Assembly: GCA_045863295.1 (NCBI GenBank)
Contig: BTWA01000015.1
Span: 61,408-125,407 of the forward strand
Source: Candidatus Hydrogenedentota bacterium
GTDB lineage: Bacteria > Hydrogenedentota > Hydrogenedentia > Hydrogenedentales > SLHB01
Direction: 5' to 3'
Length of the DNA stretch: 64,000 bases
Under the pieces are notes generated by a model, which worked only from the letters and a program-made list of their open reading frames with translations, had not been told where the DNA came from and searched no databases. The stretch's first letter is position 1. Every line of letters starts with the position of its first letter. Positions 1-64,000 of this stretch are shown piece by piece. Both the position numbers and the translations under genes were made by a program.

Positions 1-286
1 AGGGTATCGGGCGGTTCTTCGTCCGGCGCATTTTGGCGTCGAATTCCCGTTCGAGATATTGGTTAAGGACGCCCGCTCCGCTCGAGGTCATGGACACGCC
101 AAGCAGCAGGAAGAAGAGACCTTCCAAGGAATGCAGTCCCATGCCGCCGAGGAAATAGCCCAAGCCCGCCGTAATCAAGACCATGGTGACGATTCTGGGT
201 TTGGTCATTTCCATGTACGCCCGGAATGGAATGCTCTTCAGCCGGAGCGCCGCTTGTGCAAAAAAGGGGGGTGTTTCGATTGCCAT
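1..286 (-). CDS. cyoE: Heme o synthase / protoheme IX farnesyltransferase, 5' part only (runs off left edge)
   Basis: Not in the ORF track. Manual translation from ATG 286 gives MAIETPP...YMEMTKPRIVTMVLITAGLGYF...GAGVLNQYLEREFDAKMRRTKNRPIP, with the KPRI and N-x-x-x-E/D-R-x-x-D-x-x-M-x-R-T-x-x-R-P motifs of CyoE/CtaB. Confidence 0.9.
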   Translation of the reverse strand, partial: MAIETPPFFAQAALRLKSIPFRAYMEMTKPRIVTMVLITAGLGYFLGGMGLHSLEGLFFLLLGVSMTSSGAGVLNQYLEREFDAKMRRTKNRPIP

Positions 287-513
287 TGTACCAGTAAATC
301 TCACCTTGCTTGAGACCCGGCGGACCGGGGTCCGCATCAAATCGTGATATTTAACACGATCTCGGCGAGGATTTCCAGTTTTTGACTGGGGGGCTCATGT
401 ATAGCGGTGCTGGCGGCAGGTGTTCACCACGAATTCCCATTCTAAGCGACCCGCCGCCCTTCAGGTGTGCCTTCCGGGCGGCGGGTAGCTGGGAATGTAG
501 CTGAGCGTGGGCG

Positions 514-1293
514 CTAGATCGCGGCAGACTCGTCGGCCAGCGCTTCTTTGCCAGCCAGCTTTGTTCGCTTGGCCTTGGGTATGAGCATTGGTGTCGCTTT
601 CCGGTACTCAACATAGTCTTGGCCGTGGAACGTTACGAGATCCTTCTCTTCGAACTGTATCGCGATGAGGATATATGCCGTTGTCATCACCGCGAAAATC
701 AGATGTGCGAGAGTCATGGTTGGAGTTGCCCAAAACGCCATGAGCCAGCCTACGTATAGGGGGTGCCGCACGTGCCTATAGGGTCCCGGCGTCTTGAATG
801 CCAAGGGGGTATAGGGCTTGCCCATCAGGAACAGCGTGACTTGCCTCAGTCCAAATAGATCGAAATGGTTAATTAGAAAGGTCGTGGCCAAGACAATCAG
901 CCAACCCGCGGCAAACAGCGTGTGCAGGATGGCCCTGAGGGTGGGTTCCTCGATTTCCCACACAACACCTCCCATGGGTTCCCAGAAGGCGAATAGAAGA
1001 AACAGCGCCAGGCTTGAAAAGAGAGTGTAGGTGCTCCGTTCTGCCGATTCCGGGATGATTCGGGTCCACCACTTCTTAAACGAGGGTCTTGCCATCACGC
1101 TGTGCTGAAGTGCAAAGACGCTAAGCAACCCCGCATTGACAATCAAGGCGTATTCCAATGGCGAATCAGGTCGCCCGTCTATGGACTTGGGTACGGCGAC
1201 GTTTCCAATGAAACCAATGGCGTAGAGAAAGCAGATGAGAAAGACGGCGTAACTGAAGACGCCATAGGCAAAGACAAGTATACGTGCTACCAT
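514..1293 (-). CDS. mddA: Methanethiol S-methyltransferase MddA-like (ICMT/NnrU-family membrane methyltransferase)
   Basis: Motifs FALQHSVMARPSFKKWWT, ERSTY, INHFDLFGLRQ, YRHVRHPLY, EEKDL. Start moved to ATG 1293 (MVARILV), which follows AAGGAGG. Confidence 0.8.
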   Translation of the reverse strand: MVARILVFAYGVFSYAVFLICFLYAIGFIGNVAVPKSIDGRPDSPLEYALIVNAGLLSVFALQHSVMARPSFKKWWTRIIPESAERSTYTLFSSLALFLLFAFWEPMGGVVWEIEEPTLRAILHTLFAAGWLIVLATTFLINHFDLFGLRQVTLFLMGKPYTPLAFKTPGPYRHVRHPLYVGWLMAFWATPTMTLAHLIFAVMTTAYILIAIQFEEKDLVTFHGQDYVEYRKATPMLIPKAKRTKLAGKEALADESAAI

Positions 1294-1546
1294 TTTTGGG
1301 GGGCCTCCTTTGGTTTCTTGATGGTGTTCCAGAACATACGATCGAGGCAGGAACAGAGGGCGAACAGAGGGCCATTTCCGGGATTCCTGTGACATTCCGC
1401 CTGTTCAATTGATTTGTGAACGGCGGTGATGCCCTGCTGTCCGTCATGTTGTTCTGCCTGTTTCGGCGTTTCTTTCACCTCAATCCTTCCTCTTTTTGTG
1501 TTCTTGGCGGCTACTGTTCGTATTAGCCGCGCCAAAAGAACAGAGG

Positions 1547-1562
1547 GCAAGTGGGATGCCAA
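1547..1562 (-). promoter_or_regulatory. sigma54 (-24/-12) promoter upstream of the mddA-like gene
   Basis: Minus strand reads TTGGCATCCCACTTGC, matching TGGCA-N6-TTGC. An IHF-like site CAACCTGTTGAAT lies at about 1579-1591 and the enhancer-binding-protein gene is adjacent. Confidence 0.8.
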
Positions 1563-1629
1563 TTGGAGGAACGAAGCACAACCTGTTGAATACCATCGTG
1601 TTGGGAAAAATTGGCCAAAAATCTACGAG

Positions 1630-1686
1630 TCGTGAAGATTCGCAATTTGCGAGATTTCGCGACTCCTTCTTGCGAAAAGATGCGAA
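1630..1686. promoter_or_regulatory. Putative upstream activator sequences for the sigma54 activator
   Basis: Palindrome TCGCAATTTGCGA (1640-1652) plus further GCGA/TCGC half-sites, about 80-120 bp upstream of the sigma54 promoter. Confidence 0.5.
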
Positions 1687-1728
1687 CACAAACCGTGTTT
1701 TGGACGTGAGGCGCTTTTTGAGTAGAGA

Positions 1729-3693
1729 TTACCGCGGGCGCTTGATGCCGAGGATTTTCATGCGTGAGGCCAACGTAGAAGCATTCATCCCCAGGAGCGC
1801 CGCAGCTCCAGCGGGACCGGATACTTTCCAGTTCGCGGATTCAAGTGCTGCGACGATGTTTGCACGCTCAAGGCGTTGCAAATCTTCGGCTGTGAGAATG
1901 ACACCGGATTGACTCTTTGCCTCATTCGAAATCCAGGAATGTGGAATGACATCGGGTAAGGCGCGATCGAGATCCAAGCTTTCTCCGGTTGCAGTGATGA
2001 GTGCGCGTTCAATCACGTTTTCCAGTTCACGGACATTCCCGGGCCATGGATAGGCCATGAGGCGGGCGCGCGCGGCGTTGTCGAATCTGGGTTGTTTGCG
2101 TCCGATACGTAATGCGGCGCGTCTCGCAAATGCCTCTGCCAAAAGGAGAATGTCCTCTCCCCTTTCACGCAATGGCGGTATATGGATGGGAAATACATGG
2201 AGCCGGTAATACAAGTCTTCGCGAAATATGCCCTGCTTCGAAGCCAATTTAAGGTCGCGATTGGTGGCGGCGATAACCCGCACGTCTACGCGCCGTGTTT
2301 TTGAAGAGCCTACCGATTCGAACTCGCCTTCCTGCAGAACGCGCAGGAGTTTTGCCTGTAGATCAAGGGGCAACTCGCCCACTTCGTCCAGAAATATGGT
2401 ACCTCCATGTGCGAGGGCAAATCGTCCTTCACGCTTTTCCGTAGCTCCAGTGAAGGCGCCTTTTTCGTGCCCAAAGAATTCGCTTTCCATGAGGGTGGCG
2501 GGGATCGCGGCGCAGTTTACTTTGATCAGCGGCATATCGCTTCTGCGGCTGGCTTCATGTATCGCACGGGCAAAGCGTTCTTTTCCGGTTCCAGTCTCGC
2601 CGTGTATGAGCACGGTCGCATTGGTGGCAGCGACTTGCCTCACCTCGTCGAGCACACGACCTAATGCCTTGCTCGTGCCGATAATCCCGGCGTCCTCCTG
2701 TAGGGTGGCAATCTCCCTTCGCAGGTATTCAGTTTCTCTGGTGAGCATTTGAATGCGGTTTTCCGCTTCCAGCCGGTCATTCACGTTGCGAAGCACCAGC
2801 GCATAGAATGTTTGCCGATGCATGGCGTAAGACGATAGTGTTGCTTCAACCGTCAAAGCCCCGCCGTCCTGCCGGACCGCATTCAGCGTGGAAGGCAACC
2901 ACAGATAGCGTTGCCCTTCCGGCACACTGGCTAACTGGCCGACGTAACGTAGAAGTGCTTGGCGCGAATCTGTGTCGAGGAATTGGCAAAAATCCTGGCC
3001 GGCGACATCTTGGGCACAAGCGCCGAACATGGCTTGCGCGGCCTTATTCCACTGGGTGATATGCATGGCGTTGTCGAGTTCGACAATGGCATCCATGGCC
3101 GAGTCAAGCACGCGGCTGATCTTCACTTCCCGGTCGCGGATTTCCATTTCCGCTTTGATTCGAATGAGTTCGGCAGACGCCCGGTTTGCAAAAATGCGAA
3201 ACAGCGCTTGGGTATGCTCATCGGCAGGCATGGGTTTTCTGTCCAAGACAGCGAGGTGTCCCATGACTCGACGTCGTGAATCGTAGAGTGGAACCCCCAT
3301 GTAGCTTACAGCGCTGGACTTAATTAGGTCGGGGTCGCCGGGATAGATTTGTATGATGTTGTCGGGGTAATGGATCAAATCGGCGGTATCAATGACGGCG
3401 CCACAGGGGGTGTCGTCGATCGGCCTTTCCCAATCCCGAAGCCATTGACCATCCATGTAGAAAGCGAGGGCTCGCAACTTTCGCGTTTCAGGATAGTACT
3501 CCGTCACCCAAGCCCCCAAGGTGCCCAGGATACGGGCGAGGTTTTCAACGAGAGCTTCAAAAAACCGTTCACCGGTGGCATTTACGGTTCCTTCGACGAG
3601 GGCGCGGAGCGCGGCCTGTTCGTCGAATGGCCGTACTGCGGAGGTTGCTGGGGGGACTGACATGGCTAAAACTCCGTGCAGGGGATATAGCAT
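1729..3693 (-). CDS. sigma54-dependent enhancer-binding protein (GAF-PAS-AAA+-HTH, FhlA/HyfR-like)
   Basis: GETGTGKE Walker A, ESEFFGHEKGAFTGA, FLDEVGE, WPGNVRELEN, C-terminal Fis HTH, N-terminal GAF and PAS. Start may be 3663. Confidence 0.93.
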   Translation of the reverse strand: MLYPLHGVLAMSVPPATSAVRPFDEQAALRALVEGTVNATGERFFEALVENLARILGTLGAWVTEYYPETRKLRALAFYMDGQWLRDWERPIDDTPCGAVIDTADLIHYPDNIIQIYPGDPDLIKSSAVSYMGVPLYDSRRRVMGHLAVLDRKPMPADEHTQALFRIFANRASAELIRIKAEMEIRDREVKISRVLDSAMDAIVELDNAMHITQWNKAAQAMFGACAQDVAGQDFCQFLDTDSRQALLRYVGQLASVPEGQRYLWLPSTLNAVRQDGGALTVEATLSSYAMHRQTFYALVLRNVNDRLEAENRIQMLTRETEYLRREIATLQEDAGIIGTSKALGRVLDEVRQVAATNATVLIHGETGTGKERFARAIHEASRRSDMPLIKVNCAAIPATLMESEFFGHEKGAFTGATEKREGRFALAHGGTIFLDEVGELPLDLQAKLLRVLQEGEFESVGSSKTRRVDVRVIAATNRDLKLASKQGIFREDLYYRLHVFPIHIPPLRERGEDILLLAEAFARRAALRIGRKQPRFDNAARARLMAYPWPGNVRELENVIERALITATGESLDLDRALPDVIPHSWISNEAKSQSGVILTAEDLQRLERANIVAALESANWKVSGPAGAAALLGMNASTLASRMKILGIKRPR

Positions 3694-3817
3694 GACAGGC
3701 GCTAGGATTTCGAATCGCCGTTGGCCGTCAGCGAGTGGTTTCTGCTTTTTTCAGGTTTGAGCCGACGGGGATGGTTGACGGTTGCTTGAGAATCGTTGTG
3801 CACGCTCAACTTGCGGT

Positions 3818-3845
3818 TTGACAGGCAATTACGTTAGACTACGCT
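3818..3845 (+). promoter_or_regulatory. Possible sigma70 promoter for the yicC operon
   Basis: TTGACA-16 bp-TACGCT, about 50 bp upstream of yicC. Confidence 0.35.
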
Positions 3846-3892
3846 GCTTTGGCTTGGGCTGATTTTATTGCAAAAACTGGATTGGCGGGCGC

Positions 3893-4771
3893 ATGACGCA
3901 TAGCATGACCGGGTTTGGGAAGGCGACTTCGACCTTGGATGGACAAAGCATCACGGTGGAAGTGAGTGCCGTCAACCATCGCTATTTGGATTGTTCACTT
4001 CGGATGCCTTCCTCCTGGATGGCGCTGGACCCTGTTTTGAAAGAGACTGTGCGGCAACGGGTTAGCCGTGGCAAGTACACAATTAACATATCCCGCCGAC
4101 GGGTTTCCGGCAGTGACTCCACGGTGGGATTCGATGCTGTTTTGGCAAAGCAGTATTTGGAGGCTTCGCGACAAATCGGCCAACTATTGGGCACATTCGA
4201 GAATCTTTCGCTGGATACATTGGTAAATCTGGAAGGCGTGCTCTACCAAGCAGAGTCGGAAGAGGATTTGTCGGCATTGGAATCGGCCTTGGTGGGAACA
4301 CTGAACGCGGCACTGGATGCGTTGATAATAATGCGGACCCGCGAGGGTCTGAAACTGGAGAACGATATTCGGGAACGGGTGTCTGGAATCCGGGCGTCTC
4401 TGGAGCGCATCGAGGCTCGCCTTCCGGAACTGTCGCAGTTTTATGAAGAGCGTCTGCGGGCACGCATTGGCGAATTGGCCATGGATGTGTCGTTGAAGGA
4501 AGAACGTATCGCGCTGGAAGTGGCGCTGATGGCAGAAAAGAGCGATGTGAACGAGGAAGTGGTCCGGTTGAAAACGCACCTCGAACACCTTGAGTCCATA
4601 TTGGCGGAATCCGAGCCGGTAGGACGGCGGCTGGATTTTTTGACGCAGGAAATTCAACGGGAAATCAATACGCTGGGCGTGAAGACGCGAGACGCGGGCG
4701 TGGCCAAAGACATCCTGGATATGAAGGCGGAACTCGAACGAATCCGCGAACAAATCCAGAACATTGAATAG
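3893..4771 (+). CDS. yicC: YicC/YloC family endoribonuclease
   Basis: SMTGFG, VNHRYLD, GRRLDFLTQEIQREINTLG, IREQIQNIE; conserved yicC-gmk-rpoZ synteny. Confidence 0.95.
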   Translation: MTHSMTGFGKATSTLDGQSITVEVSAVNHRYLDCSLRMPSSWMALDPVLKETVRQRVSRGKYTINISRRRVSGSDSTVGFDAVLAKQYLEASRQIGQLLGTFENLSLDTLVNLEGVLYQAESEEDLSALESALVGTLNAALDALIIMRTREGLKLENDIRERVSGIRASLERIEARLPELSQFYEERLRARIGELAMDVSLKEERIALEVALMAEKSDVNEEVVRLKTHLEHLESILAESEPVGRRLDFLTQEIQREINTLGVKTRDAGVAKDILDMKAELERIREQIQNIE

Positions 4772-5402
4772 GGCCGGGGTTTTGGCGCGCGCAGGCATTT
4801 TGTTCGTAGTGGCTGCCCCTTCCGGCGGTGGCAAGCGCACAGTGTTGGATCGGGTGATGGCGGACGACGGCAATTTGGCGTTTAGCGTATCCGCTACGAC
4901 CCGCGATCCGCGCCCGGACGAGCAGCATGGCCGCGAGTATTGGTTCATGCAGCGGGCCGCATTCGAGGCGGAGATCCGCGCGGGCGGATTCGCCGAATGG
5001 GCTGAGGTGCATGGGAATCTGTACGGAACGCCCCGGCGCGAACTGGATCGGATATTTGCCAGCGGAATGGACGCCGTGCTTGAGGTGGATGTGCAGGGCA
5101 TGCGCAACTTGAAGCAGTCGAACGTGCCGATTGTCTCGGTATTCATTACGGCACCGTCGTTCGATGAGTTGGAGCGGCGGCTTCGCCACCGCGGAACGGA
5201 AACCGAAGAGCAGATCTCGGTACGCCTTGCAAATGCGCGCACGGAGTACGAGGCACGCGGCGAGTTTGACTATATCATCGTGAATGACGCGCTGGATGGC
5301 GCGGTGGACGATATGCGGGCGATTGTACGCGCGGAGCGGCTTCGTTCGCACCGGCATGGTGGCTGGCAAACAGGTAGTGGCGTTCAGGCGCTGAAAGGAT
5401 AG
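4764..5402 (+). CDS. gmk: Guanylate kinase
   Basis: APSGGGK P-loop, SVSATTRDPR, EWAEVHGNLYGT, RGTE. Confidence 0.95.
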   Translation: MNRAGVLARAGILFVVAAPSGGGKRTVLDRVMADDGNLAFSVSATTRDPRPDEQHGREYWFMQRAAFEAEIRAGGFAEWAEVHGNLYGTPRRELDRIFASGMDAVLEVDVQGMRNLKQSNVPIVSVFITAPSFDELERRLRHRGTETEEQISVRLANARTEYEARGEFDYIIVNDALDGAVDDMRAIVRAERLRSHRHGGWQTGSGVQALKG

Positions 5403-5407
5403 ACACA

Positions 5408-5653
5408 ATGGCAACCGTATATGATGAGCGGGATCGACAGATAAGCATAGAGGATTTCAACGACAAGATTGACAGCCTGTACCGGCTTGTCATCCTGGCA
5501 TCGCGGCGTGCGGCGCAGATTTCGAAGCCGGATACGCGTCCGTTGGTGCCCACGAAATCGCGCAAACCAACTATGATCGCGCTGCAGGAAGTTTTGGAAG
5601 GCAAGGTGAAGGTCCGGCGCGGGGACATTGAAGAAGAAGCGTTTCTGGAGTAG
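5408..5653 (+). CDS. rpoZ: RNA polymerase omega subunit
   Basis: YRLVILASRRAAQI and KPTMIALQEV motifs; lies between gmk and coaBC. Confidence 0.92.
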   Translation: MATVYDERDRQISIEDFNDKIDSLYRLVILASRRAAQISKPDTRPLVPTKSRKPTMIALQEVLEGKVKVRRGDIEEEAFLE

Positions 5654-5716
5654 CCGCCGCGGGCGATTGGTCCCGTCGCTTACCAGGAAAGGGCGGCAGG
5701 CGGGGTTGCCTGCCAC

Positions 5717-6940
5717 ATGCGTTCGATGGATCGTTTCTTTTCCAAGAAAGAGATTGTGCTGGGCGTCACGGGGTCGATCGCAGCCTACAAGGCTTGTGAT
5801 TTGGCGTCTCGATTGACGCAGGCGGGCGCGCGCGTGCAGGCCGTGTTGACCCAATCGGCCCTTCATCTGGTTGGCGCGGCGACTTTCGAGGGGGTAACGG
5901 GAAGGCGGGCGATCACGCAGATGTTCGAACCGCTGCAAAACCCGGATGTCGAGCATATCGCGGTGGCACAGCGCGCTGATTTATTCATCGTCGCCCCTGC
6001 CTCGGCAAATACGATTGCCAAGGCCGCGCATGGCCTTGCCGACGATTGGCTGTCCACCACGCTTCTCGCGACCCGGGCGCCCATTCTCTTCGCGCCCGCG
6101 ATGAACACCAACATGTACACTCATCCCGCAACGATTGAAAACATGGCGCGTCTCAGTGCGCGTGGCTGTTTGTTTGTGGGTCCGGATGCGGGGCGCCTTG
6201 CGTGCGGTACCGTGGGCCAAGGGCGTATGACGGATCCGCAGACCATCATGGAAGCCGCGATTTCCTTGATTTCCGGCAAACACGAATTGGAAGGCAGGCA
6301 TATTGTCATTACGAGTGGGGGCACTCATGAGCCCATCGATCCCGTGCGGTATATTGGCAATCGATCGTCGGGCAAAATGGGCCGGGCGCTGGCTCTGGAA
6401 GCGATTTCGCGTGGCGCGCAGGTAACTGTAATAACGGGTGCTCACGAGGCCGGTTTACCGCACAATGTTGAAGTGGTGGAAGTCCAGACGGCCAAGGATA
6501 TGGCGGAGGCGGTGATTCATCTTGCCCAGGAGGCAGATGCGTTTATTGGGGCGGCCGCGGTGGGTGACTTTCGCGTGGACAAGCCCATGGACATGAAGCA
6601 CAAGCGCGCAGGCGAAGGCATTACATTAAACCTGGTCGAGAATCCCGACATCCTTTCGCTTGTGAGCGCGGTAAAGCAGAAGCAGTTGCTGACGGTTGGT
6701 TTTGCCGCGGAAACGGAAAAGTTGATTGAGAACGCGAAGATTAAATTGAAGAAGAAGCAATTGGATTTCATCGTCGCGAATGAAGTAGGGACGCCGCAGA
6801 GCGGTTTCGGTGCAGACACTGTCAAAGCGGCAATTATCGACAAGAAAGAAAACGTGGATGAATTGCCCCTAATGGGGAAAGATGCGCTGGCAGAGATAAT
6901 TTTCGACCGATTGTGCGCTCTTCTGGGGGCAGGAAAGTAG
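5717..6940 (+). CDS. coaBC: Phosphopantothenoylcysteine decarboxylase/ligase
   Basis: GVTGSIAAYKA, APAMNTNMY, LACGTVGQGR, EPIDPVRYIGNRSSGKMG, GFAAET. Confidence 0.96.
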   Translation: MRSMDRFFSKKEIVLGVTGSIAAYKACDLASRLTQAGARVQAVLTQSALHLVGAATFEGVTGRRAITQMFEPLQNPDVEHIAVAQRADLFIVAPASANTIAKAAHGLADDWLSTTLLATRAPILFAPAMNTNMYTHPATIENMARLSARGCLFVGPDAGRLACGTVGQGRMTDPQTIMEAAISLISGKHELEGRHIVITSGGTHEPIDPVRYIGNRSSGKMGRALALEAISRGAQVTVITGAHEAGLPHNVEVVEVQTAKDMAEAVIHLAQEADAFIGAAAVGDFRVDKPMDMKHKRAGEGITLNLVENPDILSLVSAVKQKQLLTVGFAAETEKLIENAKIKLKKKQLDFIVANEVGTPQSGFGADTVKAAIIDKKENVDELPLMGKDALAEIIFDRLCALLGAGK

Positions 6941-6965
6941 GCCGATTCCGACCGCGAACGCCAAT

Positions 6966-7475
6966 TCAGGCGACAATTATTAGCGCGGGAATGGTGTTGT
7001 GAAACGCGTGGATGAGCATGGGCACCCACAAGGCTTTCCAGAGTGCTACGCGACGCCAGTCCAAGTACGCATAGGCGCAAATCAAGAACAATGGCGCCAC
7101 AAATATTCCCCAGGGTGGCCAAAGAATCGAATGCATCGCGCACCAGACTGCGGACGGCAAGACCATCAACCATGCCCTATTGGACGTAATGTATCCTAGC
7201 AATCCAATCATGGCCGCCAGACCGAGTGTTTCGAACACCGGCGAGATAATTACAATGCCGACGAGCATTACGACTTTATCCGCAGGGTTCTCAATGGGAA
7301 CTTCCTCAAAGGGTCCTTCGTCGTCTCCGGTGAATCCCAAAAGGCTGGATGAAACAGCAAGCGTAATGCTGATAGCAAACGACAGGGCCGCCCATTTGAG
7401 CGCGTAGGTAATCATGGAGCGCTGCTTTGGGGTTTGCAGGGAAGGTTGTTGGACTTCGGTGACTTCGGCTGTCAT
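6966..7475 (-). CDS. CPBP (CAAX/Abi) family intramembrane metalloprotease-like protein
   Basis: Several TM helices, PVFET, W-x-x-x-H and C-terminal HAFHN motifs. Confidence 0.65.
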   Translation of the reverse strand: MTAEVTEVQQPSLQTPKQRSMITYALKWAALSFAISITLAVSSSLLGFTGDDEGPFEEVPIENPADKVVMLVGIVIISPVFETLGLAAMIGLLGYITSNRAWLMVLPSAVWCAMHSILWPPWGIFVAPLFLICAYAYLDWRRVALWKALWVPMLIHAFHNTIPALIIVA

Positions 7476-7691
7476 GGCGTCGTGGTCTCGCTGGTCAAGT
7501 TGAGAATCGCGGCGGCCAAGCAGTGTTTAGGGACCATGCAACGCAAACTCCGACCGGCATCACCGATTTCGTGACGTGCACCGCAAAACTCCTCGCCGCT
7601 GCTCTTATGCCTTGGCCTGTCAATCGCCATTTGTCTGTTTATCGCGGCCGAGCGGCACTATGTACCCGGCGTGCACGCAATCGGAGGCAAA

Positions 7692-8357
7692 TCAGTAATC
7701 GTCCTCAACGGCTTCGAGTATGGACACGGCGGCACTGGTGCCAATGCGGGTTGCCCCGGCAGTAATCATGGCAATCGCGTCGGCGTAGGTGCGGATTCCT
7801 CCTGCGGCTTTGATACCCATATTGGGACCGACGACCTGCCGCATGAGCGCCACATCTTCGGGGGTGGAGCCGGCACGCCCGAACCCGGTGGCGGTCTTTA
7901 CGAACGCGGCACCGGCATTTCGCGCGATCTCACAGGTAAGGATCTTCTCTTCCGTAGTCAGGTAGCTTGTTTCAAGGATGACTTTCACCGGGACGGGCGC
8001 GACGTGGCGTACTACGGCTTCGATTTCCTTTTCGACGAATTGGGGAAACCCGGATTTCAATGCGCCAATATTAATGACCATGTCGATTTCGGTAGCACCG
8101 TTTTTGACGCACTCCTTGGCTTCCTCTACCTTGATACGGGCGGTGTTCGCGCCGAGCGGAAATCCAACGGTGGGATTCACGCCGATGCCACTTCCAGCGA
8201 GGCGTTTCGCGCAAAACGTGGTCCACACGGGATTGACGGAGACCGTGCAAAACCGGTAGCGCATGGCATCGTCGCAGAGTTCTTCGATGTCGCGTTGGGT
8301 GGCATATGCGCGCACCTGTGTGAAATCTATCATCCGCGCGAATTGCGATCTAGTCAA
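7692..8357 (-). CDS. deoC: Deoxyribose-phosphate aldolase
   Basis: VGFPLGA, EIDMVINIG, KVILET, FVKTATGF, IKAAGGIR, RIGTS. Likely TTG start at 8357 after GGGAGG gives 221 aa. Confidence 0.95.
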   Translation of the reverse strand: MTRSQFARMIDFTQVRAYATQRDIEELCDDAMRYRFCTVSVNPVWTTFCAKRLAGSGIGVNPTVGFPLGANTARIKVEEAKECVKNGATEIDMVINIGALKSGFPQFVEKEIEAVVRHVAPVPVKVILETSYLTTEEKILTCEIARNAGAAFVKTATGFGRAGSTPEDVALMRQVVGPNMGIKAAGGIRTYADAIAMITAGATRIGTSAAVSILEAVEDDY

Positions 8358-8500
8358 CGCGGATACCCTCCCATGAATTGCCGTAGGTTTTCCATACTCG
8401 CCTGTATTGTGCTTAAAACCGGTATAGTTTTCCAAGTTTTTGCAGCCTGGATGTTTGTGGGGACGCATGTTGGGTGGTAGAGTGAATTTGGTGCTCGATT

Positions 8501-9619
8501 TTGAAGGACGGAGTTGAATTCGTGGATGGCGTACAGAAAAAGCAGTGCTGCTGGCGGCTTTGTTCGGGCTCCTTGCCGCTGTTGCTGGGGTTGGGCCTTC
8601 TGAGTAGCGGAACGTGCGCTAATCCTACGCTGGCGTTTGCCAATGAAACGCGGACAGGCGACTCCATCCCGCGGGAGTATTTCTCGTCGGCATACAGCCA
8701 TCCTGCCATGGGGACTCTTTTCCGAATCGTAATTACCGGGGAAAGAGGCAAGTCCACCGCAGAGAATCTTGCTCGGATTGCGCAGGAGGCTTTCGACGAA
8801 ATTGATCGGATTGAGAACATCATCAGTGAATGGCGGCCGGACAGTCAGACAACGTATTTGAACGAGCATGCGGGCGGCAAGCCAGTGCCCGTGCACAATG
8901 ACCTTTTTCGGCTTCTCTCGGTGTCCAAGCATTTCCATGAAGTGAGCGGCGGCACGTTTGACGTGACAGTGGGGCCGCTGGTGACGCTGTGGCAGCAGTG
9001 CCGGAAGGAGCAGCGGATACCGACCAAGGACGAACTTTCGGAGGTTCTTGGGGTCGTAGGATCGGACAAGCTGATACTGGAAGATTTGGACCGTAAGGCC
9101 GGTTTGGCCAAAGTTGGAATGTCCATCACCACGGGCGGGATCGGCAAGGGTTTCGCGTTGGACAAAGCGGCGGAAGTATTGCGATTTCATGGAGTTACCT
9201 CCGCGATACTGGATGGTGGCGAGAGCAGTGTGGTCGCAATTGGAACGCCGCCGGGCGAATTGGGATGGACAGTGCAGGTGCGGCACCCTTATAATAAACA
9301 AGGGAGCATAGAGACGGTCGTCTTGAAGGACGAATCGTACTCCGCTTCCGCCGGCATGGGCGATAGTTACGTGGTTGACGGCAAGGGTTACGGCCATATC
9401 TTCGATCCTCGAACGGGAATGCCGCCGGAAGGGATGGTTATGGTCGTAGCGATCGCGCCGACAGGCGCGGAGAGCGAAGCCCTGACCAAGATGTTCTATA
9501 TACAAGGGAGAGAGGCCGCCGAGCGCTACTGCCAGGAGAACCCTGACGTCCGGGCGGTGCTTGTGCCTGAACCGGCCTCCGGCGAACTTGAACCAGTGCG
9601 TATTAATTTTGGCACGTGA
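8501..9619 (+). CDS. apbE: FAD:protein FMN transferase (ApbE family)
   Basis: AMGT, FDVTVGPLVTLW, GGIGKGFALD, HIFDPRTG; hydrophobic N-terminal signal; start uncertain. Confidence 0.9.
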   Translation: MKDGVEFVDGVQKKQCCWRLCSGSLPLLLGLGLLSSGTCANPTLAFANETRTGDSIPREYFSSAYSHPAMGTLFRIVITGERGKSTAENLARIAQEAFDEIDRIENIISEWRPDSQTTYLNEHAGGKPVPVHNDLFRLLSVSKHFHEVSGGTFDVTVGPLVTLWQQCRKEQRIPTKDELSEVLGVVGSDKLILEDLDRKAGLAKVGMSITTGGIGKGFALDKAAEVLRFHGVTSAILDGGESSVVAIGTPPGELGWTVQVRHPYNKQGSIETVVLKDESYSASAGMGDSYVVDGKGYGHIFDPRTGMPPEGMVMVVAIAPTGAESEALTKMFYIQGREAAERYCQENPDVRAVLVPEPASGELEPVRINFGT

Positions 9620-9633
9620 AAGGGACGGGAATC

Positions 9634-11109
9634 ATGATCAGTGATGTGACACGGCGCAATTTCATGAAAGCGGCGGGCACGACGGCGGGTCTGGCTGTTG
9701 CGGCGGGTTGGAATCCGCTTTCGTATGCACAGAACGACAAGGTTCGCGTTGCCCTTATAGGCACGGGTAGCCAAGGCCGGGTGCATATTGAAGACGGTCT
9801 CTGCAAAACACCGGGCATCGAGATTGCTGCCATTGTCGACTGCATGAAATTGAATCTCGCATGGGGTTTGACAACCGTTCAAAAGACGGAAGGGATTCAA
9901 TACGCGCCAGATATTGAAAAGCACTTGTATTACGATTACAAGGCGATGCTTTCCACGGAGAAAGACGCTATCGACGCGGTCATCATTTGCACGCCGTATA
10001 CAACCCATTATCAAATTGTGATGGATTGCCTGGATGCGGGCAAGTATGTGTTCTGCGAGAAGACCATGGCGCATACGATCGATGCCTGCCGGAATATTGT
10101 GACCAAGTGCCATGAGACGGGCAAGTTCGTGCAATGCGGACACCAGCGCCGGTACAACTACGAGTACAATTATGCGCTGGACCAGATAATGAAAGGCCGA
10201 CTGGGCCGGGTCACGTTCATCGAAGGGCAATGGCACCGCAATGGTGACTGGCGCCGTCCACTGCCGGAGAATTATACGCTCAACGATCAGGAAAAGAAGT
10301 TTATCCCAGATCTCGAGAAGCACGTCAACTGGCGCATATACAAGGATCGTTCCGCCGGTTTGATGAGCGAGTTGGCAACGCATCACCTGGAAGAAATCAA
10401 CTACTTCATGGGCTCGATGCCGGAGCGGGTGCTTGCGACGGGTAGCATCGACTACTGGCGCGATGGGCGCGACACGTACGACAACGTGGCGTTGACCTAT
10501 GAATACAATATGGGCGCGCGCAACATCCCGCGTTTCCAGACCATCAGCGGCAGCGGCCGAAATCTGAATATGGACATGATGAAGGTGAACCGGCCGTATA
10601 AAGTGAAGGCCACGTGGTCGGGCACGCTGATGAGCGCATACAAGGGCGAGGGAATTCTGTTTGTTGGCGACAAGGGTGTGTTCGAAATGCATGAACGCCG
10701 CGGCCCCGGCACGCGAGGTTGCATCTTTCACTCCGAACCCGAAAAGATTTGGTTCGATCCGGCTACTGGTCAACAAACCACAGACGAAGCCATCATCCGT
10801 CAGATTGTGGCGAACGGCTGGTCGCAGAAATACTCGAAGACCGTGGAACATCCGCCGGCGCCGTTCGACAATGAGATCGATCAGGAGCTATTGATGCGGT
10901 CGTATGACGCGGCGCAGTTCCAAGCATTTGCCAAGCACATCAAGGAGGGCGGTAAGCCTCGGACAAATGAAATGTGCGGCCTGTGCGCGGCAGTCTGCGA
11001 CATCGCCGGTATTGAGGCAATGGAAAAAGGCGGTGTGGTGGAGATCGATCCGGCGTGGTACACGTTTGATTTCGAGACTCCGGACCCGTTTGTTTTCGAA
11101 CTGGCTTAA
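9634..11109 (+). CDS. Tat-exported Gfo/Idh/MocA family oxidoreductase
   Basis: TRRNFMK Tat motif, IGTGSQG Rossmann motif, FCEKTM, QCGHQRR, NWRIY, ELATHH. Confidence 0.9.
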   Translation: MISDVTRRNFMKAAGTTAGLAVAAGWNPLSYAQNDKVRVALIGTGSQGRVHIEDGLCKTPGIEIAAIVDCMKLNLAWGLTTVQKTEGIQYAPDIEKHLYYDYKAMLSTEKDAIDAVIICTPYTTHYQIVMDCLDAGKYVFCEKTMAHTIDACRNIVTKCHETGKFVQCGHQRRYNYEYNYALDQIMKGRLGRVTFIEGQWHRNGDWRRPLPENYTLNDQEKKFIPDLEKHVNWRIYKDRSAGLMSELATHHLEEINYFMGSMPERVLATGSIDYWRDGRDTYDNVALTYEYNMGARNIPRFQTISGSGRNLNMDMMKVNRPYKVKATWSGTLMSAYKGEGILFVGDKGVFEMHERRGPGTRGCIFHSEPEKIWFDPATGQQTTDEAIIRQIVANGWSQKYSKTVEHPPAPFDNEIDQELLMRSYDAAQFQAFAKHIKEGGKPRTNEMCGLCAAVCDIAGIEAMEKGGVVEIDPAWYTFDFETPDPFVFELA

Positions 11110-11118
11110 TGCGATTAC

Positions 11119-11154
11119 AGGGCGGGCGCGGGTTGGCCCCGTGCCCGCCTCTTT
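11119..11154 (+). terminator. Putative intrinsic terminator / hairpin
   Basis: AGGGCGGGCGCGGG-ttgg-CCCCGTGCCCGCCTCTTT directly after the oxidoreductase stop. Confidence 0.5.
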
Positions 11155-11224
11155 GACAAGTCCCCTCCCCCATCGTTGTTCCGACAGGGATTGAAACACG
11201 CAAAACCAGTGGAGATGTTGTACC

Positions 11225-11914
11225 ATGAGATCGTTACGTATGCTAACGGGAATTATGATGGTGGGATGGGCGGTGTTATTGGCGGGTTTTAGGGACCCCA
11301 GTGAGGAAAACACAAAAGCGACCGTAAGCGACGCGGTAGCACCCGCGGCGACGGATAGTGCAACGGGTACCGATGCGGCACCCGCGCCAGCACCCACCGC
11401 GGAAGCAAAAAAATTCGCCTTCACGGAGAATTCCAGCGTCGTATTCACGGGTTACAAAGAAGTGCTGGGCGTGTATGGATCTCACTCGGGCGGATTCTCC
11501 GTGTTTGAAGGCACGTGCGATACTCCGGACGGCACGATTGAGAATTTGACAGTAACGGTAAAGATCGATGCCACGTCGTTGTATTCCGATGACGCCAATT
11601 TGACAGGGGTGCTTAAAGGGGAAGGCTTCTTCGAAATCGAAAAGCATCCGGGCGCCTCGTTTACCTCCACCAAGATTGAAAAAGGCGCAGATCCGGATCA
11701 ATACAATGTAACCGGTAATCTTGAAATCGTGGGCATCGCGAAGAGCATTAATTTCCCAGCGACTATTAAGATTGATGGCAACACCCTGACGACGCAAGCG
11801 GAGTTCACCGTGCCTCGGTCGACATGGAACCTCACGTGGAACGGCCCCATAGCTGACACCGTAATCAAAGAGGAAGTGCTGATTAAGTTTGACGTGGAAG
11901 CCACGGCCAACTAG
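11225..11914 (+). CDS. YceI family lipid/polyisoprenoid-binding periplasmic protein
   Basis: SSVVFTGYK, HSGGF, IDATSL, FFEIEKHPGASFTST, VTGNLEIVGIAKSINFPA; signal peptide and Ala/Pro linker. Confidence 0.88.
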   Translation: MRSLRMLTGIMMVGWAVLLAGFRDPSEENTKATVSDAVAPAATDSATGTDAAPAPAPTAEAKKFAFTENSSVVFTGYKEVLGVYGSHSGGFSVFEGTCDTPDGTIENLTVTVKIDATSLYSDDANLTGVLKGEGFFEIEKHPGASFTSTKIEKGADPDQYNVTGNLEIVGIAKSINFPATIKIDGNTLTTQAEFTVPRSTWNLTWNGPIADTVIKEEVLIKFDVEATAN

Positions 11915-11934
11915 GCTCGGACGGAATATCTCTC

Positions 11935-11977
11935 AACGCCGCTTGCCCGGAAATTCGCGCAAGCGGCGTTTTTTTTA
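11935..11977 (+). terminator. Rho-independent terminator
   Basis: AACGCCGCTTGC...GCAAGCGGCGTT followed by a T-tract. Confidence 0.85.
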
Positions 11978-12009
11978 GAGGCTCGCGGCATCCACCTCTG
12001 CGAGACGAA

Positions 12010-12039
12010 TTGACTGGTGCCGCAGTGATTTGATATGTT
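12010..12039 (+). promoter_or_regulatory. Putative tRNA promoter
   Basis: TTGACT-18 bp-TATGTT with extended -10 TG, just upstream of the tRNA. Confidence 0.5.
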
Positions 12040-12050
12040 ACATCTCTTCG

Positions 12051-12127
12051 GGGCGGTTAGCTCAGCTGGTTAGAGTACTTGCTTGACATGCAAGGGGTCG
12101 GAGGTTCGAGTCCTCTACCGCCCACCA
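12051..12127 (+). tRNA. tRNA-Val(GAC); probable prophage integration site
   Basis: Acceptor stem GGGCGGT/ACCGCCC plus ACCA, D-arm AGCTCAGCTGGTTAGAGT, anticodon arm CTTGC-TTGACAT-GCAAG, T-loop GTTCGAGTC. Confidence 0.97.
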
Positions 12128-12141
12128 AGCGTAAGTCATTC

Positions 12142-12188
12142 AAGACCGGTAGTTTCTGAAACACGGAACAGCCGGTCTTTACTTTTTG
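12142..12188 (+). terminator. Hairpin/terminator after the tRNA (attL side)
   Basis: AAGACCGG...CCGGTCTT inverted repeat followed by TACTTTTT. Confidence 0.5.
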
Positions 12189-12238
12189 GCGTCGTCCTAT
12201 CGTCGTACCAAAATTCGACCGGCAATGGAGAACCGGTC

Positions 12239-12586
12239 ATGAAACGCAATTTGTCCCTTGCAGTCTGCCTCGCGGCCCTCGCCACCCTCTCTGCTTGCCC
12301 CATCAAGAACGCCCCGGAGTTGACTTTGTCCTCGCCAGAGGCCGCTCAATTCCCTGTCCCGCCACATATTGACGCCATCATGGGTGAGCCCGTCTACGAC
12401 GTGATTCAGCACGAAATTCGGTATACCATTCTTGGCCAACCGTCCCGGGGCCTGTACATCCGAAACGCCCGCGGCGGTGAGTGGGTCCTGGTGACAGGAT
12501 TCATCCTGGACGACGGGTCGGAACACAACGCGCTCCAGTTCTTCACGGAGCTCAGCCAGGACCTTGAGGAAGGGACGATACCGTAA
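12239..12586 (+). CDS. Prophage lipoprotein of unknown function
   Basis: GGAG RBS, MKRNLSLAVCLAALATLSA-C lipobox. The ORF-track start at 12083 falls inside the tRNA and was rejected. Confidence 0.7.
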   Translation: MKRNLSLAVCLAALATLSACPIKNAPELTLSSPEAAQFPVPPHIDAIMGEPVYDVIQHEIRYTILGQPSRGLYIRNARGGEWVLVTGFILDDGSEHNALQFFTELSQDLEEGTIP

Positions 12587-12632
12587 AATCTACCGTTTGG
12601 CATACATTGCGGGACTGCGATAGCGGGAGGGT

Positions 12633-13832
12633 TTGGGTGTGGCCTCATTGGAGTGGAAAAAGGACGGGCGGTGCTACATAGTCGTCAAACACAAAGGAAA
12701 ACGCACGTACCACCCTATCCTGGATAAGAACGGAGAAAACCCGTCCAAGGCGCATGCACAGCAGCGACTAAAGGAGTTCATACACAAAGAGAACAGGGTC
12801 TTTATGGGCCTGGACCCAACCCAGAAGTCCATGAGACAAACCATAGCCCAGCTAATTCCGGACTACCTGACGTTCGCGAAGGCCACCTACGTCAAAAACG
12901 GGGTGCCAACGTCGCAGTACGCAAACATCCAGATCGCCATCGATGCACTCAAGGTCACCCACGGCAGACTGCGAATGGTCGAGTTTACGCCGGACCACCT
13001 GCGCGATCTGCAGATACGCAAATGGGCGCATTTATCCCGCCAAACCGTAGTCCACTACACGAACGCCGTGAAGGGGTTTATCAAATGGTGTACGGCTGAA
13101 CGCGGATTAAACCCCGACGTCTTGGCGCGTGTACGGGCGATGGCAACAACCCGCATTGGCCACGCCACCGACCCGATTCAGCCCGTGGACTGGGAACGCC
13201 AGGTGCTACCCATCAAGCCGTATCTATCCCAGGTGCTCTGGGACCTCATCGAAGTGCAGTACCTGACAAACGCTCGCCCTGGGGAGTGGCCACAGGCCCG
13301 GCCGATGGACATTGACACGAAAAAAGGTACAACGGTCAACGGCGTACATGTCTGGACGTTCATACCGCCGTCCCACAAGACACAGCATCGAGGAAAGCCA
13401 CGGGTTATCTTCGTAGGTCCCAAAGCCCAGGCGATTCTCCGGCCGTACCTGGTCCGCGCGAAAGACAAACCGCTGTTCAGTCCACTCGAAGCCATCAAGC
13501 AAAAGCCAGCGCCTAAAGGACACCGGCGCCGGCTGCGCCAGAAGCGGAACGTGTCAGCCACAGACCGTCGCATTGGCGATGCCTACACCACGTCGGCATA
13601 CTCCAAGGCCATCGCCCGCGCCGTGCGAGACTACAACGCCGACCACCAGGATGCCCCCGTCGACCACTGGCACCCAAACCAGTTGCGGCACACCCGCACT
13701 ACGGAAATCAGCGGGAAGCACTCCCAACAGGCCGCTGGCGCCGTCGCCGGCCACGCGCGATCCACGACCACGGACATCTACGACGAGGCTTGGGCGAAGC
13801 TGGCCGCCGAGGTGGCGGCGGAGGAAGGGTAA
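12633..13832 (+). CDS. int: Tyrosine recombinase / phage integrase
   Basis: Catalytic R (TNARPGE), K (HKT), HPNQLRH, AGH, TTDIY; N-terminal arm-binding-like and SAM-like regions. Confidence 0.92.
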   Translation: MGVASLEWKKDGRCYIVVKHKGKRTYHPILDKNGENPSKAHAQQRLKEFIHKENRVFMGLDPTQKSMRQTIAQLIPDYLTFAKATYVKNGVPTSQYANIQIAIDALKVTHGRLRMVEFTPDHLRDLQIRKWAHLSRQTVVHYTNAVKGFIKWCTAERGLNPDVLARVRAMATTRIGHATDPIQPVDWERQVLPIKPYLSQVLWDLIEVQYLTNARPGEWPQARPMDIDTKKGTTVNGVHVWTFIPPSHKTQHRGKPRVIFVGPKAQAILRPYLVRAKDKPLFSPLEAIKQKPAPKGHRRRLRQKRNVSATDRRIGDAYTTSAYSKAIARAVRDYNADHQDAPVDHWHPNQLRHTRTTEISGKHSQQAAGAVAGHARSTTTDIYDEAWAKLAAEVAAEEG

Positions 13833-13910
13833 AAGCGGGCCCCACCACCCCCATTTTTCGAGCCTTGGGGCTCCGAAGCCTTGGCGTCTGTAAGATTATA
13901 TAATTTCTGT

Positions 13911-14362
13911 ACTTACAAAAGCGCCTATGGTTTTTCAAAAGCGGACACAGCGCTGTTGGTCGCAAAATGCCGTCAAAGGCATGACGGTATACTGACGGTA
14001 TAATTTTTTGGCTTTAGTCAAGGAGAAACCCGTGCAGATTCTGCATGGGTTGTGGGTGCATTTTCTGCACCTGTACCCATGCGAATTCTGCTTGGGTCGC
14101 CAAGAATCGGCGTGTACAGGAATATCCCCTCAATATACCGTCAAAATTGTGACGGTATATTTCTCCTTGTCAAGCACGGCGCTTCTGTTAAAAAACCACA
14201 CCGGTAACCACATGAAATTAATTGACTTATGAAAAGCACATAGGCTTTTGAAAAAGCGATACAGCGCTTTTCGTCGCAATATGCCGTCAAAAGCGCGACG
14301 GTGTACTGGCGGTATAGTTTTGGCTTTGGTCAAGGAGAAACCCATGCAAGTTTGGCATGGGT
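13911..14362. repeat. Degenerate direct repeat of about 140 bp (13911-14050 and 14225-14362)
   Basis: Collinear blocks ACTTA..AAAAGC, ACAGCGCT, GTCGCAA.ATGCCGTCAAA, GACGGT.TACTG.CGGTATA, TTTTGGCTTT.GTCAAGGAGAAACCC.TGCA, GCATGGGT in both copies. Confidence 0.9.
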
Positions 14363-14534
14363 ACAGGTGCAGAATCTGCATGGGGTGTCACACCGCCCAG
14401 GGAGGTGGAAGCCCTTTGTAAATACACCGTCATGCCACGTAGAATTTGCTCAATCGTTGCGCAACAATTGCGACGTAAGTAATTGAAAAATAACCACATA
14501 ATATACCGTCACGCATTTGACGGGGTATTGACGG
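13967..14534. promoter_or_regulatory. Array of four CCGTCA-N6-(T/C)GACGG dyad sites
   Basis: 13967-13990, 14132-14161 (perfect 12-6-12 AATATACCGTCA/TGACGGTATATT), 14281-14304 and 14500-14523; each has a third, partly degenerate half-site 11 bp away. Confidence 0.8.
14063..14374. repeat. Perfect 20-bp inverted repeat (14063-14082 / 14355-14374)
   Basis: TTCTGCACCTGTACCCATGC and its reverse complement GCATGGGTACAGGTGCAGAA. Confidence 0.9.
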
Positions 14535-14813
14535 GGGAATTTCTTGCCTGTAAGCCGTTGAAACCACTTGACGTTGAATACAGTCCAATCAACTGGTAGT
14601 GGTTAATACTGCCACCCAAGATATTGCGTTCAGTTAACGTTAACCACTAAATCATTGAAATTAAATCACTTGCGCAACAAGTACACATAGTGTAATGTAC
14701 AATATAGATATGAGCGCAAGACTCGACCAAGCTGTTTATGGTCGAATTCGCTTTCAAAGGTGGTTTGTGTCTTAGTATTTGGGCCACCACTTTAGCTACG
14801 AGGATTGATTAAC

Positions 14814-15056
14814 ATGAGCAATTTCGTGTCAACTCCGAATGAACTGAGGTTCAAGAAGGAAGTGGAGCGCGCTTTGTGGGATGCATACGATGCCGGACAA
14901 GCATCGTTGATGTCGGATGTGCATTTCGATAAATCTGATTCTAAATCCGTAGCCACGCCATTTGAAGGAATTGGAAAATACTGGGTAGCTGTTGGAAATG
15001 TCATTAGAAAAGCGACGACCTCGTTCAAAGCGAGTCAGCAGTCGAGCGAAAAGTAA
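14814..15056 (+). CDS. Small hypothetical protein (moron gene 1)
   Basis: GAGGA RBS before ATG 14814, AT-rich, overlaps the following DUF2335 ORF. Confidence 0.55.
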   Translation: MSNFVSTPNELRFKKEVERALWDAYDAGQASLMSDVHFDKSDSKSVATPFEGIGKYWVAVGNVIRKATTSFKASQQSSEK

Positions 15057-15573
15057 ATCTACTCTCAAAACATCTTCTCTTAAGACTCAGGTCCCTGAAG
15101 TCGTAGAAGGTGAGGTGAGGCGTGTGCCTAACCTAGCCAGGCCATTTGGAATAATTACTGCAACTCAAACTGAGATTTCGGGCCCAATACCAGATCCGAA
15201 AGTGCTTGCTGAATACGGTAAAGTTGATAGTTCGTTTCCTGAACGAATAATGCAAATGGCTGAGCGTGAGCAACGATTCGACCACGATCAATATAGGTTC
15301 TTGGCTAGTGGATTGGTTCGCAGTATACATATTGGCCAAGGCATGATCGGATTCATATGCTTAACTGGTCTGATTTGCGGCACCTTGGTAATTATTTATG
15401 CAGATTCGGCGTTGGTCGGCACATTAATCAATGTATTGGCATTTATAGTGCCTGGAGTTTCTCAGTGGCTTCGGGAACGAAGCCGAAAGGAACCTGCGGC
15501 TGATAAGCGTTTAAAGCAAGATGCATCAAAGAATAATGAATCTCAACCTGATGTAGGAAAAGAAGGCAGCTAA
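14992..15573 (+). CDS. DUF2335-family membrane protein (moron gene 2)
   Basis: SGPIPDPKVLAEY...PERIMQMAEREQ followed by two TM helices. Confidence 0.8.
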   Translation: MEMSLEKRRPRSKRVSSRAKSKSTLKTSSLKTQVPEVVEGEVRRVPNLARPFGIITATQTEISGPIPDPKVLAEYGKVDSSFPERIMQMAEREQRFDHDQYRFLASGLVRSIHIGQGMIGFICLTGLICGTLVIIYADSALVGTLINVLAFIVPGVSQWLRERSRKEPAADKRLKQDASKNNESQPDVGKEGS

Positions 15574-15587
15574 TTGAGAACCGCCCT

Positions 15588-15829
15588 TCACGGCGCTGCC
15601 GCCTTCAGCTTAGGCGCCTTCCGCTTCTCCTGGTCCTCCCGGTCTTGTTCCATCCTGGGTGGCTTGTCCGCATTCCTCACCTGGTCGTTGAGTTGCTTAT
15701 CCTTGATAAACGGTGCGACTGACCCGCGTACCCCTTGAAGGACAACATAGTTGTTGTACGCTTCGGCCCGCGCCAGGATCTCCGCCCACTCGGCCGGATC
15801 CCCTTGCCCTGTCTGCCGGAGGCGGTTGC
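15588..15829 (-). pseudogene. Start-less orphan paralogue of the polyvalent protein C-terminus
   Basis: GDPAEWAEI...YN...APFI...RN...PPRME..R aligns without gaps to the last about 75 aa of the 3082-aa protein (16/66 identical by eye); no RBS or start seen. Confidence 0.7.
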
Positions 15830-18800
15830 CTATTTTGCCCAGGCCGGTCTGAAGTTGAAATCCGGCATCTTCTGTGGGACGTCTTGGTCGCGCGTCTTTT
15901 CGCTTCTGGGCGCTTCTTCCATGTTGTTTATCCAACGTCGGACCGTGTCCCCCGTAATGAACGGTACAAGTCCTTTCCGGTACTGTTGCGCATTGATTTG
16001 AGCGTTCACTGTCCGGATATCCTCCTGGATATCCTCCCACGATTCAGGCGGGTTGTCGCGCTTCAATGAGTACCGTTTCACGCGATCGCGGATACGGTCC
16101 TTTATGCCCGTCCCGTCTTGGTTGGAATAAAGCCTCTGGATCGTGCCTTCGTCCCAGAGAATCTCACGCTTCTCGGAAATCTCGGCCGGGTTGAATCCAG
16201 CCGACCGGAGCAAGGTCGCATACAACGAAGGTTGAATCTGTTCCTTTCCAAAGAACACTGGCGACCCGTTCCCCTTGGTGACCCCGTACATGTACTCTCG
16301 GTATGCCTTGAAAAGGTTGCTCGTGGCGCGTGGCCCGGCAAGCTCAGCGGCCATGGCAATATCGCCTCCGGCCGCTTTCTTTAACCCGGAAGAGACATCA
16401 CCGACAGCTGCCATTGGAGCGCCGGCCAGTTCAAATACATTACCGGAGATCGCCGGCGTAAATCCGAGCGTTCCGCGCGCGTCGATGTTCAGTAGCCCGA
16501 GCGCGCCCGTGCGCACGACCCGCTCCGCTCGAACTCCAAACTTATTGGCTATCCACTCGTACAATGCGTAGTACGGTTCGTCGGGCGGCTCCCCTCCAAA
16601 TGCGCGAAATGCCGCTCGAATAATTGGCTTCAGGATCATAGACGCGGCTCCGGCCACCACGCCACCTTCCAACCCAGCCACCATTATTGGAGCCACTGAC
16701 AACCACAGAAGCGACGGCCAATCTCTTTTCTTAAGCGTGTGACCCAACAACTGTATGTGGTTTAACATGAACCCTTGAAATAAATAGGCGTTGCGCAAAA
16801 CCTGCGGCGCTACACCGCCGCCACGCATCAGGTACGGCAGATTCTCCTTTCCGAACCGCGAATGGATCTTGTCGCTTATGTTCCGGGCCTCACGAAATGC
16901 TTCATCTTTCTCCAATCCCTTCTTCCGGAGAATCTTGTATGTGGCCATGATAGTGGCGCCGCGGTTCAGTTGTTCCGCTTTGGAGAAGGGAAACATAATC
17001 GTGTTGGTGGCCATGGTGTACCCGCGGCCAAGCGCGTTTACGTTACGGGTCATCTCTTGCGCGTAATCGTCATTGTCCCACCTGCGCCGTCGGATCTCAT
17101 CCAATATCTCACGGTCCTCTTCCGTAGCGGTACCTAACGTCCAATAGGCGGTGTACGCATTTGCGGCTTTGGCAGTGAGCATGCCCGCTGCCACAATGTT
17201 GGTATCCGTAAGCGTGGCGATCCCGGGTGGCACAACCAATGCCAATGCAGAAAGGTTGTATGCGGCGGAAGACGGACTGGAAAGCATCTTGTACGAGGTC
17301 AAACCCCGCAACACGCCCATAATACGTTCCAATTCCTCTTCATTTCGCAGCACCTCATGCAACAAGCTCATGGCTTCTTCGTATGCCAGCGGTTGTTTGG
17401 CGCTGCTTAATCGGCGTTCACGCACCTGGCGCCGGTATTCGCGGTAGAGTTGCAACCGTTCGTCGGCCTTCTCTTCCCTATCCATCTCGTCAAAGCCATC
17501 CGGCTTGTTTCGCTGAAAATACTGCTCCAAGGATTCTGTTGTTCCCATCACGACGTTCATGGCATCGCGTCGCATGATGGCCCGAGCGGATCCGGATGCG
17601 GCCGCCGCCGCCGTGCTCACTACCGCCCTGTACGCGTCTTCGTCATACCCAAGGTACACAGCCTTACCTTTGGCATCGTTCCGTCCAATCTTGCGAGAGC
17701 GGGATCCACGGCTGTGCAACACGTCGGCCAGTCCTTGTGCCACCCCTTGGGTGTACAAGCTCACAAACGCACTATTCACGGAATGGTGGGAAAACCGGGA
17801 CAGGATATCTCCCTGCAGTCCCCTATTGGGCCGTTCGAAATGCCACACACCCGGATCGTTTTCAGTCAGTCCAAGCTCGGCCCGAGTCGAGTCAGACTCC
17901 TTTCCGTACCGGTGCCCGCCGAACTCCATCATGATCCGATCATTCGCCGGCGTCTTCGGCGCGACAATCACCAGGTGGCGCTCGCTCTTTCCGTCCTTCC
18001 GCTTGTACTTGACGACCTGTGCACGCATGCCAAGGCTTTCGAAACTGGCCTCGTCGTTGGTGGATTCGCGGACCCGGTCTATGGCTGTCTCGAACACCTC
18101 GTTCAGATTAGCGATGTCTAACTCGCCAAATACCTTTTCTGATGGCTTGTTTGTTAACCGGTTTTCCGTCTCATACCCGCGCGCATGCAATACCGCCTTG
18201 CCAACGGCCCGGCCAATCTTCGTATCGTAATGCTGCCGGCGTGGGTTTTCACCCTCCTTTTCAGCGAACAAATGGTATCGTCCGTCTTTTCGTATTCGCG
18301 GCATGTAGTGCCCGCGACGGTCCCCCATCCGCTTAAGCGCCTCACGCAACGTCAGTATTTCACGGCTGCCGTCGTCGTTATAGATAGATGTCGTACCCTC
18401 CGGCTCCCCATTTTGCCGGCGCAACTCTTCCGCGACCATGACATCATTGGCGAAGATGTTGTATACGTTCCCGTTCATGCGGCGAACCGCCAACAACGCC
18501 CTGGCCGCGCGTTTCGAATGACCAGCCGCCTTATAATCGTGCGATTCTCTCACCCAGGCATTGTCCCAAGCCTCTTGCTCATTACTAAACCGGGCCAGTT
18601 CCCGCCGTTTGCCGTTCTCGTCCGGCATGGAAAGCACAACGTACTTGCCGTCTTCGTCTTTTACCAAGTACCCTTCGCCATTTCGGTCCCGTTCAAATAA
18701 GTACTGGTTTAGAGCCTTGTACTCCTTCCGGATGCGCGACCAAGCTGCATTCGGTGCCTTGACATCACTGGGTGTCACCATGGCGATCGCGCGCAGATGG

Positions 18801-21800
18801 GACAGTTCCCCGTCCGGCCCAAGTCCCCCTGTCACAAATTCCACCAGGTCCACAGCGTTGTCACGCATCCGATCGATGATGCCCCAAAGCTCCTTCAACT
18901 GCGGTACCTTCTCAGCATTCCAGAGGGGCGTGCCGGCAATCTGGCTGATAAGCCCGAGCTCCGGCCGACCGTCTGTATCGCTAAAAGCGGCGCGGATGGC
19001 GGCAGCAAGTTCCTTCGCCTTCCCGAATACTTTCCAGGCCCAGGCCTTAGAAGAGTCCGCCTGTTCCTGTTGCTTCGCGGTCATGGCGGGCCCGTAGACC
19101 ACCGAGAACATCGGCCCTTGCGCGTCCGGCCCTTCCGTGGTATCATCTTTTTGGAATCCCGTCCGCTGAGAGTCCGGAATCATTGAGGCGGAGGGCGTCG
19201 CGCTGGGGTTCTCCGGAGTCCGCCCAGTGGCATTCCTTTCCCGCTCCACCCTCATATTCCACTGCAGTTCGTTATCATCCAAGGGAAAATCGGCATCAAC
19301 GTCTCGTAACCTATTCCCAACCGAGAACATCGGCCCTTGCGGATCTCCGCTTTCCGTGGTATCATTTTCTTGGAATGGCGCTTGCCGAGATCCCGGAATC
19401 GTTGAGGCAGGTGTCGCCGGGTTGGGGTTCTCCGGGGTTCGCCCAATGCCGTTTCTCTCCCACTGAATTCGAAAGTTTCCCTGTTTACCGGGTCCCTTGG
19501 TTCCATAAGGGAATTGCGTTATCAATCGTCCTCCCGGTATGCCCTGATCTACCACCTGCCCGTCCTTGCTGACGACAACCATATGCTTCGTATTGTCGTT
19601 GTACTCCCGCACATAGATGTCGTTGCCAGATTCTGGATCCCGCAATACTGCCGCTGCATTTTGAAGTGTATTAGGCACATTTGGAAGCCACTTGGCTTTG
19701 GATAGATCGAGTGACTTCTTTGAGTTATCCCAAATGAGATGCTTGACACGCTTCGCCAAAGAGCCTTCCTCTGTATTGTGAAGCAACACTGCAGTGCCAT
19801 CGGCGGCGGAAATCGTCTCCGGCCAAGACATGAACTCACGCCCGGCTCGTTCGATAACCTTCGCAGGAACCCCGGTAATGTCCAGACTTCTAGGCTTTAC
19901 GTCGTCCACCGGGAAATCCTTCGTATCCCGAAGTCGGTCCCCAACCGAGAAAGCCGCGCCTATGCCCTTCATCCCCGGCTTTCGGGCAAACAGCCTGCCA
20001 TTCCGGAATTCCAGTTCCGCATTGATGCCGGCCACGATCGCGCCGTTACCGCGCAACCGCGCAAACAGCCGGCGGAAAAGCATCTGGATACGCCTCAGAA
20101 TTCCCGGCCGCGTTTGAAGCGCTTTCGCAATCCTCTCTTCCTGTTGCTTGTGATATTCGGCGATTTCCTCTTTGGTTGCGGTATCGCCTGGGACCGGAAT
20201 GTCCCCTGCGTACTTCCCAGCCAACGCAGACCACTCGGCATCCGTGAATAAACCCAGAGCGCGCGCCCAATGTAACAATTCATGCCGCAATGTGTCGGTC
20301 GGTAACTGGCCCGCTTCGTTCGCAATTAATATTAGATCGGCCGCGTCAATCCGGTTACCCTGACCATCCTCTAATTCCACAGCCTTAAAGTAACCGGCAA
20401 TACCCATTTCCCGAAGTTCGGCGTCCGACTTGTCTTTTAACTCATGGTTGGTCTTCCGAATTTTGTTCAGGTAACTCGGCGTCGGGTAGATCATGTCGAC
20501 GACGCGCAGTAAAAGCGTGGACCCGTTCTTGGCGGTTATCTCAAACTCCCCATCCACTTCGCGTACCGTAGCGCCTGGAAGCGCCCGCAGTATGTCTTCC
20601 TGGGTCAGTTGTCCGGAAGGCGCTGTGCGCAAATCCCCGCGGTAAGCAGCATCCATTCTTGCCACGGAGAACATATCCGGCTGTCCGCCCTTTTCCGGTT
20701 TCGGTCCACGATCAGCCTTGGAATCATCGAATAATGCCGTCTGCTCCTGCCCCTCCAATTCATCCAGGAGCGCGTCCACTTCCTCTGTGGGCCGTTCAGT
20801 GCGCTTCAAGACATCACGCTGCGCGCGAACCTTCTCTGCGGCCTTGGACTTGCTCCCATACAGACGTATTGCATCCTGGGCGTCCTGGGAAAGCGTTGTA
20901 GCCGGTTCCGGTACAACTTCCTGGAGTTCTTTGTCCTGCCGTGGCTTTGCGTCCGCAGTCCTGGATCCCGGCTTCGGCGCTGACGTTTTTGCCGCTTTCT
21001 GTTCGCTTTTCGCGTCAGGTTTATTGGCTGCGGCTTTAGCCTCGTTTACTTTAACCCGGTCGGCCTCTTGTTGCTGGTATTCCTCTAACGCATACGGATA
21101 CAGATCCGATGAAGTCTTGACGATCTCGACTCCTTCAAAGCCCTGGCCATCGTCCAAGCTGATTCGTTCGCCATCAAGCAATTCAGTACCGCCCCACGGC
21201 TCTTCATCGGCCCGGTACCATTCACCGTTCCTGTAAACCAAGTCGCCAGTAGCCAACTCATCTTCGGTCAACAACTGGGGATCGGAGAGTTTTAGAGACG
21301 CAATCTCCTGCTTAGCCCGCTCTTCGGCCGTCTTTTGCGGTTGTCGGCTGTCATACTCCTGGTAGGATTTCTCAATCTCCTTGTCAGTGGCTTCACGCGC
21401 TCGTCCGAGAAACAACCTGCGCAACTCAGAGGGATCCGCATCCGTTCGCAACAATCCCATCTCCGCCGCTTCCTGAATCGCCTCGTCCCATGTGTACATC
21501 CCGTCTTTACGGATCACTCCGGGCGGAAAACCAAAGTTGCGGGCCTCGGGCGCGCCGAAATCGTCCGCCGTCAAGTCTGTAGGCGGTTTTAAGCCGGCAT
21601 CCCGGATCGTATTGCGAAATTCCTGCAAAGGTGTGGCCGCGCTTGGACGCTTTCGTCCTCTTGACCGTCCGATTGCTTCAACCAGTTCCGCTTGAAGGTC
21701 GGCAATCCGTTGTACCACGGCCTGGTGCGCCTCGGACGCTTTACTACCCTGTGCCTTGGCGAGCTTACGCGCGCGTTTTCTGGCGGACTTCAACTCTTCA

Positions 21801-24800
21801 CGGATGGCTTTCTTAGATCGTGGCTTTGCTTTCACTCCAACTTTGGCCGCTTTAGTGTCATCTGTAACCGGCTTTTCGCTTTCAACTTGCGCTACCTCTG
21901 GCGCTTTTGATGACACGGATTGTGTCTCAACTCCGGCACTTGGAAACTCTTTGACCATAGGCAAGATTTTCGCAATCGGCTTATTGAACCGGATAACGCG
22001 CAATCGAGATTTCCCGTCTTTGATGGCGGCGGCCCATTGGTGATGACCGTCGATCACGTAGTTGTCCGAGGACACGAGGATAGCCCGATCCCCATCATTG
22101 AACTTTTGTGCAGCCCGCACCTTAGCCGGCGAATACTCGGCCTGGGTCGCCTTCAGTTCGTCCGGCGCCACTTCCACGGATTCATGTTCGACGTCGCGCG
22201 CACCAAGAAACTGAGTCAAAGCCCCTCGATGCTCGGCCTTTACCTGTGGCATGTCTTTTCGCGAGACATTCAGCGGCTTGAACATCTGAGGGAACGGCCG
22301 CCACCCCACTCCACCAACTTTAAGCTCCGATCCTCCAATAGCCTTGCCGGTCGGTTTTTCGGTACCGGGTTTGGTCGTCACAGCGCCAAGCGCCGCGTCT
22401 ATACGAGCCATGGCGGCGCGGCGGCGGTCATTCAGCTTCCTATTCTCCGCCGCCTTCGCCTCCGCCTGTTCCAGAGTGACCTGTGGAGACGCTTTCTTGA
22501 TGTCCTCCGCTGTCTCCGGCGTCTCGCGAATCCCTTCCTCTAACCGTCCCCGCATCGAACGTGCGCCTGTCGGAGTCAAGCGATCCCTGTCAGTCCGCTT
22601 CGCACGCGCCTCCGCCGCCAACGCCATGCCCTCCGGCGTTGCGGATGCCTGATACTCCCAATTCCTCAACTCCGGCCCAGTTAAACCGGCCGCTTCATTC
22701 GCACTCATCGACATCGGATCGAGTCGCGTGGAATCCTCCCCGGTCACGCCGGCGGCGCTCGGTTGGGCAGTCGCCTCGTAGGAAGGCGCATTAACCGATT
22801 GTGGCGCCGCCGGTGCAACCTCGGGAGTCCTCATTGAAAGCGCTTGCGCAGGCTCCTCGGGCGTGGTGTTGGGCGTTACCGCTTCCGGCCCTTGGACTTG
22901 CCCTTGCATTTCTTCATCGAAACCACCTCCTTGTAGTTGGTTAGACGAGGTATCCTGTCCCCCGCTTGTGAGTACATTTGCTACTATATGAGCGGTTTGT
23001 GGTGCGTTTGTGGGTACAATCCCGGGCGTGATTTTGCCACGGGCGGTCCGTACCGCTTCCTGGAGACGTTTCTTGGCTCCCTTGCCACGATACTGCTTGT
23101 CGCCCGCATCGATCCCCAGTTCCGCCCGCATGTCGCCCATGCTCATGACGTCTATATCGGGCAGTTCCCCTTCGTCGACGGCATCGTCGCGGTACGAGTA
23201 TTCGAATTCTCCGATCGGCTCTTCGTCCGTGGCTGGCGCGGCGGGATGTACCGTTCCGTCCAACAGGTCCACGGCCGCGAACTCTTTCGATGGATCGGGT
23301 TCTGCTATGGCTCCGAATACGGCCTTGGCCGCATCATCGCTCACCGCCTGATCGAATAGCGTATACAGCGTATCGGCGCGTTCATCGGGTTTCATGCCGA
23401 TCACTTGGTCACGAGGCATGCCAAAGGCTTGAAGACCCCTGATAATTGGCCTGTGACGCCGTACATTCTGGGCCAGGAAGACAGCGGGCGAGTATGGAGT
23501 GTCGGACCCCTTGGCCAACATCATACCAAGTGCAAGGTCCGGAGCCGCTTGTCCGAATTCCCACACTTGTTCGGGAATATCGGCTCGTTGCAGACGATCA
23601 TGAAGGTCGCGGCGTAATCGGGCATCCTGTGCCGCTTTGAATAGCGGGCTCGCCGCATACGAACCGCCTCGAAACAGCGCCGTACCCAACACCACTTCTG
23701 GAAGCGAGTCCACCCAACCTTGCAAGGCCGGTTTTAGATTGGACCAAGATACGCTCTCGTAATCATTATTGAGGTTAAGTAGACCCTCAAGAATCTGTTG
23801 CGAGCTTTCCTCAACCAGCGCTTCAGTTGCCACATCGTGGACACCAACGGCCCGTGTAAACTTCTTGGTCGCATTTCCAAGCGCAACGGCGTTGTCCGGA
23901 ACCTTCAGCTTACTCATCGCTTTCCGGATTTGAGATGGCATCACCCTGGCCGCGCCTTGTTTCACAAGGTTCTCCGCAGCCTCGCCCGCACCAACAAACC
24001 CAAGCTTTCGCGCTGCACCCCTGCCAAGCTTGCCGAGCCCGCCACCCACCAGGTCGCCAAGAAAAGTCTCGATTGTAAAAGCAAGTACGGCACCAGTTAT
24101 CGCTTTTGGAGCTGCCTCGTACCATGGAGCCGCTTCTTGCCGCAACACCATATTGCCATTCGAGTCGATCGTGGCGTCGTCACTTCTAAGTTCGTAATAG
24201 CGGGTCAATGTTTCTGGCAGAACAAACCCGACGCCAAGCGTGCGTTTTCCGAGCGCTATACCGCCTGCATATCCAATCATTTCGTCCGCGGTATTGCCGG
24301 CCATACCCAATACCGTAGAACCCCGCTCATTTCGTTCCTGTCCAGCGCGTATCGAAATAGCGGCACGTTCCTGGGCAACCTCATACAATCGCCGCTCCAA
24401 TGCTTGCCGGGTTTCCGGTGTGCGTTCTTTCGTAAAGGCCCTATAGACCTCGTCTTCTGTGTCTCCAGAGATATGATGAAAGGCGGATTTCAAGTCACCA
24501 TCGTCCAATTCGCGGATGTTCTGAAAGCCCGTTTCTTGGTTGCCTAGATGCTTGGCCTGTGCGACCGTCCTGCGCGACAACCCAAAAGGTTCGTATCGCG
24601 CAAATGTCTTACCAACGATCCCCGTGTTGGATTCCTTTAACCCAGTCGCCGCCTCGATCGACGCTTGTCGAGTTTCTGTGAAACCCATTTTTCCCTTCGG
24701 TTTGCCTTCCGGGGGTTCGAATTCGGGCTTAATTGGACGGAAGGCGCCTTCACCAGCCTTTCGCTGACTAAGCGGAATGTAGTCTGGTGCGGCTGAAACG

Positions 24801-25078
24801 AGCTTGTAACTGTCCAATTCCGGATCGTCTGCAGACACAAGACTGAATCGTTTTTCGGGTGTTGTCGACGCTTCAACAGGCCGAATTCCGCTTCGGTTAC
24901 GAGTAACGTACCGTGGATCGGCTGTCGCAAGGTTTTGCTTTCTTAAATCAGGATCGTCAGCTGAAATAAGAGAGAAGCGCGGACTATTCGCCGAGGTCGT
25001 CATATTATTGGGCGCACGAAGTATACTTGTATCGTCATCAGCAACTTCGTCAGCCGGGATAAGTGTAATCGGACTCAT
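15830..25078 (-). CDS. Giant phage polyvalent / internal virion (ejected) protein, 3082 aa
   Basis: Last gene of the virion module. ParB/Srx-like domain (ILVSSDNYVIDGHHQW), zincin-like HELLH motif, probable PBECR-type nuclease-fold domain, YMPRIRKDGRY (PLxRFG-like), hydrophobic C-terminal region. Confidence 0.85.
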   Translation of the reverse strand: MSPITLIPADEVADDDTSILRAPNNMTTSANSPRFSLISADDPDLRKQNLATADPRYVTRNRSGIRPVEASTTPEKRFSLVSADDPELDSYKLVSAAPDYIPLSQRKAGEGAFRPIKPEFEPPEGKPKGKMGFTETRQASIEAATGLKESNTGIVGKTFARYEPFGLSRRTVAQAKHLGNQETGFQNIRELDDGDLKSAFHHISGDTEDEVYRAFTKERTPETRQALERRLYEVAQERAAISIRAGQERNERGSTVLGMAGNTADEMIGYAGGIALGKRTLGVGFVLPETLTRYYELRSDDATIDSNGNMVLRQEAAPWYEAAPKAITGAVLAFTIETFLGDLVGGGLGKLGRGAARKLGFVGAGEAAENLVKQGAARVMPSQIRKAMSKLKVPDNAVALGNATKKFTRAVGVHDVATEALVEESSQQILEGLLNLNNDYESVSWSNLKPALQGWVDSLPEVVLGTALFRGGSYAASPLFKAAQDARLRRDLHDRLQRADIPEQVWEFGQAAPDLALGMMLAKGSDTPYSPAVFLAQNVRRHRPIIRGLQAFGMPRDQVIGMKPDERADTLYTLFDQAVSDDAAKAVFGAIAEPDPSKEFAAVDLLDGTVHPAAPATDEEPIGEFEYSYRDDAVDEGELPDIDVMSMGDMRAELGIDAGDKQYRGKGAKKRLQEAVRTARGKITPGIVPTNAPQTAHIVANVLTSGGQDTSSNQLQGGGFDEEMQGQVQGPEAVTPNTTPEEPAQALSMRTPEVAPAAPQSVNAPSYEATAQPSAAGVTGEDSTRLDPMSMSANEAAGLTGPELRNWEYQASATPEGMALAAEARAKRTDRDRLTPTGARSMRGRLEEGIRETPETAEDIKKASPQVTLEQAEAKAAENRKLNDRRRAAMARIDAALGAVTTKPGTEKPTGKAIGGSELKVGGVGWRPFPQMFKPLNVSRKDMPQVKAEHRGALTQFLGARDVEHESVEVAPDELKATQAEYSPAKVRAAQKFNDGDRAILVSSDNYVIDGHHQWAAAIKDGKSRLRVIRFNKPIAKILPMVKEFPSAGVETQSVSSKAPEVAQVESEKPVTDDTKAAKVGVKAKPRSKKAIREELKSARKRARKLAKAQGSKASEAHQAVVQRIADLQAELVEAIGRSRGRKRPSAATPLQEFRNTIRDAGLKPPTDLTADDFGAPEARNFGFPPGVIRKDGMYTWDEAIQEAAEMGLLRTDADPSELRRLFLGRAREATDKEIEKSYQEYDSRQPQKTAEERAKQEIASLKLSDPQLLTEDELATGDLVYRNGEWYRADEEPWGGTELLDGERISLDDGQGFEGVEIVKTSSDLYPYALEEYQQQEADRVKVNEAKAAANKPDAKSEQKAAKTSAPKPGSRTADAKPRQDKELQEVVPEPATTLSQDAQDAIRLYGSKSKAAEKVRAQRDVLKRTERPTEEVDALLDELEGQEQTALFDDSKADRGPKPEKGGQPDMFSVARMDAAYRGDLRTAPSGQLTQEDILRALPGATVREVDGEFEITAKNGSTLLLRVVDMIYPTPSYLNKIRKTNHELKDKSDAELREMGIAGYFKAVELEDGQGNRIDAADLILIANEAGQLPTDTLRHELLHWARALGLFTDAEWSALAGKYAGDIPVPGDTATKEEIAEYHKQQEERIAKALQTRPGILRRIQMLFRRLFARLRGNGAIVAGINAELEFRNGRLFARKPGMKGIGAAFSVGDRLRDTKDFPVDDVKPRSLDITGVPAKVIERAGREFMSWPETISAADGTAVLLHNTEEGSLAKRVKHLIWDNSKKSLDLSKAKWLPNVPNTLQNAAAVLRDPESGNDIYVREYNDNTKHMVVVSKDGQVVDQGIPGGRLITQFPYGTKGPGKQGNFRIQWERNGIGRTPENPNPATPASTIPGSRQAPFQENDTTESGDPQGPMFSVGNRLRDVDADFPLDDNELQWNMRVERERNATGRTPENPSATPSASMIPDSQRTGFQKDDTTEGPDAQGPMFSVVYGPAMTAKQQEQADSSKAWAWKVFGKAKELAAAIRAAFSDTDGRPELGLISQIAGTPLWNAEKVPQLKELWGIIDRMRDNAVDLVEFVTGGLGPDGELSHLRAIAMVTPSDVKAPNAAWSRIRKEYKALNQYLFERDRNGEGYLVKDEDGKYVVLSMPDENGKRRELARFSNEQEAWDNAWVRESHDYKAAGHSKRAARALLAVRRMNGNVYNIFANDVMVAEELRRQNGEPEGTTSIYNDDGSREILTLREALKRMGDRRGHYMPRIRKDGRYHLFAEKEGENPRRQHYDTKIGRAVGKAVLHARGYETENRLTNKPSEKVFGELDIANLNEVFETAIDRVRESTNDEASFESLGMRAQVVKYKRKDGKSERHLVIVAPKTPANDRIMMEFGGHRYGKESDSTRAELGLTENDPGVWHFERPNRGLQGDILSRFSHHSVNSAFVSLYTQGVAQGLADVLHSRGSRSRKIGRNDAKGKAVYLGYDEDAYRAVVSTAAAAASGSARAIMRRDAMNVVMGTTESLEQYFQRNKPDGFDEMDREEKADERLQLYREYRRQVRERRLSSAKQPLAYEEAMSLLHEVLRNEEELERIMGVLRGLTSYKMLSSPSSAAYNLSALALVVPPGIATLTDTNIVAAGMLTAKAANAYTAYWTLGTATEEDREILDEIRRRRWDNDDYAQEMTRNVNALGRGYTMATNTIMFPFSKAEQLNRGATIMATYKILRKKGLEKDEAFREARNISDKIHSRFGKENLPYLMRGGGVAPQVLRNAYLFQGFMLNHIQLLGHTLKKRDWPSLLWLSVAPIMVAGLEGGVVAGAASMILKPIIRAAFRAFGGEPPDEPYYALYEWIANKFGVRAERVVRTGALGLLNIDARGTLGFTPAISGNVFELAGAPMAAVGDVSSGLKKAAGGDIAMAAELAGPRATSNLFKAYREYMYGVTKGNGSPVFFGKEQIQPSLYATLLRSAGFNPAEISEKREILWDEGTIQRLYSNQDGTGIKDRIRDRVKRYSLKRDNPPESWEDIQEDIRTVNAQINAQQYRKGLVPFITGDTVRRWINNMEEAPRSEKTRDQDVPQKMPDFNFRPAWAK
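19101..19460 (-). repeat. In-frame internal duplication of about 140 bp in the polyvalent gene (period 219 bp)
   Basis: ACCGAGAACATCGGCCCTTGCG identical at 19101 and 19320; GRTPENP...FQ..DTTE....QGPMFSV occurs twice in the protein. Confidence 0.9.
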
Positions 25079-26239
25079 TCACTCCTCCTTTAGAAAGTAC
25101 TTCTTGCCATCCTGCCAGACGTACCAGCGGCCAGTGTCCATATCTACCATGGCATCCGGATACGACTTGCGGATGTTCGATTCAAGCGCTTCTTGCGCCA
25201 TCTGTGTAGTTATTTTTTTGGGCTGGATTGATTCTTCAGACGATTCTTCCGCCGATTCGGCCGACGCTGCGCCTTTCCAGATTCCAAGCCTATTTGCTAC
25301 CTCACGGTACAATGTGGCGTCGTCTATATCCGGATCGTATTCCCGTATATCGTTCAATGCCTTATGAAAATCCTTGGCCATCTGCGTATGCTTTTTTTCA
25401 TCATCGAGAAACCCGCTTGTATCGACTCCGTACTTTTGAGCTCGATTCATTGCCTCGGTAAAATAGGTCTTAGACGGCCTTCCTTTGATCGGTTCCAAGT
25501 CCGCTATGTCCTTCGTTTCCTGGTACCGCTTCAGAGATTCCGGAGTGTACTTGCCGTACATCGACATTCGTTCCCGTCGTTGCCCTTCAACGGTGCGTCC
25601 GAGGGCATCGGAGAATTCACGGTTCTTATCGAATGCGAGACGGTCCTTACCAAGTTGAATGTCGGCATCCATACCTTCCTGCCGCAAGGCCAGTTCTTGT
25701 TGTGCCCGTGCCTCGTCTTGGGCCATGCGTTGTTCCTGGAGGTCCAACCCTTTCTCCCGCAACACATTGTCGGCTTCATGCAACCGCCCACGGATGGCGA
25801 GTTCCACCAAAGTGCGGTTCCGTTGCCAGATGCGTTCGTCTTGTTGTTCCAACCGGTTGGCGAGCTGGTCCCGCACACCAAACGTGGTCAACGTCTGCGC
25901 CTTTGCCCCTTGCATCGCCCGTCGCCGGATTCCCATGGCAGTGCCGCCCGGTGTCGTCGGACCTACTCCAGGCGATAGCGCGGATATCATTGCCGCCTCG
26001 GACGCCGAGTCCTGCAGCGCATCCCGCTCGCCCACGCCCTGCATGCGCGTCATGTAGGTCACATCCGGTACCGGTGGACCGCCACCCGGGCGCGTGCTTT
26101 TCAACTGCCGTGGCATGGGCGGAGTGGTAGCCGATGGTGTGGCCTGGGCCATGCCTGGATCTGCCGATGGCACGGCCGCAGCCGAAGCTCGGCGCGTAGA
26201 CTGTATCCGGCGCCGCTGGTGGTAAGGTGTCTCGAACAT
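25079..26239 (-). CDS. Putative internal virion / ejection protein (coiled-coil)
   Basis: ATG 26239 after AGGAGA; Q/R/E-rich helical sequence; directly precedes the polyvalent gene. Confidence 0.6.
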   Translation of the reverse strand: MFETPYHQRRRIQSTRRASAAAVPSADPGMAQATPSATTPPMPRQLKSTRPGGGPPVPDVTYMTRMQGVGERDALQDSASEAAMISALSPGVGPTTPGGTAMGIRRRAMQGAKAQTLTTFGVRDQLANRLEQQDERIWQRNRTLVELAIRGRLHEADNVLREKGLDLQEQRMAQDEARAQQELALRQEGMDADIQLGKDRLAFDKNREFSDALGRTVEGQRRERMSMYGKYTPESLKRYQETKDIADLEPIKGRPSKTYFTEAMNRAQKYGVDTSGFLDDEKKHTQMAKDFHKALNDIREYDPDIDDATLYREVANRLGIWKGAASAESAEESSEESIQPKKITTQMAQEALESNIRKSYPDAMVDMDTGRWYVWQDGKKYFLKEE

Positions 26240-26252
26240 GAAAGGTCTCCTG

Positions 26253-27485
26253 TTAGTCGCCTGTACCGACAAGGCCGACGTACTCTTTTTCCGGGTCAGC
26301 GGCGGCGCCGGCATAAAGAAATCCGCTGAACAAATACGGGTTCCCATCCGGGGACCCTGGGCGGTCAAAATAGGGTGAAGCGTTCTGGCTTATGGTCTTG
26401 CCGTCTTCGCTGTAGGAAGCAAACGAACCTGGCAATGTGGGTTCATACACCGCAACCAGATACAGTTCGTCCGGGTCTCCTAAATCCACATCCACATCAA
26501 TGGCGAAATAATCAGCGGGCATCGAATCCGGAGAAGGGTGCGCATCGGGAGTGCCTGCATATGTTTTCGAGGACAAGAGCGTATGAGAAAAGACCTCGCT
26601 CCACGATCGAGCCGAAGGCGACAACGCCTGCTGTGTTTCGAACGCCGCCTGGGTCACCTGGTACAAAGACCAGGTGCCTGCCCATTGACTGGAAACCTTG
26701 GTATAAGTTCCGCTTAGGTAGGATTCGTACCGTGGATCGGTTTCTTCCAATGCCACACTGAACCAGAGTTTGTGACTATACGGACGTTCCGCTGCCTGTG
26801 AACTGCCGTCATACACACACTTAATCCACCGTTGAATGCGTCTGTACTGCCAGGAGCCCGCCAATCCAGGTCCGTCCGTGGCGTTCCTGTATGAGAGAGC
26901 GGTACCGGCGTTTCCGATAGTCTCGGCAGAAAATGAGGATTGAGTGCTGGATATGGTGAACCCTTCCGAAGTGTCAACCGTTATAGTCCGCCGCAAGTAC
27001 CGAATTCCTTTGTGGAAAGAAATCACCACGTCCTCGGGCACGGACAAGAGGGCCTGGATCGCCAGAATGATGTCATCCCACTTTTCCGGAAGGTCTAAGT
27101 CACCAAGGGCTTCGGGATATGTAAGCGGACCGGCCACGGTGAATGGGGTGGCATCGTGCTTGTCCAGTGCGTACACCTGGGAGTCAATGATGGTTTCTAA
27201 CGCCGCCTGCATCTCGGGTATCAGTAGGTCCCTGATCCGATCCCTGGGAAATGGCGGTACTTCCAACGCGGCAAGCGCGTCCGGATTGCTCGTGTCGGCG
27301 ATACCGGTGAACACAGTCTCTGTCAGTCCTGCGAAGGCCTCACGCCCACTGATCTCTTCCAGGAGTTGCATCCAGACCTTGCTTGGATACCAGTTGTGCA
27401 TACCGAGGGACGGGTTATCCGTCTTACGGAACCTGATCCACTCCGTTTCCCCGTAGTCGTATATGTCGCCGCCAACGCCTGGCAT
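26253..27485 (-). CDS. Hypothetical virion-module protein
   Basis: 410-aa ORF translationally coupled (TGATG) within the tail operon. Confidence 0.6.
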   Translation of the reverse strand: MPGVGGDIYDYGETEWIRFRKTDNPSLGMHNWYPSKVWMQLLEEISGREAFAGLTETVFTGIADTSNPDALAALEVPPFPRDRIRDLLIPEMQAALETIIDSQVYALDKHDATPFTVAGPLTYPEALGDLDLPEKWDDIILAIQALLSVPEDVVISFHKGIRYLRRTITVDTSEGFTISSTQSSFSAETIGNAGTALSYRNATDGPGLAGSWQYRRIQRWIKCVYDGSSQAAERPYSHKLWFSVALEETDPRYESYLSGTYTKVSSQWAGTWSLYQVTQAAFETQQALSPSARSWSEVFSHTLLSSKTYAGTPDAHPSPDSMPADYFAIDVDVDLGDPDELYLVAVYEPTLPGSFASYSEDGKTISQNASPYFDRPGSPDGNPYLFSGFLYAGAAADPEKEYVGLVGTGD

Positions 27486-28141
27486 CAGACCGCACTCCCT
27501 ACTTCACCGGTTTTTGTCACGAAGTCGCTGCAGGCCCTCCAGACCGCCCGGTACTGGTCGCCAAACCACAATCCTTCCGGAGTGGCAATAAGGAATGGTC
27601 TCCCCGGAATCTCGGGAAACACTTCTCCAGTCTGATACTGAGGAATTTCGAACCCCGACCCGGATTGTTCCCAGTTCACTGGCAAGTCACCTACAACCAA
27701 CTCTGTACGCGATCGATGCACGGTCATTACATCGGGATCCGAGATACGCGCATCGGGCGTTTTGGCCACAACCACTTCGGACCCATCCTCCTCTGTGACC
27801 GGGTTGTAGAACTTGCAGAGATAATGCGTGCCTTCATCGGACAGGATGCGAACGTACCGGTGAATAGGAAATTTGGCTTTAAGTAAGTCAATCTCTTTCT
27901 GGAGTTTCCGCGCTTTGCGTTCAAGCTCCTCGATGCGCTTGCGCAGACTGGTATCGTCGTAGGCGTCCGTTTCTTCCGCGTCGGTACCAGACTTGATTCC
28001 GGCCAGTTCCTGCCAAAGCTCTTCGATGCCCGCCTGTAAACTGGCCACGTGATCGGCCACCGCCTGGTCCGCGATTCCGCTGACCCCTTCAAACCCGGGA
28101 CCCACCATCTTCGGCCGCTGCCGTACGATCTCGTCGCTCAT
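27485..28141 (-). CDS. Hypothetical tail-associated coiled-coil protein
   Basis: ATGA overlap with the nozzle gene; N-terminal heptad-rich segment, C-terminal beta-rich part. Confidence 0.6.
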   Translation of the reverse strand: MSDEIVRQRPKMVGPGFEGVSGIADQAVADHVASLQAGIEELWQELAGIKSGTDAEETDAYDDTSLRKRIEELERKARKLQKEIDLLKAKFPIHRYVRILSDEGTHYLCKFYNPVTEEDGSEVVVAKTPDARISDPDVMTVHRSRTELVVGDLPVNWEQSGSGFEIPQYQTGEVFPEIPGRPFLIATPEGLWFGDQYRAVWRACSDFVTKTGEVGSAV

Positions 28142-31100
28142 CGCCGGATCGCCTCCAGGCTCATCCCTAAAGCCAGTTCATGCACTTGCGTGGTCGATGG
28201 GTAGATCACGTCTACTTTCACTTGCCGGTCCGGTCGCATGCGCGGCAACCAGATCGACCTCCCATCGTGCGCGCTCGATGTCAACAGAACGGCACCGGCT
28301 GCGCTCGTGAACCGGACTTGAACGGGGTACGCGTCTGCTGTGACACGCATGGTTGCGAATGCGGCCGGCGATGGAAACAGCACATACTTGCCAAACCAGC
28401 TCCACGGCTCGCGATCGCGCGTGATGAATACCACCCCGTTCTTGACCGGGTACCATTCACGGGCGAGCAACACAAGGGAGTCGATGTTGGCTGTTCCCGG
28501 GTCAATGTCTATATCCCATCCCTTGCCATTAGGAAGGCTTGCGCTGAATTCCGCCTCGTCAGCGCTGGTCACGGACAGGGTTTGTTGCACAGCCCCGTCC
28601 AGAATGAGTCGTATGGGAATTGGGTAAGCACTGGCGGCCAATCGCGCCCCGGACCAGCTCCCCGTATCCTTGAACTCGCCGTGAATATTCCGCCATGCAA
28701 CCCGCCCGTTCCCTGGAATGACGAGGCCTCCGCCTTCTACGGGCCGGGAATCTTCTCCGAACATGTAAGCCGCACTTACAAGATGGTCTTCGCCCGCGAA
28801 ATCGAATTGGACCGTGCGCACGTGATACGTGTTGTCAATCCGGACTTCGGTGTTGTCCGAAACCGTGAACCGCTTCGTACGCGTCGTGGCGTCGTTCACG
28901 TACAGGTCCAGGGAGACGGTCTCTGATGTACTCACCTTAAAGCTGCGCGGGATCCAGGGAGCTGCGAATTCGAATATCCCGTACATCCAGGACGGAAAAA
29001 GGGCACTCCCTACCCGGGATTCAATCACGTCTCGCGCGGGTATGTGCACATATGGCATGAGGGTCACCACCCCAACGTCCGCCGTCGTCTCAATGTCGAC
29101 TTCATACGTGGAGGCCTTTGGCATGGATTTCGGTAGCGTGAACGCGTGGCCAACCACAACTCGTTTGCTCAACACCAGGTCGCCGTCTGCATAGAAGTGC
29201 AACCACACCGGGTTGGAAACCAGGTCTGGATCGGAGGCCTGTGCTGGCGCAGCCACAAACCCGCATGCGAAGGCGTTCGGAAACGTAAACCGGAACACGT
29301 TCTTGCGCAATCCCGGCCCGGTAATGACGGCAGGCTGTCCCTCGGCCAGAATCCTCGGTTGTTTGAAATAAACGTTCGCCCGCTTGACCAGGTGATCGTT
29401 TCCGCCGAAATCGAACGAGTACTCGCTGGTACCGGCCACGGCCGTAAACCGCACTTCTCCCGGTTCGGTCACGGAAATGGTTTCTGTGGGTTCTGTATCT
29501 CCATCCTTGAACACCCGGAAGGGTATTGGGTACGACTCTGCGAAAACGTCCACGGATGTCGGCGTCATTCGGTCGATGGACTGCCACTTGGTGAACAGCC
29601 AGGGCGACACCCCGGCCTCTGGCCGTACCAGGGGCAGAATATCCCCTGCAAAACTCTCGCGCCGCCACGGGATGAGCAACAGACGAAATACCCGGGCCTG
29701 GGTGTAGATGGACCGAATCCAATTGGCCGCGCGTGGCAGGGATCGTGGAAATTGGAATACAAACCCGTTTGCAATCATTTGATCGAACACGACGGCGCCG
29801 TCAGCGGTCAGTTCAAGGCGCACGCTCTCGTAATTCGTAGCGCCGATGGCTCCGCACGCAAATCCGCCACGGTCCGGAAACTTGTAATGGACGCCGATGA
29901 GGGAGTCCGGATCCGTCTCGTCTATCCCACCGTCAGAGACATTCCGTTCCACCCGCACCTTGATGGCGATGTCCCTGATTTCGTGGTCCTTGTCGCTGGC
30001 CACGTCGAATTCGACACAGCCGGTGAGTAGAGACGACGCGATCGCGTGTTCATGCGGGCCCGACACGGTCACGGAAAGGGTAGCCGTCTCAGCCCGGTCG
30101 TAATACAGGTTGATGGTCTGCGGATAGGCGTCCGCTTCCACCGTGATGGCCTGTAGGGCAGTGGGTTTCTCCAACTCGTACACCTTGCCTGCCCAGGGTG
30201 GAATCGGACCGTCGTTCAACTCGCGAATGACGGCGCCGGCCGGTACCTGTTGACGCCGCACCAGTACCAGTCGATCGATCGCCTTGTCGCAATGGGCGTC
30301 CACCATCCACAACCGGCCGCGCCGCGTGCCTCGCGCGAACTTCTGGTACCCGGTACCCGTCGTGGTCACTGCCGCCGCAGGCGCACCGTCTGCGAACAGG
30401 CGCACGTCCGTTTCACCGCCGTGTTGCGCCACCACCTGAATTCCAGAGAGCCGGTCCGGTTGCCCCATGTTCACCCAAATGGACCGCCAGGTCCCTACTC
30501 GATCCGGAGTCAGTTCAAGCGTACCGCCGTCCATGGAAAGAATGGACCGTTCATAGGCTTCGAATCGGCGCACCACGCCAACACTGCGCATATGGAAATA
30601 CCATTCATACGCGGCCGTAACCTCGCTGTCGTCGGCAGGATTTGTTACGAGAGGAATGGGATCCTTGCCGGTGACTTCCAGTGTCTTGATCAGCACGCCG
30701 TCCGCGTATACGTCCAGCGAAACGGTCTCTGTGCCGTCTACCCGGAAGTGGTCAAAGACGACGGGCGTGTCATAGAGAAAGACCTGGGACCGGAATTCCC
30801 ACGCCGCCGGCGTCAAGGAATCGTACGTGGTGATGCTTACTCCGTTCCGGAGATCGATACAAAGGTTTCGCCGGCTATCCGATTCTGTCGTGTATTCGAC
30901 CAGTATGCAGTTGTCCACGGTCTTGCACGTCATGTGCTCGGGAGAAAGCGCCATCCACTGGGCGCGCGTGTAATGATCCTTGGTGATGATCTGCGGGGCT
31001 CCGCCGTTGCTGGCCGCCAACCCGCCCTGGGTCGGCCAGAACACCGTTTGCCCAATCCGGCATAGACCGCGCACGTTCAGAAGCGGGTGCGTATCGGACA

Positions 31101-32403
31101 GTCTGGTTTTGGACAGCAATGCAGGGTTTCCACCGGCCTCTCCATAGAGTATCTGCCGGTCATCCCCTACTCGGTCGAACACCAGCGTGGTGTTGGATCC
31201 CGCGAGCGCGATTGCCATCGGGTTGCGGTATGGAGTACTCCATTCTTTCGGCCAGGCGTGAAACCGGATAATGTCGGATTTCCATACCTTATCGTCGTAC
31301 AACGCCACCGCGTACTGATTCGGATGCAGGAAGCTGCCGCGCAAGAACGTGGACTTGGTCCCGCCGTGGTTTCCAAACGGCGGAATCGGTTCGTCGGTTT
31401 GAGGCGTATCCGTGTAGTCCTCATACGTGGTTTCCCCTGATGGAATGTCATCCAGGAGCACAAAATCATCCCGGCCCGTGGTGGACCGGTATATCCGGAG
31501 TTGGCTATACCCGGACGGTTTAGGCGTGTTCAACGTGAGAATCTGTCCCGGCTGGACAATGAGGCGATCGCTCTTCTTCGAGGGCGGGCCCTCAATCGGC
31601 GTGTTCTCGTCGATATCCCCAATATTCACCGAGGTCACGTAGTAAAACTGCTGTTGCCGCGGCCGCGTATAGTTCATGTCGAAGCGGAACACTACCCAAC
31701 AGCCGCCAGACCGGATCGTGATGTCCTGCGTCTCGACCACGTAAGTCTCTTCGTACGTCGGCCCGTACACGTCGGCTGCCTGCATGTTCGCGTATACCTT
31801 CGCGTTCTTGTCGTACAAAGGCACGCTGATATTCGGTAGCTGCAGGTCCGACTCGCTCGCTACCGTGGGATAGGTTTGCTCCAATATGGGTCCGCCGTAG
31901 TCGTTCCCGGCGTCGGCGGCAAACGCAAACCGGTACTGTGGACCTTTGAAAAAGTAGGGGTGCTCCGGGTCAATCGTGAATTCATAGGTGTTCAGGCCAA
32001 GGAAACAAATAACAAACATGGACGCTTCGTTGTATGCCACCTGGCTTATGGTCAATGCGTCGGCGCGCAGTGCCGTTACTTCCATTTCGCCCGTCACGTC
32101 GCTGAATTGGCTTACCCAATCGTAGGCGAATATTTGCAGCCATTCCTCCGGATTCGCGATATACGCAAGCGAATTCTGTGTTGGCCGGGATGGTTTTGGA
32201 ATTTTGAACACGTCCGAGGATGGAACCCCGGATTTAAGGTACGGACCTTCGTGCATGGTGTTGTACGGGCCCGGCAGTCGTAACCGCTTGATGGCGCCGC
32301 CCGAGATGTCGCAGTTGTGGGCGAGTTGCGCCGCGCCCTCGGGCAGTTTGTCCGAGGCAATCATCGGGACGATGCCGCGAAACCCGTTCAGTCGTATCGG
32401 CAT
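28138..32403 (-). CDS. Podovirus nozzle / tail tubular B / stabilisation-type protein with about 9 tandem C-terminal domains
   Basis: N-terminus MPIRLNGFRGIVPMIASDKLPEGAAQLAHNCDISGG, EGPPS, RIYRST, FHAWP typical of this family; follows the adaptor genes. Confidence 0.75.
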   Translation of the reverse strand: MPIRLNGFRGIVPMIASDKLPEGAAQLAHNCDISGGAIKRLRLPGPYNTMHEGPYLKSGVPSSDVFKIPKPSRPTQNSLAYIANPEEWLQIFAYDWVSQFSDVTGEMEVTALRADALTISQVAYNEASMFVICFLGLNTYEFTIDPEHPYFFKGPQYRFAFAADAGNDYGGPILEQTYPTVASESDLQLPNISVPLYDKNAKVYANMQAADVYGPTYEETYVVETQDITIRSGGCWVVFRFDMNYTRPRQQQFYYVTSVNIGDIDENTPIEGPPSKKSDRLIVQPGQILTLNTPKPSGYSQLRIYRSTTGRDDFVLLDDIPSGETTYEDYTDTPQTDEPIPPFGNHGGTKSTFLRGSFLHPNQYAVALYDDKVWKSDIIRFHAWPKEWSTPYRNPMAIALAGSNTTLVFDRVGDDRQILYGEAGGNPALLSKTRLSDTHPLLNVRGLCRIGQTVFWPTQGGLAASNGGAPQIITKDHYTRAQWMALSPEHMTCKTVDNCILVEYTTESDSRRNLCIDLRNGVSITTYDSLTPAAWEFRSQVFLYDTPVVFDHFRVDGTETVSLDVYADGVLIKTLEVTGKDPIPLVTNPADDSEVTAAYEWYFHMRSVGVVRRFEAYERSILSMDGGTLELTPDRVGTWRSIWVNMGQPDRLSGIQVVAQHGGETDVRLFADGAPAAAVTTTGTGYQKFARGTRRGRLWMVDAHCDKAIDRLVLVRRQQVPAGAVIRELNDGPIPPWAGKVYELEKPTALQAITVEADAYPQTINLYYDRAETATLSVTVSGPHEHAIASSLLTGCVEFDVASDKDHEIRDIAIKVRVERNVSDGGIDETDPDSLIGVHYKFPDRGGFACGAIGATNYESVRLELTADGAVVFDQMIANGFVFQFPRSLPRAANWIRSIYTQARVFRLLLIPWRRESFAGDILPLVRPEAGVSPWLFTKWQSIDRMTPTSVDVFAESYPIPFRVFKDGDTEPTETISVTEPGEVRFTAVAGTSEYSFDFGGNDHLVKRANVYFKQPRILAEGQPAVITGPGLRKNVFRFTFPNAFACGFVAAPAQASDPDLVSNPVWLHFYADGDLVLSKRVVVGHAFTLPKSMPKASTYEVDIETTADVGVVTLMPYVHIPARDVIESRVGSALFPSWMYGIFEFAAPWIPRSFKVSTSETVSLDLYVNDATTRTKRFTVSDNTEVRIDNTYHVRTVQFDFAGEDHLVSAAYMFGEDSRPVEGGGLVIPGNGRVAWRNIHGEFKDTGSWSGARLAASAYPIPIRLILDGAVQQTLSVTSADEAEFSASLPNGKGWDIDIDPGTANIDSLVLLAREWYPVKNGVVFITRDREPWSWFGKYVLFPSPAAFATMRVTADAYPVQVRFTSAAGAVLLTSSAHDGRSIWLPRMRPDRQVKVDVIYPSTTQVHELALGMSLEAIRR

Positions 32404-32406
32404 GGC

Positions 32407-32769
32407 TCATTTTCCCACCCTGGGCGACAACCCGAGAAGCTCCGCGAGACACGCACTGGCAAACACGCCAGATAGTTGTATGTTCGCCGCATCCTGCCCT
32501 TCCTCGGATAGGGCCTTCGAACATACCCACAAGGCCAATGGCTCTTTGCCGCGACGGTCTAACGTGAGGGTATCGTTTAGGGTAGTGGGCTCCACGATCT
32601 CTGCGATCGTGTCGTCTGCGGTCAAGTAGTAGTGCGGAGCGTAGTGTTTCACTGCCCGCTGCGCATCGTACAGGTACCCAAGCAGCGAGGCATCGGTCCA
32701 ACGGTACGCGCCCGCCGTGTCATCGTGTAATTTCTGGCGCACAAGCGCAATGACGTCGCCGGCCGTCAT
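32407..32769 (-). CDS. Phage adaptor / head-tail connector protein
   Basis: MTAGDVIALVRQKLHD...RWTDASLLGYLYDAQR pattern typical of podovirus adaptors. Confidence 0.7.
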   Translation of the reverse strand: MTAGDVIALVRQKLHDDTAGAYRWTDASLLGYLYDAQRAVKHYAPHYYLTADDTIAEIVEPTTLNDTLTLDRRGKEPLALWVCSKALSEEGQDAANIQLSGVFASACLAELLGLSPRVGK

Positions 32770-33608
32770 ACAAACCTCCGTCGTCGAGGCTGAATCACAC
32801 CTGGCCCGTTTGCCGTCAGTATCTGGCGTTTGGCCTTCACCATCGCTTCGCGGTACCCCAAAAGGCGTTTATTGGCTTCGCCCGGGTTGCTCCACGGCTT
32901 TCCCGGCATCGAAAGCAGATCCGCCAACGCTCCATCCGCCAACCCATCGCCATACTTGGTAATGAACCACGAGGGATAGACGGTGCAGGAAACGTTCGGT
33001 TCGAACACCACACTGGGCACAATGTCCAAATCATCCACGCCCGCTTCCGCGCACAAGGTCAACAGGGTGGCTTCGTTGTTCACCCTGTAGTTCACCCGGA
33101 GACCGTCTACCGTGACCTGGTTGACGCGCAGAATTGTGGCGTCGTAGTCCGTTGCCAACTCATATTCGTCCTCGCCTTCTTCTGTGGGGATGGCGTCCAG
33201 GTCCTCTTGCCATATACCGGTTTTCACGCAGAAGTCCCGCGCAGTCCGGCGTAGCACCTGTTTCACGATCGCGTCGTCGGCGCCGGCATGCGAGAGAATG
33301 AGCGGAAGAACGTCGTACAGGTTTCCCGTGTTGGGAGCTCGCTTGGACCACGGAACATGGTAATTCTCGCCGCCGTACACAAAGTGGAACGAGTACACGT
33401 ATTCCACGTAGGGAATAACGTCCTCAATTTCGTAGGAGTACAGCCCTGTGCCGTCGTGGGTCACTGCGGTACCGGCGTCTACAACCACTTCGCCGGTGTC
33501 GCGCCGCTTCACTCCGTAGGCCGCACTTCCGTTGCTGAGCGCTGCTGCGGAGGCGTTGGTCAGAACGCCATCGATCTTGAAGCTGGCGCGAATTGTCATG
33601 TTGGCCAT
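32766..33608 (-). CDS. Second adaptor-like protein with an extra N-terminal beta domain
   Basis: ARDFCVKTGIW and DGALADLLSMPGKPWSNP motifs. Confidence 0.7.
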   Translation of the reverse strand: MANMTIRASFKIDGVLTNASAAALSNGSAAYGVKRRDTGEVVVDAGTAVTHDGTGLYSYEIEDVIPYVEYVYSFHFVYGGENYHVPWSKRAPNTGNLYDVLPLILSHAGADDAIVKQVLRRTARDFCVKTGIWQEDLDAIPTEEGEDEYELATDYDATILRVNQVTVDGLRVNYRVNNEATLLTLCAEAGVDDLDIVPSVVFEPNVSCTVYPSWFITKYGDGLADGALADLLSMPGKPWSNPGEANKRLLGYREAMVKAKRQILTANGPGVIQPRRRRFV

Positions 33609-34039
33609 TACTGCGTTGCCTCATAATGACGAATCAAGGAATTGCGCAGATCCTGGGTAAATTCTTCCAGCTTCTCCGTGTGAAGTGGCTTTAGAACTGC
33701 GTATGCCTCTGGATGTCTTTCTTCGATAAACCCAAGCAGATGTCGCTCACACCATTTGAAGTAGCAGGTACATACGGTGTGTGAAAACTCATGCAGCAAG
33801 TACCGGAGTTGCTTTTCCTCACTGCCTTCAAAGAATCCCGGATAAAGACTTATGACTACTTGGCGGTATTCCGGATCGCAGTTGATACAGCAACAATCAT
33901 TGCTTTCGCCGCTAACGTCACACAGGGAAACGGTTTCGACCCAGTTGGGCAATATGTACTTTAGCTTTTCCACCATGGCAAGGACCTGTTGTTCTCGGGC
34001 CTTGTTCTCGAAGTTGTTCATGACGATTCGGATTTTCAT
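33608..34039 (-). CDS. Putative zinc metallopeptidase-like protein
   Basis: LLHEFSH (HExxH) with a downstream EE; coupled to its neighbours. Confidence 0.55.
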   Translation of the reverse strand: MKIRIVMNNFENKAREQQVLAMVEKLKYILPNWVETVSLCDVSGESNDCCCINCDPEYRQVVISLYPGFFEGSEEKQLRYLLHEFSHTVCTCYFKWCERHLLGFIEERHPEAYAVLKPLHTEKLEEFTQDLRNSLIRHYEATQ

Positions 34040-34155
34040 TCCTCGGCATCCAGGTCAGGGTTTTCGATTTCCACATCATGGGTATCCGTCTCTTCGCTCG
34101 GAGTGCTGGCCATTCCCATGGTCATCCAGGCCAACGGATTGAAACTGGTACCCAT
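34036..34155 (-). CDS. 39-aa small protein
   Basis: Below the track cutoff. MGTSFNPLAWMTMGMASTPSEETDTHDVEIENPDLDAEE; TAATG and ATGA coupling on both sides. Confidence 0.6.
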   Translation of the reverse strand: MGTSFNPLAWMTMGMASTPSEETDTHDVEIENPDLDAEE

Positions 34156-35147
34156 TAGGCTGCCTCCTCGACCGTGCGTCCAGTGCCCGCCGGCGGAATG
34201 GTCATCGTGAATAGAACCTCGTCACCCGCATGGTTGTAGAAGTCATAGACGAAACTCGGGTCGTCGTCTGTCCGGACAATTTTCCCGATGTTTCCGGACC
34301 GTATCTGGGCAATGGCATTCGCCAACGTCAGATCGCCGTCCACAGCTGCCGCAAGGACCGCCGTGGCGGTTTGGGTCGCGGAGGGGATTCCACCTTCGGG
34401 TATGGCCGCGATTATTGTGTCTTGCTTCGCCTCCGTAGCGTCCCCGCCCACCGGCGCATTTTCCAGGGCGTCTGCAGTGAACTTGTACGGAGACGTGGTC
34501 AGCATGGAATCCAGCTTATCCAGGATGGCTTTCAGGGCCGTGGTTGTGGGAGAGGTAACTACAGTGAACGCGAACGCACTCAATGTGCGTGTGGCCGCAC
34601 CCCAAACCGCCGTGGCCACATCGGCTACCAATGTCCCGTAGCTGGATAGTGTGCGACTCGCGCTCGCCCAAACGGCCGTGGCGGCCGCTGTGTTGCTTGC
34701 CCCGGTCGTCGTCACGTATCCAGAACCGTCGGTCGCGAGTTTGTTTGCCGGAGTCACGAGCAACGCGGTGGCAATCGCGGACGTGGTCGGTGCAACCCAG
34801 TGGGCATCGCCATACGCGGAAATGGCGGCTACGGCCGTGCTCAGTTGGTAGACCGCTTCCCCGGTCCAGTCCAGGATCGAGTTGGGCAGGTTTTCGTCAG
34901 CCTCGGCAGGGTTTTCTCCGCCTTGTTCTCGAATACCAAACACGTACTGACCTGCGGCCAACCCTTCGGGAACATCGGCTGAATAATGACCGCTGGCCCC
35001 GTTCTCGGTGAGGGCAATGGCGTAATCGGCCCAATGAGTGTTGTTATAAACTTCAAAGGCAGACCCGGACCAGTACTCACCATCGTCGTCAACGAGGTAT
35101 CCGTACAGATCCAACCCGGGTTCGCCGCTGTAAAAGAGCTTGGCCAT
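34155..35147 (-). CDS. Putative tail/fibre structural protein (Ala/Thr-rich)
   Basis: Repeated ATAVW.a.sRTLS motifs, N-terminal beta domain, tail operon position. Confidence 0.6.
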   Translation of the reverse strand: MAKLFYSGEPGLDLYGYLVDDDGEYWSGSAFEVYNNTHWADYAIALTENGASGHYSADVPEGLAAGQYVFGIREQGGENPAEADENLPNSILDWTGEAVYQLSTAVAAISAYGDAHWVAPTTSAIATALLVTPANKLATDGSGYVTTTGASNTAAATAVWASASRTLSSYGTLVADVATAVWGAATRTLSAFAFTVVTSPTTTALKAILDKLDSMLTTSPYKFTADALENAPVGGDATEAKQDTIIAAIPEGGIPSATQTATAVLAAAVDGDLTLANAIAQIRSGNIGKIVRTDDDPSFVYDFYNHAGDEVLFTMTIPPAGTGRTVEEAA

Positions 35148-35605
35148 TATCCGAATGTCCTTGCATCGACGATATAGCCGTCGGTCGAGTTGTCGGCGTC
35201 CTCAATGGTCGCCATGTTGTTCCGAAGGTGCAGCGTGGCAAACAGCATGCTGTTCGCCGGCGTGTCCGGCTGCTCAGGGACAGATCCTTCATCGCCTTCG
35301 ATGATTGCGAATCCTGTCCCCAGCGTGTAGACCACCAAGTCAATGCGCCGGTAATCTCCGGCACTGCCGCCCGTGGGCGGTGTTACCGGCCCCACCACCT
35401 GGCTCTGCTTTACTTCCACGATCTGGTTGTTCACAAATCCAAGGAACCCACCCACAGTGACAGACAGGCTCGCCGGCACGTCTTCGGTCACTTCGCCCTC
35501 GTCATAGAGATCGCGAAGTATCTTGGTGCCTGCATTGGCCGAGGCACGTGCCAATGCGCGCATCAGCTTCTTCAGTCCGGTTCCTGTCGGCACCGCTACC
35601 GGCAT
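35147..35605 (-). CDS. Putative tail structural protein
   Basis: SLSVTVGG...RRIDLVV...PDTPANSMLFA...IVDAR pattern common in phage fibre N-terminal domains. Confidence 0.55.
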   Translation of the reverse strand: MPVAVPTGTGLKKLMRALARASANAGTKILRDLYDEGEVTEDVPASLSVTVGGFLGFVNNQIVEVKQSQVVGPVTPPTGGSAGDYRRIDLVVYTLGTGFAIIEGDEGSVPEQPDTPANSMLFATLHLRNNMATIEDADNSTDGYIVDARTFG

Positions 35606-35606
35606 G

Positions 35607-35783
35607 TCATGTTCCCCATGGGCTTTTAACCCGTTTCGGTTCCTTGATGGGCTCCAACGGCCGCAATGGCGCCGTCCGGTCGTACAACCGGGCGGACAAC
35701 TCGTGCAGGCGATAGCTGAGTCGAAGGCACTGAAGCGCCAGTTCGAACACGGCCACGCCGGCCATGCGCCGGATCCAGGTCAT
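35607..35783 (-). CDS. 58-aa small protein in the lysis region
   Basis: Below the track cutoff. MTWIRRMAGVAVFELALQCLRL...; TGATG coupling to the upstream lipoprotein, ends just before the next ATG. Confidence 0.5.
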   Translation of the reverse strand: MTWIRRMAGVAVFELALQCLRLSYRLHELSARLYDRTAPLRPLEPIKEPKRVKSPWGT

Positions 35784-36136
35784 CACGCACCAGGGGCCGG
35801 ACGACTTGGCAACGTCGGCAACATAGAATTAATGGTGTCCCGCCGTTCCTTCATGAACTGCAAGTTCGACTTCGCCTCCGCCATGGCCTTGTCATAGACC
35901 TTGGGATCGAGCTTCAACAGTTCCTGGACCGTCGGCCCGGTACTGATCCACGCGTCGCACGTCGTAATACGCGCGTCCAGGAGAGCGAGCTCCTGATTCG
36001 CAGCCTCTTGGGTTGCTGGCATCAACGCCAGTTCGGTTTTCAACTGCAACGTCCGTTGGACCGACGCGCACCCCGCGCCAATCGCAATCCCAACTGCAAC
36101 CAGTACCACAACAAAAGCCACACCAATCCGTTTCAT
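35783..36136 (-). CDS. Coiled-coil lipoprotein, possible spanin component
   Basis: AAGGAG RBS, MKRIGVAFVVVLVAVGIAIGAG-C lipobox, helical body, downstream of the endolysin. Confidence 0.55.
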   Translation of the reverse strand: MKRIGVAFVVVLVAVGIAIGAGCASVQRTLQLKTELALMPATQEAANQELALLDARITTCDAWISTGPTVQELLKLDPKVYDKAMAEAKSNLQFMKERRDTINSMLPTLPSRPAPGA

Positions 36137-36212
36137 GACTCGTCTCCTTGTTAAAGGTTTCTTTAATCCCTTCCGCAGGATTAAAATTTTCGGCCCTTTT
36201 CTTTAACGTGAC

Positions 36213-36240
36213 ACCATTTTGTTGATGCCAACAAAATGGT
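36213..36240. terminator. 12-bp perfect hairpin after the holin-like gene
   Basis: ACCATTTTGTTG-atgc-CAACAAAATGGT. Confidence 0.45.
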
Positions 36241-36842
36241 TAGGCGGGCGGTTTCTCCGTCCGCACCTTCTCCGTACGCTTCTTCGCCGCATCGAACACG
36301 GCGACAATGGACGCGATTGCCGTCGTGATGACCGCAATCGACCCAATCAACTCCGTCGCAATGGTTTTCAGGGCATCCACCACAACTGTGATTTCCTCGG
36401 GCGTCAACTGCACCAACCCGAACATGGCCGCCACCCCGAGAATTGCGCCAATAGATCCGGCGCTCAGCACGAACGCCTTCAAACCTTTGATCAGGTTCTT
36501 CGCAATACTGTTCTCAATGGGCACCTCATAGGTGTTCCACATTTCCCTTACGGCCTGGTAGTCGGCCATTGCCTGCGACTTCAATCCGAACAGCGCACGG
36601 ACCTTCGCCAGCCATCCGGCCTTCTTCACCACCCGAGGCTGAACAGATCCTTCACGAACTGCCACAGGCTGAACGGTTTGTCCCGCCGCTCCTTGTTCGC
36701 CCCCAGAAACTGTTCCGACGTCCCCTGGTGCGCTTCCTGCTGCTGCTGAATTGACGACTGAGGCGCGTGCCGTGGCTGTTTCCCGAACTCCGTGCGCTCG
36801 CCTGATGTCCTCGTCATGTTCGAAACCCTTTCCACCGCTCAT
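36240..36842 (-). CDS. Holin-like membrane protein (2 TM, basic C-terminal tail)
   Basis: Start at ATG 36842 by ATGA coupling; two hydrophobic helices and a K/R-rich C-terminus; next to the endolysin. Confidence 0.55.
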   Translation of the reverse strand: MSGGKGFEHDEDIRRAHGVRETATARASVVNSAAAGSAPGDVGTVSGGEQGAAGQTVQPVAVREGSVQPRVVKKAGWLAKVRALFGLKSQAMADYQAVREMWNTYEVPIENSIAKNLIKGLKAFVLSAGSIGAILGVAAMFGLVQLTPEEITVVVDALKTIATELIGSIAVITTAIASIVAVFDAAKKRTEKVRTEKPPA

Positions 36843-37006
36843 TTTGCTTTGCCTCCACCGGTCTCCCGGATTTCCGACAACCTCACGCCGGTCCGGCAAT
36901 TAGGACACTGCCCGATGTCGCGCAAGGTGTTTACTCCAAAGGTTTGGCCACACGCGCACTGCACGAGTACTTCTCGCGGCTTCCAATGTGGGTTGATGAT
37001 TTTCAT
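36839..37006 (-). CDS. 55-aa zinc-ribbon protein
   Basis: CACG...CPNC; ATGA coupling to the endolysin. Confidence 0.6.
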   Translation of the reverse strand: MKIINPHWKPREVLVQCACGQTFGVNTLRDIGQCPNCRTGVRLSEIRETGGGKAK

Positions 37007-37497
37007 TGCCCGCTTGTCTCTGCGTAGTCCAGCGCCTTTTCGACCGTGACCTTGTCTGGTCCAAGATAACCCCAGCGCGATCGCGCACCACGGCTGTCGC
37101 AATGGATGAAGGCGTTGTTCGGACTGTACAACCCCTTACCCATGTAGAAACGTGGATACACACCCAGACCCCCTGCCCCGAAGTGTCTATCCATGAACAT
37201 GTAGAACTGCCCCATGGTCAATTGCGCCGGTTTTACGATGTCCGTGGCCAGGCCCAGGCAATGTTGCGATACCGGACTGGAATCGCCGACCGTCATGTTG
37301 TGGGTCACGCAGCGAAAACCCGACGAACACGTGAACCGCATCTCTTCCGGCTTTACCTTGAGGAATACGCAGATATCGTCACAGACAAGCTGCAGGCGTC
37401 GAACGTGGTCGAGACTGATAGGCGCCGCCCCGCCGCAACAGTGAGTGCCCTTGCACTTGAACTCGTGCCGACTCCAATGCCGCGTCAGGTCACCCAT
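37003..37497 (-). CDS. Endolysin, peptidase M15A family
   Basis: EFKCK, SSGFRC..HN, SQHCLGLATDI, GLGVY, FIHCDSR. Confidence 0.85.
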   Translation of the reverse strand: MGDLTRHWSRHEFKCKGTHCCGGAAPISLDHVRRLQLVCDDICVFLKVKPEEMRFTCSSGFRCVTHNMTVGDSSPVSQHCLGLATDIVKPAQLTMGQFYMFMDRHFGAGGLGVYPRFYMGKGLYSPNNAFIHCDSRGARSRWGYLGPDKVTVEKALDYAETSGQ

Positions 37498-37502
37498 GCT
37501 CT

Positions 37503-37625
37503 TTACCTCCACAGCCACGCCAGGGCGAGGCCAATCACAATCCCAAACAGCACGAGGCAACAGGCCTCTGCTGTCGAATGGTCGCGTATGTGGACAAACT
37601 CGGTTTCAATCGGAGTTTTCCTCAT
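37503..37625 (-). CDS. 40-aa single-TM peptide
   Basis: Below the track cutoff. MRKTPIETEFVHIRDHSTAEACCLVLFGIVIGLALAWLWR fills the gap between the holin-like gene and the endolysin. Confidence 0.45.
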   Translation of the reverse strand: MRKTPIETEFVHIRDHSTAEACCLVLFGIVIGLALAWLWR

Positions 37626-37896
37626 CGTCCAATGGAACGTGCACACCCATCTTGGCCGCAATGGAAATCAAGATTAGGTTGGTCTTATCCAAGCGCCTAT
37701 GAACGGCGCGTACGTCTCGCCCAAGGCTCTTATCGGTGTCCTTCAACTCGTTTATGGCGCTGTCGTGATTCTCCAACCGCATGTTGGTCTTGGTACGATG
37801 CCGGTCCAGGCCGATAATCCAGCCAAAGGCAATGGTTAGAAAGGTGGTGAGCAACCCGACAATGGCCATCGCGTTGTCGTAGAACCATGCGCCCAT
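37606..37896 (-). CDS. Single-TM coiled-coil protein (holin/XhlA-like)
   Basis: GAGGAG RBS, N-terminal TM followed by a coiled coil, upstream of the endolysin. Confidence 0.6.
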   Translation of the reverse strand: MGAWFYDNAMAIVGLLTTFLTIAFGWIIGLDRHRTKTNMRLENHDSAINELKDTDKSLGRDVRAVHRRLDKTNLILISIAAKMGVHVPLDDEENSD

Positions 37897-37910
37897 GTGC
37901 GTCTCCTCGT

Positions 37911-39404
37911 TCAAAAGACAACTCCACCGCCACCCGGGGTCACCGGCGACGTACAGCCCGCCGTGCCCGTGTATTCGATCTCCAATTTCGGACGGCGGCT
38001 TGTCGTCACGTTCCCATACCCCGAAAACTCGCCGGCGTTGTCGCCGCTCTCCCATTCGAACGCGACATTCCCATTCCCGCTACCCGCCTTGATAATGCTG
38101 CTCGACGTCGACTCCAACGCGATCGTAAAAATCCCGGGGTCGCAGGTATCGGAATAGCTCCCGCCGCCGTCGTAGATGTATTCCATAAGCGACGTGCCGT
38201 TGTGCAGATCCCAGTTAATGACGGTGCCCTCGGTGTCATCCGGCAAAACAGCATCCGTGTCCGTGGCCGTCCCCAGGCTCAACCCGTTGATGGTCGTGCC
38301 CGAACTGGCCTCGTTCCACACCACATCGGCCACATGCGCGGTCAGCGTCAGAGGATCGGACAACGCGCTCACATACGTATTGTCGTCATCCAGCGTCATA
38401 TACAGCGTGGCGTTCGTCACATTGCCATTAATCCCAGGCATATCCACCTTGAACACCACACGGTCAAACTCACCACTCCCCTGTGTGTACACCATGCTGT
38501 CGAACGCTTGCTGGGTCTCGGTAGGATCGATATAGACTGGATAGGTAGCATCCCTCAGCCATTCCGCATCGACCACGGCGGTATACGTTTTGCCGTCCCA
38601 TTCGTAATGCCCCTGCGTCCTGCGGCTGCGTGGAGTACTCGAATCGACAATCACTAACGGCGAGAAATCGAACACCTTTCGCGCCGCATCGTCGAACACG
38701 CGCAACTTCCCGTCGCGTTCCTGGAGCGACAAATGCGGCGCAAGCACATATCCGTTGATAATCCGCAACTCGCTTGCGCCTTTCGGCACTTCGAAGCCAA
38801 CAGGGAGAATCACGTCCTCTTTGTGGCCACCCTCGAACACGGTCCGGTGTAGCTCCACGCCGTCAGGGAAGAGACCGCGAATAACCACACACTCCGCCGA
38901 TACCTGCTCCGCCTTCGCCTCCAACGGCGTCAAATCGGCAACATCGTCATCCCAACCAAATCCAGAAGGCGCATACGCCATCCAAGATCCATCCCTACGA
39001 CGCATGGTCACCTTGCCGTCAGGGTAAAACTCCACCACGGTCGGGCTTGCATCGCATCGAAGCACCCCGCCGCCCGCGTCCTCCAGGACGGCTGCCACCG
39101 CGCGCAACCGCCCCTGCTCGTCCCAATACCGGAGGGGAGACCCGTAAACTTCCAGGGTCCCGCCCGTCTCGGTTTGTTCGATAACTCGCGAGTAAAGCGC
39201 AAGCGTCTTATCCCCCCGCGAAGTACCAATCAATTCCTCGTGCGCCCGGGCCTCGCCGTCCTTCGCCGCCCGATCCGCCTTCGCGCTGTCCACCGCTTCG
39301 CGCACTTCCAGCGAACGCGGCTCCAACTCCGCCCGTTGCGGTTTCGTCGCGTCATGCAACTGCGCCAGGGCGACAATCGCGAGTATGTGCAGGGGATAGC
39401 GCAT
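37911..39404 (-). CDS. Protein with a YPVYIDPT motif and a C-terminal DNRLRE/CBM96-like domain
   Basis: KEDVIL, AEWLRDATYPVYIDPT, NVTNATLYM, WNE, RRPKLEIEY; short hydrophobic N-terminus. Confidence 0.6.
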   Translation of the reverse strand: MRYPLHILAIVALAQLHDATKPQRAELEPRSLEVREAVDSAKADRAAKDGEARAHEELIGTSRGDKTLALYSRVIEQTETGGTLEVYGSPLRYWDEQGRLRAVAAVLEDAGGGVLRCDASPTVVEFYPDGKVTMRRRDGSWMAYAPSGFGWDDDVADLTPLEAKAEQVSAECVVIRGLFPDGVELHRTVFEGGHKEDVILPVGFEVPKGASELRIINGYVLAPHLSLQERDGKLRVFDDAARKVFDFSPLVIVDSSTPRSRRTQGHYEWDGKTYTAVVDAEWLRDATYPVYIDPTETQQAFDSMVYTQGSGEFDRVVFKVDMPGINGNVTNATLYMTLDDDNTYVSALSDPLTLTAHVADVVWNEASSGTTINGLSLGTATDTDAVLPDDTEGTVINWDLHNGTSLMEYIYDGGGSYSDTCDPGIFTIALESTSSSIIKAGSGNGNVAFEWESGDNAGEFSGYGNVTTSRRPKLEIEYTGTAGCTSPVTPGGGGVVF

Positions 39405-41575
39405 TAGTTGTACCCATGCTTCACGGGGAAGCTGGTAAAAAACTGCACGAATCGCGAACTCGCCGTCAGCGTGTCATCGGAGACATGATTCGCATCCCGC
39501 GTGACCTGAATCGTTATCCAATCATCCGCGGCAATGTTGGCTCCGCTGAACGTCAAACCAAATTGGGTGTTCAGATCCAACGATGTTGAATCGGCGGCCG
39601 TCGTCACACTCACGGTCTCCGCTGCGGCACTGTCAAACTGCTCGCTATCACCCGTAGGCCATACCTTAAAATCCCACCGGCAATTACCGCTCGTGCCGCT
39701 CGTGCCCCAATCAAAACCGACAGACCAATTCTGGCCACTCACATACGTTCCTGGCACATGAATCGAAATGAAAATCGATTGATCCGTGTCCGGATCAAAC
39801 TCGTACGCCACATACGGCCGCGCATGCGTGGTAGTTACAAACACCGTTGGCCCCGTCGCGGCCGCGCCAGTCACAGGGCGAAACGCATCTGCCTGAAATG
39901 AACCGTGTGCGTGCCGATACCCCCACGCTACGCCCGTGATTCCGCCGAAGATTAGCGACTGCCCCGCCACCGCGTCCGCAGCGTCGAATGCGCCGGTTGT
40001 GCCAAGGACCAGGTTTCCGACCGAATCCACTGCGTCAACGTTGTTCGAACCCCACCGCTGCGCACCCTCGACCTCCCATAGCTGGTTATCGTGCGCCGTC
40101 CACACTAGATCACCGTCCGCAACGCCGCCGGCATAGCCCCGCAAATCACCCGACGAATGACGCGCCGCGAGCGACAACCCTCCGCTCAAATTGGCATCGG
40201 CCCAAACGTCCGCCCCATCCTGCTTCGCGGCCCCTGACGTGGTGTAACCCGTCGATCGCGTAATGAGCAGCAACGAATCGCTCGCGTTGTCGACGTTTCC
40301 GATTTGCAGGTAGGCACCCGACCCTGTGCCCGTATTCGTGTTCACGAGTTTCCACGTCTTGAATCCGGCCACCGACCCCACGGAATCCACGTTGCCGGTC
40401 AGCGTGCTCGTGCCGTTCACTGTGAAATTACCGCGCGCGGTCACAGGACCACTCGCGTCCTTGCCCAGATAGATCATCTGATTCGAATTGGTGATGAGTT
40501 CGTAATACGCGCTACCAGTCGTCGCGTTATAGACCCACTGCAACACCCCGTAGTGAGATGTCGACTGCCCTTGGATGAATCGCGAATTAGCGCTGTCATT
40601 GAAACAGCCAATGTCCGTTGTGCTCAGCGTATAGTCGACCGCCGCGCCCTTGTAGAACAGCGCAGATCCAGCGCCGCGAATCACCCAATCGGTGTCGGCC
40701 ACTGCGCCCCCCGCCGCAATACGGCCCGAGGCAGTCAGCCCGGCAATCGTCGACAATCCAGTCACACCCAGCGCCCCGCCAATCGTCGCATTGCCGCTTG
40801 TGACCAGGCTGGCAATACTCAATGCGGCGCTACTCGAAATATCACTCCCCGTGATGGTCCCATCCAGGATTTTCGCGCCGGTCACCGCCCCATCAGCAAT
40901 ATCAGCGACTACGATCGTGCCGTCCAATATCTTGCCGCTGGTCACCGCCCCGTCCGCCAAATCCCCTACAACAATGGTCCCGTCAGCAATAAGCCCGCTC
41001 GTAATAGCCGCAGACGCGATATCCGCCGTCGCGATCGTGCCATCCAGAATCATCGTGGTTGTCACGCCGCCGGTAGGAATGAGAATCACAATCTTGCGCG
41101 TGGCTGCCGCCTGGGTCTCAATCCCGTCCCCGCCCTCAAGCGTGAGGGTTTGCCCATCGTCTATGGCCTGTGGCGTGCCCGAATCCCCCGCCGCGTTGAA
41201 TTCGAAGTCTTCCGCGCTCGCATCGATCGCGTCGAGTTTCGCCTTGTCCTCCTGGGACATCAGCCCGTCGTTATCGTCGGCTGCGGTCTCTCCTTCGTAG
41301 TTGCCAGCATCCACGGTCCCAGTGACAGAGGCATCGCCGCCTACATCCAGGTCATCGGCCACGCTCGCATCGTCCGTGCTGGTGATTTGCTCCGCTTGCA
41401 CGGTTTTAGACGCATCGATGTTGCCTTGCGAATCAATGTCGGTGCCGCCGTCCTTGGGATCGGACGGACCTCCCCCGATTTGGAGCTCTTCCGACTTCTG
41501 CGGGTTCGGTCCCATTGCCCCTACGAGCAATGGGACCAGAACCACGCAAATCGCTATGCGAAAGAACCGGCTCAT
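39404..41575 (-). CDS. Tail/head fibre-like protein with a signal-peptide-like N-terminus
   Basis: Decapeptide repeats (ILDGTIATAD, IADGAVTGAK), G/T/A-rich beta-helix-like shaft, globular C-terminus. Confidence 0.7.
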   Translation of the reverse strand: MSRFFRIAICVVLVPLLVGAMGPNPQKSEELQIGGGPSDPKDGGTDIDSQGNIDASKTVQAEQITSTDDASVADDLDVGGDASVTGTVDAGNYEGETAADDNDGLMSQEDKAKLDAIDASAEDFEFNAAGDSGTPQAIDDGQTLTLEGGDGIETQAAATRKIVILIPTGGVTTTMILDGTIATADIASAAITSGLIADGTIVVGDLADGAVTSGKILDGTIVVADIADGAVTGAKILDGTITGSDISSSAALSIASLVTSGNATIGGALGVTGLSTIAGLTASGRIAAGGAVADTDWVIRGAGSALFYKGAAVDYTLSTTDIGCFNDSANSRFIQGQSTSHYGVLQWVYNATTGSAYYELITNSNQMIYLGKDASGPVTARGNFTVNGTSTLTGNVDSVGSVAGFKTWKLVNTNTGTGSGAYLQIGNVDNASDSLLLITRSTGYTTSGAAKQDGADVWADANLSGGLSLAARHSSGDLRGYAGGVADGDLVWTAHDNQLWEVEGAQRWGSNNVDAVDSVGNLVLGTTGAFDAADAVAGQSLIFGGITGVAWGYRHAHGSFQADAFRPVTGAAATGPTVFVTTTHARPYVAYEFDPDTDQSIFISIHVPGTYVSGQNWSVGFDWGTSGTSGNCRWDFKVWPTGDSEQFDSAAAETVSVTTAADSTSLDLNTQFGLTFSGANIAADDWITIQVTRDANHVSDDTLTASSRFVQFFTSFPVKHGYN

Positions 41576-42030
41576 TGAATGACGCCCGCTCCTTCAAGGT
41601 CTTCCGGTTCACCGCTTCCTTCGACATCGATGTCCGGCAAGTTCGGAGTGGGCGATACACCCTTCTCCTCGTCTTCCAACTCTTGAACCAGGAGGAGGAC
41701 ATCACGCAATTTCATCGTATCCGCAATCTGTACCTTGTACTTGTTGCGGGCGTATTCGATCAGTTGCGCACGGTTCATCCCGGCAAGGGATTCCGGAACG
41801 TGGGCGTACTTCGCTTCTTCCGCTTCCACGGCGCGTCCGCGTATAACCCGCTGTTTGCCCGTCTCCGGGTCAGTGGTTACGCGCACCACGCGCATGGATT
41901 TGTCCCTCAGCGCGCGTTCGCGCATCGCTTCGTTGTACGGCAGTAACGTGCCGTCCGCGCTCTGGTACGCCAGCCAACCGGTATCTTGATTGGCTTCCGC
42001 CTCCATCTGCGCTGCTCGTCGTTTACCCAT
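41572..42030 (-). CDS. Hypothetical head-module protein with a small helical (HeH-like) domain
   Basis: LAGMNRAQLIEYARNKYKVQI...MKLRDV; follows the decoration gene. Confidence 0.55.
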   Translation of the reverse strand: MGKRRAAQMEAEANQDTGWLAYQSADGTLLPYNEAMRERALRDKSMRVVRVTTDPETGKQRVIRGRAVEAEEAKYAHVPESLAGMNRAQLIEYARNKYKVQIADTMKLRDVLLLVQELEDEEKGVSPTPNLPDIDVEGSGEPEDLEGAGVIQ

Positions 42031-42066
42031 GACAACCACCTTTCAATCAAGGTTCGGGTTACAGAT

Positions 42067-42582
42067 TTAGTCTTCTTCGATGTCGAAGACCTTGACCATC
42101 GACAGGGATACGTCCAGGACCGCCGCATCGGCCTCATTGTTGAAAAGCAACGCGAAGATGCGGTCCACCGCCGAAGCCGGAGCGCCCGCAAAGTACGCGG
42201 GGTGCGGTACGGGTGGCGCCGCCTCTTCCAACGTGACCTGGCGGTTGGAGTAGCAGGTGTCGGCCGTCGCGTTGCAATCAACGCCGTCCAACAGACCATC
42301 GGCGTCAATCGCTACGCCGGCAGCGGTATACAGGCCCCCGTCAACGGTCAGCGTGCCGCCTTCCGGAGTGACCACACGCAAGCTATTGCTTGGCACTTCA
42401 AACCCGGCCGGGATGTTGAATACCTGGACCGTGTCGCCGCTGCCTACTGTCCCGATTTTTCCGGGTACGTTGGCATCTGCTTCCGAGCAGTCGATCCGGA
42501 GCCGCTGCACGTAGAGTTTGTTCATTGAATCGAGTTGGGACGCATACGCGCCGCCTACCCGTGCATCAATTACTTCTGGCAT
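42067..42582 (-). CDS. Capsid decoration / cement protein
   Basis: Directly after the MCP; GDTVQVFNIPAG, TPEGGTLTVDGG, DADGLLDGVD. Confidence 0.65.
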   Translation of the reverse strand: MPEVIDARVGGAYASQLDSMNKLYVQRLRIDCSEADANVPGKIGTVGSGDTVQVFNIPAGFEVPSNSLRVVTPEGGTLTVDGGLYTAAGVAIDADGLLDGVDCNATADTCYSNRQVTLEEAAPPVPHPAYFAGAPASAVDRIFALLFNNEADAAVLDVSLSMVKVFDIEED

Positions 42583-42596
42583 TGATAGAGTCTCCT

Positions 42597-42626
42597 AAAA
42601 CGGCGGCGGGCGATCCCCGCCGCCGT
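42597..42626 (-). terminator. Hairpin terminator after the major capsid gene
   Basis: Minus strand ACGGCGGCGGG-gatcg-CCCGCCGCCGT followed by TTT. Confidence 0.7.
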
Positions 42627-42646
42627 CAGTTCGTCAACACTCGGGC

Positions 42647-43579
42647 TTACGCCGCCGGCTTCACGTGCGACCAGCCAAGCCCTTCCGGCTTCATCGCTTC
42701 CCAGTCGTATACGTTCACGACACGGGAGAACTTGCCGACCGCTTCCACGCTTTCCATTCCGATCTTCACTTCCGTGAACTGATCCACGGTCTGCACCGCG
42801 GCCGGTTCGCCGAAAATCACGTTCCAGCCGGTATGACCGCCGGACGTGGTGTACGACATCAGGTTGGAAATGTAGAAGGTGAATCGAGCAACGGAACCGA
42901 TCATTCCGTCCGTTTCGCGCAGAATGGATCGCGGGTCACCGGTGATGAACGCGGACTTGAGATCGCTGTTCAACAACAGGTTGTAGATCCAAACTGGAAT
43001 GATCACATACCGGCCAACGGTCGGCCAGCGGGCCTCATCGGCTACGGAAGACATATCCGTGATCCACTGCACGACGTTACCGGCGTTCAGTGTTCGCGGT
43101 GCGCCTACCGCACCCATGTTCCACAAGCCGCTTTCGCGCCCTGCGGTCGTACCCTTATTGGTGGCACCTGCGGACGCGTAAATGTCGCCCAGGTATTCCC
43201 GGTCGATATCCTCCTGCAGGGCCTTGGTGGCTTCTTCCTGGTACGAGTCCGACATGAACCCGCCCGCCTGGAAGTCCTCGATGCTGTCGATCTTGAACGC
43301 CACGTATCGCGCACGGTTCACAGTGAACGTGCGTTTCTCGGGATTAGGATTGTCCGAAACGACGGTTCCGGCGATCGACAAAGGTTTGGACGACATCTGA
43401 GGCACCCATTGTACGTGCACGGTGTTGCCGCGTTCTTTGAGTACCCCGTCGTAGTCCGTCTTTGTCGTCTCTCGACGAAACGTCTTCGTGTAGTAACGGT
43501 ATTGCGCTTCGGCCAGCCACACCTCTGGAATGTAAATTCCATTAGCGGAATTGTGGCCCGCCGCTACTGCTACGGCCAT
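42647..43579 (-). CDS. Major capsid protein
   Basis: YIPEVW, DYDGVLKERGNTVHV, P..GRYVII, VYDWEAMKPEGL; lies after the scaffold. Confidence 0.85.
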   Translation of the reverse strand: MAVAVAAGHNSANGIYIPEVWLAEAQYRYYTKTFRRETTKTDYDGVLKERGNTVHVQWVPQMSSKPLSIAGTVVSDNPNPEKRTFTVNRARYVAFKIDSIEDFQAGGFMSDSYQEEATKALQEDIDREYLGDIYASAGATNKGTTAGRESGLWNMGAVGAPRTLNAGNVVQWITDMSSVADEARWPTVGRYVIIPVWIYNLLLNSDLKSAFITGDPRSILRETDGMIGSVARFTFYISNLMSYTTSGGHTGWNVIFGEPAAVQTVDQFTEVKIGMESVEAVGKFSRVVNVYDWEAMKPEGLGWSHVKPAA

Positions 43580-43598
43580 GGTTCGTCCCCACGCCGCG

Positions 43599-44669
43599 CT
43601 ATCCTTGGATTCGGCCCTCGGATTGCGCGTTGATTACGAGAGCGCGAACTTCGTCACGTGTCAGCCCTTGGGCGTTCACGTCACCTGCTCGCATTCTCGA
43701 AGCGCTCATGAGCATCTTTTGCGCCTGCGCCACCGTGTAGACCGGTTTTGCAGGAATGGAAGATGTAGCGCCAGCGCCCCCGCCTTGTGGCGGCATGATG
43801 GCTTGCGCTGGCGTGGCCGGTGGAACGGCCGGAGCTGGGGTCGGCGTCGGAGTGTAGGCACGGAAGATCGACGCTGCGACTTCCGCGTTGTTGGCTTTTT
43901 CGGCGATTGCCAGTGTATTGCGCATGCCTGTGCTGTCCAGCCAAGCGTTGAAACCCGGATCGGCATCCAGCTCGTACCAGTTCGATACGGCTGCGTCCAA
44001 CTTCGAGTAAAAATCGCCTTCTGACACCACGGGCGCAGGCACCACCGCCGGTTGCTGCACAGCCGGTGTAGTCGAAGACAACGCCGCTTTCGCGGAGGCT
44101 TCTGCCACCTTCTGAACGACGCGTAACGCCTCTTCGCCGCCGAACATATCCAATTCCTCGTCCGTCACCCCAAAGTGCTCTAAGCCCACCGGGGCAGGAT
44201 CTGCGAGTTGTTTGGCGGGCGGGCTTGATGCCGGCGCCGCTTCGAGCTGCGCTTTCAGTTGGCTAATTTGCGCGTCCTTAGCGGCAATCCGCTTTTCCAT
44301 GACGCGAAATCGGCCTGTGAGCGATCGCAGGTCTTGAGTCAACTTCGCAAAATCCGGTTGGGCTTCCACTTGAGCGCTGGGCGACGGGCCGGGCACTGGT
44401 TGCGGCGGCGTCGACAGAGACTCCTGATTCTCCTGCACAACGGGTTGTGGCGCGGCGACGAACGCGGCGGTCTCCACGGGTTGTGCGGCCGGAGTTTCGT
44501 CAGTCACGGTCTGTGCGGCCTGGTTTTGGAGCGCGCGTGCATTGCGTAGCCGTTCCTTCAAATGATTCGGTATCCCCTTCATCATATCGACCTCGTTGAC
44601 AGGGACAGGCCGGATCACATTGGAATTCGGCAACGTTTGCACGCTCTCCACTTCTGCTTTCATGCACAC
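43599..44669 (-). CDS. Capsid scaffolding protein
   Basis: P/A/Q-rich coiled coil, DPGFNAWL, C-terminal AQSEGRI, directly before the MCP. Confidence 0.75.
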   Translation of the reverse strand: MCMKAEVESVQTLPNSNVIRPVPVNEVDMMKGIPNHLKERLRNARALQNQAAQTVTDETPAAQPVETAAFVAAPQPVVQENQESLSTPPQPVPGPSPSAQVEAQPDFAKLTQDLRSLTGRFRVMEKRIAAKDAQISQLKAQLEAAPASSPPAKQLADPAPVGLEHFGVTDEELDMFGGEEALRVVQKVAEASAKAALSSTTPAVQQPAVVPAPVVSEGDFYSKLDAAVSNWYELDADPGFNAWLDSTGMRNTLAIAEKANNAEVAASIFRAYTPTPTPAPAVPPATPAQAIMPPQGGGAGATSSIPAKPVYTVAQAQKMLMSASRMRAGDVNAQGLTRDEVRALVINAQSEGRIQG

Positions 44670-44694
44670 CTCTCAAAGCCGGTCGAACCGGCGA

Positions 44695-45081
44695 TTACGC
44701 TTCCTGCACAAACAGGTCTACATACCCTGTTTTCGTGTCGCCGCCCTGGGCGACGGTAAGGACCACGTCCTCGTCCACCAGTGGGATTCGGTCCATCATC
44801 GGACGGGTTCCGTCCAACGTGGCCGCCACGCCTGCGGTCGTGTGAACCTGAGCACGCGGATAAATCATCTTGTTCGCTTGGGCGAGATCGGCCTCGGCCC
44901 ACAGCGACTGTCCATTAACCGCACCCACAAGTGACTGTATATCCGTTGTGGACGCCAGGTCGCCAAACCGGTACCGGATGGAGTGAACAAACCCGTTCAT
45001 TCTCACACCGACACCGCCGACAAACGCGCCACTGCCGTTCGTGGTCACCTTGATCGTGTATTTGTTGAGCTTGGCAGCCAT
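44695..45081 (-). CDS. Hypothetical head-module beta protein
   Basis: 128-aa beta-rich ORF abutting the upstream gene. Confidence 0.55.
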   Translation of the reverse strand: MAAKLNKYTIKVTTNGSGAFVGGVGVRMNGFVHSIRYRFGDLASTTDIQSLVGAVNGQSLWAEADLAQANKMIYPRAQVHTTAGVAATLDGTRPMMDRIPLVDEDVVLTVAQGGDTKTGYVDLFVQEA

Positions 45082-45840
45082 TTACGCGGCAAACTCCACG
45101 TACAGAATGTAGATGGCGCCTCGAAACTCGGCCCAGTCGTTCGACCCTGCGGTATAAACGACGCTCTTCGCCGTGCCATTGAGGATGTGCGGACGAGGCA
45201 CAAGCACACCATCGCCTCCGGCTGCCGTGTCTTCACCAGCAATCAGGAGGCCTGTGAGTAATGCTCCAATGGTATGAGTGGATGCAGCCCCGAGATACGT
45301 GTTGTTCGATCCCGTGGTCGCAACAGCATTGCCTTTCCTGACCCCGGCTGTGGTGGCTACGGATATGCCGTCCAGAAAACCGTCTGCATCGCCCCCGGCC
45401 TCGCCAGCGAGCAATCCCACGTCCAAGGTTTTCGTACCACCCGTGGCCTCGACGGTCGTGACGTCCACCCAAACGTCAAGGACAACCCCTTTCGTCGGAA
45501 GATCCCAACCAGTATCCTGCGCGGATCCTGTGGGCGTCGTGGAAATGGCGATTCGCTTCAGCTTGGTTTGAGCACCTACAACAGATAGGTCTAACTCATT
45601 CAGTTCGGCAGTGGTAATTGTGGCCCCGTCGAGGATGTTTAGCTCGGCGGGCGTGGCTGTTAAGGCGGTTCCTGCCGTGCCCGTGGCCGGATTCCCGCCC
45701 AGGGTAAGCGACGGAATCCACGCGGTTCGTTCCACAGTCAAATCGCCAATGGATAGCTGTTGGAACGCGACCCCCATGAACAGAGCTGCAACGCACAAAC
45801 AAGCGGCAATGCCGCCAAACCCCTTCAAGAACCGTTTCAT
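45082..45840 (-). CDS. Decoration-like protein with a signal-peptide-like N-terminus
   Basis: MKRFLKGFGGIAACLCVAALFMG; TATPAELNILDGATITTAELNELD; DADGFLDGIS shared with 42067..42582. Confidence 0.6.
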   Translation of the reverse strand: MKRFLKGFGGIAACLCVAALFMGVAFQQLSIGDLTVERTAWIPSLTLGGNPATGTAGTALTATPAELNILDGATITTAELNELDLSVVGAQTKLKRIAISTTPTGSAQDTGWDLPTKGVVLDVWVDVTTVEATGGTKTLDVGLLAGEAGGDADGFLDGISVATTAGVRKGNAVATTGSNNTYLGAASTHTIGALLTGLLIAGEDTAAGGDGVLVPRPHILNGTAKSVVYTAGSNDWAEFRGAIYILYVEFAA

Positions 45841-46055
45841 GACGAACTCTCCTTACGCTTTATCGCGTTTCTGATGCTGGTAAGTAACTCATCGAGCATT
45901 TGGCACTTTCCGCCTATAGCGGCGTCGCTGGACTGCCAATGAGCCCTTGTGAGTGATTCCAAGTTCTTTTCGAGATATGCAACGATGAGCTTGCCGGCCG
46001 GGGACTCGCGCATATCCGCAAATGCGTTCATGGTTTGTTGTTCCATGCGAATCAC
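45837..46055 (-). CDS. Small portal-adjacent protein (Bbp19-like)
   Basis: 72 aa, F...SPAGK...YL and G....L..L pattern, coupled to the portal gene. Confidence 0.55.
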   Translation of the reverse strand: MIRMEQQTMNAFADMRESPAGKLIVAYLEKNLESLTRAHWQSSDAAIGGKCQMLDELLTSIRNAIKRKESSS

Positions 46056-48037
46056 GCGGCCATCTCCAACTCGCGTTGAGCGCCCATGAGCCAGGCACGT
46101 TGTTCGGCCCTCTCACGGATAACCTCGTTGCTCGGCACGATTTCGTCCGCAGGCAGATCCATACCTTCCGCAACCAGCCGAAGCACCACTGCCCGGCCTT
46201 CCTCGCCCATGATCGCCCGGTCGTAATCGTTGTTCGTGTCACGCAAAAACTCCTGCCGGCGAATCTGCATTTGGTCGCGGGCAATCTTCGCCAGGACGCC
46301 CGTCGGCGCGATGTACGCATCGCCTTTCAGGGATAGGTCATCGCCAAAAATCATTTCCCAGACCCACAACCGGTAAATGACTTCCCGAACCGCGTACTGG
46401 TCGATATAGGAAATGACGCGCCGGATCCCTTTTGCGGCCGCGCCCATCAACATCGACATGCCCGAGGCGGTTTCTCCAGCTCCCTTCACTTCGGCATTGC
46501 CGTGGATATAGCGTGGAATGAGCGTGCGATCGTCCGCCATCCCGCTGAAGTGCTCCGACACCGACATCAGCACGTCGGCATTGGCGCTGACCTGGAAGAA
46601 CTCAACCGGCTTGGTGGACGAGGGCATCCCCTGAAGTTTGGTGCCGTTTACTTGGAAGAGCTTGAACGGCACGATGTCGGGCGTATCGCCTTCGGCCAAC
46701 GCGTCGACGTTGATATACCCGATAGCCCCGGATGCATACGCCAGGTTATCCAGGAGATTGCGATTGCAGGCGCATGCGGCGTCCTGGCAATCCGCCATGG
46801 ATTCCGGAATCGAGGAATCGCTCCAGACCGAGTCCGGATTCAGTTCATAGGAGACGGCGTAGTACGGCCGGTTACCCAACGGGTCTGGATTCAACTGCGC
46901 GTAACAGACGTGTGGACCAATCAACACGCAACACACGTCCAGGTAGTCGTGGTTGGCGGCATCGGTCTTCATGTTCCACTTCTTGAGCAACTCGGCCTTT
47001 ACTTCGCCCCAGTACTCAATGGCTTTGATGTTCTGCGGTGCAACGCCAGCGTTGACCGTCATATCCCGGCCTTCCATCACGGCCCGTTCGTACTCGCCGG
47101 TGATGAACAGATCCGTGAAACTGTTCTGGGAAGTGGAGTTCTGCGCCAAGACCTTGTCGATTGCATCGGAATCCCAGCCGGGCAACCCGCGCATGGCCAT
47201 CAGGTCAGTCGGTGAATACGTGACAACCTCGCACAATGGACCGTCCTGGATGTTGCGGGCATTCGGCGCGGGGAACATATCCAACGGGTTTGGGGCGTAA
47301 AACCTCTTCGTTGGCCGCGTCTGCGGTGTGGGTTTATCTCCTTCCCATCCTAACCGGCGCACGTTATGAGTGACGGGTCCCTTGAGAAATCCCGTGGGAA
47401 ACTTGGCGACATTCTGGGAACAAACGTCGAGTGCGCGGCGAAAATCGCCTTCTTCGAGATAGTCGGCGAGTTTCCGTTGCATCTTGTCGCAACGTTCCTT
47501 TGCCCGCTCCATGAGCGCCGCCTCGTACTCCTCCAAGACTTCGTCGGTCATTTGTTCGATGAGCGATGGGGTCATCAGCACGTTGGGCGGGTATTCGGTC
47601 TGCACGCGGTACATGACGATGTCCGCGACGGCCTTCTGGTCGGTCGGAGACAACTCGGGGACGGGCGTGGGTTTGACTGAGAATGCCACCTTGTCTTCCG
47701 GCATGAGGGCATCGCCCATCCACGAAACGGCGGAGGTGACCTTGGTCTTGGTGATATTGAAGTACGTATCGTTACCGCCGGCGGCACGAATCTCGGCGAG
47801 TTTGTCAGGCGCATACTCGCCTTTGTACCGCCTCTTGCATTCGAGCAGCCGCGGCGTAATCTCCCGGCTCTTGAACTGTTCGGCGGCACGAAACACGGTG
47901 CGAATGTGCGAAGCGAGCGCATCGATGTCGGGCGGTTTTGGAGCGTTCTTATCCCGCTCACTCGCTTGAAGCGCTTCCAACTGCCCCGCGTTCATGGCCA
48001 TCACTGGCGACGACGGTATACCCAAATGCGTGTCCAT
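46052..48037 (-). CDS. Portal protein
   Basis: 661 aa after TerL; YFNITKTK, PTGFLKGP, EYWG, RPYY, ETASGMSMLM. Confidence 0.85.
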   Translation of the reverse strand: MDTHLGIPSSPVMAMNAGQLEALQASERDKNAPKPPDIDALASHIRTVFRAAEQFKSREITPRLLECKRRYKGEYAPDKLAEIRAAGGNDTYFNITKTKVTSAVSWMGDALMPEDKVAFSVKPTPVPELSPTDQKAVADIVMYRVQTEYPPNVLMTPSLIEQMTDEVLEEYEAALMERAKERCDKMQRKLADYLEEGDFRRALDVCSQNVAKFPTGFLKGPVTHNVRRLGWEGDKPTPQTRPTKRFYAPNPLDMFPAPNARNIQDGPLCEVVTYSPTDLMAMRGLPGWDSDAIDKVLAQNSTSQNSFTDLFITGEYERAVMEGRDMTVNAGVAPQNIKAIEYWGEVKAELLKKWNMKTDAANHDYLDVCCVLIGPHVCYAQLNPDPLGNRPYYAVSYELNPDSVWSDSSIPESMADCQDAACACNRNLLDNLAYASGAIGYINVDALAEGDTPDIVPFKLFQVNGTKLQGMPSSTKPVEFFQVSANADVLMSVSEHFSGMADDRTLIPRYIHGNAEVKGAGETASGMSMLMGAAAKGIRRVISYIDQYAVREVIYRLWVWEMIFGDDLSLKGDAYIAPTGVLAKIARDQMQIRRQEFLRDTNNDYDRAIMGEEGRAVVLRLVAEGMDLPADEIVPSNEVIRERAEQRAWLMGAQRELEMAA

Positions 48038-48045
48038 TGACGCGC

Positions 48046-48084
48046 TGTTTACGACACTTTCTACGATTTGTCAACACCATCGTA
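48046..48084 (-). promoter_or_regulatory. Putative promoter/operator ahead of the portal gene
   Basis: TTGACA (48074-48069)-17 bp-TAAACA, with a TACGAT-N11-ATCGTA dyad straddling the -35. Confidence 0.45.
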
Positions 48085-48126
48085 AAAAATGAGCGTTGTT
48101 ATAGCTTAAACAACATTCAACGAACA

Positions 48127-49584
48127 TTACCGGTAGGCGTTCATGGAATTTCGGCGGGTCTGAATCGCACGTCGTGCAGTCGGATTGCTCTGAACCGGTT
48201 TGCGCGCGCCCAAGATCGCATACTGAAGCGCATCGGAGATGTGCGAATAGTCGTTCTTATCCGGTTCTTCCTTGAACTTTTCATCGCCCGCACCGCCAAT
48301 CACCTGCACGCGTTTGAACGTATACCCGCCGTTCATCGCGTCAATGAGCATCGTACACGACGGATCCACCTGTAACGCGGGTTTACCCCGGTCCATCTTT
48401 TGGAGTTCCGAGATTACCGCGTCTCGGCGAACGTTGAAGTTGTTAGATGGCGCCTTTTGCGTAGTCAATCCAAAACGAGCGAGTTCGGAGAAGCAACTGA
48501 GATCGATATCCCCCTGGGCCTTCTGTTCGCCGGCCGGATCGCCGTAGCTGTGAAAGCGCATGTTGGCGAACTCATTCAGCAGCGCGGGTTTGACGACGTC
48601 ACGCGCGAACTGTTTGGTACCAGACCGCAGGCTCCAATACTCGCGCAAGACATTACACCCGCCCGTGGGCGGGAACTGACAGATTACACAGGCGGGCGTT
48701 AACCCAAAGTCCCAGCCCAGGACAAGCGGTAAGCCGCGATAGACGGGTAACGGCTCTTTCGCTACGTGAACCTCTTCGTTCCAATCATCGGCGTAGACGG
48801 CGACGCCGTCGAACAGGTTGCCATACTGACCCAGGATATGAACGTTGATGAAATCCCGGCTCCTGCCGGAAATCTGTTGGTAGTAGTAGAGATAACCACC
48901 GTCCAAATGGTCTATGTTCTCCGCGAGTGGGTTATCCCGGTACTTTTTGCCGACTCGAATCAGTCCCCCAGGTTGCCGGTACAGCCGAAACCCCTCCGGT
49001 TTCTCGACTTCAAACTTCCTATGCCACCAATGACGCAGATGCGGCGGGTTGGTGTCTAGGATAACGCCGCGCCAATTTGTACCGCCGTCCTCCTTAGACG
49101 GATACCGGCCAACACGGGAGAGTGACTCGACGATAGACCAAGGGATTTCACGGGCTTCATTTACGGCTGCACCACTGAATTCGAATGACAACACTTTACG
49201 CGCGTCGTCCGCGCGTTCCATGGATACAAAGTACAGTTCGAGGTCTAGAATCGTGCCATCGGCCAGTTTCTGGCGCACATGACAGAACTGCGGTGAATCG
49301 CCAGTAACCGGGAATGCGTTCGGATCGACCCAGTCTTTCCAGGTTTTGACCGTCGTGCGCTGGAGTTGGTCGTAGGTGTTGCGGATAAACACCCACCGGG
49401 ACCGGCGCTCGCCGTGAAAAACACGCTGGTGCATGGCTCGCATCATGATTTCCATGCACAAACCCACGGTCTTGCCGGACCCGAACGGTCCCATTATCCC
49501 CTTGTAGAACGAGTGGTTATCGGCGTGAAATCGCGCGATCGTAGGAGATGGAGTGTAGGTCTTGATGCGTTTGCCGAACTTCAT
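48127..49584 (-). CDS. Terminase large subunit
   Basis: GPFGSGKT Walker A, AVNEARE Walker B, DTNPP, GWDFGLTPA, YGDPAG, SHISDALQY. Confidence 0.93.
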   Translation of the reverse strand: MKFGKRIKTYTPSPTIARFHADNHSFYKGIMGPFGSGKTVGLCMEIMMRAMHQRVFHGERRSRWVFIRNTYDQLQRTTVKTWKDWVDPNAFPVTGDSPQFCHVRQKLADGTILDLELYFVSMERADDARKVLSFEFSGAAVNEAREIPWSIVESLSRVGRYPSKEDGGTNWRGVILDTNPPHLRHWWHRKFEVEKPEGFRLYRQPGGLIRVGKKYRDNPLAENIDHLDGGYLYYYQQISGRSRDFINVHILGQYGNLFDGVAVYADDWNEEVHVAKEPLPVYRGLPLVLGWDFGLTPACVICQFPPTGGCNVLREYWSLRSGTKQFARDVVKPALLNEFANMRFHSYGDPAGEQKAQGDIDLSCFSELARFGLTTQKAPSNNFNVRRDAVISELQKMDRGKPALQVDPSCTMLIDAMNGGYTFKRVQVIGGAGDEKFKEEPDKNDYSHISDALQYAILGARKPVQSNPTARRAIQTRRNSMNAYR

Positions 49585-49629
49585 GCAGCGACATATACGC
49601 TACTTCCCGCGAATTGTCAGCACCATCGA

Positions 49630-49902
49630 TCAGGCGGAATCGCCGGGCACCCACAGCTTGGGTTTATCAACGCCCATCCCTTTGCTGAGCATTTCAATAA
49701 ACTCCAGGAGCGCTTCCCGATTCACAATTGCCGCCGACACATGACGGCCGTCCAATGGGTGTTTACCTTCCACGGTACCTTCCACTTGCACGTCGAACAG
49801 CTTGCCTTCACAGAAGATAAACAGACGGGGATCGTTCTCTACTGCGTCAGGAGTCCGTGCCTCGTCCAGGTCCACAACATTGTCTGGTAATTCCTCACTC
49901 AT
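49630..49902 (-). CDS. Hypothetical protein
   Basis: ATGA coupling to the TerS-like gene. Confidence 0.55.
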   Translation of the reverse strand: MSEELPDNVVDLDEARTPDAVENDPRLFIFCEGKLFDVQVEGTVEGKHPLDGRHVSAAIVNREALLEFIEMLSKGMGVDKPKLWVPGDSA

Positions 49903-50426
49903 GCCTGCAGCTCCTTGATTTCATCTTCGGTCATCCGGACCGAATTCAGTTCCAATACCTGTTCCTGGCCGGCCGTAGCCAATACCTCCGGAGGTAAATT
50001 CAGGTTCAGGATGTTCATGTTCTCCACGGCGTATTGATTACTGACCCTTTCCCGGTACTTCTCCGGCTTGCGAGACTTGAGCATAATAACCATCAACGTG
50101 TCCGAGTACTCCTGGATGTGACCCATCAGTTCCCCGCCCTGCCACACCGGCTTCTTCACACCGTACACAGCCCGGCGGTAAGCCTCCTCCTCCAAAAGTT
50201 CCGTGCTAATCGCGTAGGCCTCGTCCCAGGCCTTTGCGAATGCAGGATCGGACTCTCGATGGTTGTATACCGTGCCGCGCGAGATACCCACCTTCAACAC
50301 CGCCTTGTGACACGACCAGCCCGCTGCAATCAGCTTCAGAAACTTGTCTTTCTTCACTGCAGTGAAATGACGAACATCCCGCTTCGCGGGTTTCTTCGCG
50401 CGCGCGCGTTTGGCTGGTTTATCCAT
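49899..50426 (-). CDS. Terminase small subunit-like HTH protein
   Basis: VGISRGTVYNHRESDPAFAKAWDEA, EAYRRAVYG, YSDTLM...KPEKYRE. Confidence 0.8.
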   Translation of the reverse strand: MDKPAKRARAKKPAKRDVRHFTAVKKDKFLKLIAAGWSCHKAVLKVGISRGTVYNHRESDPAFAKAWDEAYAISTELLEEEAYRRAVYGVKKPVWQGGELMGHIQEYSDTLMVIMLKSRKPEKYRERVSNQYAVENMNILNLNLPPEVLATAGQEQVLELNSVRMTEDEIKELQA

Positions 50427-50440
50427 GTGTAAATACTAAC

Positions 50441-50932
50441 TTACATCTTCACGATGCGCCAGACGTATTGCGGATAGAGTTGCTTCATAAACTTCCAGTT
50501 TCTGCGAAATTCCCGCGTAAGCACTCCCTTCACGTCCTCAACCACCATTTTGCCTGTCCTGACTTCGCGGTACCGGAAGTCCGCGCGGTAGCGAATCGGC
50601 AAGTTCCACTGTCCGTCCGCGTCGCGAAATCCTTCTTGGATCAGAAACTCCGGCTGCAACTCCAGGTCTGTGACAAAACCCTCTCGCTCCAGGAGACGTA
50701 GTTGCCAATAGCGCGTGGCCTCGTCGCCACTGTCGAATATGATTCCGTCGAGAAGCGTCTTGCGCGCGTTGTACTTGTTACGGCGCTTGGCTTTAGCCTC
50801 GTCGGCGGCCATTGATCGGTATTCCTCGACCGTGATTTTGCGCGGTGTTTCGCTCGCCGGCGGCAAGCCGACCAGTGTGCGATACTCATCCGGCGTGATT
50901 TTGTTTCCCATACGAGGGTTCTCGACTCCCAT
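50441..50932 (-). CDS. DUF1064 family PD-(D/E)xK nuclease
   Basis: NKYNARKT..DGIIFDS..EA, LELQPEF, YRADFRY, VEDVKG. Confidence 0.88.
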   Translation of the reverse strand: MGVENPRMGNKITPDEYRTLVGLPPASETPRKITVEEYRSMAADEAKAKRRNKYNARKTLLDGIIFDSGDEATRYWQLRLLEREGFVTDLELQPEFLIQEGFRDADGQWNLPIRYRADFRYREVRTGKMVVEDVKGVLTREFRRNWKFMKQLYPQYVWRIVKM

Positions 50933-50947
50933 GTGATTCCGCTCTTA

Positions 50948-51400
50948 TCACACATCCCCCGTATCCACGCCTTGCGTTTCCAGCCACGCCTGGGCCCTAG
51001 TAGCCAAGCAATCCGGATCGTGCCCGTCTGTCTCCCATTTCTCGTGGCAAATCCAGCACTCGTTAATGTCGTCTTCCTCGGCGATGTACTTCGCCATTTC
51101 CAACATAAGCGCACGTTCTCGCCCATCCTCTCTCCGTTCGCGCAACTCGTCCAATAGGGAACCGAGTTCGTCTAGTAACATTTTCACGACCATTTGTGCA
51201 TTGATCGCCTTTTCGCGCTCTTTTATTAGCTCAGCCTCTACCTCAGTAAACCGCGAAAGAGACTCTTCAGCCTTATTAAGAACTTTCAGCATCTCGTCAC
51301 TTTGCTCAACACATTTAGCCCTTTTTTCCTCTGATCGGTAGGTCCTGCGTTCACTTTTCCAACTATACTCAACAAAATACTTAATCTGTTCTAACGTCAT
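50948..51400 (-). CDS. Hypothetical coiled-coil protein with a C-terminal CxxC...H..DC motif
   Basis: Operon position; CWICH...HDPDC. Confidence 0.55.
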   Translation of the reverse strand: MTLEQIKYFVEYSWKSERRTYRSEEKRAKCVEQSDEMLKVLNKAEESLSRFTEVEAELIKEREKAINAQMVVKMLLDELGSLLDELRERREDGRERALMLEMAKYIAEEDDINECWICHEKWETDGHDPDCLATRAQAWLETQGVDTGDV

Positions 51401-51403
51401 TAC

Positions 51404-52438
51404 TCACCCCTCCTTCGGTGTATATGGCACGACGTTGTTCACAATTTCGCTGACAGCAGTGGGTTGCGCTGGATCCCGCTTCGACGCCTCACGCGCCCTG
51501 GCCCGCTGTTCCGCTTCCTCAGCCAACCATCGCGCCGCGGCAATCTTCGCCTGCAGCTTCGAGAGCGGCGGCCGCCCTTTACGGTCATCGATATCACGCT
51601 TGACCCAGTTGAGCAGGAACGCCTTCATGCCCTTCGGTGTCTTACGACGCTGGTCTTTCGCCAACACCCACAGACGCGCCTCCTTGCACGAGTGGAAGAT
51701 GTCAACGTGAGCCCCGTACGTTCGCCAGAGTTCGTCCAGGAAGGATTTCCGCAACTCCCACGTCTTACCGCCGACACACGGGAACGTCATGTACACCTGG
51801 TCCTCGGGTGGGGAAGGTTTGAATTCGGATTCATTCGACGAAAAATCGGTTGGCGGCGGCGTGGAGTCGGGAACCGGCTCCGCGCCTTCTTCCTCCTGTT
51901 CCTGTTCCTGTTCCTGTTCCTGTTCCTGGTTAGGCATACGGTTTGCCATACCGTTACCTGAACCGTTTGGGTAACCGTTTCGAGACGGTTTAGGTAACTG
52001 TTCCCCGGTGAGTGTGGTGAATTCCTTGTAACGGGCTACGTTGATAGACTTTAGCGACTCCGCCACTGTTTGAATATGCTCGGCGAGCAGGGAGCATTCC
52101 GGTAGTGTTTTGATTGTTGCCGCCATACTTTTGACGACGTTCGTGTTGTCTGGCGGATTGTGCTTTACAAACCGTGGAAGGGTGACCAAAAAAGCGGTTT
52201 CGTCAACCCTCGCCATACCGTTTCGAAACAGTTCGGCAAACCGTTCCCTAAACCGTTCCGGAACCCATCCAATCTCGGCCGCAAGGCCAGGTATGGAGTG
52301 ACGCATCGCGCCGACCATCGTCATGTTTGGATGGGTGAGTAGAAATAGGAATACCAGCTTGGCATCATCGGACAGGGAACAGAATCGCCGATCATTCCAA
52401 ACCTGGACAGACACCTTTCTGTATCGCACTTCGCTCAT
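51404..52438 (-). CDS. Phage replication initiator (lambda O-like organisation)
   Basis: YRKVSVQVWND..F..LS..AKLVFLFLLT winged-helix N-terminus, iteron-encoded linker, EQEQEQ tract, RRKT..GM..FL.NW C-terminal domain. Confidence 0.8.
   Translation of the reverse strand: MSEVRYRKVSVQVWNDRRFCSLSDDAKLVFLFLLTHPNMTMVGAMRHSIPGLAAEIGWVPERFRERFAELFRNGMARVDETAFLVTLPRFVKHNPPDNTNVVKSMAATIKTLPECSLLAEHIQTVAESLKSINVARYKEFTTLTGEQLPKPSRNGYPNGSGNGMANRMPNQEQEQEQEQEQEEEGAEPVPDSTPPPTDFSSNESEFKPSPPEDQVYMTFPCVGGKTWELRKSFLDELWRTYGAHVDIFHSCKEARLWVLAKDQRRKTPKGMKAFLLNWVKRDIDDRKGRPPLSKLQAKIAAARWLAEEAEQRARAREASKRDPAQPTAVSEIVNNVVPYTPKEG
51894..51928. repeat. (TCCTGT)n microsatellite encoding QEQEQE
   Basis: Five perfect 6-bp units plus one near-perfect unit. 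Confidence 0.9.
51938..52268. repeat. Putative origin iterons, two clusters with about 12-bp period
   Basis: ACCGTT-like cores at 51938, 51950, 51962, 51974, 51985, 51997 and 52217, 52228, 52240, 52252. Confidence 0.65.
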
Positions 52439-52451
52439 AGCTTCCCCGTCC

Positions 52452-52916
52452 TTAGTAAAGACCCAACTGTAACGGCGGTTCACCGTTACTCTCGTATGAT
52501 TGCTTTATGGCAGGCAGGGCCATTTCCGCGACCGTCTGGCCGTTGGGCATCATGATGTGCGGCATGAACGCCTGTTCGAACGTCTCCACGCGTGAATCAA
52601 TCGCATGAATCTTCGCCTTAATACAGAGAAAGAGGCAGCGCCACCGCTCCCTGCACCCCTGTTCCCACTCTTTGTACGCGGCTTCATTCGAGCGCCGCCT
52701 CGCGCCGTTGTGTGAGTGCGTGAACCGTGTGGAGTTTGGGTCCGGCATGGCGATTCGGAAAATGATGTTGTAGCCCTTGAGCCGGAACGCGATACTTGCG
52801 CGGGCTTTCTCCATGCCCGTGTAGATGGATTCCGCGCCATTCTGCATGAGAAGCCGTTCAATCTCGGCCTTACTGCGTTCGATTGGAACATTCGTATCTT
52901 TGGCGTACTGACTCAT
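52452..52916 (-). CDS. Conserved-looking phage hypothetical protein
   Basis: YAKDTNVPIERSKAEIE...RERWR.L...IKAK...FEQAFMPHI. Confidence 0.7.
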   Translation of the reverse strand: MSQYAKDTNVPIERSKAEIERLLMQNGAESIYTGMEKARASIAFRLKGYNIIFRIAMPDPNSTRFTHSHNGARRRSNEAAYKEWEQGCRERWRCLFLCIKAKIHAIDSRVETFEQAFMPHIMMPNGQTVAEMALPAIKQSYESNGEPPLQLGLY

Positions 52917-53119
52917 TTAAACCCCTTTTCGAGTTTCAAGAGAGCGTCGACACCCGAGAATACAGTGCGTAAAATCCCACGCGCATAGGCGTTAAATCCA
53001 CTCTTGAAGTCGAACAACTTAATGGTTGCTTCCGCCTCGCTCAATAGCCGGTTTAGAGCCCGGCGCTGCTCGACCGTAAATCCAGTGAAGTTGACTTTGT
53101 CAGACTTTGCTTCGCTCAT
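52913..53119 (-). CDS. Hypothetical protein
   Basis: ATGA coupling on both sides. Confidence 0.6.
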   Translation of the reverse strand: MSEAKSDKVNFTGFTVEQRRALNRLLSEAEATIKLFDFKSGFNAYARGILRTVFSGVDALLKLEKGFK

Positions 53120-53313
53120 GGCTTCTTCCTGAAATTGTCAGCGTTCGGACACGTGGAAAAGTGGTTACTGCCATCTTCGTTATAGGGCGTAGGCTTACCG
53201 TTCCTGTGCTTCACCCAGGTCACCGGCTGATTACAACCCCGGCAGAAACCGTAGTCACCGATCGCTGACAATATCCCCTTGACGTTCTTACTGAGTTCTT
53301 CGACCGTCTTCAT
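53116..53313 (-). CDS. Small Zn-binding protein
   Basis: CRGC...HFSTC; coupled. Confidence 0.65.
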   Translation of the reverse strand: MKTVEELSKNVKGILSAIGDYGFCRGCNQPVTWVKHRNGKPTPYNEDGSNHFSTCPNADNFRKKP

Positions 53314-53795
53314 GCCGCACCCTCCTCGGTAATGACCCCTGCCCGGGCCTTGACCAGTTTGCTAATCGACCGGCCCTTGTCCTCTTTCTCCACACGGTTC
53401 ACGGTTTTGAGTACCGGCCATTCGCAGTCGATGGCGAAACAAAACTTGATGCCGCAGAACTTGATCTGAAGGTCCCCTTGTTCGCCTGGCTTTCGTTTTC
53501 CGTGATTCAGCGCCAGGCCGGATATGGCGACAAGCCAAGCGTGCAGGCCTTCGTCTTTCAGCCGGGATACTCGGTAGAAGTCGAGTAAGTACATGCTTGC
53601 CCGGTCAATCGCGTGACCACTGATATCCAGGTCCGGCGTGACCGTGCCCCGGCGCTCCAATTCAGTTTGAGCGGCCGCCGCCTCCGTGTGTCGGATGTTG
53701 ACCATCCACTTGAGGTAGTCCACCGGCACGTGCGTGAGCACTTTGCCGGCATGACGGCCGTTCTTTAGCACGTACGTGTGCGGGTCTACCTGCAT
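53310..53795 (-). CDS. Hypothetical protein with a DUF3820-like N-terminal motif
   Basis: GRHAGKVLTHVPVDYLKWM followed by ISGHAIDR; GGAGG RBS. Confidence 0.6.
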   Translation of the reverse strand: MQVDPHTYVLKNGRHAGKVLTHVPVDYLKWMVNIRHTEAAAAQTELERRGTVTPDLDISGHAIDRASMYLLDFYRVSRLKDEGLHAWLVAISGLALNHGKRKPGEQGDLQIKFCGIKFCFAIDCEWPVLKTVNRVEKEDKGRSISKLVKARAGVITEEGAA

Positions 53796-54439
53796 GCCTC
53801 CAGCTCCTCCCGTGTAACGCGTTCGAGAACGATGCCGGTCGGCGACGTCAGGGTAATGCCCTCCGCATCGCCCATATGCGGCAGTATCTTGTCCACGGGA
53901 TACCAACAATCGTCGGCGTCCTTGTACTTGTGATACTCGGCGACCGTGAAACAATAAACGCCGTTCACCATCGTGCCCGGGGTGGGTTTGTTCGATTTGG
54001 CCGGTTCCAGTTCAATGGCCGCCTTGCGTGAACCCGTGTTGGCCTTCCGCTGCTCGTCGCAGGTCCAGCACCATCCGTTACGGGCCATGCGGTCCTTGGC
54101 TACTGCCTCCCCGCAGTTAAGGCATTTCACAACTTCCACGGGCGCACTGGCCAACGCATTTCGTTTGCCACAGTCGTAACACGTGCTGGTCTTCCGTGGA
54201 AACGCCTTGTATCCCTTCCAGGCCCGGCATTTGTCGCATTGCCGGGTACCGCGCCGTGGACTGTCCGTTCGCGCCTTACGCTTGACTACATCAAGTGTGG
54301 GCGTGGATGGAGACGGCGCCGGCAGGAGTGGCGGCGCATGGAAGTAGTCATCGCCACAGTAGTGATGTTCGAGTTGACGCCAGAGGGTCAGTTCTTTCTC
54401 CAAGGCCGCTATCTTGCTTTGGACGAGTTCCAGGCTCAT
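53786..54439 (-). CDS. Multi-CxxC zinc-finger hypothetical protein
   Basis: Four CxxC pairs; GGAGG RBS before ATG 54439. Confidence 0.6.
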   Translation of the reverse strand: MSLELVQSKIAALEKELTLWRQLEHHYCGDDYFHAPPLLPAPSPSTPTLDVVKRKARTDSPRRGTRQCDKCRAWKGYKAFPRKTSTCYDCGKRNALASAPVEVVKCLNCGEAVAKDRMARNGWCWTCDEQRKANTGSRKAAIELEPAKSNKPTPGTMVNGVYCFTVAEYHKYKDADDCWYPVDKILPHMGDAEGITLTSPTGIVLERVTREELEACR

Positions 54440-55029
54440 TTCTTGCCTCCGGTAAGGGCGTACACGCGCGCCCGGGCTGTTCTGATATGTCGCTGCGCTT
54501 CCTCGGCAGTCGCCAATCGCCCGTCCGTGTACATCTCCAGGGAAATTGGCGGACCAGGCCGGAAAATGACACCGTTTCCGGACCGGTGAATCTGATACGA
54601 TCTGCTTACCCACACGAGGCACGCTTCAAAGTTGGTCTTCACTCCACCCTCCACGGGTGGCGGGGCAGCATTCTCCGGAAGATGGGCTTCACGACGGCGG
54701 CTTGCCGCGTATGCCAGGTGTGGACATACACGCACGGCATACTCTGCACACGCCTGGTGACACGGCGGTTCGCCCGTAGTCCCTGTGATGCACGATATAG
54801 GGCCAATCACGAACGCGGGCTTGGAGACCACCGGATTGCCGCAGATCCAACAGTGTTTGGAATGCGTCCGTTGCACAGGCAGCCGGGTAAGCGGCTGTAT
54901 CGCCTCGGCCAGCTTATTCCCGTCCGCTATACGGAAGTCCGGCTTGCCGTCCACGATGGCAACAAACCAGGGAATGGGATAGCCGCGCGGATCCAACGGC
55001 AACCGGCGCATGGTGATGGGTAGTGTCAT
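54436..55029 (-). CDS. Cys-rich phage hypothetical protein
   Basis: DPRGYPIPWFV, CWICG, EPPCHQACAEYAVRVCPHL. Confidence 0.7.
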   Translation of the reverse strand: MTLPITMRRLPLDPRGYPIPWFVAIVDGKPDFRIADGNKLAEAIQPLTRLPVQRTHSKHCWICGNPVVSKPAFVIGPISCITGTTGEPPCHQACAEYAVRVCPHLAYAASRRREAHLPENAAPPPVEGGVKTNFEACLVWVSRSYQIHRSGNGVIFRPGPPISLEMYTDGRLATAEEAQRHIRTARARVYALTGGKK

Positions 55030-55394
55030 GCGCGTCGTTCCTTCTCGTAGCGCAGGAAGTCGCGAAACGAACCATCCCATGCGTCTTTCCACGACAGATA
55101 CCGCTCATAACGACGCTGCGAGCGGGAAACCTTGGGCGCGTCCGGACTCGCCTCTTTCATGGCCTTCTGGCCTGCCGGCGTCACCTGGAAGACAATCATC
55201 TTGTCGTTGGTCGATAATTGGCCGCGATCGACCATCAGGCCAGCAGCCACCAGGGCGCGGAGATCGTCAATTGCGTCTCCCTCCGGGTAGGTGCAGTAAT
55301 AGTTCCGATACGGGGTCTTCGGCAGTTGGCCGTATTTGTCCGCCCCGATCGAATGCTGCAAGATGTGGAGCTGGTCCGGTGTAAGGTCGATCAT
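55026..55394 (-). CDS. Winged-helix-like phage protein
   Basis: LHILQHSIG, YRNYYC, LVAAGLM, FQVTPAG. Confidence 0.65.
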   Translation of the reverse strand: MIDLTPDQLHILQHSIGADKYGQLPKTPYRNYYCTYPEGDAIDDLRALVAAGLMVDRGQLSTNDKMIVFQVTPAGQKAMKEASPDAPKVSRSQRRYERYLSWKDAWDGSFRDFLRYEKERRA

Positions 55395-55648
55395 TGCTTA
55401 CCGACTTTCTGTGACGGCGCGGGCAGATTCCCAAACTTCGCAAAGTGCTCAAGTAGGGGAAGAAGCTTCTTGACCATTTTTTGATTCAGGTGCATTGACG
55501 CTGATTTATCGCCGTTAAAATCGATGTTCACGCCAAAGTGAATGCAGTTGTCGGTTGCCAGACTGGATTCCTGGATGACGCAATGGGATCTATACTTGTC
55601 CTGGAACTCCGCGCGTCGAAACCCCCGATCGGTCTCGAATATCTTCAT
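55391..55648 (-). CDS. Small phage hypothetical protein
   Basis: RGF...EFQDKY...C.IQESSLA...IHFG...MHLNQ. Confidence 0.7.
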   Translation of the reverse strand: MKIFETDRGFRRAEFQDKYRSHCVIQESSLATDNCIHFGVNIDFNGDKSASMHLNQKMVKKLLPLLEHFAKFGNLPAPSQKVGKQ

Positions 55649-57354
55649 ATAACCGCCTTTCGTCTGTGAAGGTATTGTTCCGCCAAGCGCTTGATGCGCT
55701 CCGGATCCAGTTGCAGTTTCTCGACCAGGGGCGCAGACGGGTCGTTCACGCCCTTGGCCTGGGTAGCTTTCACGCCAAGCACATCGCCCACGATGGGATC
55801 TGACCCGTGGTTGGCCAGCAGGTAATAGCTCATGACGGGATTCGGCTGGCCATCCCGGTACACGCGCCCCTCGCACTGCTCGTGGCATGCCGGCGTCCAG
55901 TCGAGTTCCCCGAACACGGTCGTGCTGCAAACATGCTGGAGACCGTCCAGGCCCGCACCCGCACGCAGGGAGACAATCAGTACCTTCGAACTCCCCCGGA
56001 TGAATGCCCGCTTGGATGCCTCTTTCTGTGTGGGGGATTCGCTTCCCGTGAACATGACCGGGGTGAACTCTTTCAACCGTTCAAGCCAGATGGAATACAC
56101 TTCGCGGTGCCAACCGTAAAGCACGACCGGATCCCCGTTCTCCACAATCATCCGGACAAACTCCGCGACATACGGCGCTTTCGCAATCCCCGTCGCCTGG
56201 CGCACGAGGTTGGATAACTCGCTCGATGCCTGCATCTGTGCACCGCGGGAAACGGTATTCGCTGACAGAATGACCTTCGCCAACTCCGTGGCAGCCGACT
56301 CCACCCTATGCAGATGTTCCAAATCACAATCCACGAAGTGAGAAATGCGGGATAGACCAGGCAGCTCGCGCCCAACATCCTTCCGGGTGCGGCGGATCAT
56401 CAGGCCCGCATCACGCAGGTAGGAACCAAATCCGGCCGGGTTCTTCACACGGCGTCGGCCCATGTAGTCCGCCTGGTGGCACCATTCGACGTTGAACTCG
56501 TCGCGCGTACCCAATGCCCCCGGGGTGATGCACTCCAAAACACTGTGCATCTCGTCGCCGAAATTGAAGATGGGCGTAGCGGTCAGTCCCACACGTAACC
56601 CGCAATGATCAGCGATATGCTTCGCCGCCGCGTACTTGTTCGAGTCCGGCCGCCTCAATTCCTGGGCCTCGTCGAATATCACGGACTTCACGATAGGCGC
56701 CAGCGTCTCCGCCCACCCATCCAATTTGTGGTAGTTCGTGATGATTACATCCGGGAGCTTGTTGAATAGATCCGCTTGGGCGGTATTCCGTCTGCGGGTC
56801 GCCGTCAAATCGTAGGGTGTTCCCTTCTTGAGAATGTGCGTGGACATGCCCGTGAACTTCTGGATCTGTTCTGCCCACTGCCACGGCAAGGACGTGAGCG
56901 TGACCACCAGCGCAGGGCGACGGGCCTCCTCCAGGAGCGTGCATATCCCCGTAATGGTTTTCCCAAGCCCGACGTCGTCGGCAATCAAGAGCCCGCCCGT
57001 GGCCAGTGCCATTTCCGCCGCAACTTGCTGGTAGGTACGCGGGGGTAAAAGCATCGAGAATTCGCGCGGCTGCCGGGCTCCTGACAGTAACTGATCGATG
57101 AGACTCTCGCGGTCCCGGTGTTTGGCCGCGTTCTCCCGCAACCGGGCCGCTGTATCGGCATCCATCGAGAGTGGGAACCGCTCCATGAACCATTCCAGTT
57201 CCCGGCACACTTCGATCGTGTCGGCGATGGTCACCGCCCCGTACCGGCTGTGGTCCGTTTTCGGAAATACGCGCTTCAACCGCATATTCACGTGGGGAGC
57301 GGCGTGGATAGTCCAAAAGCCGTTCTGGAAACTAACTGTCCCGAACGTCTTCAT
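55645..57354 (-). CDS. SNF2-family helicase/ATPase
   Basis: ADDVGLGKT, FDEAQE, LTATP, GAGLDGLQ, QCEGRVYRDGQ. Confidence 0.9.
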   Translation of the reverse strand: MKTFGTVSFQNGFWTIHAAPHVNMRLKRVFPKTDHSRYGAVTIADTIEVCRELEWFMERFPLSMDADTAARLRENAAKHRDRESLIDQLLSGARQPREFSMLLPPRTYQQVAAEMALATGGLLIADDVGLGKTITGICTLLEEARRPALVVTLTSLPWQWAEQIQKFTGMSTHILKKGTPYDLTATRRRNTAQADLFNKLPDVIITNYHKLDGWAETLAPIVKSVIFDEAQELRRPDSNKYAAAKHIADHCGLRVGLTATPIFNFGDEMHSVLECITPGALGTRDEFNVEWCHQADYMGRRRVKNPAGFGSYLRDAGLMIRRTRKDVGRELPGLSRISHFVDCDLEHLHRVESAATELAKVILSANTVSRGAQMQASSELSNLVRQATGIAKAPYVAEFVRMIVENGDPVVLYGWHREVYSIWLERLKEFTPVMFTGSESPTQKEASKRAFIRGSSKVLIVSLRAGAGLDGLQHVCSTTVFGELDWTPACHEQCEGRVYRDGQPNPVMSYYLLANHGSDPIVGDVLGVKATQAKGVNDPSAPLVEKLQLDPERIKRLAEQYLHRRKAVI

Positions 57355-57854
57355 ATCCCGCCCCCGACAAGTGCTACGTGCACAGGAACGCCGGCGAGTA
57401 TTTCAGGCAACCGGCACAATCCCATGCGGGATGTCACGACCAGGATGGATTTCAGGAAAGGTGCGCCCTGGCTCTCGTCCTGTCCCTGGGCATATCGGTG
57501 CAGTTGACGCACCAGGTCAGACAGTCCTCCGCCCGTTTTCACTTCGACGCCAACACGGCCTACGTCGCTGGTGAACACGAGGAAGTCCAGACGATCATTG
57601 GGTGACATCCGAAATTCACGGATCCAAGGCACTTGATTCTCTGTAAAGAGATGCTTTAACCCGTTTTGGAGTTCGCTCTCACACTGGAAGTGGAACGTAT
57701 GCCCTTCGATAAGGGCAACCAACTGCCCCAGGTCGGGTGCGGGACAGTTCGGCATACTTATTTCGTCGAACAGGGGCTTGCCAATCGCCTCGCCTAAGGC
57801 GTTCACAAGTCTCAAATCTCTGGCGAAATCGGTACGGGACTGTGTTTCACTCAT
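57351..57854 (-). CDS. PD-(D/E)xK nuclease-like protein coupled to the SNF2 helicase
   Basis: E..LQ, RE, RLDFLV, GVEVK, QLHRYA. Confidence 0.7.
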   Translation of the reverse strand: MSETQSRTDFARDLRLVNALGEAIGKPLFDEISMPNCPAPDLGQLVALIEGHTFHFQCESELQNGLKHLFTENQVPWIREFRMSPNDRLDFLVFTSDVGRVGVEVKTGGGLSDLVRQLHRYAQGQDESQGAPFLKSILVVTSRMGLCRLPEILAGVPVHVALVGGGI

Positions 57855-58156
57855 GGCGTGCATACCCGGGTTTCGTACCGGATATCCGCCACCAGCTCGC
57901 TCAACCGCTTGTCTCCTTTGACGTGCAGTTCAACGTAGTCGCAGATTCTGTCGAGCAATGCATAGCACCGTTCGATCTTTACCTCGGCATCCATCGCTTC
58001 GTCTTCTAAATCGTCTATCTTTGAGCCCATGCGCTCCATGGCGCGTTCGGTGGCGCGTGTTTCATCCCTGGCGGAATCGGCGCGCGAATTCGCATTCCTC
58101 AGTTTCTGGTCCAACAACCCGTGCAACCAGCCGTGCGCAATTGTTTCAGCTTCCAT
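57851..58156 (-). CDS. Hypothetical coiled-coil protein
   Basis: GGAGG RBS, coupled. Confidence 0.55.
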   Translation of the reverse strand: MEAETIAHGWLHGLLDQKLRNANSRADSARDETRATERAMERMGSKIDDLEDEAMDAEVKIERCYALLDRICDYVELHVKGDKRLSELVADIRYETRVCTP

Positions 58157-58421
58157 TGAGTAACCCCTCCGATATCTCGTCGCGTACGAAATCCAAGACC
58201 GCCCCAATATCCTCCGGCGCGTAACACTGATGAGGCGGGAACCAGTGCTCCGTGCCTACCATCCGCACCCATCCGCGCACCACGTCCTCGACGACGCCCC
58301 ACAGGAGAAACCCGGTATCCACGATCAGGACCGGATCCCCCGCCTGCGGGTTCGCGAGTGGGTATGCGCGATCGGACCGAGCGGGCCCGAAGGCCACGAT
58401 GTTGGGTGCGGACGAACTCAT
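58146..58421 (-). CDS. Hypothetical protein (SH3-like pattern)
   Basis: GDPVLI...GVVEDV..GWVR; ATGA coupling. Confidence 0.55.
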   Translation of the reverse strand: MSSSAPNIVAFGPARSDRAYPLANPQAGDPVLIVDTGFLLWGVVEDVVRGWVRMVGTEHWFPPHQCYAPEDIGAVLDFVRDEISEGLLNGS

Positions 58422-59296
58422 GCCGCTGACTCCCGGGATTCCTCCGGGAACCCTTTCAGAACGCCGTCCGCGCGTTGGAACGCCTGCATGATGTCGTTCC
58501 ACTTGCCGTGGAATCCGCACGTGGTGCCGTTATCCTCGAACCCAAACGCGGCAATCAGGTCAGCCAACGCGCCTCGCAACCGATCCCGCTCGTTTCGAAG
58601 GTCGCCCACGTTGCCAATCGCCTTGTTATAGGCAGCATGGGTCTTCGTGCTGGCCACGGCCGCATCCAAGTCGCGTAGGAACTCGGCATTGACAATGGAA
58701 CGTCTGCGATCGCTTAGATCGTGTTTCTCGCCAGCCATCACCTTGGCCATGCGCTCACGAATGACGGCCAACCCTATGATTAACTCGCCGAACATCACTT
58801 CCACGGTCCGGAGACGCTCCAGCTCGCGGTCTGTCTGGTCCATTGAATCGTCAAAATGGTTATACGTGTCCAGTGCTGCCTGAGATTCTTCGATTGCTTC
58901 CTGTAACGACTTAATCGTTCGAATCGCCCAGGTACCGCCCTGGCCATCATAAGGTTCGAATTCGCGAAAGTGCTCTTTCAGGTAGTTGAGCATTTCCTGA
59001 TATGCGGCTTCGCGCGGCGTTCCGACAGGTAGGTCACAAGCAGGGTAATTAGTTTGAAGTGACTTAATGAGTCCTTCCTTAGCTTGCCCCAATGATTCCT
59101 CAAGCGAGTCAACTTTGGCATTCGCCTTATGGAGCGCGGTCTCCACAGCGCTCAATTGGTTGTCCATCCAGGTCTTGGTAAAAAGCTTGCGCGCGTGCCT
59201 GGCCTCGTCCGTGGCCTTTTGTAGAGCCACGTCCCGGTCCGTTCCGAGACTCAGGTAGTGCGCGTAACGGTGAATGATGAACTCGCGCCTGGTCAT
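58418..59296 (-). CDS. Hypothetical coiled-coil protein
   Basis: ATGA coupling to the ParB gene. Confidence 0.6.
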   Translation of the reverse strand: MTRREFIIHRYAHYLSLGTDRDVALQKATDEARHARKLFTKTWMDNQLSAVETALHKANAKVDSLEESLGQAKEGLIKSLQTNYPACDLPVGTPREAAYQEMLNYLKEHFREFEPYDGQGGTWAIRTIKSLQEAIEESQAALDTYNHFDDSMDQTDRELERLRTVEVMFGELIIGLAVIRERMAKVMAGEKHDLSDRRRSIVNAEFLRDLDAAVASTKTHAAYNKAIGNVGDLRNERDRLRGALADLIAAFGFEDNGTTCGFHGKWNDIMQAFQRADGVLKGFPEESRESAA

Positions 59297-61209
59297 GACG
59301 CCACCGCCTTCCGGCCGCGCTTCTTCTCGCTCTTCTTGCCCTGTGCATACTTCGGCGGATCGGTCTTTCCTTCCACCTTGCACTTCGTGCAAAGGGTCTT
59401 GGTTTCATCCGTCCAGGAACACGGATAGGGATCGCCCATCTCGTCTTCAATCATGCAGGCATGGTTTTCCGTGCAACCACAGACGCGGCACGTGCCAGCA
59501 GGATCGGTTTCGGTCTCCCCTTCCTCTTCGCCGTCGTCGAAGAACCCGTCCTTGGCCTTCTTCTTCCTGGTGGATTTTGCCTTCGCCTTTACCCCGGCTT
59601 TGGTTTTGGCTTTAGCGCCATTCACCTTGGCCTTCGTTTCTGACTTTGCTTTTCCATTCCCTTTGGCTTCGGCTTCCAGTTTCGCCCAGGATTTGGGTTC
59701 TTTCTTTTCCGTGCACGCCTCGTCCCACCAGGCTTGGTAAGAGACATGGAAGAAGTCGCACATCATCCGTAACCCGTCTTCATCGATTTTGGGTAGGTGT
59801 GATGGGGGACGATTCAGGATTCCGCTTAGATTCAGCGCCAGGACTTCCAGGGATGACCGGAACAGCATCGTCAAGAGTTCGGACTGGGGTTTCTTCTCGA
59901 AGTCCTTCACCAACCGCATGGATGTCGTGTCGTTCTGGTCAACGTCATAATTGGTGAGTAGATCGATTATGTAATCCCGCGCAGTCCCGTGAGCAGCTAC
60001 AAAAGCCAGCATCCCTGCGTCGTCCGCCTGGAACTTGGGTGCTTCGATCAGGTTATTGATGTACTCCAGGAACTTGCGGACAACCAGGTGGTACCGGGTG
60101 ATGTGGAGCACCTGCCTCTTTTGCTTCAACGCAACGGCAGGCGTTACGGGTTTTGGGCTTGTTGCACCTGATCTCGACGACAGTTTCTTGACATACTCAA
60201 TTTGACCGGCGTTGTTTCCGTCCGCGTACACCGCCTTCACGGCGCCTTTATCGCTTTTCTTGCAGGTCGTGTACCCCGCCCCATACCTGTAGACAAGGCT
60301 CTTGTCCGGATGGTTGTATTCCGTCGTGAACACCACGGCATCCGGGTTCTTTGCCTTCAAGTCGGCTACGCGCTGTCGGGTCCATGCTGTCTTCTTCTTT
60401 TCCCAACAACTCGCATCCAGGCATCGGGCATCCGAGTGTCCCTTGGGCCGCTTCCGTTCCTCGAACTCGTCTCGGTCAAACAGTTCCGGTTGGCAGTCCG
60501 TCCGCTTCTTGCACGTGGAACAGGGGCCGGCAGCCGGTACCAAGGCCGCATCATCCATCTTCCACGGCGCAGCGGCAATCAGCGTACTGTTGTTGGCGAT
60601 CATCCACGTAATGTTTGGCGGTGTCGGGATAGTCCCATTTCCGTGATACCGCTGCTTGATGATCGACAGGATTTTATCCTGTAAGAACTCCGGCAGCCGC
60701 GCGATCTTTTCCAACACGACCGCGCCAAGGTAACCAGGATTCTTTTCCAGAAACTTCTTCCAAGCTCCTGAGAGAGAAAGGATCTTCACGCGCCGCGACA
60801 CCCACTTCGAGTTCTTCCCGAGCTTATCGGCGATCTCCTCATAGGTCCACCCCACCTTCATCATTTCGTCGACGGCGTGGGCGGATTCCATCGGTGTCGG
60901 GTCGTAGCGATCCTTGTTCTCGCTGAACGTCGCGGCCACCGCTTCTTTGTCGGAAATGTCACGGACAATCACAGGGACCGCATCCAGTTCCGCGATCTGT
61001 GCCGCTCGCCAGCGGCCTTCGCCTGCGACTATTTCCACCAGATCGTGGTGTACGGGCCGCGCAATGATCGGCTGGATCATCCCCTGGCCTTTGATGGACG
61101 CAGCGAGTTCTTTCAATTCCGGATGTTTGCGCCAATCGTCCGGATACTTCCGGTTCCAAGGATTGGGCCGGAGATTGGTTGTTTTAACTATTTGTACGGA
61201 TTCACTCAT
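59293..61209 (-). CDS. ParB/RepB/Spo0J family protein with a C-terminal Cys-rich domain
   Basis: LAASIKGQGMIQPIIAR, IVAGEGRWRAA, SEN..R.D..PME, HTH, C-terminal CRVCGCTENHAC...CSW...LCTKC. Confidence 0.85.
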   Translation of the reverse strand: MSESVQIVKTTNLRPNPWNRKYPDDWRKHPELKELAASIKGQGMIQPIIARPVHHDLVEIVAGEGRWRAAQIAELDAVPVIVRDISDKEAVAATFSENKDRYDPTPMESAHAVDEMMKVGWTYEEIADKLGKNSKWVSRRVKILSLSGAWKKFLEKNPGYLGAVVLEKIARLPEFLQDKILSIIKQRYHGNGTIPTPPNITWMIANNSTLIAAAPWKMDDAALVPAAGPCSTCKKRTDCQPELFDRDEFEERKRPKGHSDARCLDASCWEKKKTAWTRQRVADLKAKNPDAVVFTTEYNHPDKSLVYRYGAGYTTCKKSDKGAVKAVYADGNNAGQIEYVKKLSSRSGATSPKPVTPAVALKQKRQVLHITRYHLVVRKFLEYINNLIEAPKFQADDAGMLAFVAAHGTARDYIIDLLTNYDVDQNDTTSMRLVKDFEKKPQSELLTMLFRSSLEVLALNLSGILNRPPSHLPKIDEDGLRMMCDFFHVSYQAWWDEACTEKKEPKSWAKLEAEAKGNGKAKSETKAKVNGAKAKTKAGVKAKAKSTRKKKAKDGFFDDGEEEGETETDPAGTCRVCGCTENHACMIEDEMGDPYPCSWTDETKTLCTKCKVEGKTDPPKYAQGKKSEKKRGRKAVAS

Positions 61210-61412
61210 AGTCCCCTCTTCTTGCATTCGTTGCAGGTATCGGCTTCCAATGGGTCGAAGTGACCCGTGTTCTTCCGCTTCCGGCAGACCGTGCACATCT
61301 TCAGCGGCCGTCCGCCAAACCGCTCCATACAGGTGCGGCATACAGTGCCCGAGGCGAACTCCGCCTTGGGCTTCACTACTCCGCAACCGTCGCACAACGA
61401 TTCGCGTTCCAT
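61206..61412 (-). CDS. 68-aa double zinc-finger protein
   Basis: Four CxxC motifs; AAGGAG RBS. Confidence 0.65.
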   Translation of the reverse strand: MERESLCDGCGVVKPKAEFASGTVCRTCMERFGGRPLKMCTVCRKRKNTGHFDPLEADTCNECKKRGL

Positions 61413-61422
61413 ACGTCTCCTT

Positions 61423-61446
61423 GGCAGCCCGGTTGCCCGGGCTGCC
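61423..61446. terminator. GC-rich hairpin
   Basis: GGCAGCCCGG-ttgc-CCGGGCTGCC, intergenic, no T-tract. Confidence 0.4.
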
Positions 61447-61463
61447 CCACGAATCACGTTGCG

Positions 61464-61799
61464 CTAGGCCGAGGCCTTCTGAGGAGAAGTGCTCACACCC
61501 ACAGTGTTCACTCCATCGGGCGGCGACTGGATCGGCGATTTCGGTCCGCTATCCATGTACTTCTTCATTTCGAGATAAGCGAGCAGTCCACCGATGTGGT
61601 TGAACTGTTTTTTCTTGAACAGTTCCCGCTCATACCAGGTCATGGACGCATAGGCGGCCTTCGCATCCAGTAGATCAGCCAGTTTCTTTTGACCCATCTG
61701 GAGTGCGTCGACTGTCTCCTTGATCTCCGCGTCCAACCTCTCTTCGAGCGGTCCGAGCGGTCGCCTGTCCTCTCCCATTAGCGCTTCCAGTAAGTTCAT
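61464..61799 (-). CDS. Hypothetical protein
   Basis: AAGGAG RBS before ATG 61799. Confidence 0.6.
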   Translation of the reverse strand: MNLLEALMGEDRRPLGPLEERLDAEIKETVDALQMGQKKLADLLDAKAAYASMTWYERELFKKKQFNHIGGLLAYLEMKKYMDSGPKSPIQSPPDGVNTVGVSTSPQKASA

Positions 61800-61830
61800 G
61801 CTTGTCTCCTTCTGTCCGTCAGGACGTTTC

Positions 61831-63741
61831 TTACGCCACCGCTTCGTGCGGCGCGGTTTTGCCGTCTTGAAACCAGCGCACGTCAATACCCAACCCTTCG
61901 GTCCAGGCGCGCGTGTCTGGCTGTTCGATCTCTTCGTTACCCCACGCCGCGGCGGCAATCAGCGAATGCGATCCGCCCTGCATCAGATCCCGAAACTTCG
62001 GCCGGTTGACGTTGTCCAACTGCTCGATTCCGTCCAGTAACGCGGGGCCAGCGTCGAACGCCCTGGTTACAGCCAACTGAGCCAGGATCAGTTCGCCGTT
62101 CGAAACTCGCGACATGGGCGCGGTACGGCCATTGGGCGACGTGAGATACACGCCCATGTCCTTGCCGTCGTTCCGGACAGAGAGGGAATACCCGAACGGG
62201 GTGAGTACGGCGTTGCAGGCATCACGAAATTTCTGGAGGCTCTTCTCGATCTCGCGGTTCTGGTAGGTGCGGTCCCGGAAGCATTTCACCGCCCAATCGA
62301 GGTTACACTGAATCTCGGTCTCGACCGTGATGCGTTGGCTCAACGCATCCGCTTTGATTGCGGTATCCAGGGAGTTGAGCTTTTCTTGACCACGTTCGAT
62401 TGACGCCTGCACGTCCGCAATCTCGGCCTCGATGGCTTCCACGCTGCGCTTGGGCGCAGTACATCCGTTGAGAGCGGTAATACGCGCCTTGAGCGAGGCA
62501 ATGTCCGTGCTGGCTGCGTACCAGTCGCCTTCGGCTACCTCTTTTTCTGCCTCAGTGCTTTCCAGTTCGCGCTCCACCTTGGCAATCTCGCTCTCCGGTT
62601 CCGCCAGGAGCGCCTTGAGCTTTTCCAGTTCCGGTGTTTCGTGTTCAATCGCACGCCGGGCCTGCGCCTGCTTCTGCGCTATCTCCGTCGATTCCAAAGG
62701 ACGGTTGCACATAAGACACACGCCACCGGCTTCCAAGTCGCGGTTGGCCTCCGCTATCCGCGCTTCAATCTCTGCAATCTGCGTTGGGAGGGAACCCCGC
62801 CGCCCTTCGAGAGTTTTCAGACGGTTGCGGAGAATCTCCAGCCGTGTCTTGGTTACCTGTTTGCGATCAGCCGCATTCGACAACCGCCGTTCAGCATCGG
62901 CGAGATCCTTATTGAGTTCGTCGGCGCTCTCGGTTTGCACTCCGCGATCCTGGTACGCCTGGGCCGCGCCCAACTCCTGATTCAGACGATTCAACCCTTC
63001 CTGGAGCTCGGTAATGAATGCCTGTACGTCGGGCCGTTCATCCGCCGTCATTCGGCGTTCGCCGTCGAGGGGAAACTCCGCATCTCGGATCGGCATCAAC
63101 TCCGCCTGCAAATCCTTCACGGTCTTGTTGGATACCGTGCGCTGCGTGTACGCCGCTTTCCCGATGGCGTCCAGACCCGCTACCGAACTGAGGATAAGTT
63201 CCTGTTCGGCTGCGTAGGTCTTGAGCCAGTCAAAACGAGCGGCACAGAACTTGGCCAATGCCTCTTGGTCGATGGTCCCGGTTAACCGCGCAAGCGTGTC
63301 GCTTGTCTTACCCAGGAGAACGGTGCACGGCGATATACATGCTTCGTAGAACGCGGGGTCGACGCCCAGGAGTTCCGCGATTCGGTCTGCAACCGAATCT
63401 GATCCAAACGTCTTCGTTTTCCCGGTCGCGTTCGTGAGTTTGTAGGTGGCTTTCCCGGATTGGATGTCCGCCGACAACGCGTAGTGGCGATCGTCGATCT
63501 TGAAGTGGGAAGACAACTCGCACTTCCCCTTCCCGTCTTCAACCAACTCGCCAAACGGAATGGCGCGGCGCAACCGGTCGTAGCAGCGGCCGGCGTACAA
63601 CTGTTCGATGGCCATCAATAACGAGGATTTGCCATCCCCGTTCATACCGAGCACGAACACGTTCTGGTCCAGGCTGCCGATCTCGTAGTCGCCCAAACCG
63701 GCGAACCGGCTTGCTTTGAAACTGAGTATCTGGATCCCCAT
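61831..63741 (-). CDS. SbcC/Rad50-like ATPase
   Basis: GMNGDGKSS Walker A, long coiled coil with central CLMC zinc hook, VSNGE signature, ALLDGIE Walker B. Confidence 0.85.
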   Translation of the reverse strand: MGIQILSFKASRFAGLGDYEIGSLDQNVFVLGMNGDGKSSLLMAIEQLYAGRCYDRLRRAIPFGELVEDGKGKCELSSHFKIDDRHYALSADIQSGKATYKLTNATGKTKTFGSDSVADRIAELLGVDPAFYEACISPCTVLLGKTSDTLARLTGTIDQEALAKFCAARFDWLKTYAAEQELILSSVAGLDAIGKAAYTQRTVSNKTVKDLQAELMPIRDAEFPLDGERRMTADERPDVQAFITELQEGLNRLNQELGAAQAYQDRGVQTESADELNKDLADAERRLSNAADRKQVTKTRLEILRNRLKTLEGRRGSLPTQIAEIEARIAEANRDLEAGGVCLMCNRPLESTEIAQKQAQARRAIEHETPELEKLKALLAEPESEIAKVERELESTEAEKEVAEGDWYAASTDIASLKARITALNGCTAPKRSVEAIEAEIADVQASIERGQEKLNSLDTAIKADALSQRITVETEIQCNLDWAVKCFRDRTYQNREIEKSLQKFRDACNAVLTPFGYSLSVRNDGKDMGVYLTSPNGRTAPMSRVSNGELILAQLAVTRAFDAGPALLDGIEQLDNVNRPKFRDLMQGGSHSLIAAAAWGNEEIEQPDTRAWTEGLGIDVRWFQDGKTAPHEAVA

Positions 63742-63743
63742 GG

Positions 63744-63998
63744 CTATTTGCCCTTACTGTGTTTAGGTTCAACGGCTTCAAATTCGTATTTATCGTTGAG
63801 TCGATAAGGAGTGTTCGGGAGTAGTCCGCCTTCGCCGATATATCCAGTCTTGATTCGACGACGAACGGCTATATGATCCCAATAGGCGATCTGAATGATC
63901 CCGCTGTAACCGGCAGTGGCTTGCCCGCTGTAACCGGCAGTGGCTTGCCCGCTGTAACCGGCAGTGGCTTGCCCTCTGTCACCGGCAGTGGCTTGCCC
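63744..63998 (-). CDS. 3' end of a phage octapeptide-repeat protein (GQATAGxx), truncated by the window edge
   Basis: Not in the ORF track. GQATAGDR-(GQATAGYS)3-GIIQIAYWD...IKTGYIGEGGLLPNTPYRLND...; stop 2 bp before the next ATG. Confidence 0.75.
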   Translation of the reverse strand, partial: GQATAGDRGQATAGYSGQATAGYSGQATAGYSGIIQIAYWDHIAVRRRIKTGYIGEGGLLPNTPYRLNDKYEFEAVEPKHSKGK

Positions 63999-64000
63999 GC
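63900..64000. repeat. 24-bp tandem repeat, at least 4.2 copies
   Basis: CCCGCTGTAACCGGCAGTGGCTTG x3, then CCCTCTGTCACCGGCAGTGGCTTG, then a partial unit. Confidence 0.95.

Follow-up and report, generated by a model that had tools for sequence, protein, structure and literature searches.

What is the role of some 850 bp of non-coding, motif-rich DNA that lies beside the integrase of a prophage? We addressed this question for one locus in a window of 64,000 nucleotides on contig C15 of a 6.3-Mb Candidatus Hydrogenedentota genome (G000); positions without a contig name are those of the window. An earlier note, made from the letters of the window, had described 13860..14700 as a mosaic of interleaved motif modules and had proposed recombination sites, an operator or decoy array, a phage centromere or a packaging site. 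The mosaic is real, and all of the listed motifs were recovered at or near the positions first reported.

The prophage that carries the array is about 60.8 kb long and is integrated in tRNA-Val(gac), with one copy of a 49-bp att core at 12080-12128 (attL) and the second beyond the window at C15:134253-134301 (attR). Its gene set is that of a temperate tailed phage and comprises portal, major head protein, terminase, a DnaD-like initiator, a ParB-like protein and a giant protein of 3082 amino acids. The array lies between the 3' end of the integrase gene (13832) and two moron-like genes, which converge on the giant gene (Table 1). A related prophage with the same gene order in a Verrucomicrobia genome (L367) carries four tRNA genes (tRNA-Met, -Arg, -Pro and -Ser; L367:10321-10980) and one ORF between the giant gene and int, which marks this slot as accessory. 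The host genome encodes three HU/IHF-family proteins and contains two CRISPR arrays (G000:C24:79736-81105 and C27:38740-41360). Three of 66 extracted spacers match the prophage with 2-4 mismatches (at C15:74049, the start of int, and at C15:121721 and C15:127950), so related phages have attacked this host lineage. A second host prophage (G000:C29:42778-82266) has an integrase and an immunity region of its own, differs in its head and tail genes, and reaches the contig end; as a candidate partner of the array it was rejected, since the 11-mers common to both are scattered and at chance level.

We re-examined the composition of the array. It is an AT-richer block, as the earlier note had it, with a GC content of 44.9% compared with 56.4% for the prophage. 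The CCGTCA-N6-TGACGG dyad (A) is perfect at 13970, 14138 and 14506 and has a near copy at 14284; the perfect form is absent from the rest of the genome. The G motif, GTCAAGGAGAAA, occurs forward at 14017 and 14329, its sole two copies in the genome, with an 11/12 reversed copy at 14160-14171. Dyads of the TGC-N7-GCA type (B) are exact at 14033, 14057, 14345 and 14368, with a near copy at 14080, and TTGCGCAACAA is found twice (14457 and 14670). Of IHF-like sites, four were present, each one mismatch from WATCAANNNNTTR (14476, 14551, 14587 and 14648) and none perfect, and as 9 of 300 shuffled sequences reached that count, the class is enriched only modestly. Dyads as a whole were far more abundant than expected: 22 with five-bp arms were counted, whereas 200 shuffled sequences averaged 4.25 and none exceeded 10, and among 31,366 genome windows of 800 bp the array ranked top for dyad density (21 compared with a mean of 4.8).

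Four features had been overlooked in the first reading. There is a direct repeat of 134 bp at 81% identity (13917-14050 and 14232-14362), an imperfect palindrome (~13925-14200) centred on three B boxes, and an 11-bp phasing of the CCGTCA half-sites; the fourth feature is the pair of matches to an island on another contig, described below. Each of two units runs in the order double IHF-like site, AAAAGC boxes, A dyad with a half-site 11 bp on, G motif and B boxes. Between copies, dyad arms are more alike than spacers (0.96 and 0.61 for A, 0.86 and 0.62 for B), a measure that is partly circular.

Table 1. Features of the array and of the prophage around it (positions in the window).
Feature	Position	Strand	Remarks
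tRNA-Val(gac), integration target	12051..12127	+	attL core 12080-12128
Direct repeats common to the attL and attR ends, TCGTCGTACCA-type; putative Int arm sites	12190..12210	+	Absent from the array
Tyrosine integrase (int)	12633..13832	+	Family common in island-like elements of the phylum
Control block copy 1, partial	13889..13942	.	TGTAAG...CTTACA double IHF-like site and AAAAGC boxes; homologous to C8:74192-74246
A module 1: CCGTCA-N6-TGACGG and a further half-site 11 bp on	13970..13998	.	No partner found elsewhere
G motif GTCAAGGAGAAA	14017..14028	+	Reads as RBS ahead of GTG 14032 (candidate 66-codon ORF)
B boxes 1-3, CCCRTGC-N7-GCA type, 24 and 23 bp apart	14029..14096	.	Match in-gene repeats of island rep
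A module 2, mirror copy: degenerate half-site and near-perfect 30-bp palindrome	14127..14161	.	Closes the ~13925-14200 palindrome
Control block copy 2, full	14159..14257	.	Reversed G motif, degenerate B half-box, double IHF-like site, AAAAGC/GCTTTT dyads
A module 3: dyad with one change and half-site	14284..14312	.	
G motif copy 2, then B boxes 4 and 5	14329..14384	.	B4-B5 is an inverted B2-B3, 83% over 41 bp
Lone A half-site, TTGCGCAA dyad (14451-14470), IHF-like site (14476-14488)	14427..14488	.	No partner found
A module 4: dyad and half-site; IHF-like site 14551-14563	14506..14563	.	
Right end: TAACCAC repeats, two IHF-like sites, second TTGCGCAACAA	14587..14710	+	
Two moron-like genes: 83-aa ORF without family match and DUF2335 membrane protein	14805..15573	+	
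3082-aa giant protein, end of virion operon	15830..25078	-	Bounds the accessory slot, with int on the other side
Terminase small subunit (TerS)	49899..50426	-	41% identity to island TerS
DnaD-like initiator of the prophage itself	51404..52483	-	Internal repeats AACGGT

The array does not resemble an RNA gene or a CRISPR locus. An Rfam search of the window returned the tRNA as its sole match, with no structured RNA in the array, and the RNA fold z-score of -5.8 reflects the inverted repeats and is no evidence for an RNA. A test for CRISPR-like arrays found no regular repeat-spacer period. The left flank of module A (13960-13977) agrees with the repeat of the host type II CRISPR array (C24) in 13 of 15 bases; this likeness is short, post hoc and probably due to chance, and we did not use it. 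The right end (14587..14710) is, from its position, likely to be the promoter region of the two downstream genes; a promoter scan found no site within it.

Its position beside the integrase suggested a substrate for recombination. Direct and inverted copies do imply past rearrangement, and the IHF-like sites would suit such a substrate. The earlier note's proposal that the tyrosine recombinase reshuffles these sites was nevertheless not supported. The 49-bp core matches attL and attR only, and at one mismatch neither the TCGTCGTACCA-type putative arm repeats nor TCGTCGTAC or CGTACCA could be found in the array. None of 29 related integrase loci, several of them truncated, has an array downstream. 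An independently assembled contig of sequencing run X1, which possibly is the source sample, spans the array with no differing letter and no internal joint; assembled contigs can drop rare variants. A centromere for the ParB-like protein of the phage is the related proposal. P1 parS has two box types around an IHF site; the array contains several box types and IHF-like sites, but two of its box classes match another element. Its A boxes are phased at 11 bp. Adjacent parAB genes are lacking: the ParB-like gene (59293-61395) is ~45 kb away, and no ParA was found among the 31 + 39 window ORFs scanned. Both proposals leave unexplained the two matches to an island on another contig, and we consider a role of the array in integrase recombination or phage partition very improbable.

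The two matches converge on contig C8. The best non-self BLAST match of the array (E 0.42) falls within an ORF of 287 amino acids, the rep-like gene of an island. A matrix built from only the five array B boxes ranked sites in this gene first, second and fourth among all non-self sites of the 6.3-Mb genome, and when scored as clusters the island reached 72.7 bits and the array 73.0, compared with 36.7 for the next locus. The converse search started from the three repeats of the island, and the top non-self matches of their matrix were four array boxes; array B boxes and the repeats inside island rep are thus reciprocal best matches in this genome. An unbiased scan agreed, as 7 of ~280 array 15-mers have a three-copy cluster at the island repeats; four others hit four unrelated sites, and the most repetitive two of these are a CRISPR array and a coding repeat.

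B-type repeats behave as iterons. Among 57 viral loci with tandem B boxes, seven look by eye like repeats of initiator genes, and five of the six ORFs tested match replication-initiator families. Because B-type dyads are common as initiator repeats, the B match alone could be convergent. In a comparison of 12 repeat sets only three matched the array, namely those of the island, of its closest Rep homologue (39% identity, which has the closest repeats) and of one more; the other nine ranked 343 or worse. In genome G096, B repeats track Rep relatedness. The island repeats are followed by a tract of 70% AT, so that the island has both parts of a lambda-O-type origin, putative iterons in the predicted initiator gene and an AT-rich tract. 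The array has no such gene, its B clusters are flanked by sequence of 44-62% AT, and its B spacing differs from that of the island. Its five B boxes are several initiator repeats away from an origin, as in a titration locus such as P1 incA, the identity of the initiator being predicted. Titration loci serve the initiator of their own replicon, and the array falls outside that class because it matches a foreign initiator: repeats of the prophage's own initiator rank 1385 at best against the array, and as its source these AACGGT repeats were rejected for their poor match.

The second match concerns the control block. Its full copy (14159-14257) aligns with C8:74143-74246 at 67 of 99 bases, ~40 bp upstream of the island gene for an AlpA-like helix-turn-helix (HTH) protein and thus ahead of the alpA-rep-terS genes. 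The alignment scored 53, whereas 150 shuffles reached 39 at most and 250 genome windows of matched AT content 40. When a profile was made of both array units, its two best matches beyond the array were the repeats in island rep (E 0.019) and the control block of the island (E 0.22); these lie ~0.9 kb apart on the island, and for 4 of 16 unbiased array tiles the best match was in this ~1-kb zone. With E values of 0.02-1.1, against 0.25 and 1.2 reached by shuffled tiles, the single matches are individually weak, and their strength comes from convergence on one island zone: the rough chance of two independent modules falling this close is 3.5e-4. We judge that the array sites very probably either have a common ancestry with those of the island or mimic them.

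The island is 54.8 kb long, and a tRNA-Val(tac) end is present in copies at its two boundaries. The core comprises int, terS, the rep-like ORF (C8:72902-73765), the alpA-like gene (C8:73756-74100; 114 amino acids, with HTH_17/DUF1580 matches below cut-off) and a protein of 417 amino acids with a predicted winged-helix end (C8:74619-75872), and its cargo includes the HmaA and HmaC defence genes. These are the components of a phage-inducible chromosomal island (PICI), an integrase at a tRNA att site, alpA/xis, rep-ori and an optional terS, rep being predicted. Island and prophage TerS are 41% identical, and among 135 genomes of the phylum this TerS family was found only in these two elements. 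We infer from the common family that the two form a helper-satellite pair, in which the island would use its own TerS with the TerL and capsid of the phage. In run X1 the contig depth is 11.8 for the prophage and 12 for the island, on separate contigs of one assembled genome; equal depth fits one cell and does not prove it. Ten bases at 14390-14399 are identical to the 3' end of the island's tRNA-Val(tac) att core, a marginal likeness.

The 287-residue ORF is predicted to be a lambda-O-like initiator with the internal repeats as its iterons. Its Atlas neighbours are Phage_rep_O and HTH_36, with a score of 0.93 in which 131 of 256 features are common. Searches of Pfam, PHROG and PDB returned no match and a word search no homologue, and a single-sequence fold gave no usable model (pLDDT 40.8). 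About 10 of 13 homologues have, by eye, a repeat type of their own just after the N-terminal part. Islands of the phylum (L443-L455) encode a family of small initiator-like proteins that has no family name and, in the four tested, no Pfam match; most of the genes have an element-specific dyad repeat inside or directly after them, and the family is a natural set for the study of protein-DNA specificity. One member (L453, G000:C9:130721-131488) is solitary and surrounded by housekeeping genes; repeats could not be seen, nor is there an integrase close by, and it is possibly domesticated. The tRNA-Val(tac) site of the island also has, in tandem, a 5-kb element with its own integrase (L009, G000:C8:65481-70495); the Rep of this element, also a homologue, has ATCGGCGCA-type repeats that do not match the array.

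Why would a phage carry such sites? We favour, tentatively and at somewhat less than even confidence, the reading that the array is a non-coding anti-satellite decoy, which would titrate the island Rep and a regulator once the phage multiplies. Phage replication would raise the array to many copies, and its five B boxes and two control blocks would then outnumber the single island origin. The B boxes would bind island Rep and not fire, with no AT-rich tract adjacent and a spacing unlike that of the island; clusters that lack the 70%-AT tract are what is expected of sites that bind and do not fire. The control blocks would likewise capture the regulator of the island alpA-rep-terS genes, so that the satellite would be induced and replicated less and the phage would be protected. 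As to the CCGTCA boxes, they may be aimed at another element or may, with IHF, organise the complex. If the control-block binder is a repressor, titration could induce the island instead of blocking it. Of the readings offered by the earlier note, a decoy array is the best supported, with one change: the target is likely the co-resident satellite-like island and not the phage's own repressor, as the matrix of the prophage immunity region matched the array poorly, with a best rank of 133 near the moron genes. That site, 14688-14704, has a weak likeness to the immunity-region repeats and lies beside the likely moron promoter, through which the prophage repressor might control the DUF2335 genes.

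The same matches to the island could mean that the phage exploits or senses it, with the array acting as an additional origin at which island Rep starts replication, or as a switch by which island Rep or the regulator changes transcription of the moron genes or of an antisense RNA into int. In favour of this account, the array contains IHF-like sites and 30-mers rich in AT (83% AT at 13891 and 14476), there is a leftward sigma-70-like site (10/12, 14173-14146), there are RBS-like motifs ahead of short ORFs at 14032 and 14344, and two genes lie directly downstream. Against it, the B clusters are not beside an AT-rich tract and are spaced unlike those of the island, the phage already encodes an initiator with different repeats, and promoter-like sites are no commoner than in shuffled sequences (3 compared with 1.8 +/- 1.4). 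The ordered palindromic layout exceeds the needs of a sponge and speaks for this account, which we rate as unlikely overall.

Gene order raises another possibility, as int, B repeats and control block follow one another in both array and island, and islands of this kind commonly carry integrases of the family to which that of the prophage belongs. The int end of the prophage could have been captured from an island relative, the coding parts lost, and the cis sites left and duplicated with little present function. Several observations argue against such a remnant. The prophage contains no homologue or coding remnant of the island Rep, the AlpA-like protein or the 417-residue regulator, and the two integrases are just 31-34% identical. 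The sites have been multiplied and rearranged, not eroded, and the greater likeness of arms than of spacers, partly circular as noted above, also counts against a remnant. We regard a functionless remnant as improbable.

For the control block, the direction of copying may be the reverse. It could consist of the phage's own sites, bound by a phage activator or forming a TerS packaging signal around IHF like lambda cosB, which the island copied to sense or use its helper. Consistent with this are the TerS family common to both elements and the dyad-IHF-dyad symmetry of the block, and there are precedents, as PICIs copy helper cos sites and are helper-induced (PMC6092414) and the SGI1 island mimics the parS of its helper (PMC10954446). 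Eight of 57 viral loci, all marine phage contigs (L213, L223, L234, L242 and L261-L264), have by eye non-coding B-like arrays of CCATGCA-N5-TGCAT with GGGCGGGCCCACCC directly upstream of terL, which was confirmed in five of five tested, and this region is a candidate packaging or origin region. These loci lend a packaging role some plausibility, although the earlier note's proposal of a packaging site is weakened overall: terS lies ~35 kb from the array, and boxes of this type are present in two further genomes that yielded no member of this TerS family. None was found in G096 either, where B repeats follow Rep. The B repeats lie inside the coding sequence of island rep, profiles of the array units found no further copy of the control block in the prophage, and other islands of the family have, by eye, element-specific repeats at the same upstream position. 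These points make a phage origin of the control block quite improbable in our view.

We searched widely for a second array. The earlier note had looked to conservation of the motifs in related phages, and here the outcome was negative, with no second array in the relatives or collections searched. A DNA search of the 135 phylum genomes gave one chance coding match, the A-dyad pattern was present in this genome only, and phage and plasmid collections held no match. Pattern scans of viral sequences returned no locus in one case and one coding match in another; in a third, 80 of 82 loci were read and were mostly chance coding matches, with no second array. Of 19 further loci some fell in rep-like genes or other repeat arrays and none had the same mosaic, and in 12 others no other array module was present. 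A metagenome scan with the G motif yielded 119 stretches, largely an RBS with a start codon, which makes this pattern ill suited as a probe. The giant protein has relatives of only 24-36% identity, many of them with another gene order; they led to 40 viral loci that were scored, six dyad- or repeat-rich windows that were read, and three genome and four viral loci read further, all without an array. Two patterns composed after both elements had been seen gave 2 and 3 exact matches in the 135 genomes, all in this one, and so are evidence of rarity only.

No partner was found for the four A modules, which are the most conspicuous motif of the array, or for its right third. None for the A boxes was seen in the host genome or in 42 island-like loci, scanned with a matrix in which one of 13 half-sites was misaligned by a base, or with patterns over the 135 phylum genomes. 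By eye, the inverted, 11-bp phased A layout resembles the region upstream of rep in island L443, which is a lead only. A likeness by eye between the TTGCGCAA dyad and the repeats of L447 was rejected, as its genome rank is only 7828. We suggest, with more reserve than for the decoy itself, that temperate helpers can fight satellites by protein-free decoys, built from satellite origin repeats and an operator block and amplified by phage replication; the CCGTCA modules would then be decoys for a second satellite, and the array a modular record of past parasites.

How does the array compare with known systems? The C8 island is like Gram-negative PICIs such as EcCICFT073 in having int, an AlpA/Xis-like HTH protein, rep with repeats, a terS homologue, defence accessories and a tRNA site; it is unlike EcCICFT073-type islands in its length of 55 kb, its lambda-O-type in-gene repeats and the absence of a pri-rep origin, and it is known here from sequence (PMC6092414). 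In these PICIs AlpA is a self-activating, helper-induced activator required for induction (PMC6092414). A satellite Rep is known to bind origin repeats in non-coding DNA (PMC7145576). Surplus initiator sites, as in the ori2-inc iterons of Vibrio and datA of Escherichia coli, inhibit replication by titration or handcuffing (PMC6090056). The array likewise has extra initiator-binding repeats away from a firing origin, with binding predicted, but those loci act on the initiator of their own replicon, whereas the array matches the initiator and control block of a foreign element (PMC6090056).

Counter-defence against satellites is known from phage ICP1, which uses Odn, CRISPR-Cas and Adi against PLE satellites (PMC9638900). 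There, as proposed here, an accessory locus of the helper acts against a satellite with the satellite origin as target; ICP1 is a lytic phage that employs proteins and nucleases, in contrast to non-coding DNA in a temperate phage (PMC9638900). The helper defences described in the papers cited here are proteins (nucleases, CRISPR-Cas and Adi), and binding-site mimicry there runs from parasite to helper. Our literature search, which covered titles and abstract openings and left most subscription papers outside its scope, found no phage-borne non-coding decoy against a satellite. The array, known from one genome, is real and specific, and it is probably a variant of DNA mimicry between mobile elements that is new. 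If so, matching of non-coding prophage arrays to the in-gene repeats of co-resident islands would be a general search rule, and would pair helpers with satellites in uncultured hosts.

A close parallel is SGI1, in which parS-like repeats mimic the centromeres of IncC helper plasmids (PMC10954446). In both cases one mobile element has copies of the protein-binding DNA of another, and the effect of SGI1 grows with copy number (PMC10954446). The direction differs: in SGI1 the parasite mimics the partition site of its helper, whereas here the helper has the origin repeats and control block of the parasite, with an effect that is predicted only (PMC10954446). If our reading is true, a helper that carries the origin and control DNA of its satellite would be the mirror case, a protein-free counter-defence.
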